From positions 93,186,001 through 93,250,000 of the forward strand of contig OZ024740.1 of the NCBI GenBank assembly GCA_964016885.1: 64,000 nucleotides of DNA, in the 5' to 3' direction. The number at the start of each line of letters is the position of its first letter. Positions within the stretch are counted from its first letter, which is position 1. Below, piece after piece: positions 1 through 64,000 of the stretch. The position numbers were made by a program, and so were the translations under genes. The notes beneath the pieces were generated by a model that searched no databases, was not told the DNA's origin, and saw nothing but the letters and a program-made list of their open reading frames with translations. The stretch is from Eledone cirrhosa (Eukaryota).

Positions 1-208
1 ACGTTCGAAAGTATATACTTTCCTTATGAAAATTAACGGCTGAGCAGCCTAATTTGCATATTGAGTGAGTTAAATCGGTCAGGCATACCGAAAACGATAA
101 GTTGAAAAAAATGAAAACGAAATTTCATTTCTCACTCTTAGTATGGCACTTACTTAAATGTAAGTATGTATACGTACATACATATATGTATACAGACGTA
201 CAGTAGCA

Positions 209-300
<92 letters not shown>

Positions 301-485
301 TATATACATATATATACACATATGCATACAGGTACACATACATATATGCACGCATCAGTTTAGCCGGCGTTTATTATAACGCCGGCCGCTTTGTTCGTTT
401 GTTTGTCAACAAAGCGAACAGCCTGAATTTATGCCATACGGTGTTAAGGCAACCACGTCACCTTTTTGTTCAACACTGACACAGG

Positions 486-530
486 AACGATGTACTAGTT
501 TCAAGCTTGTTAGCTATCATCAGCACCGTT
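486..530 (-). ncRNA. Minimal type I hammerhead ribozyme (array copy 1)
   Basis: Minus strand reads AACGGTG-CTGATGA-tAGCTaacaAGCTt-GAAA-CTAG-TA-CATCGTT: 7 bp stem I, 4 bp stem II, palindromic ACUAGU stem III, GUA cleavage site between 493 and 492. Confidence 0.9.
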
Positions 531-764
531 TACCCATCTGCCAGATAGTTGAACGTTCGAAAGTATATACTTTCCTTATGAAAATTAACGGCTGAGCAGC
601 CTAATTTGCATATTGAGTGAGTTAAATCGGTCAGGCATACCGAAAACGATAAGTTGAAAAAAATGAAAACGAAATTTCATTTCTCACTCTTAGTATGGCA
701 CTTACTTAAATGTAAGTATGTATGTATACGTACATACATATATGTATACAGACGTACAGTAGCA

Positions 765-852
<88 letters not shown>

Positions 853-1025
853 TATACACATATGCATACAGGTACACATACATATATGCACGCATCAGTT
901 TAGCCGGCGTTTATTATAACGCCGGCCGCTTTGTTCGTTTGTTTGTCAACAAAGCGAACAGCCTGAATTTATGCCATACGGTGTTAAGGCAACCACGTCA
1001 CCTTTTTGTTCAACACTGACACAGG

Positions 1026-1070
1026 AACGATGTACTAGTTTCAAGCTTGTTAGCTATCATCAGCACCGTT
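1026..1070 (-). ncRNA. Hammerhead ribozyme (array copy 2)
   Basis: Identical to 486-530. Confidence 0.9.
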
Positions 1071-1304
1071 TACCCATCTGCCAGATAGTTGAACGTTCGA
1101 AAGTATATACTTTCCTTATGAAAATTAACGGCTGAGCAGCCTAATTTGCATATTGAGTGAGTTAAATCGGTCAGGCATACCGAAAACGATAAGTTGAAAA
1201 AAATGAAAACGAAATTTCATTTCTCACTCTTAGTATGGCACTTACTTAAATGTAAGTATGTATGTATACGTACATACATATATGTATACAGACGTACAGT
1301 AGCA

Positions 1305-1386
<82 letters not shown>

Positions 1387-1559
1387 TATACACATATGCA
1401 TACAGGTACACATACATATATGCACGCATCAGTTTAGCCGGCGTTTATTATAACGCCGGCCGCTTTGTTCGTTTGTTTGTCAACAAAGCGAACAGCCTGA
1501 ATTTATGCCATACGGTGTTAAGGCAACCACGTCACCTTTTTGTTCAACACTAACACAGG

Positions 1560-1604
1560 AACGATGTACTAGTTTCAAGCTTGTTAGCTATCATCAGCAC
1601 CGTT
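1560..1604 (-). ncRNA. Hammerhead ribozyme (array copy 3)
   Basis: Identical to 486-530. Confidence 0.9.
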
Positions 1605-1838
1605 TACCCATCTGCCAGATAGTTGAAAGTTCGAAAGTATATACTTTCCTTATGAAAATTAACGGCTGAGCAGCCTAATTTGCATATTGAGTGAGTTAAA
1701 TCGGTCAGGCATACCGAAAACGATAAGTTGAAAAAAATGAAAACGAAATTTCATTTCTCACTCTTAGTATGGCACTTACTTAAAGGTAAGTATGTATGTA
1801 TACGTACATACATATATGTATACAGACGTACAGTAGCA

Positions 1839-1924
<86 letters not shown>

Positions 1925-2097
1925 TATACACATATGCATACAGGTACACATACATATATGCACGCATCAGTTTAGCCGGCGTTTATTATAACGCCGGCCG
2001 CTTTGTTCGTTTGTTTGTCAACAAAGCGAACAGCCTGAATTTATGCCATACGGTGTTAAGGCAACCACGTCACCTTTTTGTTCAACACTGACACAGG

Positions 2098-2142
2098 AAC
2101 GATGTACTAGTTTCAAGCTTGTTAGCTATCATCAGCACCGTT
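2098..2142 (-). ncRNA. Hammerhead ribozyme (array copy 4)
   Basis: Identical to 486-530. Confidence 0.9.
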
Positions 2143-2376
2143 TACCCATCTGCCAGATAGTTGAACGTTCGAAAGTATATACTTTCCTTATGAAAATTAA
2201 CGGCTGAGCAGCCTAATTTGCATATTGAGTGAGTTAAATCGGTCAGGCATACCGAAAACGATAAGTTGAAAAAAATGAAAACGAAATTTCATTTCTCACT
2301 CTTAGTATGGCACTTACTTAAATGTAAGTATGTATGTATACGTACATACATATATGTATACAGACGTACAGTAGCA

Positions 2377-2478
<102 letters not shown>

Positions 2479-2651
2479 TATACACATATGCATACAGGTA
2501 CACATACATATATGCACGCATCAGTTTAGCCGGCGTTTATTATAACGCCGGCCGCTTTGTTCGTTTGTTTGTCAACAAAGCGAACAGCCTGAATTTATGC
2601 CATACGGTGTTAAGGCAACCACGTCACCTTTTTGTTCAACACTAACACAGG

Positions 2652-2696
2652 AACGATGTACTAGTTTCAAGCTTGTTAGCTATCATCAGCACCGTT
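2652..2696 (-). ncRNA. Hammerhead ribozyme (array copy 5)
   Basis: Identical to 486-530. Confidence 0.9.
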
Positions 2697-2930
2697 TACC
2701 CATCTGCCAGATAGTTGAAAGTTCGAAAGTATATACTTTCCTTATGAAAATTAACGGCTGAGCAGCCTAATTTGCATATTGAGTGAGTTAAATCGGTCAG
2801 GCATACCGAAAACGATAAGTTGAAAAAAATGAAAACGAAATTTCATTTCTCACTCTTAGTATGGCACTTACTTAAAGGTAAGTATGTATGTATACGTACA
2901 TACATATATGTATACAGACGTACAGTAGCA

Positions 2931-3020
<90 letters not shown>

Positions 3021-3193
3021 TATACACATATGGATACAGGTACACATATATATATGCACGCATCAGTTTAGCCGGCGTTTATTATAACGCCGGCCGCTTT
3101 GTTCGTTTGTTTGTCAACAAAGCGAACAGCCTGAATTTATGCCATACGGTGTTAAGGCAACCACGTCACCTTTTTGTTCAACACTAACACAGG

Positions 3194-3238
3194 AACGATG
3201 TACTAGTTTCAAGCTTGTTAGCTATCATCAGCACCGTT
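3194..3238 (-). ncRNA. Hammerhead ribozyme (array copy 6)
   Basis: Identical to 486-530. Confidence 0.9.
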
Positions 3239-3472
3239 TACCCATCTGCCAGATAGTTGAACGTTCGAAAGTATATACTTTCCTTATGAAAATTAACGGC
3301 TGAGCAGCCTAATTTGCATATTGAGTGAGTTAAATCGGTCAGGCATACCGAAAACGATAAGTTGAAAAAAATGAAAACGAAATTTCATTTCTCACTCTTA
3401 GTATGGCACTTACTTAAATGTAAGTATGTATGTATACGTACATACATATATGTATACAGACGTACAGTAGCA

Positions 3473-3603
<131 letters not shown>

Positions 3604-3765
3604 GCATACAGGTACACATACATATATGCACGCATCAGTTTAGCCGGCGTTTATTATAACGCCGGCCGCTTTGTTCGTTTGTTTGTCAACAAAGCGAACA
3701 GCCTGAATTTATGCCATACGGTGTTAAGGCAACCACGTCACCTTTTTGTTCAACACTGACACAGG

Positions 3766-3810
3766 AACGATGTACTAGTTTCAAGCTTGTTAGCTATCAT
3801 CAGCACCGTT
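3766..3810 (-). ncRNA. Hammerhead ribozyme (array copy 7)
   Basis: Identical to 486-530. Confidence 0.9.
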
Positions 3811-4044
3811 TACCCATCTGCCAGATAGTTGAACGTTCGAAAGTATATACTTTCCTTATGAAAATTAACGGCTGAGCAGCCTAATTTGCATATTGAGTGA
3901 GTTAAATCGGTCAGGCATACCGAAAACGATAAGTTGAAAAAAATGAAAACGAAATTTCATTTCTCACTCTTAGTATGGCACTTACTTAAGTGTAAGTATG
4001 TATGTATACGTACATACATATATGTATACAGACGTACAGTAGCA

Positions 4045-4113
<69 letters not shown>

Positions 4114-4300
4114 TATATATACATATATATACACATATGCATACAGGTACACATACATATATGCACGCATCAGTTTAGCCGGCGTTTATTATAACGCCGG
4201 CCGCTTTGTTCGTTTGTTTGTCAACAAAGCGAACAGCCTGAATTTATGCCATACGGTGTTAAGGCAACCACGTCACCTTTTTGTTCAACACTGACACAGG

Positions 4301-4345
4301 AACGATGTACTAGTTTCGAGCTTGTTAGCTATCATCAGCACCGTT
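4301..4345 (-). ncRNA. Hammerhead ribozyme (array copy 8)
   Basis: As 486-530 with one substitution just before GAAA (AGCTc-GAAA). Confidence 0.88.
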
Positions 4346-4579
4346 TACCCATCTGCCAGATAGTTAAACGTTCTAAAGTATATACTTTCCTTATGAAAAT
4401 TAACGGCTGAGCAGCCTAATTTGCATATTGAGTGAGTTAAATCGGTCAGGCATACCGAAAGCGATAAGTTGAAAAAAATGAAAACGAAATTTCATTTCGC
4501 ACTCTTAGTATGGCACTTACTTAAGTGTAAGTATGTATGTATACGTACATACATATATGTATACAGACGTACAGTAGCA

Positions 4580-4651
<72 letters not shown>

Positions 4652-4824
4652 TATACACATATGCATACAGGTACACATACATATATGCACGCATCAGTTT
4701 AGCCGGCGTTTATTATAACGCCGGCCGCTTTGTTCGTTTGTTTGTCAACAAAGCGAACAGCCTGAATTTATGCCATACGGTTTTAAGGCAACCACGTCAC
4801 CTTTTTGTTCAACACTGACACAGG

Positions 4825-4869
4825 AACGATGTACTAGTTTCAAGCTTGTTAGCTATCATCAGCACCGTT
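4825..4869 (-). ncRNA. Hammerhead ribozyme (array copy 9)
   Basis: Identical to 486-530. Confidence 0.9.
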
Positions 4870-5103
4870 TACCCATCTGCCAGATAGTTGAACGTTCGAA
4901 AGTATATACTTTCCTTATGAAAATTAACGGCTGAGCAGCCTAATTTGCATGTTGAGTGAGTTAAATCGGTCAGGCATACCGAAAACGATAAGTTGAAAAA
5001 AATGAAAACGAAATTTCATTTCTCACTCTTAGTATGGCACTTACTTAAATGTAAGTATGTATGTATACGTACATACATATATGTATACAGACGTACAGTA
5101 GCA

Positions 5104-5205
<102 letters not shown>

Positions 5206-5378
5206 TATACACATATGCATACAGGTACACATACATATATGCACGCATCAGTTTAGCCGGCGTATATTATAACGCCGGCCGCTTTGTTCGTTTGTTTGTC
5301 AACAAAGCGAACAGCCTGAATGTATGCCATACGGTGTTAAGGCAACCACGTCACCTTTTTGTTCAACACTGACACAGG

Positions 5379-5423
5379 AACGATGTACTAGTTTCAAGCT
5401 TGTTAGCTATCATCAGCACCGTT
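5379..5423 (-). ncRNA. Hammerhead ribozyme (array copy 10)
   Basis: Identical to 486-530. Confidence 0.9.
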
Positions 5424-5657
5424 TACCCATCTGCCAGATAGTTGAACGTTCGAAAGTATATACTTTCCTTATGAAAATTAACGGCTGAGCAGCCTAATGT
5501 GCATATTGAGTGAGTAAAATCGGTCAGGCATACCGAAAACGATAAGTTGAAAAAAATGAAAACGAAATTTCATTTCTCACTCTTAGTATGGCACTTACTT
5601 AAATGTAAGTATGCATGTATACGTACATACATATATGTATACAGACGTACAGTAGCA

Positions 5658-5745
<88 letters not shown>

Positions 5746-5918
5746 TATACACATATGCATACAGGTACACATACATATGTGCACGCATCAGTTTAGCCGG
5801 CGTTTATTATAACGCCGGCCGCTTTGTTCGTTTGTTTGTCAACAAAGCGAACAGCCTGAATTTATGCCATACGGTGTTAAGGCAACCACGTCACCTTTTT
5901 GTTCAACACTGACACAGG

Positions 5919-5963
5919 AACGATGTACTTGTTTCAAGCTTGTTAGCTATCATCAGCACCGTT
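5919..5963 (-). ncRNA. Hammerhead ribozyme (array copy 11, stem III palindrome mutated)
   Basis: GAAACAAGTA instead of GAAACTAGTA. Overlaps the stop codon of the PLE ORF. Confidence 0.8.
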
Positions 5964-6192
5964 TACCCTTATTTATGCTATTATCGCTAGGTTTTAAGTT
6001 CCTGTTATTTATTCTATTAATATTTTGCGCTAAATTGTTGGTGGATGAGTAGGTTAGTTTTATAGTATGTCTATTGAAAATTGCGTGATACCTATGTGTT
6101 CTAGGGAAGCGATTATCGAGAGCTTTAAAAAATAGTTTATCAATGTAGGTTTTAATGTTTAGTGAGAAAGGGGGGGGGGGGGGGCAAACCAT
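5953..6192 (-). CDS. C-terminal continuation of the PLE RT ORF after a frameshift in a poly-C run; GIY-YIG endonuclease absent
   Basis: [43 protein letters not shown] matches the PLE post-RT region also seen at 15.4 kb and 62.6 kb. Ends at the TGA of the HHR core. Confidence 0.85.
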   Translation of the reverse strand: MVCPPPPPFSLNIKTYIDKLFFKALDNRFPRTHRYHAIFNRHTIKLTYSSTNNLAQNINRINNRNLKPSDNSINKGKRC

Positions 6193-7166
6193 ATTATATT
6201 CCTAGTTCTAATTCTTTTATGGCTTTTGGAATTATTGTAATGCTTTCTATTATAGTTGTTAAGGTTGTGGCCATAATTAAAATAGTTGTTATTTTGTTTA
6301 ATTTGTTTATCATTATCTATGTACATAATTTTATCACTATATCCTGCTCTAGCTAACGCTTCATTGTAATAATGGGCTTTTTCGTCGAAAATCTTTTTAT
6401 TAGATGAGATTCTAGTGATACGTGATTGAACAGAGTTTACTACAGTATTTTTAACAGATTTGGGGTGGTTAGAGTTAAAGCTGACATAGTTTAAGTTTTC
6501 ATTCAACTTGTGAAATGGATAGTGAAGACATGTGTTGAGATTTAATGTTATATCTAGGAAGTTGACTATTCTATGGCTATTCTCAATTTCTATTTTTAGA
6601 TTAAAATGATTAAAACATTGTGTAATTTGTTTTCTTTTTCTATTTAGTTCAGAGTTATTATTATCAATAAGTAAAAGCATGTCATCTCTATATAAACCTC
6701 CGGTAGTACCAGGTATTTTCCTATGCAGCGAATTGATTAAAAATAAGCCCACAAGGTCAGTTACCTGAGCTGAGTCGGATGATCCCATAGTAATGTCAAA
6801 ATTGTTATCTCTATCTGCTCGTGTCCATAGTTGGTCATTAAATTCTATCAATGTTTTCCTAGCCGATAATATAATGTGCATATCATTGCTAGTTATGTCT
6901 GTATGTTTGAATGCGTAATTTAGTGCCTTATTTAGTAGATTAGGGGTAATGGAAGAATAATAGTTATCAATATCAAGTTGAATAAACTTATTATTATTGT
7001 TATATTTAATTTGCTTAAACAACTCAACAACCTCACCAGTTCCCTTCCACAAGCTCAGGTTAGGTAAACAACTCAAGTTTTTAATTTGCTGTATCACCCT
7101 GTCAAGAAAGTTTTTGCTTAGTTTACCCAGGTCCGATTTTGATGGTGCAATCAATCTGACTGGCAA
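6159..7166 (-). CDS. Penelope-like element reverse transcriptase (Naiad-like), 5'-truncated
   Basis: 335 aa open frame with RT motifs [64 protein letters not shown] and IIWFAPP. Truncated upstream by (TA)n at ~7190. Confidence 0.93.
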
Positions 7167-7193
7167 GTCATTCTCGAAATTTCTCTATGTGTG

Positions 7194-7294
<101 letters not shown>

Positions 7295-7398
7295 AAGGTA
7301 ATCTGAGTTTTTCGAATATTAATAATAACATTCGATTTGTTTGCAAACAAATTTACCTTATTATTCCACAATGCATCAGGCAAAATTCAATACTCTCT

Positions 7399-7435
<37 letters not shown>

Positions 7436-7557
7436 TGATTAGTTAAGCAAAACAAGACCACCAATTTAACAAGGAAGACAATATTAAAATATTGTCAACT
7501 TATTTTAGTTTGAACTAAATAATGTAGAGCATAATAATAATAATATTAATAATAATT

Positions 7558-7735
7558 GTTTCTACTTTAGGCACAAGGCCAGCAATTACCCAGTGCATTA
7601 CTGGTACTATATTTTATCGACCACGTAAGGATGAAATGCAAAGTCAACCTCGGCGGGATTTGAACTCAGATCGTAAAGGGATGTAACTATGCTGGAAAGC
7701 ATGGCGTCCGAGCCTCTACCGATACTGCAAATCCA
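7558..7735 (-). mobile_element. tRNA-derived SINE (octopus-type)
   Basis: Reverse-complement copy of 7978-8160. Confidence 0.8.
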
Positions 7736-7977
7736 ATAATATTAATAATAATAATGTCCGTTTACATAGTGAAATAACAATATATGGAACATTACATTAT
7801 GTAACAGTCTCTCATTATCTTAATTTATATTCCTTTGAAGCTCCGGTGCTCTGTTTTTAAATATGTTAATTATTTTCAACTGAACCAGATCAATAATAAT
7901 ATATAGTCATTTGATCCAGAAATATTATATGCAGTAGCGAAACAATTGTAAACGGACATTATTATTATTAATAGGAA

Positions 7978-8160
7978 GGGCGGTGGATTGGCAGTATCAG
8001 TAGAGGGTCGTGGCCATGCTTTCCAGCATAGTTACGTCTCTTTACGATCTGAGTTCAAATCCCGCCGAGGTTGACTTTGCCTTTCATCCTTACAGGGTCG
8101 ATAAAATAAAATACCAGTAATGCACTGGTTAATTGCTGGCCGTGTGCCTAAAGTAGAAAC
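7978..8160 (+). mobile_element. tRNA-derived SINE (octopus-type)
   Basis: A-box-like TGGCAGTATCAG, B-box GAGTTCAAATCCC (8051-8063), central GCCTTTCATCCTT..GGGTCGATAAA domain, (ATT)n tail. Confidence 0.82.
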
Positions 8161-8450
8161 AATTATTATTATTAATATTATTATTGTTATTATTCTCTAC
8201 ATTCCTTACATCAAACTAAAATATGTTGACAATCTTTTAATAACGTCTTCCTTGTGAAATGTGTGTTCTTGTTTTGCTTAACTCATGAATATTTCCAGCT
8301 CTGCGTGCCAAACTTCTGCATGAACCCAGCCACCTATCTGCTTTCTACTGCATGTTGCACATTGAGTGCATGCCTTTACGCTTTGGCTTCTAACTTATTC
8401 ACCAATCTCTCCTATCTCCATCTCTCTCTTTAAGATTGGCTACTCTTGAA

Positions 8451-8512
<62 letters not shown>

Positions 8513-11500
8513 GTTAAAACAGAAAACAAACAATAACGAAGAGCGCTGTACAAAGTGTTAGTATTGGGTTCAAGCTTGAGAGTGTGTGGTGTGTGTGGGG
8601 GGGGATACGGCGGCGAGAGAGAGAGAGAGAGACGGAGAGAGAGAGATATATAGAGAGAGGGGTGTATGTGTGTCAGTGTATCATTCATGCCTGAGGTCTG
8701 GAAATTCTCAGAGTTTCATTTCATGCTAACTATAGGAATGTGAATGGGGTCTTCCTTTTTAGAAATGCAATGACGATAAATTACAATATTAATATTACAG
8801 AAAATATTGAATGATCAATTCCTTGTGAGCACTCCTACGAAGAGTTTGTTTTAATTCAGCATAAGCTTCTACTCGGAATGAATGAATGACTTTTATATGT
8901 TTATTCGCACCAGAAAAATATCATTAAAGTGTAAATTGTAGAATTTAAAGGCATCTTTGTAAGTCTTTCTTTTTAGACTAGATCTGCCAAAGCAAAATTC
9001 TTTTTAGATAATGATTGTATTATGTTTAGTGTAGTAAGGCCTTAAACAAATAAACAATGATTTTAATAGCTGGATAATATCGTAATAAAATGATTTCCTT
9101 TAAAATAAATTTTCTCAGCATCTTTTACAATATTATCATATATATCAAATATATTATTATATAATCATATGAGAATATGATACAATTGCCGACGTGAAAA
9201 ATAATATTAATTAAATTCTATTAAAATGTTAACGTTCCAAAAAGAAAGGAAGGCTGAGAAACTCTGAATGTTCTATTTGTGAATTTTGTATATGTTTTAA
9301 CCTGTCTTTAACAATAAACTATTTTGAAAATGTGATGATTTTTTTTCTATTTTTCTCAAACATACACGGATGATTAAAGACATACACACGCACTCATACA
9401 TTGATATATGTGGGTGTGTATGAGTCTGTGGGTGCGTTTGCAAGTGTATTATTGACAGACGTGAGGAAAGGTACTCAACCCTGGATTACAATGCATATAT
9501 TCTGTACACGGCTAATGGTTGAGCCTTCTTACTCGGTTGTTTCACCTGCCTATTCTCAGAATCACCAACATCATATATTTTCAAATATTCTATTGTTGAA
9601 GGCACGAGGAAGATATAATGTTGGCTGATAATCCTGTGAGTGCGCAGGGGAATTTGCAAAGTAACAGTCATCATCACGAGACTATTAAATGCACATACGA
9701 AATTTGTCCGAATGAAAGAGTAATGGTGTTTTCTCTAAATTTATATTAGACTTACATGAAATTATATGGTATCTCCTTTAAAATACCATCCTCATTTAAT
9801 TAGACAGTGTCTCAATATGTTTTTAACCGTACGTAGCTGCAACGGAAGACATTTTCTGCGAGTGACCTTAGATCGCTGCTTCCAATTGTTCGTATATTGT
9901 CCAAAGTCCACAAAGGATGATTCTTCACCTTCAATTTCAACGTAGGGAAGAGGTAGAATTCATGGATCCAGTTCTGAAGTGTAGTGTATATGTGAAAGAG
10001 AGGGATTGTTTGTCGTTGCCAGAATTTCTCTAATTAAAAGTGCTGAATGAATAGGCATGTTATCGTTCTACAGTAACCTATCTCCTGGAATGTTGTTTCC
10101 GATTCACAGGAGCGGTTTTCTAAGTCGTTCTCAGACTCTGTAGATGATGGAAGTAAACATTATTTGTGAATAATGCGACAGCTGTAGATAAAATGATAAT
10201 TTTCCTTTAGATCTACAAGCGGGTTCTTCCTCCCGGCATTTTCATCCAAGGACGTTTCTTCTGCAATTATCCTATCACTTAATCGTCTAACTTTCGACAT
10301 GTCCACTTGTACGGCATCCAAAGTCTATGCATTTTTGAACCGAGTAGCTTTCCACAACGACATTCAATGCAACATTATCTTAGCCTTCTTTCAAATAATT
10401 GAATCATGTAACAATTTACCTTTTCCATCGATTTGGGTACGGGGTGGCGTTACAAGGCATCCCCGAACCAAATCTATTTTATTTTCCGTTTCTATCGGCG
10501 ATAATCTTTGTAGATTATATAATTAATTCTACAATCAACAACTGAGGAAATCACCTAAGTCTTGCGTCATGACCGGATGATCAAGCAAGATCCTGGAAAT
10601 ATGTATAGTATTTTCCCGTAGTTAATATTTTAAGTCCAGCCCTGTTTTCTGATGCTTTTAATGAATGTTTAACACCATTCCTGCACCAGCTATGGGATAC
10701 CACATGAACGATGAATGATTTTTATGCAATCAAGGGCTTTGATGTATTGCATCATCGCTCACTAACAGGAAAAACCTAGTTCTACCCTTTGGAAAACAAC
10801 ATAAATGTTATATATATATATGTATAAATAGGCGTCTACATGTGTTTTGTTTGTAGGTGTGCTTCGCAATGTGCATCTTACATTTGGAATAAAACACTCC
10901 TTTGTTTAAGTTCGTAATTCATTAGGTATTTTGTATTGGATAATATTTGAATTGAAAGGGAACCTATATTTGTTGTCAAATTGGCATACTTTATGTTTTT
11001 GTGTTATTCTCTAATTAAGTTTGAATAGATGTAGCAATTACTAAAATTAGTTAAATGAATGTATGCATTTAATACAAAAGTTGGGGAATATTTCTGATGC
11101 GATCATTATAGATTTGTTGAAACTATATGCTTATGCGTAGGCATAATAGTATTCCCACTACTGGGGTATCACTTTGCAGACATCCTGATAGTGAGGGTAT
11201 GGATGAAGATATCCAAAGCGGATAGATGAAAACTATGCAATTTATAATTATTTATAAAGCTAAATAATAAATATATATCAAGAAACTTATTTATTGCTAG
11301 GTAAATTCTGATACGACAGGCTGTTCAAGTGCTACACAATATCATCTAACGGAACGCAGGCTACTAAGTGTGTTAGGGGTCCGGAAAAATATTCGAAATA
11401 AAGTTACAACACATTTTTGTTGGGAATACTGATGAAATCTTTTGAAAATATTGCATTTTTTTTTTCTGTTGCACAACATTAGATTAATTCATATTGAGAT

Positions 11501-12339
11501 AGTCGCCAAGATAGAAATGAAATACTACATCGTTTCTGATACTTAACCAAAACTATACCAGATATCATTATTTTGGTGAGTGTATGTACAAGGCTTGAGG
11601 ATTAGATTCTTACCTGCACCGGTTCTAATATATTAAAAGATAACAGAAATTTTAATAAATATAAGGAATTAGACTGACATAATTGTTTAGTAAGTAATAA
11701 AATAATATTCAGGTATTTGAATTTTTTCCTGATTTGTAATAATTCTAATATTAAAGCTCTACCAGGTGTATTTACTCATCATCTATCTGGGATAGACTGT
11801 GTGGTCGATTTAGTCAATTTTGCCTTTCCTCAACATTCACTTGTCTTCAGCCTAAAGTAGAAGTCTCTATTACCATATATATATACAATGAATAAGTGAA
11901 ATATGTTCGACTTACACTATTCTATATTGCCTCTTTATAGTTTTTACCACATGTATTTAAAAAATGTAATTGTTAATTTTAATTGAATATTATTGATCAT
12001 CTAACTTTCTAGTTAAAACTTAGGAATGGCTTTGCAATTCAGTAAATTAACAGATGTCTGCCACTGATGTTTCTGAAGATTGCATCACAGGTTTTAAATG
12101 TATTTCTGGAAAATAGAAACACCCTAAAACATATCCCCGGATACTGACCTTAATTCTGTATCATCTTCTGTCGTCGTTTGTACAATTACAGTAAATGTTC
12201 CATTGACAAAAGTCGCCATCCTTTACATATAACTGTATGTGAATTGGTATTTTCCCTATAGTGAAATTCGGCCGAATAGTGTGGATGTGATTACATGGGG
12301 TTGCTAGGTTCAGCAACAACGCACACAACCCCGTTGGCT

Positions 12340-13690
12340 ACACAATATTTCGTGCCTGGTGGACGCGACCAAGGGTTCCTCGGGTGCGACGCTAGTTGAG
12401 GATTACAAAGCTCTAAACCTACTTGGACTCGAAATAAACTCATCTAAGACCGAGGATATAAATGTTTAACTGCAGAATATTTGTATTCAGCACCAATCCC
12501 TTTTTTTCGGGGGTTAGACTGACGCCCAAAGCCACCGCCTTCATACTCAGCAATCTAATTCTCTGGAAAGCCATACGAGATGTGCTGGCCTCAAAGCACA
12601 TAGACTTGTCATGAATGGCAAATAGACTGCGCCTCATTAACGCTCACCTGCACTCTTAATTTGAGGAACATATTTTCCCTTGCAAAGTTTGTCCCCGCTG
12701 TGCAGAACTCATCTGTAATGATAGTTTCGACATAGCCGGGTGGCAACAGAAAAACCTGCAAGTGAGGTTCGGTGCAAATGATCGGCGATCCGTTTCAAAT
12801 CTGGCTCAGCCGGCCTAGCGCTACTCAATGTTTCCTTGTTGCATGGTTTTCAGCAATCGACCGAACCTGGTGTTGACTCGGGAAATGAACAGGTTATGTC
12901 TGACTGGACTGGCGAATTCTTCTGTCTCCCAGTGACAAAATGTCCAACGCACCTGGGACGGCTTCACGTGCAGGCCTTCCTTCATGAGGATTTAGTCTGT
13001 TTATGATCAGCACCACCATGCCTTACGCTGATCGGCTTCACAGCCAAAGAACAATGCATAGCTACATTTGGTGGCCTCCTCATCAACCGCTACATTTCTT
13101 GATAATATGTATGTATACTCACAGCTGGGTGGCCCAACAACTATGCCTCCACGGCCGAGCTACTATATTGCAGTTGTGGGACCGTCGTTGTTTGAACCGC
13201 AACCACTCTCATACAGCCAGTGGTCAAGCCGATACCCCCAACATGCCGCCCTCAATGGCATTTTGAAAATAAACGGGATGCAGATGGCATCACCTCACAA
13301 ATGTTACAAGGATACTTCGATCGCGAAGACAGCAAGCGCCCCGTCGGAATTACTATCCTCTCATTCGACGAAGGTTTATCCCTCATCGAGACCGCCACAT
13401 GCTATGACACGTTCTCCGCCTCCAACTTAGTATCGTAGGCCATAAACCCTGCAGAGGACATGAAGACAAGGAACTACCGGGGCTTGTCCAGCCGCTTCCT
13501 ATTTGAAGCAGTCGCCTTCGAGACTACAGGTGTCTTTGCATACCGTACTGCCGAGCTGCTCCGTCAAATCGGAACACAGCCTGTCTGAAGAAGCAGTCCC
13601 TCTAGCTGGGATGGCTGTTGCAGTAGGTGTCGCTGATCATTGCCGGGGGAAATGCTCTTTCACATTTGACTTGCAAATTGTATTATAATT
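12340..13690 (+). mobile_element. Decayed CRE-like non-LTR retrotransposon (RT end plus restriction-like endonuclease)
   Basis: Fragments LVDAT..LGLEINSSKTE, WQQKNLQVRFG..RSVSNLAQPA, QHAALNGIL, DSKRPVGIT..ATCYDTF and RFLFEAVAFETTG match CRE-clade motifs (RHAALND, DGKRPDG, WDAT, ETTG). Confidence 0.7.
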
Positions 13691-13949
13691 AATGTTTAAT
13701 TCAATAGAAGCGTACTAGTTATAAAACACTCTTCTGACACTGCCATTTTAATAGGAAACGAAGATAATTTAGTCAAACATAGGTTTAATTTAAATCTATA
13801 CATATTAAAATGAAGAACCGTTGTCTTAGTCACACATATGCCTTGGAATTACCTGATTGAAACTTCTGTTGAATGAATTCAGTGCCGCATGCTCTAGATC
13901 ATTTTCATAAACAATATACTATTTCCTCTGTATATTTGACATAGGAATT

Positions 13950-14900
13950 GGCAGTGAGTCAGATTGAAAACAGGCAATAGAAACATCTAAAACATCATAG
14001 AAAACATGACTAAACTAACTAGAAGAGCAACTTAATGAAACAGACATACAATATGTAATAGGGAGTATGCAAGTATAACAATATACTGCATATCCTCTTG
14101 AAAATGTCCGTATGTATCAATGTACAGTATGGAGTCAGACGATCCGTACATTTGGTAAAATGCACTCAAATTGAGAATATAAAGGAAGAATGGAATATAT
14201 GTCGGGTAAATGCTAGAAATATGGTCACAATCATCAGTGTCATACGCGTTATAACCTGCGGGAAATTCCCATTTTGTAATTCCTCAATTCCCGGGAATTA
14301 TTATACTAGAAATAATAAGTTGGTTGCAGCTGAAGGAGTTAAAATACGATAATTTATTACTGGAGCACAAATTATATTATCTTGTAGAACATGGACCAAT
14401 ACATCATTACCTGGTACATGAGACAACGTTCTGCTTCTATAAACAAAAAGTCGAAAACCTAAAATCAATTCACATATATGCCTGCTGTTCATTGCACACA
14501 TCATGTGGTAGAATTATTTAATGCCATAGCAAAACCATAATAGTATAATTCTGCAAACCGCATATAGTATTACGGCATTCGCCACCATAAAGCCGCATAA
14601 CACACAGAGCATATCTGTATAACACACCAAGAGAAGAGAGAACAGTTATATGAGAAATAAATAAAAGAAAAACAAGTTATCCAAAACAAAACATATAAGA
14701 GGTAGCAGACCACCAATAGTGCACGACAATTCAAAGTGCTACATACATCTCATTAACATTGACTTGCATCAAAGTTTGAGAGAAATCATCATGGAACGGT
14801 TGGAATACTATGACGAAAATACACTTAACTATAGAAAAAAATATATTTATTGACTTAAGATGGTGGAATAGAAATAGAATACTAGTAAATAGAAACTAAT
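13950..14900 (+). mobile_element. Highly decayed R4/Dong-like LINE relic
   Basis: Weak motifs VNARNMVTII and IISWLQLKEL..LLEHK resemble the post-RT region of R4-clade elements. Many stops; boundaries approximate. Confidence 0.3.
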
Positions 14901-15399
14901 TAAAAGGAACTGGAAGTTTGAAATTTCATTTTCGAGAAACAATCAAAAGTAATTTCAGAAATAGATGCCGATGTATTGCTTAAATTATATACAGAGCTTA
15001 ATTAGTTCTTGTATATGGATAGACCATCTGAACCCCCGACCCACGGTATCCGGGAGAGGGGGGATCCTAACAGTGCAGGCAGAGTGGAAGCCAGTGAAAC
15101 CCCATAAACCCCGCACCACAATATTAGCGAAAGGGACGCGTACGCCTAGCCATGGGAGGAAACCCAGTACGCTAGGCGGTCTCAGGGGTGATACTAACCA
15201 CCCCGGGCCCGACGCCCCCGACCACAACAAACTAAGCGTGACTGATAGATGAGTATCCCATTGTAGAACTCTCAGCGTAGGCACATACAACACCATATGT
15301 ACGGGCCGAGAAGCTAGCAAAATACATAACGCCAAAAGTTGAAACCACAATGCGGGAACCAGTAGCAATCCAACAACTCCCCAACAGTCCTCAGCACGC

Positions 15400-16230
15400 T
15401 CAATCCACCCTTATAGTAATAGACTAGCAAAGTTTACGTGGTACAGCCCACCCTACTCTGCGGGCCTAAATACAAGCCTGGTCCGGACATTATTTAGGGC
15501 ACTACATAAATGCTTCCCGAGGGACCACTGATGCCACAAGATATTCAACAGACATACTGTGAAGCTCTTGTCTTCTACCACGCGCAACGTAGGCCAGCAC
15601 ATATCTGGCATCAATAGGAGTAGACTTAGAAACTACACACAACCAGCATATGGTAATATAGGCCCCCAGCAGAGTCATGTGGAGGGAAGGGATGGTGGAC
15701 CCGTTACCCACCCAAACAGACTCAGCGACGCCCTACCGGGCCCAGGGTCAGACCACCTTACACTACGCAAAGGGAACCCTCCGCAATAGGCACCTAGGGC
15801 TCGACCATCTCCTTCAACTACAGAACACCCACATTATGACCGCTTAGTAATGAATGCCTCGTGAATAACCTAGTATACGGATGTAGAGTAAAAAACCCCA
15901 ACTCTGAGCACATTTACATAGGAGCAACATCAACGAAGTTCAAAGACCGATGGTATAACCAACGCCATTCCTTTAGTAGGGAGGGCAGAAGGAAAAGTAC
16001 GGCTCTTTCCGAACTGATCTGGAAGCTGAAGCTGGACAGGACCCGTGCTCTCTGGCCAGGTCCAATATTAGCAAAGTGCCACCTGATAGAAGGCGAACTC
16101 GTATCTGCAACCAATGTCTGAGGGAGACCCTCGATATACTCAATGGTGGGAGCATCCTAATCAACCTCAGGACCGACTTATTTGGTACATGTAGACACCT
16201 CTGGGCCGGAACCTTCCTCAAGTTATATGG
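15400..16230 (+). pseudogene. Naiad-like PLE relic (post-RT region plus GIY-YIG endonuclease)
   Basis: FTWYSPPYS..HKIFNRHTVKL; PLSNECLVNNLVYGC..YIGATSTKFKDRWYNQRHSF..STALSELIWKLK; CNQCLRE..LINLRTDLFGTCRH; with stops and frameshifts. Confidence 0.85.
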
Positions 16231-17476
16231 ATAACAACCCCTTGGGATGGGAACTTCCTTCAAGCTATAGGGAGAGCATCCCCGTCACAGCAAGCCCAAG
16301 GCAAACCACCCCCTACAAACTGCCCACCTCTACTCGCGCCTCGATCGAATCGTTTAGCAACACACATACCTAGCAGTTAAAACCCTCTGTGGTCAACCCC
16401 TCTCTCTCACTTCCTTAACCGAAACTCAAGTTAGCTGACACTAGATGATATAAATAGAGGAAGTACGTCGGTGGATTCCTATCCTCTGTGCAAAAAGGCA
16501 CACCAAGTTTCTGACCAGCGGGCCCTAACGCCCAACCCCGGCTTGTGATCCGAATACCCAGAGTATATCCTGCCTCGAACACGACCCCCTTCGCACGCAG
16601 GAGTCAGGGATAAATACCACAAGTAAATAGGGCGCGCCTATTACTACCACCTACCCCCCTCCCCGACTGCATAGGTGACTTTGACCTGTGTCCGTGTGGG
16701 TGTATCCACATATGGGCGTATATGTAATCATGTGTATGCGTGCATGTAGGCTTGTATGTTACTGTGTAGACTTAATATGGGCATGCACCTGATCCTGTGT
16801 GTGTGTGTGTTCGTGTGTAATTGCAACGATGTGCGTTGACAAACATACACGCATATGTACTTTATGCTGATATAAGAATTCTAATCCTTTACAACTCTGG
16901 ATTTTGACGCACAGGATTTTTTGGTATTTTTCACTCGACTCTTGCCTAATTTGTTTTTAAAACGCATCCATCTTTTGTTAGGTGGACGTAAATAGGTGAA
17001 TGCACACGAGCCTGTGTTTATACGCGTGAACGCGTAACGGTGCGCGGTGACGGACAATCACACGCACGAACTCCATACTAAATGCTAGAATAAGAATTGT
17101 AAATATTTACCTTCCTCGATTCTGACACATAGGTTTTCTTTTATTTCAGTTTATATTTATACAAAATTGTTGATATCAGTTGTAACAGACATTCATTCTT
17201 TATTTGTTTGGCATTCCCCACCACGTGAAATGGTGGCAGGATAGTTACCTGTCTACACACATAAATTCTTCTGACTATAGCAGCAGAAAAAAATAGAGAA
17301 TATATTTATTTGCCGTTGTGCTGCCAATTGATGCCGAAAGCCACTGCCCCGCATCTCCGGTCAAGAGGGAGACAGCAACAGGATAATAACATCGACCCCG
17401 CATCTTTGGTAAAGGAAGGCACTCGAGCCTCAGCATACTGCCTGGCAGCCCGAGCTGGTAGCAGTTTCATCTCCAC

Positions 17477-17781
17477 CACCATTAACAAGGGGAAGGCAAC
17501 GACAACAACAGTGACATTAATATCAACAACACACATGTGTATACATCAACATCTCACCAGCAATCTTCACCATTAACAAGAGGAAGGCAACGACAACAAC
17601 AGTGACATTAATATCAACAACACACACGTGTATACATCAACATCTCACCAGCAATTTTCACCATTAACAAGAGGAAGGCAACGCCAACAACAGTGACATT
17701 AATATCAACAACACACATGCGTATACATCAACATCTCACCAGCAATGTTCACCATTAACAGGAGGAAGGCTACGACGACAG
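17477..17781. repeat. 91 bp minisatellite, ~3.3 copies
   Basis: CATTAACA recurs at 17480, 17571, 17662 and 17753. Confidence 0.92.
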
Positions 17782-18179
17782 CATACTAAAGTTTACCTAC
17801 TATCTCACCTCTTAACACGACTACCACTACAAATACAGTGAAGTGGGTTAGTTGTACTTAAACATTCCGACAAAAACAATTATAACAGGCTGACCTGCCT
17901 CACAAGAATTTCTATAGACTTTGACTGATGAATGGTTTCACAACTGACCAGTGGGATACGAGCGTGTCCTGTGACGCAGAAATTCGTTTGTTCTACCTCA
18001 TACGTTTTCAGTTCCTCGGACTAACAATACATCCAGGAGCTGGACATATCGATGTATTGAGAGAGTGAAACACTTCAACAACATGCGTACCTGCCATTAA
18101 TAGCTGTCACCGAAATATATATAGCAGTAGATCCATAATTAATAATAAAGGAAGCCAAATTTTACATATATGACTTACT

Positions 18180-18221
<42 letters not shown>

Positions 18222-18223
<2 letters not shown>

Positions 18224-18985
18224 CAGGGACTGCGATGGACAGGAAAGTAGCCCCCTCATAAGCCAACCTTGTCATGGGATATTTGAAAACCACCATCTAT
18301 CGCAAAGTTCTAGACAAATACGGTAAACACTTCTACCTGAACATAGAAAAAACTGGAACAGATATCTGGACGATTGCTTCATCATCTGGCATGAAAGTAT
18401 AGCAAGACTGATTGAGTGTAAAACCCTTCTAAATCGACTCAACACAAATTTACAATTTACGATGGATTACAGCCATGCACAACTCCCTTTCCTCGACATC
18501 GTCATCAGGAAAACAAACAACAAAATAGAAACAGACATATACTCCAAACCAACAGACTCGAAACAATATCTACCATTTAACTCGTGCCACCCTCGCCGTA
18601 CCAAAATGGCAATTCCTTATAACCTAACCAGAAAGATCTGAACAATAGTTTCAGATAAATTCACATGCCACACACTAGAAGAATTAAAGAACACACTTCT
18701 CAGCAGATATTACTCACCACCCTAATCAACAATGGATTCCTGCGCTCCCTAAAACTCAACATCCAGGAACTCAGACATCCCAAACCCAGGAATGAACTGC
18801 AACAGAAATCTCTACCATACATCTCCACACACAACCCCCTCAACAATGAGGCATTCGACACCATCCTCCAGAACATTTATTTACTAAAAAGACACCCAAG
18901 AATGAACAAAATCCTCCAAACACACAGAGCAAAAGACAACCTAATCCATGAACAAAATCCTCAATACAATTCCCCCCTTTGTTAA
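18222..18985 (+). pseudogene. PLE (Neptune-like) RT fragment
   Basis: SGTAM..AP..ANLVMGY, WNRYLDDCFIIW, QFTM..QLPFLDI, TDIYSKPTDSKQYL.FNSCHP, YISTHNP. Homologous to 20.7-22.2 kb; begins at (TA)n. Confidence 0.88.
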
Positions 18986-19202
18986 TGCATAAAATACTGA
19001 AAACGGTAATAGACAATTATTAAATATATAAATAAATAAATAAATGTCATTGTTAATTAATAAATATATTAACTAATGACTTAACACTTCACACAAAGTA
19101 AAATATTTTGTCTTAAACATTTTCTAACCCACAAAAGTGAGGAATAAATTAAAAGGGAATAAAACATATTTTTCTTCCTAATAATCGTCTGTTTCTCCCC
19201 AT

Positions 19203-19246
<44 letters not shown>

Positions 19247-19289
19247 AAAAAGAGATGAAATCGAAAATGCAATAGGAGTCTTATTTTTT

Positions 19290-19760
19290 TTAAAAATATA
19301 TATATTTATTTGGTTCCTTTACCGCTTTCGCAGTTCTTCTGCTTTTCAAAAGGTGAGTTGAGATGGAGGGTCTGTGGTTTTTCTCACATCTGGTTGGTCT
19401 CTGAATGTTACTTGTTTTATATGGAAAAAGTGGCTCTAAATGCCAGGTTTTTCGAGAAGTCATTTGATTGGTTTGTAAATAATTATAATACATTTCGCGC
19501 CAGTTCGCGTTACGATAGTTCTTCAAATAAGAGGGGGGGGGGGGGGGGGTTGTCACAGGTTGTTTTTTCATATATGAGTGTTTGAATTTCTTTTTACTTG
19601 AAAAAAGGAGGCTCACGAAGGCTTTTTTGGGGTTGGTTATAAATGAAATTTGGCTGTCACGTGAACAAGTTTTCATTACATTTTTGAGCCCTTATTTGGA
19701 AAACTATTCTGTAGTCTTTATAGTGAATGTTATGACAATGGAAAGATAGTGGTCAAGAGA
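19290..19760 (-). pseudogene. Decayed PLE C-terminal fragment
   Basis: Weak similarity to the PLE linker/endonuclease region; frameshifted. Confidence 0.35.
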
Positions 19761-20339
19761 AAAGGGATTGGGAGAATTGTTCTGGATCAGTGAATATGGT
19801 TAGTTCGCTGGGGTTTCAGAGTTCTGATTTTCTATTGAAGTGAAGATATGCATGTTTATGTGTGTGCTTGTGTGTGTGTATGTGTGTGTGCGTATATGTG
19901 TATTGGAAGATGATTCTATTAGTAGAGATGGGGGAGGGAGTTGTGTGTGTGTGTATATGGGTGTTATGTGTGTGTGTGCGAGTATGTTAAGATGGAGAGA
20001 ATATATATTTTGTGTGTGTGTATATAAATATGTGTGTAGGAAAGTGGTTCTATTAGTAGAAATGGGGAGGGAGTTGTAGGTGTGGGGGTTGTTATGTGTG
20101 TGTATGGGTGTTATGTGTGTGGGAGTATGGTTAGCATGTTAAGATGAAGAGAATATATATATATATATATATATATATTGTGTCTGTGTGTATGTGTGTC
20201 TGTAGGAAAGTGATTCCTTTAGTAGGAATATTTTTGAATGAACATATTTTACTTACTTATTCGTGTTTGCTGTTGTATTGTCAGTGCAAACGTATGTTAA
20301 GGTTTATTTAGTTCGGGTTTTTATTTTCTGAAGTAGAAG

Positions 20340-23300
20340 GTGTTATGTGTGTGTGTGTATGTCATATTATGGTGTTGAATATTTTTGAATAAACATATTT
20401 TCCTTATTTACTCGCATTTGTTCTGTTGTATTGTTAGCGCAAAGGTAAAATGGGAAGACTTGGAATTTCGGTGTCTTATTACTTGCGCAAATGTCTAGAT
20501 GTGCACTTAGTGGTATCTGTCTCGTGGTTGGATCTCGTAATTGTTGGCGATGAACTGTCATTCTGTTTCTGAGTGTGAGTTTAGTTTGTCCTATATAAGC
20601 TTCATTGCATCCTTTATATTTAATGGCATAAACTAGATTTTTTGATGAGCAAGTGAAGTGATTTTTTACAGTAAAATTGTGTCCTGATTTAAATGTATAC
20701 CTGTTGCCTTCAATGAGGTGAGTGCAGGTTCCACAATTAGAGCGACCACATTTGTTGATACCTGGTTGTGGGTTTGTGGTAGGTAATTTGGCATTGGTAA
20801 TTTGGCAATGTTTTCAGTGATTTTGGTTGTCTTTTGCTTTCGATTATTTTGTGTGTTTCAAGGGCTTTTTTCATTCTTGGGTTTTGTTTTAGTAGTGGGA
20901 TGTTATTGTGAATAGTGTTGTAAGCTTCCGCATTTATTGGGTTGTGTGTTGAGATATATGATAGAATATTGGACGTACCTTGAATTTGTTTCTGTTTCCG
21001 TAATTCATCAATGCCTATTACTTTAGCCCTTTCTATTCCATTATTTATTAGTAATAGTGGGTACTCTCTCTCGAGTAGAATTTCCTTTAATTCTTGAAGT
21101 CTTTTATTTCGAGTTTCATAATTGGAGACAATTGTGCACATTCTTCTTGCTAGGTTAAAAGGAATGTTATTCTTCGTGTGCTTTGGATGGTTGGAGGTGA
21201 ATAACAGATATTGTTTGGAATCTGTTGGTTTGTAGTGTATGTCAGTTTCGATATGTGTGTCTTTTTTTAAGATTAAGATGTCCAGAAATGGGAGTTGATC
21301 TTGGCTGTATTACATTGTGAATTGGATGTGGTTATTGATGCCGTTTATTAAGTTTTTGAAATCCTTCAGTTCGTCGAGTGTGTGGGACCAATCATCCAAG
21401 TAGCGTTTCCAATTCTCTGATAAATATTTGTGGAAGTTTAATCCGTATTTTGATTTGGACTGTTCATATATCTGGACTTCTAAGTATGCTATGACTAAGT
21501 TGGCATAAGTTGGAGTGGCTTTTGTACCTATCGCAGTCCCCGATATTTGCTTGTAAGTATTGCCATCGAAATCAAAAAAGTTGTTCTGTAGGATGAATTT
21601 TAATCCCTCGGTGATGAAGCTTTTTTCTAATCTGTCAGATATCACATTGGGATATTTCTCTAGCCAGAATCCTATTGCTTCTAGTCCGTATTGGTGTGGG
21701 ATCGTTGTGTAGAGATTCACTACATCGAAAGACACAATAATAGTGTCGTTGTTGATATGTTTGGGGAGGTGGTTTAAGAGGGCCAGATCGTCTCTTACAA
21801 GGCTTGGTATGTGTTTCAGTATTGGTTTCAGTAGTATGTCTATAAAGTTGCTCAATCTGTGTGTTTTACATTGTGGGCCCGCTACAATTGGTCTTAATTT
21901 AAGGTATGTGTTGTATCGTGTGTTCACGCAGGCTGAGGTGGATTGTTTACAGGCATCGTTGATTATTTTACACTTGTGGATCTTCGGAAGTCCGTAAAGG
22001 TTGCTGGTTTTGTATTCAAAATTTGTTAAATAATCGCGTACCTTTTTAGTTAGGTCTTCCTGATATCGATAAATCAGTGTGTTTAATTTGGTCATTATTT
22101 TTGATTGCTGATCGTTTTTTACTCTTTCATAGTAATTAGTATTTTGTAAGAGAGAGAACATAGAACTTTTATATTTTGCAGCCTCCATAATGACAACAGT
22201 ACTTCCCTTGTCCGCTTCCTTAATTATAATGTCCGTATTGTTTTTTAGTTCATGGATAATCTCCCATTCCCTTCGACTTGTGTTGAGTCTGGGTTTAGGT
22301 ATGGGAAGGTAGATATATGGTCACACCATTTTTCCAGAACTCTGTTTTTACCTTTTGTTGGGTTGTAGCTACTTTTATTCCGTACAATTGATTCGTCGTT
22401 ATTCTCCTTGTCAAAGAATTACTCTGTGAGACGTAATTTTCTACAGAAGTGTGAGATATCGTCATTTATCTCGTTGGGGTTAGGGTATTGTAGTGTCGGT
22501 GTGAATTTCAGACCTTTGGAGATAATTTTTACTTGTTGGGAGAGAGGTTTGTATTTGAAATGTTAATTATTTTCGGTTTTTCAAAATCGGTTTGTGCCAC
22601 CGGGTATCGTGAGTCCTGTAGCCTTGGTCTAAAAAAATGATTTTTCTGGAATGTTTTTTCATTGGTATTATCATATCTAATGGTATTTCCCCTGTTGTTG
22701 TGTGGTCTTGTATAGAAGTTTCGGACGTATTGAGGTTCGGTTTGTTGATAGTCCAAGTTGTAGATTTGGTTCCTTTGTGTGGGTTGGGATCTACGGTTTT
22801 GGAACAGGCTCTGTGTGGGCAGGGGTCTACGGTTTTGGAATAGGTTTTGTGTGGGTTGTGATCTGCGGATCAGGTCCTGCCTTGTGTTCGGGGATCTTTG
22901 GTTTTTGTTAGTAGGGTTATAGTTTTGTCTATGGTTTCTGGGATTATCGTTATAGTTTTGCTGGGGGTATGTTGGACGTTTTGTTACTTTTTTTGTTATT
23001 TGTTGTGCATGTGGTGTGTGAGTTTTAGTTTGTTTTAAAAATGGGTTACCTGTATGTTGTTCATTTTTGAAGTCCATTTCGTAGTTGTTGAACCAGGTGG
23101 CGTTTTTTTCCCATCGCTGGAGGGATGTTAGTTCTTCATCCTCACAGTTTTCTTTCCAAAGTGTTAGGTTTTTTTTATAGAGTAGGCCTTCAGAGTGCTT
23201 TGAGATTTCTGTGTCCATCTGTTGGTTGAGTGACTTGAATTTTTCTTCGTTGGAGTTGGCTCTTCATCGCAACAGTTCTATTTCTGTTTTACATTTTTCC

Positions 23301-23750
23301 AATGCCATCTTTTCCCTAAGTCTTTGTTGGTATTCTGGTTCATTCGGGATGGGTTTTATTTGGAAATTTTTGGGGAGGATGATTGGGGTAGAGTTTAGCC
23401 ACTTTTCATATATGTCTGCCTTGCCATTATTTTTTAGGAGATTCCAAAGCGCGAATTTGTGGGCTGTGAGCTTTTGAGTCCATATGATGATTAGGGTGCT
23501 TTTCACTAGTGGACATCTCGTAGATTGGCTTCTAACGGTTGTTCCATTTTTGGAGCGTTGCTGTTTCAATGGTTTCGATTAGCTTATTTAATACTGGAGT
23601 AATATTCGTCTCTTGGGTATTTTCTGTTTCTTCGTGGGGTCTTTTTTTTATAGATGTGTATTTGGTCCACTTTGTTGGTCAAAATTGAGAGTTTAGAGGA
23701 AATCTCTTTGAGTTCATTTAATATGTCCTGGTTCAGTGAGTTGTTGTTTT
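20340..23750 (-). mobile_element. Near full-length Neptune-like Penelope element (N-terminal region, RT, Zn knuckle, GIY-YIG), frameshifted
   Basis: ORF pieces 23264-23569, 22529-23218, 21310-22188 (LYGLPKIHK, LRPIVAG, SFDVVNLYTTIP, SGTAIG, RYLDD), 20737-21141, and 20367-20750 (CGRSNCGTC, NLVYAI..EAYIGQT..RMTVH). Confidence 0.92.
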
Positions 23751-23753
23751 GTT

Positions 23754-24766
<1,013 letters not shown>

Positions 24767-24820
24767 ATTTAAAACTCCACTATCCACAAGTGTTTTTTAG
24801 CCTTCATATCATGTTCTCCT

Positions 24821-24889
24821 GTTTTATCTGATGAAAACACAAATATTATTGCATGATGATGTTTGTTTTTGAAATGCGCATAATAAAAT
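24821..24889 (+). ncRNA. Minimal type I hammerhead ribozyme in a ~165 bp insert between two (TA)n tracts
   Basis: GTTTTAT-CTGATGA-AAAC..GTTT-GAAA-TGCGCA-TA-ATAAAAT; palindromic stem III AUGCGCAU. Confidence 0.82.
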
Positions 24890-24924
24890 ACATGGAACTC
24901 CTTTAACCATCTTTTGATCTTATA

Positions 24925-24982
<58 letters not shown>

Positions 24983-26050
24983 AAGATGAATATAAAATGA
25001 AAGTGCTTTTATAAAGGAATTTATTAGGTGTTGATATTTTTCTGTAACAGACGGAATATCTATGTATCGCTGCTTGCGTATTCATATAATGTTAGCAAGT
25101 ATTCGATAGCAAATGTATAATCAGTTGTCACTTCTTCAGAGCTATTGGATAAATTGTAAAAAAATCAGTATTTATATTAGTTGTAAGAAAGGAAGAAGAG
25201 AAGGAATAGTATATGACAGATGACAATTCAATTTGTTGGTAAACAACTACATAGAAGGTTTTTAATGAGAATACAATGAGTATATGGCTTATTGTATCTA
25301 AATAAGAATTTTTGGGTGTGCCTAGTTTAATCTATATTTGACCAATTGAACAATGGACAGGGCTGGTCGTTTGGTGTAGTAGTATTAATACAGATATAAA
25401 GTGTCCAGTAAGGAAGAGAGATATTTTCACTGATACTTTATAACACCAATGCTGGTAGCCTGCTGGTATATGCATTATCTTAATTCAATTCCCTAATGCA
25501 TATACCAGCAGAACCCCTCTTGTTTATTTATTTATTTCATTTGATTTTTACAACCCCTCCTTTTTACTGTCATACATTTAACACATACACACCCACCATC
25601 TTCATTCTGTCCAACTATAATAACCGCCTTCCCTTATTTTTACACAGATCACTTTATAAACACATACCTTTTATACATATCTATTTATAAACATTTAACT
25701 TCAACCACAACTATTCATGTATACACTTTTTTCTCCCCACCTATTCATTTCATATTATTTTAGTTATACCCTCCCCCATACACACAATGTTTTAAGTATA
25801 TAAACGTTTTTTTTTATTTGTCATTTTTATAATTAATTGTGTTTCCTCACTTAGTTCCTTTATAATAATATCTGTCTTAAGTATGTCTATACCTATACAT
25901 ACATTTGTATGCGTGTGTACAATGCGTGTACATGTACGTGTGTGTTCGTATATTTATGTATATGCATGTATGTATATGTGGGTGTTTGTATATATGTATG
26001 TGCATGTACATTTATAAGGTTGTATATTGGGCGCATGTGTGTATGTCTAC

Positions 26051-26173
<123 letters not shown>

Positions 26174-26375
26174 GATGGATATATATATTATTGTATAACT
26201 ATAATTATCATTTTTTACCTGTAATTCATTACTTGTATTCATGTCCTTTTATTGTATTGCGCGTGGGTCTGTGTGTATATCTTTACGTGTTTTTGCGTTC
26301 TCGTTTGTGTCTGTATATATATGCATGTGAATATATGTATGTGTGTATACATTAATTTGTACACACACACTCGCG

Positions 26376-26476
<101 letters not shown>

Positions 26477-26519
26477 GTGTGTATGTGTGCATGTGTATGT
26501 AACAACATGATAATAACAT

Positions 26520-26690
26520 AACATACAATCGTATTTGAAGCTTACTGTCCAGGGCTAACTCCCACACGGGAGGACGCCGTCCGTGTAACTTTACTAGGAG
26601 GAAACAATATAAATGCTGTTTACGAAGGACCAACTCCTAAACAAAAAAGACGAACTTCTAATTGCATGTTAACACCGATTGCGTAGGACT
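26520..26690 (+). pseudogene. Naiad-like endonuclease C-terminal remnant
   Basis: LLSRANSHTGGRRPCNF..DQLLNKKDELLIAC.HR matches the C-terminus seen at 63.1-63.3 kb. Confidence 0.6.
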
Positions 26691-26947
26691 TACCTCGCCC
26701 ACAAACCCCCTCATGACCCAGGTGGGTATGCAATGGCTGCAGGATCCTTCTTATCCCCACTTGTCGAACAAGATAGGGGAAACCCTAGCATACATAGGTA
26801 GATGTATTAATCTTGTTTTTCCCTTCATATCTTCTTATCATTACGTTCCACTCCCTCTCCTCTTCCTTCTTCCTTTTCCTATTTCGCCTATCCTGGTGCA
26901 GCACATCGGGCTTTTGTAGTCTCAGTACCCCCACCCCAGTAAATTCT

Positions 26948-27060
26948 ATATAGCATTGACATGAAAGGCAATACCAGCTAAACATATAGCATTGGCCGAA
27001 AACGCAATACCAGCTAAAAATAGAGCATTGGCCGAAAAGGCAATACCAGGTAAAAATATA
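26948..27060. repeat. 36 bp tandem repeat, ~3 copies
   Basis: Unit ATATAGCATTGGCCGAAAAGGCAATACCAGCTAAAA. Confidence 0.88.
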
Positions 27061-27802
27061 ACAGCTGCTTTACACTTAATTTTTTAATTATTATTTACTA
27101 TTTTATTTGTTTATTATTTTTATTTATTATCTTTTAATATGAATTTATTAACCTTTTAAATGTTATACCGTCCCCCACTCCGATTCCCTCAGAATTCTTT
27201 TCGCCTGCTTTTTAACTAGCCTAATTTCATACACACTCCTTAGAATTTGCTGTCAACGCTTGACCGGCTCCATCCACTCCCACATTGTTCTACAGGCAAG
27301 TTCAGCCACCACCACCTCCCACCCACCGCCATGAAAGATTTGATTGTGTTTACAAGAAATTTTGACCAATCCTTTTGACAACCACAATATTCCCATATAA
27401 GGAACTACCCCTTGAATATTTCGGCTATTTATTACCACGGTAAACATTCTTATTTAGTCCAGAAATACCCGTCGACAGGGCTGTGAGCTCTGCCCTCGGG
27501 GTTAATCATTTACCTATTACCCACTATACTACCCTAACCATTGAGTACTCTGGTGCCCATCTGGTGCCCATCTGGTTTCTTACCACACATCCTTCGGTAT
27601 ATATATATATATTTCGTTTCTGAATTTGTTTAGCAAGATTCTTTATCTGAAATCGTGTGTTGAAACCGATATTCTTATACTTTGGGAGGGTCATGTTGCC
27701 AATAAGAAACACACGCACCAGTTGCTTTCACTTCAATTTATTATAATAAATTTATAAATTTAGGAATAAATCTATACATTTCTGGTTGGTTGGTTGGTTC
27801 CA

Positions 27803-27871
27803 CAACCAGATAGTTGTTTATATATTGCGAAAGTTATTTCGTCACACATTATGTGACCTCTTCAGTGACTG
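27803..27871 (-). ncRNA. Probable hammerhead ribozyme in a PLE 3' region (pLTR)
   Basis: CAGTCA-CTGAAGA-gGTCACataatgtGTGAC-GAAA-TA..TA-TC-TGGTTG; stem I has two GU pairs, stem III is weak. Confidence 0.6.
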
Positions 27872-28099
27872 GGGATTATTTTCTTTGAATTTGTGCCACT
27901 CCTTTGTTCTGTCCTACGCCATTTTGTTTCTCTGTGTGTGTCGTGTGCTCAGTCTGCGCATGCGCCACATCCGGGTGTCTGTGTGTGTTTATGTTCATTT
28001 ATTTATTTGTTTATTTACATGTTACTGGTTGATTGTTTGTTCTATGTGTGTGTGTGTTTTCATTTTGTCCTTAATTGTAAGTTGTGATGTTGCTGTTCC

Positions 28100-29202
28100 A
28101 CTCATATTTTCTATTTAATTTTGGTTGTAATTCTTTTATGTTTATTGCCTCTGTGATTTGTCTAAACATTGCGTCTTTTCTGTGTGTAGATTCTATTTTT
28201 ATTTCTATGTTCTCTAATTTACCTTGTGTTCTATTTTAGCATGTTGGTAGAGTACAGATGATTCTTTACTATCTTGAAGGTCTTGCCAGTGTTCATTTAT
28301 CCGTTCCCCTACACTACGAGCTGTCTCACCTATGTACACTATATTTTTCTCTCTACATTGTCCTTCATTACATCTTATGCTATACACTACATTTCTAGTT
28401 TTACAGTTAATATGGGGGCTTATTTTACAGGTTATACATTTCTTATCTATACATGGGGGTCTTTGAAAAGGGTATGTCTTACTAATAAGTGTTTTTACGG
28501 AGGTACCTGGTTTTTCTACTATCTTAATATTGAGTTTATGTTTATCTTGGGCCCTTCTAAATGTGTAAGCTAATTCACCTCTAGGGGTTCTATCGATGAA
28601 CATTACACTCTGGTATTTATTGCTATCATACCATGAGTTTATTCTATTAGCCTTATTCCTAGTTATTTCTATTCTATTCCAAAACTTGTTCCTATACAAG
28701 GGGCAGGTCCGATGTATGTCATTATTTACCATTTTTTCCCATTTGGTTCTGGCTCCTCTATACACTCTGATTTTATCTCTCTGATTTTAACCAGAGAACT
28801 GCATACTGGGGATGAAGTGTTGTATGTGTCTCTCTAGTTCTTCGGGGTTGCACATGCGGGATACTTTTCTCATCACCCGTACCAAATCCGCAATCAGTAT
28901 GTTGATTTTGGTATGGTCCGAAACGGCCGAGATTCGGTGGATCAGATGTTTGGAAGTCATGGGTTTGGAATAATGGGAATGGAGGATTTGGTTTTGTTAT
29001 TAATGGTATCTAACCAGAGCTCTGTGTCTAGTACAGGTAATCGATGTTTGGGGTGTTTACTTGGGTAATCTATAGTAACTCTAATACTCTGGTGGATGGA
29101 GTAAGCTATTTGCTGGATGCTTTCCATTATTTTTATTTTCTCCAATGAAGTTGTCACCCCTTCTTTTCTGTCGTTTTTTATTTTGTTTTTATTTACTTCC
29201 AT
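28100..29202 (-). pseudogene. PLE fragment (RT thumb plus Zn knuckle and GIY-YIG endonuclease)
   Basis: IRVTIDYPS..RLPVLDTELW; CIDKKCITC..CKTRNVVYSIRC..VYIGETARSVGERINEH. Confidence 0.88.
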
Positions 29203-29512
29203 GTCTGTCCCTGTCGTTACTTATCGAGTTAGATTTTAAGCATGCGTGTGTGACCTCTTTTGTATGTGAATTTATGTACGTATGTAATTTAATGATTATA
29301 AGTGTGTGTGCGTATATGGATCTGTATGCATGTTTGTATGTCTGTGTGTATATATATATATATTTAAGATTACGTCTGTGTACACACGTAAGTGTGAAGG
29401 TGCGTGTGTGTGAGCATGTGTATCTCTGTGTATACGTGCATATGCAGATGTGTGTATGTATGTATACACATGTTTGTATGTGTTTGTGTGTATATATGTA
29501 TATATATATATG

Positions 29513-29543
<31 letters not shown>

Positions 29544-29557
29544 CAACACAAACACAT

Positions 29558-29600
<43 letters not shown>

Positions 29601-29613
29601 GCGTATATGTGTG

Positions 29614-29667
<54 letters not shown>

Positions 29668-29764
29668 ACAATAAGTTAAATTAAGGGTGTCATGTCAGAT
29701 AGACATGCGTCATATCACCCGTAAAATATGCTCCAAAATTCTAATGAATAGATCCGAGTATTTT

Positions 29765-30263
29765 ATGTCAACTAAAAATTGATTGACATAAAAATATATC
29801 TAAAATAAACATATGAAATAATCACAGGGGATAATTTGTAAAAGTGTGTAAACACACATAGCTAGGTATGTAACTAAATAAAGTTTAACTAGAACTTAAA
29901 AAATAGATACCTTGATTTGACTTCTATTTCTAGTTGTCGATGACCCTATTCACGCCACTGGGACGAAGCTGGTACGATGTGTGTAATTTTAGTAAATAGA
30001 GCACGTGTTACTGGCCAGTCGCTGATTTGAAATTGATGCGTAAACACAGATGGTTGAACCTCTTCCTTGTTGAAAATCCAGGATCTGCTACTGTCGTTTA
30101 CCAATCGATTAATTGGTGAAATCTATTTCTTTAATGGAATATATACTAGGAAGATTAATCAAATTATAAGATATCTGTTTTTGAAGTTCTAGTTAAACAT
30201 TATTTAGTTACCTACCTAGCTATGTTTATATTATATATATTTATATGTCCATCAATATCTAGT

Positions 30264-30270
<7 letters not shown>
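29765..30270. mobile_element. Foldback/MITE-like element with imperfect inverted arms
   Basis: CATAGCTAGGTATGTAACTAAATAAAGTTTAACTAGAACTT (~29857) mirrors AAGTTCTAGTTAAACATTATTTAGTTACCTACCTAGCTATG (~30184-30224). Confidence 0.5.
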
Positions 30271-30333
<63 letters not shown>

Positions 30334-30487
30334 TTATTTATATGTGTATGTATGGAGTGATGTGAGTATGTATTTGGATATGTATATATTTTCTCCCCTC
30401 AATTTATGCCCGTTATTTTAATTCAGCTTCATTTTCATTGATCCTAACTCCGTATTCAAATCCTTATCCCTATTCCATGATAAATTT

Positions 30488-30556
30488 GCTATGATGAATG
30501 AAGACATACCTAAGTGTCAAGGTCGCCTGTCTTCAAGAAACCATTGTTAAATGAAT
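30488..30556 (+). ncRNA. Degenerate hammerhead (same family as 43853-43930 and ~47820-47890, both minus strand)
   Basis: (A)TGATGA-long stem II GAAGACA..TGTCTTC-GAAACCATTGTTA; the homologous copies carry CTGATTA, so the consensus is CTGATGA. Confidence 0.5.
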
Positions 30557-30633
30557 TAATTATCTTTTGTTGTTTACTACATAATTAAAAAGCGCTGTAG
30601 CCTACATAGATCACTCTCTCTTCCTTTATGTTT

Positions 30634-30773
<140 letters not shown>

Positions 30774-31404
30774 GCATGCATTAACTCCCCTTAGCCACAC
30801 ACACACTTCCGGGTGGTATTCAATGGCGATTCTCGAAACGTAACAGCCTCCTGTATTGAACTAAAGAACACCAGACTACGATCTCTAACTGGATTGTCAA
30901 ACGCTCAATATCGAATTGCCGTGGATTATGTGAGGGGCATATAATCGAAAAATACACTCCCCTGACCATGAAAATGTCGAAGTACATGAAATACTTGACA
31001 TCCCTTCGCTGTGCATCTCCAATACTTTTAACACTTTTAATGCTTGCACTATTTTTAATGCTTATAACATTTCACCACACACAGACTATATCAATCATAT
31101 AAAGAATTTGCCACCAGATCTACCAACCTAATACTCTTGTTTACCTACCTAAGTGCCTCTACCACACATATCTCTCTGCCACACTATATAAACAAGACGC
31201 ACATGCGTGCCACACATATAACATTTGCACTATATAACCGCTTATCTTAATGTTGTATTTTAACCTGTATTTTTGATTTTTGATTGTACCTCTTAATATA
31301 AATGGAATCTCGAAGTGTGTACTGCCACTCTAAATTCTGTAATGAATGTTGACCCACAATGTTTGAATATGTATCAATGTTTGAATATGTATCGGTATGT
31401 CTCT

Positions 31405-31500
31405 CGGCTGAAGAGGAGGTCATATAACTGTCCATGCATTAATACATTGCTCCGAAGAATCCAAACCTCGGTTTGGAGGAAACAGCTGTAAGCACAATAC
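31405..31500 (+). ncRNA. Hammerhead-like motif at the end of a pLTR-like segment
   Basis: CTGAAGA at 31408; TGCT-CCGAAGA-aTCCAAACCtcGGTTTGGAg-GAAA-CAGCTG-TA-AGCA has palindromic stem III ACAGCUGU but a core substitution. Confidence 0.6.
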
Positions 31501-31541
31501 TGTTTTGAACAGTTCTTTGATTCTTATATTTCATATATTTC

Positions 31542-31613
<72 letters not shown>

Positions 31614-33032
31614 ATATATATAAATTATTAATTAGTTTTCTGAGAATGGACACGACAGTCCTGAAGTGTGTAATTAGTAATTTGAAAACGTTTGAACATC
31701 GAAATACTAATAATAGATTACAGCATTGAAGGAATAAGAATGAAAAACAATTGAAATCACAAATTATCGAATCATTTGAACTTAATTACAACTACATCAT
31801 GAATTATCGTACATTGAAGCAAATATGCAAACAATGTAACGCCACTCACTATATGATCGTTATTGATTGAAAATATTTTCTCATTTAAATCACTCTAGTA
31901 CAATGAAAGTTTGTAAAGGTAACGTTTTAAGGTGTTCATGCATTCATAAGTATATGTATGAATGTGAGTTGACATAGATTCAGAGCATGAGAATAAAACA
32001 CATCAATAGTTCAAACCTTTCAGCATTGTAATGGATTGCTATACATTCCCATTCTACACACATCAACATTTAGAAAAACCCTGATAGGTATATAATGAAC
32101 ATAATATGTGATACATGTCATATAAAATATCTATATTCTATTTCCTTTGGTAAATGAGAGATATGTAAACAAAGTGTAAAAAAGGGCTTTGGTAAGGAAT
32201 GACAATGGGGTTTGCACAGATATGTTTCCTTCTTTTGTATGCTTCTCATAACTCCTTACGCCATGGCTTTTGTTCAAGGGGAAAGCGCATAAAACATGGA
32301 ACGAATAATTGTAAACCTCATTTCTCCAGGTAAGTCAAATAAAGTGTATGGTAATTGAATCACGTTCTCCCAATTCTAAATCCAACATTCTAAACCCGAA
32401 ATTCTAAGACCGATGCATGAAAAGAAAATCATGAAAGAGAGTAACAAATATAATACTTCTCTAAACTCATAAATAGCAGCTTGACATATAATTACCAAGT
32501 ATACTGAAGACAAAACATTGAGTAGTAACATTTAATCGTTGAGAACATGCATGACGGGACAGAAATGAGCAAACCAATTTAAATATAATTTTCTTGATAC
32601 AGTGATAAAATCATGCAATGTACTATAAACAAAATGAGATTGTTGACTGCAACACCCCTGGCCGCTATATTTTTGCAGAGTTTGAATATATATAATGATA
32701 TGTTTGACGGCAATCTGATAACAATAGTCTGTCCATCGACCTAGAAAAGGCATTTGGGGAAATTCATCAGGACATACTAAAGTAGGACTGTATAATCAAT
32801 ACACGCAGATGCTTATGCATCACAAACTATTTTGACTAAGCTATTGCCCGAAAATGTTGGTGAAGTCTATGAAAATACAAGATATCTTAAACTGTAAGTA
32901 TACAAAATGATGGGGAGGAGGACAAAACCACGCAAGAAAAAGAAAGGGGGATTGCATTTCAAATTTATGAATATTTGTATACTTACAGTTTAAGATATCT
33001 TGTATTATCATAGACTTCTCCAACAGTTTATA

Positions 33033-33136
<104 letters not shown>

Positions 33137-33223
33137 TATATATGTGTGTGTGTGTCTGTGTGTGTGTGTGTGTGTGTGAGTATATATATGAAACAAGTTT
33201 AAATTAACTTATTTTAATAATAT

Positions 33224-33286
33224 TAGCTGTTATATATATTTCGGTGAGAACAATTATTCAACAGCTATGACCTCATCAGACAGTTA
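33224..33286 (-). ncRNA. Minimal type I hammerhead with a (UA) stem III
   Basis: TAACTGT-CTGATGA-GGT..ACC-GAAA-TATATA-TA-ACAGCTA. Confidence 0.8.
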
Positions 33287-33385
33287 GAACTTGAACAGAT
33301 GAAAGAGAAATACATAATGATGGAACAAAGCTGCTTCGATCTTTTGATATGCCCAGTCACGAAGTTAGGTAGTGTTTTCTCATCT

Positions 33386-33416
<31 letters not shown>

Positions 33417-33489
33417 TCCAGTAATGAGAATTTGGTTGCCAAACATCGAACAGCTGTAGTGGTAATTTGTTATGTAGAAAATATTATTA

Positions 33490-33536
<47 letters not shown>

Positions 33537-33745
33537 GGCGACCTATGTAGTAAATCGTATTATCGTGAGGTCCGCAAAGGTTTTTTATTTCCGTTTGTTA
33601 AAAATTGCCATTTATGGAAAATTTTATTGTTAACTGTTTATAAGCACACATACATTGTTTTCCGAAAAGGACACCCAAAAAGAGTGGGGCCTTGTGCCCA
33701 ACATTTTAACTTTTATTATTATCAAAAAATTTCTTTGAAAAAAAA

Positions 33746-35711
33746 ATGGCTACTTCACCTCTGCAACAAGCAGCTGAAAGCCTTCCTCACAAATTAACAC
33801 CTCACACCGACACCACCATTGTAAATGTTACTAGGTTTGCCAACACAAAAAAAAATATAAGCAGTAGCAATATTTTAAATTTGCCTCAGGCAGACATTCA
33901 TTTCCCGCCATTACCAATGACTGCAGGTGTTAAACCCTCCACCACCACCACCACCACCACCGCGACAACAGAAACAAAAGAAGAAAAAAATAAATTAACT
34001 CGTGACGTCGAAATGAAATCAAGCAAAATGGACTCTTCCCCACCAAAGACGACTGACGTCAGCACCACCACATCTGAAAATAAAATTAATATTAACGATA
34101 GCAACAACAACAACAATGACATTATAAAACCGACCCTCAGTTTCGCCATCGTAGCAAAACAATTCGAAGCGTTCACGGTAACTCAAGAAGATTTAGAAAA
34201 TGCCAAACAAATGGTAAAGAAAGATGGGTACAGGGTCAGCCTCACCCCCCCCACCTAATAAAATGGAGCATCGGCGCCTGTGCACCGTGTCGTATAGAAC
34301 AATAAATGTAAAATCGCGCCGAGTGGAACGGGCATCCGAGTCCCAAATCCAAAAAGCTTTGGGACATGTGTGGGCAAGAAAAACCCACATCAGACGTGGG
34401 CAAAAGTATGGAACCTTGGATGTATTCTTTGAAACACCAGAGGAGGCTAGAGAACACTCCATGGCCCCATTAAAAAGTGACGACTTCACACTCGTCCCAA
34501 GCTATTGTGGCCAGAGACTCGTAAAGATCAGGGTGACCCATGTTCCACCGGCCATCGAAATTCCCTGGCTAATAGCGGCTGTCATCGCCGGCATCGAGGC
34601 CAACACGAAAATAATAACAATAGCAAAAGAAAAGCAGGAAAACTGGTCCGGATCTGGGATGGAGCTCCTGATCCAAGCGGACCAAAAAAGCATTGAGGAG
34701 ATCCCAGAGGTAATAGACCTCACTGACGGCAGCCACCTCACGGTAATTGTCGAGGGCAGAAGACCTAGGTGTGTCGTTTGTGGTGAAGGAACCCACCTAA
34801 GGGCTTTCTGCCCTCAGGCTAAAAGGTTGAGGCCACCTCTCCTACCCACCCCAGTGACACAACCATCAACACCACCAGTAGCAGAGATGGCAGCAACAAC
34901 TGTAGCAGCAACAACAGAAGCAACTATAACAGCAACAACCCCAGCAACAGTAGCAAAACCAACACCACTACCACCACCAGCAAAACCAACACCACCACCA
35001 CCCAACGCTTCAGAACTAGCACCAGCGCCTACACCATCCACCACACCACAACCAAAACTAACGGCTGTGGAGGATTTTCCACTCCCCGGCCTATCACAAC
35101 TGGAGACAGATTGTGACGACGAGGAGTGGGAAACGATATCTGGAAAAAAAAAAAGAAACCAAAAAACAAAAAATTCTCTTCCTTCCCCCTCCAAAAACAA
35201 AATACAGAGGGAAACAAATAAACTAAGAAACAAAAAAGTTAGGACAGATATGCCACCATCCACACCAGCATCACCAACCCCATCAACCCAAACACCAACA
35301 CCATCACCATCATTAACTCCAACACCACCATCACCTACACCACAAAAGTCACCAAAATGCGAAATAGAAACAAACCCACAACAAACGCAAACAAAACAAA
35401 ACAACCAAAACGATACACACTACACAGCATTAAATTTGAACAACAAACAATTATTACACTACATCCAACACAACACCAGCATCACAGAAAAAGACTACAC
35501 AACAACCCCAAAATTCACACCACCTCCACACATACAAATCACTCGCATCACACAGAAAACGTACATGACACTAAAACAAAAATTCCCCAAAGACATCGGA
35601 GACTTCCGACAAGCACTCTCCAGGAGGATTTATAAGGACATCCTTCCTGAGGAGGCCACAAGCAGTGAAAAGGATGGAAAAGCCGTCCTTCCCCTACGAG
35701 AAGTAAGGTAA
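33746..35711 (+). CDS. LINE ORF1 (gag-like, CCHC zinc knuckle), one frameshift near 34255
   Basis: ORFs 33746-34258 and 34224-35711; VEGRRPRCVVCGEGTHLRAFCP; Pro/Thr-rich linker. Confidence 0.85.
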
Positions 35712-35745
35712 GTGGTCTTTCCCATCTTTTCCACTCCTTTTCAAC

Positions 35746-38700
35746 ATGACCTCACTCAGAATAGGCAGCATAAATGCGCGTGGCTTGGGGTCGTCATGGA
35801 AGCAGGGCCACCTGCTCAACGACCTCAGGTCACTAAACATAGATGTAGTGGCCATCAGCGAGACCAGAATCTCCGAAGCACAGGCTTTCGCACCGATCTT
35901 CGGCGGCTACGATGTGTACGCATCTCCCAGCCGTCCGGGATCGGGGGGAGGAGTTGCTGTGCTTTTTCGGAGAGGTTTGGATCTTGCCATACGGGCCATC
36001 TTCCTGGACCCAGAGGGTAAGTTGGTGGTGCTGGACGTGACCAGCGGAGACGGGCAAGCTTTCAGGTTAGTGGCCGTCTATGCCCCGACAGGAGCAGGGC
36101 GGCCTGATTTCTTCCGGCGTCTGGAGACCTTTCTTGGAACGTCCCGCTCTTTAGTGTTAGTGGGCGACTGGAACGGGATCTTAGATGCACGCTGGGATTG
36201 TGTGGGATTAGTGGATAGGGAAGGAGGGTGCAAGAGTCTCACCAACCTGCTCAGACGTTTTGAACTGTCTGACAGGTACCGAATGGATTTCCCGAATGTA
36301 CCAATGTGGACTTGGACAAATCGCATAGGGTCATCCAGATCATATCTAGATAGAGTATTTTGTAGGGAAATAGATAGGTCTAGCATAGGCTGTCCATAAT
36401 TCAAGATAGTCAGCTACACGGACCACAAATTCGTGATCTGTGTGCTTGACTTAGATAGGCTTCATAGACAAGGACCCGTCTACTGGAAGATAAACGCGTT
36501 CTTACCAGCGCGCAAGGCCTACAGAGACCGGATTAGCGAACTAGCTAAGCGGGCGTTGACGGGGGCCATCGTCAACAACAAGCGGTGGTTTGCTCTGAAA
36601 AGAGCAATTAGAATAGAGTCCATTAGGTTTAGTAAGACTTTAGCAATAGAGAAAAATAGAGCAGAGGGAGAATTAGTTAGAAAATTAGATGAGGCGCTTA
36701 GCAAAGGCATCGCGACCGACGTACTTGCGGCGAAATTGGCCCTTGACCAATTCTTCAATGCAAAGCACGAAGGCTGCGTTGTCAGAGCTAGGGTGCGTGC
36801 TCTCAGACACGAGGGGACGAAAGCCGTTCAATGGGCCCGAGTGGCGGAGGCGCGTCGTGGCAACAAAGCCACGATCCGGTCTTTGGTGGACCACGACGGG
36901 CGCAGGCTACTCGATCCCGGGCAAATGTGTGAAGCTTTTCAGCGACACTTCGCTCAACTGTTCGGGGGCAGTGGCGGGCCGGATCGAGGGATGGACTTTA
37001 GTGTCTACCTCGACGGACTGCCGCGGCTTTCGGCCACTGAGGCGGAGTGTTGCGAAAAGCCGATAACAACCGCTGAAGTACGGGATGCAAGGACTAGTTG
37101 CACAAGGGGTAAATCGCCTGGTTTGGATGGTCTGCCCTATGAACTTTACGTACAAAATTTCAAACTTGTTCGGAGGCCTCTTGGCGGACGTCTACTGCAA
37201 CTGGCAACAGAACGGGAGAATTCCCAGCTCTGTGAGCCGAGGAGCGGTGGCGCTGCTGAGAAAGGATCCGAACAAGGGGGATAACATAGATAATTTTAGG
37301 TCCATAACTCTGCTAAACACAGAGTTCAAGATTTTGGCCAAGGTGCTAACAAAGAGGTTGGCGCTTGTCCTTGGTGGTCTGGTGGGAGAGGCACATGCAT
37401 GCGCCATTCCCGACAGATCCATCCACGACAACCTCCACCACATGCGATACATCGTAGAGAGGGTAGCTAAGGAACCTGGCACGGGTGGGTCTTTGATCAA
37501 TTTAGATCAGTCGAAAGCCTTCGATAGGGTCGACCATCGTTACCTAGCGGCAGTCCTGAGGGCGGCTGGCTTTGGGCCCGTCTTCAGAGGCTGGATCGCT
37601 GCCATGCACAGCGACATCTGCTCTGTAGTGAGAGTGAACGGTCACCTTTCGGAACCGTTCAACATCATGCGCTCGGTCCGCCAAGGATGTCCCCTCTCGT
37701 CCCTATTGTACGTATTGACTCTCGAGCCATTACTGCACAAACTGGAGACGTTGAGGGGGGTCCCGCGCGAACTAGGATGCGGAAGATCCGTGTCAGTATA
37801 TGCCGACGATGTCACCGTAGTGGTGTCGAACGCCAAACACATCGAGGCGATCGGCACTACACTAAGAGAATACGAAGCGGTGACAGGAGCAATGATCAAC
37901 CAGGAACAGTCAGTGGGCCTGCAGCTCGGCACCTGGAGAGGCAGGTCCGTGCCGTCCAACAGCGTCGTCGGGCGCTGGACGGACGGAGCGGTTAAATTGC
38001 TAGGGGTCTGGTTCGGTCCAGACCTCCAGACGGACAAAAACTGGGACGAGGTGACGAGCAGGGTGGCTTCTCTCACCCAGAAATGGGCCGAGAGGAAGCT
38101 ATCCCTGAAAGGTCGAGCGGGGGTGGCGAATGCGTACATCGCATCCGTCATCTACTAACGCCTGACCGTCGTACCTTGTCCTAAGCCCCGCCTGACTGCG
38201 CTGGAGCGTTTGCTCTTTCGCTTTTTGTGGAAGGGACGCGCTCCGATGGTCAGGCGGTCCATCTGCTGTCAACACCCGCTACGTGGAGGGCTGGGCATGC
38301 CGTGGCTGATGATGCGCAGACACCCGTTCAGGCTACGACATCTCCACCTCTTCCTCGACGGTGATCAGGTGTGGTCGCCGTTTGCGAGACACGTTTTTCC
38401 CCAGCTCGTCTCCTTGACGGAGCTGCAGTCCTGGGTCAAGCGAAGACCGAGAGGGAGCGCTTGGAGACTGGAATGTCTTGAGGCGCTCACAGCCCTCGAC
38501 CAATCGGGCAATGTGATCGGTGGAAACTCCACCTTGGCGTTCTATAGGGGATTAGTGGAGGGGAAGAGCGACGACGTACTTGGAGAAACTCTAGGCGTCG
38601 ACGAAAATCAACTAGCCAATCTCTTCGGAAGGACTTTCGGGCCGGGGCCTATGGACAACTTCCAGATATCCCTGGCCTGGCAGTGCTACCGAGGAGCTTT

Positions 38701-39166
38701 GCCAGTTCGGGATAAACTCTACAGGCATGGAGGTGCCGTCAGGCGGGCATGTCCGAGATGCGCGCAGGGCGACGAAACCGTCCTGCACGGACTCCTCCAG
38801 TGTCCGAGCATTGCTGACTTGTGGGTTTATGTCGAACACCTGCTGTCACGTGTAGGACGGATCCAGCTATCAGCTGAGTCCATCGTGAGGATTGCCCCGC
38901 CCCCTTCCTTTAGCCGGGAAGGGCAGGCAGTTTTTATCTGTCTGGTGGCCATGGCGAAAGAGATAGTATGGTGGACACGTTTGAAAGGGCTGAAGACGAG
39001 CACATACCTCTTCGGTGATGCCCTGATTCACTTTTTCAAATTTCATTTGAAAAGGAAAATCAGGGTAGAGAGGGAAGTGCTCTCTTCCCAGCATTTTGTT
39101 GAAAGATGGGTGAGAGAAGCAAGTATGGCCCGAATGAATGGGGCTTCTCTGAGTATGTGTCTGTAA
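35746..39166 (+). pseudogene. LINE ORF2 (APE endonuclease, RT, C-terminal Zn motif) with two stops and one frameshift
   Basis: SINARGL, AISET, LVGDWN, SYLDRVF, TDH; KSPGLDGLPYE, LDQSKAFDRVDH, VRQGCPLS, YADD; CPRC..ETVLH.LLQC. Stops at 36397 and 38156, frameshift ~37150. Confidence 0.93.
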
Positions 39167-39412
39167 ATTAAAGGTGGAAAACTGGGAGAGGGAACTTGCC
39201 CTGGTGGTCAGGGCCACTGTGGTCTTGTAATGGGCTTTTTCCACAAATGTCCCTCGGAAGTCTCCCCCCTATTGGGGAATTTTTCTTTGTTATTTTATTT
39301 CAACCTCCGTTTTTTACACGCAGAAATGCCCATTTGTACCGTCCTGTATTGTCCTGTACTGTCCTTAATGTATACTTTATGTAAACCCTTGTGGTTAATA
39401 AAGAAAACATTA

Positions 39413-39476
<64 letters not shown>

Positions 39477-39477
<1 letters not shown>

Positions 39478-39535
39478 CTTCTTCTTCTTCTTCTTCTTCT
39501 TCTTCTTCTTCTTCTTCTTCTTCTTCTTCTTCTTC
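39477..39535. repeat. (CTT)n microsatellite (also at ~44248-44363 and ~48201-48262)
   Basis: Visible directly. Confidence 0.95.
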
Positions 39536-39619
39536 TCACCTTCATATGCTCCTGCCTCTACCCCCCCCCCCCCCCCCCCTCCTCCTCCTCCTCCTCATCT
39601 CCCTCCTCTGCTTGTCTGA

Positions 39620-40110
39620 TGTCCGCGCTACACGATCTATCAAGCAACTTTACTCCCTAACCCTTCCGAGGAAATCATTTTCGGCGACATTTGGTTGCGA
39701 TTGTGTTCGTTCAGCCATTGCACAAGATTACTGCCAGATATAAAGCTTTCACACCTACCTCCCTTCCGATTACTAATGCTGAAACTGGCACATCAGTGCA
39801 GCAGCTCCTGATATTGTTGCACCTAATCCATCCTCCTGTTCCCTACACACGTGAACATGGCCACGAGTTACCTGACATTAACTCTCTGATTCAGTGGAAC
39901 ACCATTACATCGAAGCTATCGATTGAAAGTCAGAGATCACCTCCAGTCGAGTTAAATAACACCATGTCGTCTGTAAATTCCCACCAACTGCTTTTACAGG
40001 AGGTGAAAGTACGTACCATTTAGAAAGTCCACACCACCAACATTGAATTGTTTCGATTAAGCACCATTTATCTGAACCCAAATATTTGAGCATTCGTAGA
40101 GAAATTAGAG
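39620..40110 (-). pseudogene. Possible DIRS/Ngaro RNase H relic (duplicated at ~48335-48830)
   Basis: Weak motifs VDFLNG, VNVR.LVAMF and ISNRKGG..LVQW..ISSEGLGSKVA resemble the RNase H of tyrosine-recombinase retroelements. Confidence 0.3.
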
Positions 40111-40127
40111 CAGCAAGAATCTAACCA

Positions 40128-40664
40128 ATGATGCTAGTAAAACTAGAATACCTCTGCGTTAAGAACATGAATGCCCACATCACCAACAGCCCAAAGAGCA
40201 ACACCCCACCAGGGTGCTCTTCCCATAAGCCCGAAGCTTGTCCCGTTCAACAGCAATGCAACACATCCGCTGTAGTTTGTGAAGCTGTGGTCACTTCCAA
40301 CCGACCAAATCAACCACAGGGGGTAAAATGCTATGTGGGTATGTTGGAGGGTCGATTTAAGGAACGCTTCCTGAACCACCAATCGACATTTAGGTACCCG
40401 GCCAGACATTCATCCACGAAACTCGCTAGCCCCGTATGGTCCCTCAGTGACTCATGTATAGACTTCTCCATTCAATGGAAAGTCATCACTAAGTCCATGC
40501 CATACGCAAGCGGCAATGTGTCATGTGGACTATGTATTGATGAACAAATAAATATTATAAAGTGATTACGCAATAGCGATTGCCTAAACACGAGAAATTA
40601 ATTCTTCACACTGTGTCCACACGTCTGGAAACACCACCTACTTAATTACAAGGCTCCGGATTAA
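40128..40664 (+). pseudogene. Naiad-like PLE GIY-YIG endonuclease fragment
   Basis: GCS.HKPEACP..C, CYVGMLEGRFKERFLNHQSTF, STKLASPVWSL, CGLCIDE, LNTRN..CPH. Confidence 0.85.
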
Positions 40665-40809
40665 ATTAAAACAACATCCTACTTTTCCTATCAACTAGAA
40701 AATTTCGGACTTTCGTCACACGCACGCAATTTAGTATTGCCCGTTTGAAGTGATCGTTTCTGCGCATGCGCGTTCGTACGGTTGTCCTTCCTGTTCCGTA
40801 TAACCATGT

Positions 40810-40859
40810 CCATTACGAGCTGACGATCCGCTAAGGTGAAACAATCGTTCTCGTTATGG
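40810..40859 (+). ncRNA. Type I hammerhead in the Naiad pLTR
   Basis: CCATTACGAG-CTGACGA-tCCgctaaGGt-GAAA-CAATCG-TT-CTCGTTATGG; 9 of 10 stem I pairs. Confidence 0.8.
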
Positions 40860-40960
40860 TGAACTATCTGTTGCGTAAACACTTCTACATAACTCGTGCC
40901 ATGGACAGAGTGCTCTACCATTACAATATTACCATCCAGTGTTCTACCACTATATATACG

Positions 40961-41107
<147 letters not shown>

Positions 41108-43569
41108 GCAATATTTTCATAGAGGCATACAAGAACATCTTTGTTATGTGTACACATTCTCGTATACTTTTCTACATGAATTTAACATTCTGTATATATG
41201 TCTCAATTGTTTATTTTGCAGCAAATTGTATTTGATCTTACCCAATTTTTTGGTAAATGAATTATGATCATGAAGCAGAAAGAAGAGATTCAGGCGTTTA
41301 TGTATAAATGAAATAATACTTATAGATTTACACGTATTATTCTTTATCTTCGACAAAGTCGAAATAATTTACATGTGATATACGTTGTCTGAGTTATGCA
41401 TAAATAATGTTGAAATCATAACAAGTTAGTAAAACAAGTCGAAGTAATTTACATGTGATATGTGTTGTCTAAGATATGCAAAAATAATGTTGAAATCATA
41501 ACAAACTAGTAAAATATATCTAACACGATTGCAAACATGAATAACACTTTCATTTAACAAGTGTAACGATAGATGTTTACGTTACGTTATTATTGTCAAT
41601 ATACAAGGAAGAACATGTGTAGATAAATATATTCAAAGAAAGTCGAGACACATTTATAAACAAATAAACACCTTCAAAATGGTTAAATTATGTTTTACTA
41701 TTCCGTGTTGATTGTTTTAGTTCTTCTGGGATCTTAATCTTTTAATTTTTTTCAAACTTCACGAATAACCATGCAAGAAAATCATTCGCATATCAGTAAA
41801 TCACATTAGGCATCTGATATTATTAGCCATTACCGTGGTAAACAGTCAAGACAAATCTAAACATTTCAAAATTATCAATCCAGATTCTGGTTGCATATCT
41901 CTTGCTATTTGGTTGAATATTTGGCTAGCATAAGGTAAAATCACGTATATCAAATGTGAGGCGCAAATACTTTTGATACAGTGTTATCAATATCCTCCCA
42001 AATTAATCACTAACATTTACATCATACCTAAGGCATCAAAATATGCATAGATACAAATACATTTATTTCGCTGCGTGAAATCTTTGAAATAGTACTATAT
42101 ATGTTGCTCGTTTCGGTTTTACCACCTGGCATTATTATGATTTTTAATTACTTCATTTATTTGTATTAATTACAGTGCTTTGTGTGTTTTGTAAAGTCGT
42201 TTCTCTAATTCTCTAGTGTCATCTTCAAAAGTGCGTTAGATGTTGATTAAATAAATTAGGAAACTGCTGACAAAGCTGTTTATGGATATTTATCTCACTT
42301 TGGAATATTACAGAACTACAAAATGTTTGATATCTAATTTTTATTCACAAGGCATTATAGAAAATCATGTCAACCTCTAGTTATTAATGCCTCCCTAACA
42401 CCCATGTTCTGTAGCTTTCTGAAAATAGAGAACACATGAAGCGACCTTTGAATGTGGGCTATACATAAATTTCTAACTAGATCATATGTTTTCACTATCA
42501 TAGTTGATAACGAAGTTATCTAAATATAATTATAAGTTAATAAATATACAATGTATTATTAAATTTCAAAAGTCAACAATCTCGGATATTTCCTCAAAAT
42601 GAATCGTATGATAGAAATATTTAGACAATATAAACAGTGACGATCCACGAGGAATAGTTTTTTTAGTATCAAAAGGTAACACAAACACGTGTTATATTCA
42701 ACTCACTTTAAAATATTATCTATGGTATTTGCTGCGATAAAAGGACACAGGCATTTCAGATATCCTCGACGTTGCCGGCAATTGTTATGTGAGGCTGAAA
42801 CAAATTTGAGACAATAATTCGTACGATGATTTGTTTGCAAATGACTTCAATATCTAGAACGTGTCATGTAGTTGAAATGTATCCTGTATTATTTAAACAC
42901 AGCCTCTTCATATAATCGTTCTTAGGGACATATAATTCGTTTTAGATCAGCTGGTGTTGTGGTTTCTAAGAATACAGTCCTTATAGATAATGGGGAATTA
43001 CTATAATGAGAGCGTATCGATGTCAACAATTCATAAATAAATGTAAGGGTAAGTTATACACATTAACTTTACGCGAGAGGAAGCCAACATGTTCAAATCT
43101 GAATATGTTTTCATGTCGCTATATGATGTAAGTGAAATATGAATTGCTCTGAACATTTTTTAACTTAAACATTCCTGATGAGTGCGTTATATATCGTCTG
43201 CCTTTACAAACGAAAAAAAATCCTCACATGAGAACCACCATCACATTGGGTATATGGAAGAGGTGTTTCGAAATAGATCAGGCATTAGTGGTGCACACAT
43301 CAATCTGGATTGACCACCGTTACTTAGATGTTGTCCTTCAGGCACCTGGTTTCGGCATGTCTACGAGACTGGATCCCCACGTTATTTTGTGGCATATATT
43401 CGGTGGCGAAACTAATCGGCCGCTTATCGGAACATGTTCTTATCTAAAAGGCTCTTCATGAATGTTTCTGTAGCATTGTTCTGTGTATAGATAACACATA
43501 TATATTTCTGCTCTCTTTATGATTGTACCTACATACATATACACGCCCACACATATTCAAACATCCCCG

Positions 43570-43612
<43 letters not shown>

Positions 43613-44769
43613 TATATATATATAAATATACATATATATAAATATATATATATATAAATATATATATAGTAATAATAATAAATGTGAAGACTAAAATCGA
43701 AAGAGGTCTCGATAAAGATAAATATATATCAAATATATAAGAACCGTAGTGCAAATATTTATGAAATTTTAATCTGTTATTTTAATAAATATATTTATAT
43801 ATATATATACATATATATATATAGTTATGTAATAAACAACATGAGATAACTATTTCATTTACCAAAGGTTTCAGGAAGACAGACGAACTTGACACATACA
43901 TCTGCCTTCAATAATCAGAAGGAATGTTATTTTTAATGGAAGTAAGATTTGGATTTCAAAATAGAGTCTAGGATGAATGAAAGCGAGGCTGGAATAAAAT
44001 AATGGACATATTGCATAGGGAAAAAATAAAAAAAATGTATATCTAAATATACAAACACATATACAAGCACAACCTCATGCATATACATTCACACATAAGC
44101 ATATGTGCGCCTACATGCAAATACAAACACACACACATATACATTCGTTCCTACACTGACACATGCCCACACACGGACATACACGTACACAAAATTACGC
44201 ACAAATATACATACACTCTCATCTACATACATACGCATCTATATATATCTTCTTCTTCTTCTTCTTCTTCTTCTTTTTCTTCTTCTTCTTCTTCTTCTTC
44301 TTCTTCTTCTTCTTCTTCTTCTTCTTTGTCTTCTTCTTCTTCTTCTTCTTCTTCTTCTTCTTCTGACATTCCTCCACGAAACTCGCTAGCCACTTATGGT
44401 CCCTCAAGGACTCATGTATAGACTACTCTATTCAATGGAAATCCATCACTAAGTCCATGCCATACGCAAGCGGCAATCCGTCATGTGGACTATGTATTGA
44501 TGAACAAATAAATATTCTAAAATGATTACGCAATAGTGATTGCCTAAACACGTAAAATTAATTCTTCACACTGTGTCCACACGTCTGGAAACACCTCTTA
44601 CTTAATTACAAAGCTCCGGATTGAATTACAACAACATCCTAATTTTCTTATCAACTAGAAACTTTCGGACTTTCGCCTCTCGCACGCAATTTAGTATTGC
44701 CCGTTTGAAGTGATCCTTTTTGCGCATGCGCGTTCGTACGGTTCTCCTTCCTGTTCCGTATAACCATGT

Positions 44770-44819
44770 CCATTACGAACTGACGATCCGCTAAGGTGAA
44801 ACACTCGTTCTCGTTATGG
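44770..44819 (+). ncRNA. Hammerhead, duplicated copy of 40810-40859
   Basis: Same motif, offset 3960 bp. Confidence 0.75.
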
Positions 44820-44936
44820 TGAACTATCTGTTGCGTAAACAATTCTACATAACTCGTCCCATGGACTGAGTGCTCTACCATTACAATATTACCTTCCAGT
44901 GTTCTACCACTACACTATATATACGTATATATATAC

Positions 44937-45101
<165 letters not shown>

Positions 45102-47561
45102 ATATTTTCATAGAGGCATACAAGGACATGCTGGTTATGTGTAAACATTCTCGCATACTTTTCTACATGAATTTAACATTCCGTAAATATGTCTCCATTG
45201 TTTATTTTGCAGCGAATTGTATTTGATCTTACCCATTTTGTTTGGTAAATGAATTATGATCATGAAGCAGAAAGAATAGACTCAGGCGTTTATGTATAAA
45301 TGAAATAATACTTATAGATTTACACGTATTATTCTTTATCTTCGACAAAGTCGAAATAATTTACATGTGATTACGTAGTCTGAGATATGCAAAAATAATG
45401 TTGAAATCATAACAAGCTAGTAAAACACGTCGAAGTAATTTACATGTGATATATGTTGTCTAAGATATGCAAAAATAATGTTGAGATCATAACAAACTAG
45501 TAAAATATATCTAACACGATTGCAAACATGAATAACACTTTCATTTAACAAGTGTAACGATAGATGTTTACGTTACGTTATTATTGTCAATATACAAGGA
45601 AGAACATGTGTAGATAAATATATTCAAAGAAAGTCGAGACACATTTATAAACAAATAAACACCTTCAAAATGGTTAATTTATGATTTACTATTCCGTGTT
45701 GATTGTTTTAGATCTTCTGGCATGTTAATGTTTTAATTTTTTTCCAACTTCACGAATAACCATGCAAGAAAAACATTCGCATATCAGTAAATCACATTAG
45801 GCATCTGATATTATTAGTCATTACCGTGGTAAACAGTCGAAACAAATCTAAACATTTCAAAATTATCAATCTAGATTCTGGTTGCATATCTCTTCCTATT
45901 TGATTGAATCTTTGGCTAGCATAATGTAAAATCACGTATATCAAATATGAGGCGCAAATACTTGTAACATTATTTTGATACAGTGTTGTCAATCTCCTCC
46001 CAAATTAATCACTAAAATTTACATTATACCTAAGGCTTCAAAATATGCATAGATACTAATACATTTACTTCGCTTCGTGAAATCTTTGAAATAGTACTAT
46101 ATATGTTGCTCGTTTCGGTTTTACCACCTGGCATTGTTATGATTTTTAATTACTTCATTTATTTGTATTAATTACAGTGCGTTGTGTGTTTTGTAAAGTC
46201 GTTTCTCTAATTATCTAGTGTTATCTTCAAAAGTGCGTTAGATGTTGATTAATTAAATTAGGAAACTGCTGACAAAGCTGTTTATGGATATTTATCTCAC
46301 TTTGGAATATTACAGAACTACAAAATGTTTGATATCTAATTTTTATTCACAAGGCATTATAGAAAATCATGTCAACCTGTAGTTATTAATGCCTCCCTAT
46401 GACCCATGATCTGTAGCTTTCTGAAAATAGAGAACACATGAAGCGACCTTTGAATGTGGGCTATACATAGATGTCTAAGTAGATCATATGTTTTCACTAT
46501 CATAGTTGATAACGAAGTTATCTAAATATAATTACAAATTAATAATATATAATGTATGATTAAATTTCAAAAGTCAACAATCTCGGATATTTCCTCAAAA
46601 AGATCGTCTGATAGAAATATTTAGACAATATAAACAGTGACGATCCACGAGGAATAGTTTTTTTTAGTATCAAAAGGTAACACAAACACGTGTTATATTC
46701 AACTCACTTTAAAATAATCTCAATGGTATTTGCTGCGATAAAAGGACACAGATATTTCAGATATCCTCGATGTTGCCGGCAATTGTTCTGTGAGGCTGAA
46801 ACAAATTTCACACAATAATTCGTCCGATGATTTGTTTGCAAATGACTTCAATATCTAGAACGTGTCATGTAGTTGAAATGTATCCTGTATTATTTAAACA
46901 CAGCCTCTTCATATAATCGTTCTTAGGGACATATAATTCGTTTCAGATCAACTGGTGTTGTGGTTTCTAAGAATACAGTCCTTATAGATAATGGGGAATT
47001 ACTATAATGAGAGCGTAAGGATGTCAACAATTCATTAATAAATGTAAGGGTAAGTTATACACATTAACTTTACGTGGGGGGAAGCCAACATGTTCAAATC
47101 TGAATATGTTTTCATGTCGCTATATGATGTAAGTGAAATATGAATTGCTCTGAACATTTTTTAACTTAAACATTCCTGATGAATGCGTTATATATCGTCT
47201 GCCTTTACAAATCCTCACATGAGAACCACCATCACATTGGGTATATGGAAGAGGTGTTTCGAAATAGATCAGGCATTAGTGGTGCACACATCAATCTGGA
47301 TTGACCACCGTTACTTAGATGATGTCCTTAAGGCACCTGGTTTCGGCATGTCTACGAAACTGGATCCCCACGTTATATTGTGGAATATGTTCGGTGGGTA
47401 AACTAATCGGCCGCTTATCGGAACATGTCCTTATCCAAAAGGCTCATCATGAATGTTTCTGGAGCATTGCTCTGTGTATAGACAAACAAATATATTTCTG
47501 CTCTCTTCCTGATTGTACTTACATACATATACACGCCCAGACATATTCAAACATCCCCGAC

Positions 47562-47631
<70 letters not shown>

Positions 47632-47739
47632 ATAATAATAAATTTGAAGACTAACATCCAAAGAGGGCTAGATAAAGATAAATATATATCAAATATATAA
47701 GAACCGTAGTTCAAATATTTATGAAAATTTAATCTGTTA

Positions 47740-47793
<54 letters not shown>

Positions 47794-48996
47794 TGTAATA
47801 TACAGCATGAGATAATTATTTCATTTACCAAAGGTTTCAGGAAGACAGACGAGCTTAACACATACATCTGCCTTCAATAATCAGAAGGAATGTTATTAAC
47901 ATGGAAGTGAGATTTGGATTTCAAAATAGAGTCTAGGATGCATGAAAGCGAGGCTGGAATAAAATAATGGACATAATGTATAGGGAAAAAAAAATGTATA
48001 TGTAAATATACAAACACATATACAAGCACAACCTCATGCATATACATTCACACATAAGCATATGTGCGCCTACATGCAAATACAAACACACACATACACA
48101 TGCGTTCCTACGCTGACACATGCCCACACACGGACATACACGTACACACATTTACGCACAAATATACGTACATTCTCATCTACATACATACGCATATATA
48201 TCTTCTTCTTCTTCTTCTTCTTCTTCTTCTTCTTCTTCTTCTTCTTCTTCTTCTTCGTCTTCTCCTCCCTTTCATATGCCCCTTCCTCCTCCTCCCCCTC
48301 CTCATCCTCCTCATCTCCCTCCTCTGCTTGTCTGATGTCGGCGCTACACAATCTATCAAGTAACTTTACTCCCTAACCCTTCCGAGGAAACCATTTTCGG
48401 CGACATTTGGTCGCGATTGTGTTCTTTCAGCCATTGCACAAGATCACTGCCAGATATAAAGCTTTCACACCTACCTCCCTTCCGATTACTAATGCTGAAG
48501 CTGGCACATCAGTGCAGCAGCTCCTGATATTGTTGCACTTAATCCAGCCTCCTGTTCCCTACACACGTGAACATGGCCACGAGTTACCTGACATTAACTC
48601 TCTGATTCAGTGGAACACCATTACATCGAAGCTATTGATTGCAAGTCAGAGATCACCTCCAGTCGAGTTAAATAACACCATGTCGTCTGTAAATTCCCAC
48701 CAACTGCTTTTACAGGAGGTGAAAGTACGTACCATTTAGAAAGTCCACACCACCAACATTGAATTGTTTCGATTAAGCACCATTTATCTGAACCCAAATA
48801 TTTGAGCATTCGTAGAGAAATTAGAGCAGCAAGAATCTAACCAATGATGCTAGTAAAACTAGGATACCCCTGCGTTAAGACAATGAAGGCCCACATCACC
48901 AAAAGCCCAAAGAGCAACACCCCACCAGGGTGCTCTTGCCATAGGCCCGAAGCTTGTCCCCTTCTTGTCCCCTTCTTCTTTCTGTTATTATTATTC

Positions 48997-49185
48997 GGGG
49001 CGTCGGATTCACAGTATCGGTATAACGCCAGACAGCATGATTTGCAAAATAGTGTTATGGCACTTTACAATATGAGTTCAAAATCCCGCCTAGGTTACCT
49101 TTGCCTTTCATCCTTAAGGTGTCGATAAAATAAAGCACCAGCAATGTACTGGGCTAATTGCTGGCCTTCTGCCAGTAGTAGAAAC
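48997..49185 (+). mobile_element. tRNA-derived SINE, diverged
   Basis: GAGTTCAAAATCCCGCC..GCCTTTCATCCTTAAGGTGTCGATAAAA; homologous to 7978-8160. Confidence 0.78.
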
Positions 49186-51883
49186 AATTATTATTGTTAT
49201 TCCTCTTTTCACACACAATTGCCCTGCGAGGGTCCTCAATCACGCTTTACAGCTTGATGGTTCAGAAGCAACCCTCACGAATCGATCCGCCTGCTGGATA
49301 CACAACAAAATTCATCCGAGCTCATGGATGATATCCAATCATCTTGCATGGGATCTGCCCCTGATGTTTGCTTTTCAGTGCAAGCAACTCTTTGAGCTTT
49401 AATTAAAGTTACTCCTAAGACTCTTCAGGTGAACTCGTTTTCGGTTACCTGTATATGCGATTGTTTTATTACGGCCATTGACCAAGACAGATTTCCATAG
49501 TTAAGCGTTAGTACGTTTACTGAATTAAATATATCGTGTTTGCTTTTACATTAACCGCCTTTCTTCTTATTACCGAATAATGAAGCTGACGCATTACTGT
49601 ACGATTTCCTGAATTCAGCCTCATGCCTTCCATCATTTGTGAACTGTACTCCATTATACTGCTTCAGTTGAATCCCAATTAGAAGTAGTATGAACTGCAT
49701 AGAATTTATTGAGAGGTCACATGTCTCTGTCTTTGTAGATCAGTTGTTCAATGCGTACAAAACGAGCATTCACCTCTTGGCAATAGTCCTATGATTTTTG
49801 AAAAACCTTCCACCGTCTGAATATTCCGGGCAACTAGGGAATAGGTCGTAGTAAATAATAAGGAAAATCTCGCCACCCAGTGATGTAACTACGATGAATT
49901 GAGTGAGACCAACTAAAATATATCGTAGTCTTTTCATAACTGAGAAAAAAACCAGATTGTAAAGTGGCGTGAATATGACAATGAAAACTCTTCAATGTGG
50001 CTATATGTAATAAATATAATAGTCCACTAGTATATTATTTGCGGCAATGTGGCAACTGGAAAATTACAAACTTAGACAAATAAAATTGAAAAAAAACTTT
50101 TACAATAGATCAAATCTTTCACCTATTGAGTACTACATTCTGCCTTTAAATAGCATTCTAAATATGTTATCATATGTTTTTCAAATAATATTGAAAGTGA
50201 CTTGATCTGGTTACTTTCGGAGACGAAAAGAATACAAATGTTTTTTTTTCAATGCTTTCCTAGATGGTTCTATATATACTCCAAATAAGGCCTGTCATTG
50301 CTCAAGCAAATTATGGTTCAGTCGGTGCATAACGTTCTGGAAATATAATGTCTATTCTTCATATTATCATATGTAAAGAATAATAATTTCCCAAATGCAT
50401 AGCATGAAGATATGAAGTAATTTTAATGATTACTATCAAATTTAAGAAGCCCAGATTACACAACAACATCTGCTAAGCTATGTCGTCGCTCTAACTTTAC
50501 CAACAATATATTTGTGAAATTGGTAAAGTATATGAGTTGTACATTGTTGCCCAGATATAATGTATTATATATGTGTATTATATATATGAAAACATAAACA
50601 AATTTTTAAATTTTAGAATTATTTCTATGAAAATATACTTACTTTGACAAAAATAAAGTGTATTTCACTGTGATTTGGAAATCAATGAATTCATTTCGAA
50701 ATTCAAAAACAACAATATTATATAACAATATTATTGATTCGAACATTGATTATAACAATATTATTGATTCTGTATAAATATACCTGGCGAATGATTCTGC
50801 AAATCTTTTAAATATTTAATTTATGGTGTAATGGAATCCATATATACACATTACGTAAAAAAGATGAAAACAATGGAATTTGATAAAATGTAAGTTGTAT
50901 ACTACATGACATACAATTGCACGATATTTTTTTTAGTGAAAATTGTCTGATGAATAATTTATTTTGATTTTAAGTCAATTATATAAAACAAATTCCATAG
51001 TTGACAAATATGCGTTCAATTTATAAGTATGTATAAACATGCACACACACATATATATATATATATTTCGAAAAAAGCAGCGAATCTTTGCTTAAACTTT
51101 AATCTGTTATTTTAATAAATATTTGCTCTAGGTTTCTTATATTTACACTATATATAATTATAAACAGGTAAGGTCAGTAATTCCTTACCACCTTATTACC
51201 AGTAAGAAGAATAGCTCAAGGTAAATGCATCAGATGATCTACAGAGCCGGAATATAAATTACAGAATAATCAAAATTATGTTGAAAACATTTTATTGCTG
51301 ACAATCGTTTCTTCCAAACTTTCGTTTGATGTCTTCGAAGCACTAGCAACGTTTAAACATATAATTAAGCTCCTATTCCACAGAACAATCGTGGAGATAT
51401 ATAGATGTTAGAGTTGTTATTAACAGTGTCATATTTAAAGAGTGAAGATGATGTGGTCAGTATCATTGGATGCGACAAAGATTATAAAAGAATAATACAA
51501 CAATTATAGAGGAATTAAAGAAGAAAGTTACTCGCAAAACGAGGACATTAACAGTACATATGCACGCGTATAGAGAGAGAGCAGATGTGTTAGACATGTA
51601 CAGAATAACCAAGTAAGAAACAAGAAATGGTACTAAGGATATATATCAAAGTATGGCAAAGGTATCACATAATACAATACAGGCATAAAAGCATATTGAG
51701 CAGACAGAGAAGCTTGAGTATGAAAAGCAGGTATAGTCTGCATATACTTTGATTTTTATTGTGTACGCGTTGCACAAAGGATTGACTCAGGTTCATCCTT
51801 AGAATTTATGGAACCGAATCCATTATTGATCTTCTCTTACCACTGGTGATGTGACAAAAATAATATATATATATATATATATA

Positions 51884-52554
51884 TTTCGAATTTTGTTTAT
51901 CGTGAACTCGTGCGCCGATTTTTCGATACTCGATTATTCTACTATATTTAGCTCTAGACCTAGCTATTGACCAGTTAATTTTATTGTTCATATTTTGTCG
52001 ATTCTATTAAATGATGAATAGCTCCTGTTTATTTTAACACGTCTATTGAGCACTCTTATTCGATATGTGTATTTCCACACTTCTCCGAAAATTTTTTGCG
52101 GATATAGAGGTTATCTCCCTTGCTGAATTACATGTGCGTTTCGTCAGCCTGGGTAATGCCTTTTCATTCGTTCGGACAGAGCTCGTTGAGGAAGTAAATT
52201 TCCCGTCCGCTGGCCTTTAGAAGTCTTATATATTTTTATGTGAGCTGATTGAGGGCAGTTTAAGGATTTACAGAAACCCAAGAAGCTAGATTTACCATCT
52301 TTCTGGCGGGTCCGGGTATGATTTTTACATTCATTTGATTTATTGATTTATTGATATTTTTTCTGAGTGTCCCGAATCTTCCAGATCGCAATTTTTCGGT
52401 CGTACGGTTGATTATAGACTTGTTCTATGTGTGACGGTATTTTAACGATATTTATAGCTCTGATTTATCTGAATTATTGAGCCCTCGGCCGCTCATTTTC
52501 GAATTTTGTTTAACGTGAACTCGTGCGCCGATTTTTCGATACTCGATTATTCTA

Positions 52555-52556
<2 letters not shown>
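51884..52556 (+). mobile_element. Solo 1.1-unit copy (613 bp period, ~60 bp terminal redundancy) of the 617 bp family, inserted in (TA)n
   Basis: 51884-51941 repeats at 52497-52556; colinear with the reverse complement of the 53071 unit but diverged. Confidence 0.9.
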
Positions 52557-52598
<42 letters not shown>

Positions 52599-52695
52599 AT
52601 ACTTGTGGAGGGAAATATGTGTGTAATGTTGCCAGAATTAACAACAGAACGCACTCACTGTTTGGTTTGTTTAAACACCTCGCCCAACTAATATA

Positions 52696-52778
<83 letters not shown>

Positions 52779-53032
52779 CGTTATTCCAGGTTGAATCGGA
52801 GGTAACCACAGTAAGTAAGGTACACAATACATTGCAGATTATAAAAGTTTTAATATAGATGAGATTCTACAGGACTAGAACTGTATCATTCTTTAGAAAT
52901 CACCAGGAATCTGGGTATCAAAAAATAAACATGGTATTTATATGTCTCTACAAGTGGTAGGAGAGGGTGGGGAGTGGGATGGGTGTAGGTCATTGGGATG
53001 GGTGTAGGCCATTGTGTGTGTATATATATGTA

Positions 53033-53070
<38 letters not shown>

Positions 53071-53077
<7 letters not shown>

Positions 53078-55928
53078 GATCGAGTATCGAAAAATCGGCG
53101 CACGAGTTCACGATAAACGAGATTCGACATGAGCGGCAGAGGGCTCAGTAATTCAGATGAATCAGAGCTATAACTAACGTTAAAATACCGTCACATATAG
53201 ATCAAGTCTACAATCAACCATACGATATAAAATCGATAAAGGAAGATTCGGGACAAACAGATAAAAAATATCAATAAAACAATACGTCAATAATTTAAAT
53301 GAATGTAAAATCATACCCGGACCCACTAGACAGGTGTTAAATCTAGCTTCATGGGTTTCTGTAAATCCTTAGACTGTACTCTATCAGCTCACATATAAAT
53401 ATAAAAGCCTACTAGAGCAAGCGGAACGGAGTTTTACTTTCTCAACGAGCTTTTTTCCTGGCGGTAGAGGAGCCAACTACCAGTGAAAAACGCACATGGC
53501 ATTAGACAAGCGAGATAACCCCTATATCCGCGAAAACAATTCGAGTGAATGTGGAAATACACATATCGAATTAGAGTGCTCAATAGACATGTTAAAATAA
53601 AACAAAAGCTATTCATCACTCAATAGAATCGACAAAAAATGAGCAATAAAATTAACTGGTGGATAGCTATGTCCAGAGCTAAATATATTAGAAAGATCGA
53701 GTATCGAAAAATCGGCGCACGAGTTCACGATAAACGAGATTCGACATGAGCGGCAGAGGGCTCAATAATTCAGATGAATCAGAGCTATAACTATCGTTAA
53801 AATACCGTCACATATAGATCAAGTCTACAATCAACCATACGATATAAAATCGATAAAGGAAGATTCGGGACAAACAGATAAAAAATATCAATAAAACAAT
53901 ACTTCAATAATTTAAATGAATGTAAAATCATACCCGGACCCACTAGACAGGTGTTAAATCTAGCTTCATGGGTTTCTGTAAATCCTTAGACTGTACTCTA
54001 TCAGCTCACATATAAATATAAAAGCCTACTAGAGCAAGCGGAACGGAGTTTTACTTTCTCAACGAGCTTTTTTCCTGGCGGTAGAGGAGCCAACTACCAG
54101 TGAAAAACGCACATGGCATTAGACAAGCGAGATAACCCCTATATCCGCGAAAACAATTCGAGTGAATGTGGAAATACACATATCGAATTAGAGTGCTCAA
54201 TATACATGTTAAAATAAAACAAAAGCTATTCATCACTCAATAGAATCGACAAAAAATGAGCAATAAAATTAACTGGTGGATAGCTATGTCCAGAGCTAAA
54301 TATATTAGAAAGATCGAGTATCGAAAAATCGGCGCACGAGTTCACGATAAACGAGATTCGACATGAGCGGCAGAGGGCTCAATAATTCAGATGAATCAGA
54401 GCTATAACTATCGTTAAAATACCGTCACATATAGATCAAGTCTACAATCAACCATACGATATAAAATCGATAAAGGAAGATTCGGGACAAACATATAAAA
54501 AATATCAATAAAACAATACGTCAATAATTTAAATGAATGTAAAATCATACCCGGACCCACTAGACAGGTGTTAAATCTAGCTTCATGGGTTTCTGTAAAT
54601 CCTTAGACTGTACTCTATCAGCTCACATATAAATATAAAAGCCTACTAGAGCAAGCGGAACGGAGTTTTACTTTCTCAACGAGCTTTTTTCCTGGCGGTA
54701 GAGGAGCCAACTACCAGTGAAAAACGCACATGGCATTAGACAAGGGAGATAACCCCTATATCCGCGAAAACAATTCGAGTGAATGTGGAAATACACATAT
54801 CGAATTAGAGTGCTCAATAGACATGTTAAAATAAAACAAAAGCTATTCATCACTCAATAGAATCGACAAAAAATGAGCAATAAAATTAACTGGTGGATAG
54901 CTATGTCCAGAGCTAAATATATTAGAAAGATCGAGTATCGAAAAATCGGCGCACGAGTTCACGATAAACGAGATTCGACATGAGCGGCAGAGGGCTCAAT
55001 AATTCAGATGAATCAGAGCTATAACTATCGTTAAAATACCGTCACATATAGATCAAGTCTACAATCAACCATACGATATAAAATCGATAAAGGAAGATTC
55101 GGGACAAACAGATAAAAAATATCAATTAAACAATACGTCAATAATTTAAATGAATGTAAAATCATACCCGGACCCACTAGACAGGTGTTAAATCTAGCTT
55201 CATGGGTTTCTGTAAATCCTTAGACTGTACTCTATCAGCTCACATATAAATATAAAAGCCTACTAGAGCAAGCGGAACGGAGTTTTACTTTCTCAACGAG
55301 CTTTTTTCCTGGCGGTAGAGGAGCCAACTACCAGTGAAAAACGCACATGGCATTAGACAAGGGAGATAACCTCTATATCCGCGAAAACAATTCGAGTGAA
55401 TGTGGAAATACACATATCGAATTAGAGTGCTCAATAGACATGTTAAAATAAAACAAAAGCTATTCATCACTCAATAGAATCGACAAAAAATGAGCAATAA
55501 AATTAACTGGTGGATAGCTATGTCCAGAGCTAAATATATTAGAAAGATCGAGTATCGAAAAATCGGCGCACGTGTTCACGATAAACGAGATTCGACATGA
55601 GCGGCAGAGGGCTCAATAATTCAGATGAATCAGAGCTATAACTATCGTTAAAATACCGTCACATATAGATCAAGTCTACAATCAACCATACGATATAAAA
55701 TCGATAAAGGAAGATTCGGGACAAACAGATAAAAAATATCAATAAAACAATACGTCAATAATTTAAATGAATGTAAAATCATACCCGGACCCACTAGACA
55801 GGTGTTAAATCTAAATTCATGGGTTTCTGTAAATCCTTAGACTGTACTCTATCAGCTCACATATAAATATAAAAGCCTACTAGAGCAAGCGGAACGGAGT
55901 TTTACTTTCTCAACGAGCTTTTTTCCTG
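53071..55928 (-). repeat. Tandem array of 617 bp non-coding units, ~4.6 copies, near-identical
   Basis: Exact 617 bp period (53434, 54051, 54668, 55285); starts at (TA)n. Strand is inferred. Confidence 0.97.
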
Positions 55929-56051
55929 CAACAGACACATTCACAAAAAACAAACTCACTCACACACTCGCGCGCAACCATAAACACACATACACATATA
56001 CACACATACAAACACAAACACATATATAAATATATGTATATACACATATAT

Positions 56052-56137
<86 letters not shown>

Positions 56138-56260
56138 ATATATGTGTATATACATATATTTATATATGTGTTTGTGTTTTTATGTGTGTATATGTGTATG
56201 TGTGTATATGGTTGCGCGCGAGTGTGTGAGTGAGTGTGTTTTTTGTGAATGTGACTGTTG
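55929..56260. repeat. Long palindrome centred on (TA)n
   Basis: CAACAGACACATTCACAAAAAA..CTCGCGCGCAACCAT mirrors ATGGTTGCGCGCGAG..TTTTTTGTGAATGTGACTGTTG. Confidence 0.92.
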
Positions 56261-56760
56261 ATTTTTGGCATATAGTTGATTAGTTTAAGAGAAGTTCGAA
56301 GATAATTGTAAGATATGCACTCAGTATTTTGCATCTGTCTACAGAATTCTCTAAACCTTTGTCACTTAGTAGAACCTTAATGAATTTAGCTTTTAAAGAA
56401 TCTCCCTTTCCTTTAATTCTATCTACCATGACTGACCCCCACTGATCTTATAGACATATGTTAGCTTAAGAGAAACTTAATGACAAGGAATGGTATTCCA
56501 TCCGGAACCTGTTTATAGAATTCTGTCTGCCTTTGTTACTCTAAAAACAAAAATTAATAAAAATAAACTATAGCTTTGTAGAATTAGCTTTTAATGAATT
56601 CCCTTTTCTATCAACCAATGCCTACACCCATCCCACTCCCCACCCTCTCCTACCACTTGTAGAGACCTATAATTACCATGTTTATTTTTTGATACCCAGA
56701 TTCCTGAGGATTTCTAAAGAATGAAACAGTTCTAGTCCTGTAGAATCTCATCTATATTAA

Positions 56761-56789
<29 letters not shown>

Positions 56790-56798
<9 letters not shown>

Positions 56799-57463
56799 AG
56801 GTTTACATATGTATATATATAAAGTCATAGATATATATGTGTTTTGCAACGGGTCACTTTGTGCCTCAATGAAGAATTAATAAAATAAATAATAAGAGAT
56901 ATATATCATAAAACATGTCTATAGAATCACCAGATAACATATATACCGTTTCCTCTCCCAATTAGCATAATTAACCATATAAAAATCAATTAGACCAAGA
57001 TATAAGAATAAAGGCTCCTATGAAGAAATCTCCGACAAATAACCGAAAGCAGCGCTTCGCGGCGGTTGCGACGGAGTATTTATCGAGTATTTCTACAGCG
57101 TGTATAAATCGACCAGATATAGAGTCAACTAAACAGAATTAGGTGTAAAATAAACTAGAAGAAAAGTGTACATATTATAAACCTCTACCATGGTTTCGTC
57201 CGCATTTTAAGATATCCGATAACATTGGAAATCTTGAGCTTCGGATTATTCAGGAGTTAGCTCAAATTTAGACAATTAATTTTCCAAAGTGATCGCGCCA
57301 AGAATACATTCAAAAATGGCTAAGAATCGTGACGTGGCAGCGGTCAAGTTAGAACGGATGTGATTAGTTGATTACGGCTTGTAGGCTTTTTGCTAGAAAT
57401 CGCAGCCCAATACAGCCAGAATTGTATCTCAAGCTAACGGGAGATTATTATATATAAAGGTTT

Positions 57464-57502
<39 letters not shown>

Positions 57503-58113
57503 TACATGTATATGTCTTTTGCAATGGGTCACTTTGTGGCTCAATGAAGAAATAATAAATTAAATATTCAGAGCTATATATCATAAAACATGTCTATAGA
57601 ATCACCAGATAATATATATACCGTTTCCTCTCCCAATTAGCATAATTAACCATATAAAAAATCAATTAGACCAAGCTATAAGAATAAAGGCTCCTATGAA
57701 GAAATCTCCGACAAATAAGCGAAAGCAGCCCTTCGCGGCGTTTGCGACGCAGTATTTATCGAGTATTTCGTCAGCGTGTATAAAGGCGCTTTCTAGCAAA
57801 AAGCCTACCAGCCGTACGCAACTAATCACTTCCTTTCTAACTTGACCGCTGCCACGTCACGTTTCTTCTAGTTTATTTTACACCTAATTCTGTTTAGTTG
57901 ACTGTATATCTGGTCGATTTATACACGCTGTCGAAATACTCGATAAATACTCTGTCGCAACCGCCGCGAAGCGCTGCTTTCGGTTATTTGTCGGAGATTT
58001 CTTCATAAGAGCCTTTATTATTATAGCTTGGTCTAATTGATTTTTTATATGGTTAATTATGCTAATTGGGAGAGGAAACGGTATATATGTTATCTGGTGA
58101 TTCTATAGACATG
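56790..58113 (-). mobile_element. ~659 bp HHR-bearing non-coding family: 1.5 tandem units plus an inverted partial copy
   Basis: TAAAGGTTTACA at 56796 and 57455; 57786-58113 is the reverse complement of parts of unit 1. Confidence 0.88.
57180..57258 (-). ncRNA. Hammerhead with one core substitution
   Basis: AACTC-CTGAATA-aTCCG..CGGAc-GAAA-CCATGG-TA-GAGGTT; palindromic ACCAUGGU stem III. Confidence 0.68.
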
Positions 58114-59123
58114 TTACAACGGATAATGATCGGGTTCTATGGTATGAAGATTTACCGTATCAGTTGTCATTCTACCACGATTCAATATGAGGTTAGAAAA
58201 TTAAAAACATGTTTGTTATGTCCATGTAATGCTGAATATATTCTTGATTTATTCACACTAAGGTAAAATCCTTCGACGGTTGACAATAAGATTCATATTT
58301 CAGTGTCTCATGGAGAGTAATGTATATTCGAGATTGATATATCTTAGTTTAGGATATATAGTGGTAACTGTTCGGTATGTTTACTTTATAACTGCAACAT
58401 ATGTTGTATGTAGTGTTACTGGTGCGCAGTTATACGAACCTGCTTCTGTCCATTGAATATCATCAGTGTGTTTGTGTGGAGAAAACAGAAGAACGTCTAT
58501 AGAAATACTTTCTCAATTTCAGTTTTCGTGGAAAATACCAGGTTAAGCATATTGATCCAAGGAGACAAAAAGAATCTCCCATTTCGATGTTTAAAAATAT
58601 CCTAGATATATACGTGAATACGACAAAATATTAATCACTACTGAAGTGCATTCAACAATGGAACAACAGAATACTGATGATTTCTTCCTGTCTCACAGTC
58701 TCTGTACGAAAGAGCAATTACTCACTAAACTCGATTTAAATACAACTCTATACATGGTGAATGTAATATATACGCATTTTGTGGGTAACGTGATTTTTTT
58801 CAATGGCAGAGGGCATAGATAATATTAACCGCATACAACCTATAATTTATGTAACACACTCTTTCAAAAGACATTTATGCAACACTCATTACCCCCCCCC
58901 CCACACACACACATGATATATGTTTATATATATATACATATTTATTTAGGTTTGTTGGTTCACCACCGGATAGAATTGGCCACTCCGTATGGTCAATCTT
59001 GATGTAATATTATGGAAAGTACTCAACGTAGTGCAGTTCACCCGTCTTCGTTTGTGTAGTTGGTGGTGCGAATACAGAGTTTATTATTGTGACACCAGTC
59101 CAGACTCTTGTTATTTTATTCAT

Positions 59124-59155
<32 letters not shown>

Positions 59156-60597
59156 GTAATAATAATAAATTTCAAGACTAAAATCACGAGATCCCGTTAA
59201 GGGTGAAAGCAGCGATTCTTTGGTTACACTTTAATCTGTTATTTTAATAAATATAGAAAAATATATATATGCATATATATTCATACAATGGGCTTCCATG
59301 CGTGTCATAAATCACGTCACCTCTCAATGAAAGAAGAAATTGATTTGACAGCAAGAAGAAGATAAACACACATGGTGACATACTCACTAACTATATATCA
59401 ACAGAAACAAAGATATGTTAAGAAGAATATGTCTCTGAAGCACATGATAACCAAATTAAACCAGATTATGTAATAAATCCATTTTGACTTTCTAAGGATG
59501 CATGCAGACATATCAATCGATTAAATAAATAATGTACTTAAATGTTTTGTAAATTGTGATTGGAAATACGCTTCAATAGCAAGATATAATGTAAAATCTG
59601 GCTAGAAAACATATACAGCACTCAAATGTGAGTCACTTTATCGTCTGTCTTCCAAATAGAATACAAAACGAGTGTTATAAGGTAAAAGCATATCAAATAA
59701 ATAATTTCACGTAAGAAATATAAACGGTTTGGAACAAAAATGTGGAATTCAGTAAAGCATTGACATATTTATCGAAAAAGCACATGTTTGGTAAAAACAA
59801 AAATGCCATGGGCATGTGATTTATTATCAGAGTTCAGTTTATGAAATATAGTTAAATCTTTCGACCAGAAAGAGAAAGGACGCGACGCTCTGAATAAAAT
59901 AGCAGATATCCATTTGAACTGAGAAATGGTATAACATTTTTAAGAATCACTCAACATAAAAACAGAAAGTGCAATAGTTCGAAAATGTTTCGGGAAAAAA
60001 TATTCAAGGAATTTATAATCATCCGAACATTTAATATCAATAATTAAACATTATGCCTGAAAATCTAGGAGCAGCTGATATTGTATATAAGTAATAACGT
60101 AAATATGAAGGAAATGAATATTATTTTAGTATTTCACAATTATTAAAATGAATCCAACACAAAAGAAAAGCATAAATCTATTTAGTGAAATATAGTAGCT
60201 AAATAAATGTTATCTATTTATCACCTATATAGCTTCATCTAAACAATATAAATGTACATAGAGACTGCTGTATCTAACGGAAACAGCTCATATTTTAGAA
60301 TGAGGGGAAAATAAAAATGTCTTCCATTTTGAGAAATAATGAAAGGATAGACATATATACATATACGTGATATACATATATATGTATATCACGTGTTAAT
60401 TCCTCTTTCCGCCTATATAGATTTTCTCATTTGCTTCAAACGCGTCTGGAGAACACTCTAGACATAATGGTGCATATCTATAATGTACAATTACTGCATA
60501 CTGATCAGCGATATAGTACAGTTGGTAATTCGAAGAAAAATAGGTATATATTTGTGTCTATTATTTCTTCTTATTTTATAGTTTGATATATATGTAA

Positions 60598-60649
<52 letters not shown>

Positions 60650-61740
60650 ATATATATATTTATATACAGGAAAAATGTACAGACCTCGACGGCAGAGCTC
60701 AAGCCGTTTCGACGGCTATTTCTCCACAAACTTTAGTCCAGAATTAGCCGTCAAAACGGCTTGAGCCCTGCCTATTACCTATTCTACTACCCAAAGCATC
60801 GCGTACTCTATTGTGTTATGGTCCACCTGGTTGCTTACCACACTTCCTTCATTTTATATATATATGTGTGTGTGTGTATGTGTGTGTGTGTGTGCGTATG
60901 TCTGTGTGTGTGTGCGTATGCATGTGTGTGTCTATGCATGTGTGTGTATGTGTGTGTGTGTGTGTGTGTGTCTATGCGTATGTGTGTGTGTGTGTCTATG
61001 CAACCGTGAAATTAACATACAGTCATCTATAATAATCGATATGATTCTAATTAGGTGGCTCTACATCATTAATTATACAAACGTATGGTTATGAATATTT
61101 AAAACAATAATCACGTCATAATATATCCTGAGAAACCGGTGAAAATTGCATGAGTCTGTTTCAGGAGTTTTCGGCAACAATGATGGTATTTACTCACTTT
61201 GTTACAAGACAAGAATAAGCTTAACGTTACATAGTGGTTTCCATATTTAGTATCGATAGGATATGCTTTTCTGAATGTAGTGCAACCTTGAGAGGTTATG
61301 AGATATAAAACTTATATATACCTCAATCATGAAACACGATATATTAACGAGAGTGTAAATAAGGATAGACACACCATATTCAATGTGCATCCCCGGACGC
61401 CATTTTACTCGGTATGATATGGATGTGAGGTTAGACAGTTGGTGTTTCTTACACAAAAAACATATAAACGTTTAGCTGAATAGTATGTCGGCAACGGAAG
61501 TGTAAATATGAAAAATACTTAATGGTGTCAGGCATTGTCACCACCTACTTAGTTAGCTGGGACATTATCACACATTAAAAAGAATCATAGCAATCTATTT
61601 GTATGTCTATTGTGCATAAACATAGCGTATATGCCTTATATACAGGCATGACATTTTTCTGCACTTGCTATAAATTAATTTGCGCCTCCGTCTTTAATTG
61701 TTTAGCTATTAATTTCAATAGTATCTGTATCATTTTCAAT

Positions 61741-61829
<89 letters not shown>

Positions 61830-62029
61830 ATAATAATAAATTTGAAGACTAAAAACCAAAGAGGGCTCGATAAGGATAAATATGTCACATATATAAGAAC
61901 CGTAGAGCAAATATTTATTAAAATAACAGATTAAAATTAAAGCAAAGAATCGCTGCTTTCACCCTTAACGGGATCTTATGAAACTAACAAAGTCAATCTG
62001 TAAACGCAGAACTGGATATTTCAAAAAAC

Positions 62030-63294
62030 TTTGCAACCGGAGGAAGACAGGAAGACGATACTTTGGTTCGTGGAAACGTTCGCTGGCAAAGAACGGGAAA
62101 AAACGAATAATACGTCATTAATAGGAGTAGTGAAAAACAATTATGCGCAAAGACAGAACCACGTTTATGGTATAAAAGAGGTCGTTTCCCCAACGCGGAC
62201 TGTGGTTTGTACCGTGGCGATGGTTTTAGTCCATGACTAAGTGCGGACCTCGTGCTTGCGACAGGTTCAGAAAAGAACTCACAGCCTTCTTTAAAGGATT
62301 CGACCACTCTATACAGTTTGAGGCCAATCTCTCGGTCGTTATTTACCTCGACGTTACCCTCAATTTATTGAATGGGTCGTATTACCCGTAGAGAAAGCCG
62401 AATGATACGCTTAATTAGATAAGTAAGCATTCCAACCATCCTGCCAGCATAACCAAGAACCTGGCAAGAAACGTTTCGTTGAGGCTTTCCCGTCTTTCCA
62501 CCAACGAGCGTGTTTTCAACGACCATTCCACTTATTACAATGAAGCTCTTGCTCGAAGTGGATTTGTCGATAAGGTAGCATATACAGAGTACGAAAGTAG
62601 ACCGAGAAGAAATAGATCCCGTCGCATTTGTTGGTATAACACACCATATATTATGGAGGTTGCCACACCATTAGCTAAGATCTTTCTTTCCCTTATTACG
62701 AAGCATTTTCCACCTACGCATAAATATAGTAACATTTTTGATAGAAATACTATTAAAATGTCTTACTCTACGACTCCTATCCTTGCACATAACATCACAG
62801 CTTCAAATTTAGCTAAACTACCTAGCCGTAGGAACACGTGCAACCCTGTAGTTAGTACTAACTGTAATTGTAGGAATTGGGCTGATTTCCCCCTATCCGT
62901 GAAATGCCTCTCTAGTAACGCTGTCTACAAATGTAAGGTTGTAACACCCACGTCCCGTAGGGCCTACATAGGGTTAACCGCCAATAGCTTCAAGCAGCGT
63001 CATTACATGCATATCCATTCTTTTCGTTACCCTCTAAGAAGTAATATGACGTCACTTTCAGCTTATATCTGGAGTCTAAAAGACAACCACACCCAATATA
63101 AGTTACACTGGGAGATCCTAGCTAGGGCTAGATCGTATAACGTTAATAAAAGACCATGAGACGCTGAGGCCCTGGAAATACTCTACGCCACAGACCACAT
63201 CATGAACAAAAAATCTGAGACAATTTCGGCTTGTAAACATAAATTGCACAAAACTTTCCTGTATTACAGCCCCACGTTATACCCTAACGGATAG
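62030..63294 (+). pseudogene. Naiad-like PLE (partial RT plus GIY-YIG), decayed
   Basis: GLYRGDG, YLDVTLNL, HSNHP, CWYNTPY, FDRNTIKMSYS, CNCR, VYKC..YIGLTANSFKQRHYMH, MNKKSE..CKH. Confidence 0.9.
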
Positions 63295-64000
63295 TACGAT
63301 CTATACGTGGATATTTTACGTCTTGATGTGGGAGCTAAGTATATGTTTTGTTTATTTCTTTGCTTATTTGCATAGGTAAGTATATATTACCCGTATGTTT
63401 TGTGAAGGTACGTATAACTTCTCGTACCTATATTTGATTGTTATGGCATATAATTTTATATTTTCTGGTACATAGGGTTTGGCTATGTGTATATGGGAGT
63501 TTTGCGTCTGTGTGAGTATGTAGGTTCGTACGTATGGTGGGTGTGTGTATATGTGTACTTCTTGTTTTATTTGACTTACGTCTCCGAACATTCGTGTATT
63601 TATATGTAGGTATGTGTGTGCGCTTGTTATATACGTATTTATTTATTTATATACGTTTATATAATTTTTTATTTGTATACACGCATACACACACACACAT
63701 TTATATGTGCGTGGTTTTGTATACCTATGGTAAGGTTTTGCGTATGCTTGTGTATGTACGTATTTGTTTGCGTGTATGCATTTATTTATTTCTATTACTT
63801 CTGTATTAGATTTATTTACTCTGTTCTTAACTCTGTAGCGGAGATTCATTTGGTCTCCTAGGTAGAATTTTAGTCTACGACTTCTGCTATACCATTTGCG
63901 TGGTTTTGTCTTTGCTTGTTATTGTTCTCCACGATCCACATATGACGTATTATCTTCGTTGTTTCGTTCATTGCCAGAGAACGTCTCTATGCACCACCTA

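Follow-up and report, generated by a model that had tools for sequence, protein, structure and literature searches.

A decayed, apparently Hydra-clade reverse transcriptase fragment beside a predicted non-LTR retrozyme array in Eledone cirrhosa

Described relatives and the locus

Penelope-like elements (PLEs) of the Hydra clade are EN+ elements with a C-terminal endonuclease (EN) and, according to the sections of PMC8557442 used here, are characterised by RWK and DKT motifs, the absence of an IFD (an insert of about 20 extra amino acids between motifs A and B of the reverse transcriptase, RT), a CxCX5C linker and a GIY-YIG domain that does not contain CCHH. They have one hammerhead near the 3' end, and (TA)n is their usual insertion target (section 11 and File S1 of the same paper). 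Naiad PLEs share this target and are described in the same sections by an N-terminal EN, a DKA motif, usually an IFD and no canonical hammerhead, with some Naiads being without the IFD. A third group, the EN-deficient PLEs (Athena, Coprina, PLE-X and MjPLE01), carries an RT without EN beside hammerheads. Non-LTR retrozymes, in turn, are presented in the portions of PMC7229834 and 10.64898/2026.07.22.740005 drawn on here as tandem arrays of low-GC units that have no ORF and whose type I hammerhead has a short palindromic stem III, for which PLEs are proposed, but not directly shown, to be the helper in animals. Retrozymes are further argued to originate from pLTRs, the sequence link being to Xenopus pLTRs, with other organisms left unexamined by that study's own account (10.64898/2026.07.22.740005).

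The locus described here lies in Eledone cirrhosa (GCA_964016885.1, contig OZ024740.1), in a window of 64,000 nt that comprises the whole stretch of DNA analysed (93,186,001-93,250,000, forward strand). The initial annotation saw in it a stop-free, Naiad-like PLE RT fused directly to a ribozyme array. This feature is real in the assembly but mislabelled, as a Hydra fragment that has decayed stands next to a retrozyme array, and both belong to known kinds. Compared with the Hydra elements in the literature cited above, the junction copy is without the N-terminal 190-200 aa and the entire EN, and where they have one hammerhead it terminates in a hammerhead array of several units. Its likeness to the EN-deficient PLEs is confined to this single copy, and it differs from them in three respects: family copies extend into the EN linker, telomeric repeats are missing from the window and the copy itself is decayed. 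The array, for its part, sets itself apart from the retrozymes in the cited portions by an internal (TA)n in each unit, a Hydra-like hammerhead and an RT-coding piece that is joined to it directly.

The reverse transcriptase fragment and its family

The RT copy lies on the minus strand, with its larger part at 6185-7190 (motif 1 through YRDD and the thumb, 5' end missing) and the C-terminal thumb/linker part at 5969-6169. In between, a run of 15 G on the plus strand (6170-6184; poly-C on the coding strand) shifts the frame, which agrees with the homopolymer frameshift proposed initially. The two frames annotated as 335 aa and about 75 aa are also present, namely as 341 aa from stop to stop (7184-6159), bounded upstream by a stop codon that adjoins (TA)49, and as 71 codons after the shift (6168-5956), which terminate in KGKRC*. 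The RT that they encode is, however, incomplete: compared with the homologs, it is short of about 190-200 residues at the N-terminus, the RWK/DKT region is gone, the first Met is aa 102 (nt 6881) and comes after motif A (aa 71), and W55L hits a nearly invariant Trp (W in 46 of 47 long homologs). The stop codon at 5955-5953 is indeed the TGA of the first hammerhead, where it forms part of the CTGATGA core, and array DNA encodes the last four residues and the stop of the fused frame. There is no sign that this overlap of stop and ribozyme core is more than a coincidence. The lack of stops, although confirmed, is within chance as well (P(no stop) = 0.53 with 13 random substitutions). No functional RT can result from the fused frame, so a mobilising enzyme would derive from intact EN+ copies elsewhere.

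That this copy has no endonuclease holds true, since the EN profile matches nothing in 1-7300 on either strand. Pfam does not recognise the RT of the junction copy, and it sees Hydra ENs weakly (two of six, E 0.002-0.012). In the protein alignment, which contains no small deletion in the RT copy, the join falls immediately before the CxC linker, close to the position that had been suggested from the onset of the CxC region.

On the basis of its sequence, we assign the RT to the Hydra clade and not to Naiad. The nearest proteins found in protein searches are 29-49% identical, with no relative closer than about 49%, one of those at 47% bearing the name of Octopus sinensis; the C-terminal RT piece alone, used as a protein query, gave no matches. 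Among the 58 homologs with at least 150 aa upstream, DKT/S is found in 56 and an RWK-like motif in 41, and none shows an N-terminal GIY..YIG pattern. Towards the C-terminus, 88 homologs reach the end of the thumb, and the EN profile matches all 67 of these that have a tail of at least 100 aa as well as nine of the 21 with shorter tails, the rest of which stop early; this count is partly circular because the profile was built from 49 of the same proteins. The spacing between motifs A and B is 58 aa in the RT, the mode of the homologs (56-59 in 89 of 101), and by this comparison with homologs, not with Naiad references, the IFD is absent. In a quick tree, the RT falls together with six unnamed homologs (SH-aLRT 99).

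Named Hydra references such as Hydra-1_Obim, as given in the sections of PMC8557442 used here, were compared with the RT by eye only, and their motifs are alike (RLI.P.KS, FD..MG..D.A, GLYRDD and WF.P.FS). Besides the absent IFD-sized insert and the homologs with RWK and DKT, the likeness to the clade extends to the target, with the 5' junction of the RT fragment at (TA)49 (7194-7291), and to the CxC linker, which appears as CNCR at the break in family contigs and together with a C-terminal GIY-YIG in the nearest homologs. The (TA)n target is shared with Naiads, and of the traits that distinguish them in the cited sections the N-terminal EN, the DKA motif and the IFD do not fit here; the hammerhead next to the RT may be that of the retrozyme, but the same-clade 3' ends at 40820 and 44780 have one as well. 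The label Naiad-like was thus wrong, the layout, with a C-terminal EN, being that of Hydra in the RT and in its neighbours of the same clade within the window.

These neighbours are four Hydra-clade EN fragments on the plus strand (15421-16228, 40137-40951, 44370-44916 and 62245-63261), two of which end in the order EN, hammerhead (40820 and 44780) and (TA)n. A 3.9-kb tandem duplication with 93% identity (40405-44313 and 44365-48266) includes a Hydra 3' end.

Other copies of the family were sought in four of 12 public runs, cited here as X1, X3, X5 and X10, with matches taken over 5760-7190. The RT family is multicopy in the public contigs. In X1, the summed contig depth, which is not a copy number, is about 3-9 thousand at the 5' end; it climbs to 78 thousand around position 6000, and the hammerhead has about 1.07 million. 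Three contigs in X1 and three in X3 depart from the window sequence at 5969, and past this point the X3 consensus reads NIQVNKCNCR in frame, i.e. the CxC linker that precedes the Hydra EN, so that the junction copy ends six codons before the CNCR motif of other copies; one X3 contig departs at 5970 with a different continuation. Since other copies run in frame into the linker at the exact break, the family, which was followed as far as CNCR, is very likely EN+. The G run is eight letters shorter (G7, in frame) over the entire depth in X3 (111/111) and X5 (32/32), in 97 of 374 reads in X10, and at a depth of only 823 out of 41,504 in X1.

The search for the same junction in other copies returned no listed record: no piece bridges 5968/5969 among the 24 of 2824 pieces and the 24 of 663 loose-end rows listed. 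In X10, what precedes the hammerhead in the reads is the ordinary upstream sequence of the satellite (5,825 and 5,508 reads), and the satellite has two subfamilies, about equally abundant, that differ immediately upstream of the hammerhead (5967-5968). Many window letters are missing from all four runs, and the junction locus is therefore probably unrepresented in them. Metagenome scans gave 424 matches to the RT pattern, none confirmed as a relative, and no match to the hammerhead pattern.

We are confident that the RT copy is dead and belongs to a Hydra family that is likely EN+, given its 5' truncation, the lost Trp, the 12:1 ratio of private changes and the frameshift from G7 to G15. Its private changes amount to 13 (12 non-synonymous, one synonymous), called at a set threshold and a lower bound, with 35 RT rows listed out of 299 rows in all. 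They are consistent with neutral decay, under which 20% synonymous changes are expected (p 0.49), and they differ from the variable changes within the family, of which 10 of 22 are synonymous (Fisher p 0.027), one row among the latter giving a spurious stop because neighbouring changes are not visible. The divergence of the RT is 13/1201 or 1.1%, again a lower bound, three long X3 contigs differ at 7 of 556 letters, and the junction unit of the array differs from the array consensus at 5 of 447 (1.1%). RT and array hence appear to be about equally old at about 1.1%, although the RT, its value being a lower bound, could be older.

The hammerhead array and its relatives

The array occupies 1-5968 on the minus strand and consists of at least 11 tandem units of 524-572 nt with 32% GC; it runs off the left end, unit 11 being cut by the window edge. 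Every unit contains one (TA)n in its interior and one type I hammerhead, whose stem III is 2 bp long, and judged by pattern all 11 show the tandem arrangement, type I hammerhead, low GC and length (150-1000 nt) of retrozymes. By these features, we classify the array as a non-LTR retrozyme, a known kind of element, with predicted self-cleavage. In the first hammerhead (5919-5963), a 7-bp stem I (5963-5957 pairing with 5925-5919) is followed by the core at 5956-5950, a stem II closed by a U-U pair and the 2-bp stem III, and cleavage is predicted after 5926. Loop 3 is AA in the junction unit only, versus a palindromic TA in the other units (5930), and this non-palindromic loop would be predicted to weaken dimeric cleavage there. 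Counted from the array start at 5968, stem I lies 5 nt and the predicted cleavage site 43 nt further on, which bears out the initial statement that the join is not at the cleavage site. At the gathering threshold, Rfam has no match in the window; HH9 is weak for the first hammerhead (E 0.95) and the next unit (E 0.11), both far below gathering, and the folding z-scores of the hammerhead regions are unremarkable (-0.3 and -0.4).

Variants common to units two apart suggest that the array grew later in place, and the divergence from the consensus is 0.9% in units 1-4 and 0.3% in units 5-11 (p 0.006). Inverted joints of the unit, which the cited sections of PMC8557442 treat as PLE-type structures, make up 13 of the 15 listed read joints. 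An apparent hot spot of 5' ends at 5968 (six of the 15 listed joints, one more at 5967) was set aside as a likely edge effect, since the compared stretch stops matching the satellite there and six other listed joints end at 5910-5957.

Of the 26 Hydra rows in File S2 (PMC8557442), counted by eye in the portion used, 14 show the U-U closing form (core-U...U-GAAA). It is also present in both Hydra 3' ends of the window (40820 and 44780) and missing at 27865 behind a non-Hydra EN, so that within this set it is a putative Hydra-like form. By profile search, no EN-coding remnant is found in the array unit, and LSKCH in the unit, considered as a C-terminal remnant of EN, receives no support from the EN profile. 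Between the unit and the other Hydra 3' ends of the window there is no clear similarity, the best score of 8 comparisons being reached by 1 of 100 shuffles.

A related retrozyme, diverged to 72-83% identity, lies at 23755-24732 on the minus strand and has an inverted segment, TA repeats at both ends and a mutated stem III. It represents an independent insertion with no Hydra RT attached, and its ends fall inside the 5' half of the unit, as with a circular template. Immediately downstream of it, and oriented alike, is an unrelated PLE, a decayed, near-full-length Neptune-like and not Naiad element at 20367-23750 (minus strand) in which GLKFTP, DKG, a Cx4CxxC linker and GIY-YIG were identified by eye.

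The window holds several further elements. At 28214-28786 (minus strand), a PLE 3' part with GIY-YIG, its clade judged from motifs by eye, is followed by the hammerhead-like core at 27865, which has a G-C closing pair, and at 56704 (plus strand) a lone hammerhead of the U-U form stands just before (TA)n, with direct and inverted repeats next to it (56772-58115). A second tandem array, of a 617-bp unit in about 4.6 copies with 99% identity (53063-55928), has no detectable CTGANGA core and is adjoined by an inverted relative of 83% identity (51883-52583). Finally, a LINE-type element occupies 34218-39166 (plus strand); the frames of its AP endonuclease, RT and zf-RVT are broken, and there is a weak MBD match near its start.

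Origin of the junction

The RT/array junction (5968-5969, minus strand) is blunt, the donors share no bases, and its sequence is rich in AT without being (TA)n. The two parts were likely joined in a single event. The reading that we tentatively prefer, at somewhat less than an even chance, is a template jump during one insertion, by which a truncated Hydra copy became joined to the retrozyme array. The Hydra endonuclease would have primed at a TA target, and the Hydra RT, while copying multimeric or circular retrozyme RNA, would have jumped to a broken Hydra mRNA at 5968/5969. The chimeric cDNA would then have entered (TA)n with its 5' stop near 7190, and the array would have expanded in place later. 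A template switch was one of the two options raised in the initial annotation, and it is slightly favoured due to the blunt join, the same orientation of both parts and their matching ages; the Hydra-like hammerhead in the array and the PLE-type inverted joints (both in the reads and at 23755-24732) point the same way. On the other hand, none of the listed records bridges 5968/5969, and a broken template would be required for the RT to jump, without homology, into the interior of an mRNA. Ligation of RNAs at ribozyme ends was rejected, as the join is 43 nt away from the cleavage site.

Almost as good a fit, and a serious possibility, is a nested insertion or a deletion linked to an insertion. 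Here, the Hydra copy would have been first and the retrozyme would have entered it later, either in the AT-rich linker, in which case the EN half would lie beyond the array, or in the (TA)n tail, with EN and 3' UTR being lost. The window is crowded with PLE and LINE fragments and has 74 TA runs, the related retrozyme borders at 23750 on the Neptune-like PLE, which is unrelated and runs in the same direction, and a PLE within another retroelement without target duplication is reported in the part of PMC3846280 used here. Moreover, matching ages and a common TA target are equally expected if two active families became nested, and the divergence of the RT is a lower bound only. Against this stand the target, which is not (TA)n although the related copy has TA on both sides, the indistinguishable ages of RT and array, and the join itself, which has no microhomology; the absence of any small deletion in the RT alignment argues against a later large deletion.

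We consider it improbable that the array unit is the 3' UTR/pLTR of the Hydra family itself, in which case the locus would be an internally deleted copy with an amplified 3' end, the linker being connected to a site shortly upstream of the copy's own hammerhead. The layout of the unit (about 230 nt, hammerhead, about 170 nt, TA) does resemble Hydra 3' ends in the material of PMC8557442 used here, the depth of X1 contigs climbs toward the 3' end, and the pLTR origin of retrozymes has been argued for (10.64898/2026.07.22.740005, in the portion cited above). However, the unit has no EN-coding remnant, and the ends of the related copy lie inside its 5' half, as for a circular template. A chimera created by the assembly where a long tandem array ends, with which the lack of a listed record spanning the join would agree, is very unlikely: the private RT letters of the window are also missing from the runs, so that the locus itself is probably unrepresented, the junction unit has private changes of its own (5930 and 5779), and divergence drops from the edge inwards, as at a real array edge.

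The second option of the initial annotation, a true endonuclease-less PLE lineage with priming at DNA ends and an expanded 3' repeat, is largely refuted, for although the junction copy has no EN and EN loss within EN+ clades is known from the cited sections of PMC8557442, other copies proceed into the CxC linker, the copy has no start codon before motif A, a shifted frame and neutral-looking private changes, the junction occurs elsewhere in no listed record, and the 64 kb contain no tandem pair of five telomere motifs, so that the proposed connection to telomerase and DNA ends does not apply.

The more striking idea of a telomerase-like element without EN hence does not hold, and a single junction in a transposon-crowded region cannot prove the identity of a helper. 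If the elements were nested, their adjacency would tell little about which RT moves the retrozyme. It is nevertheless conceivable, if still rather less than probable, that the junction is the fossil of a Hydra-clade RT that jumped from retrozyme RNA to its own mRNA and that it thereby names the helper Hydra family. In the titles and abstracts of the literature searched, whose limited coverage makes this weak evidence, we found no description of a fusion between a Hydra RT and a retrozyme. Taken together, the young chimera of RT and retrozyme, its Hydra-like hammerhead and the common TA target suggest one testable pair. If this reading is true, the junction would provide a physical link between a very abundant, TA-targeting retrozyme and its helper, beyond the co-occurrence and pLTR similarity on which the papers used here rely.
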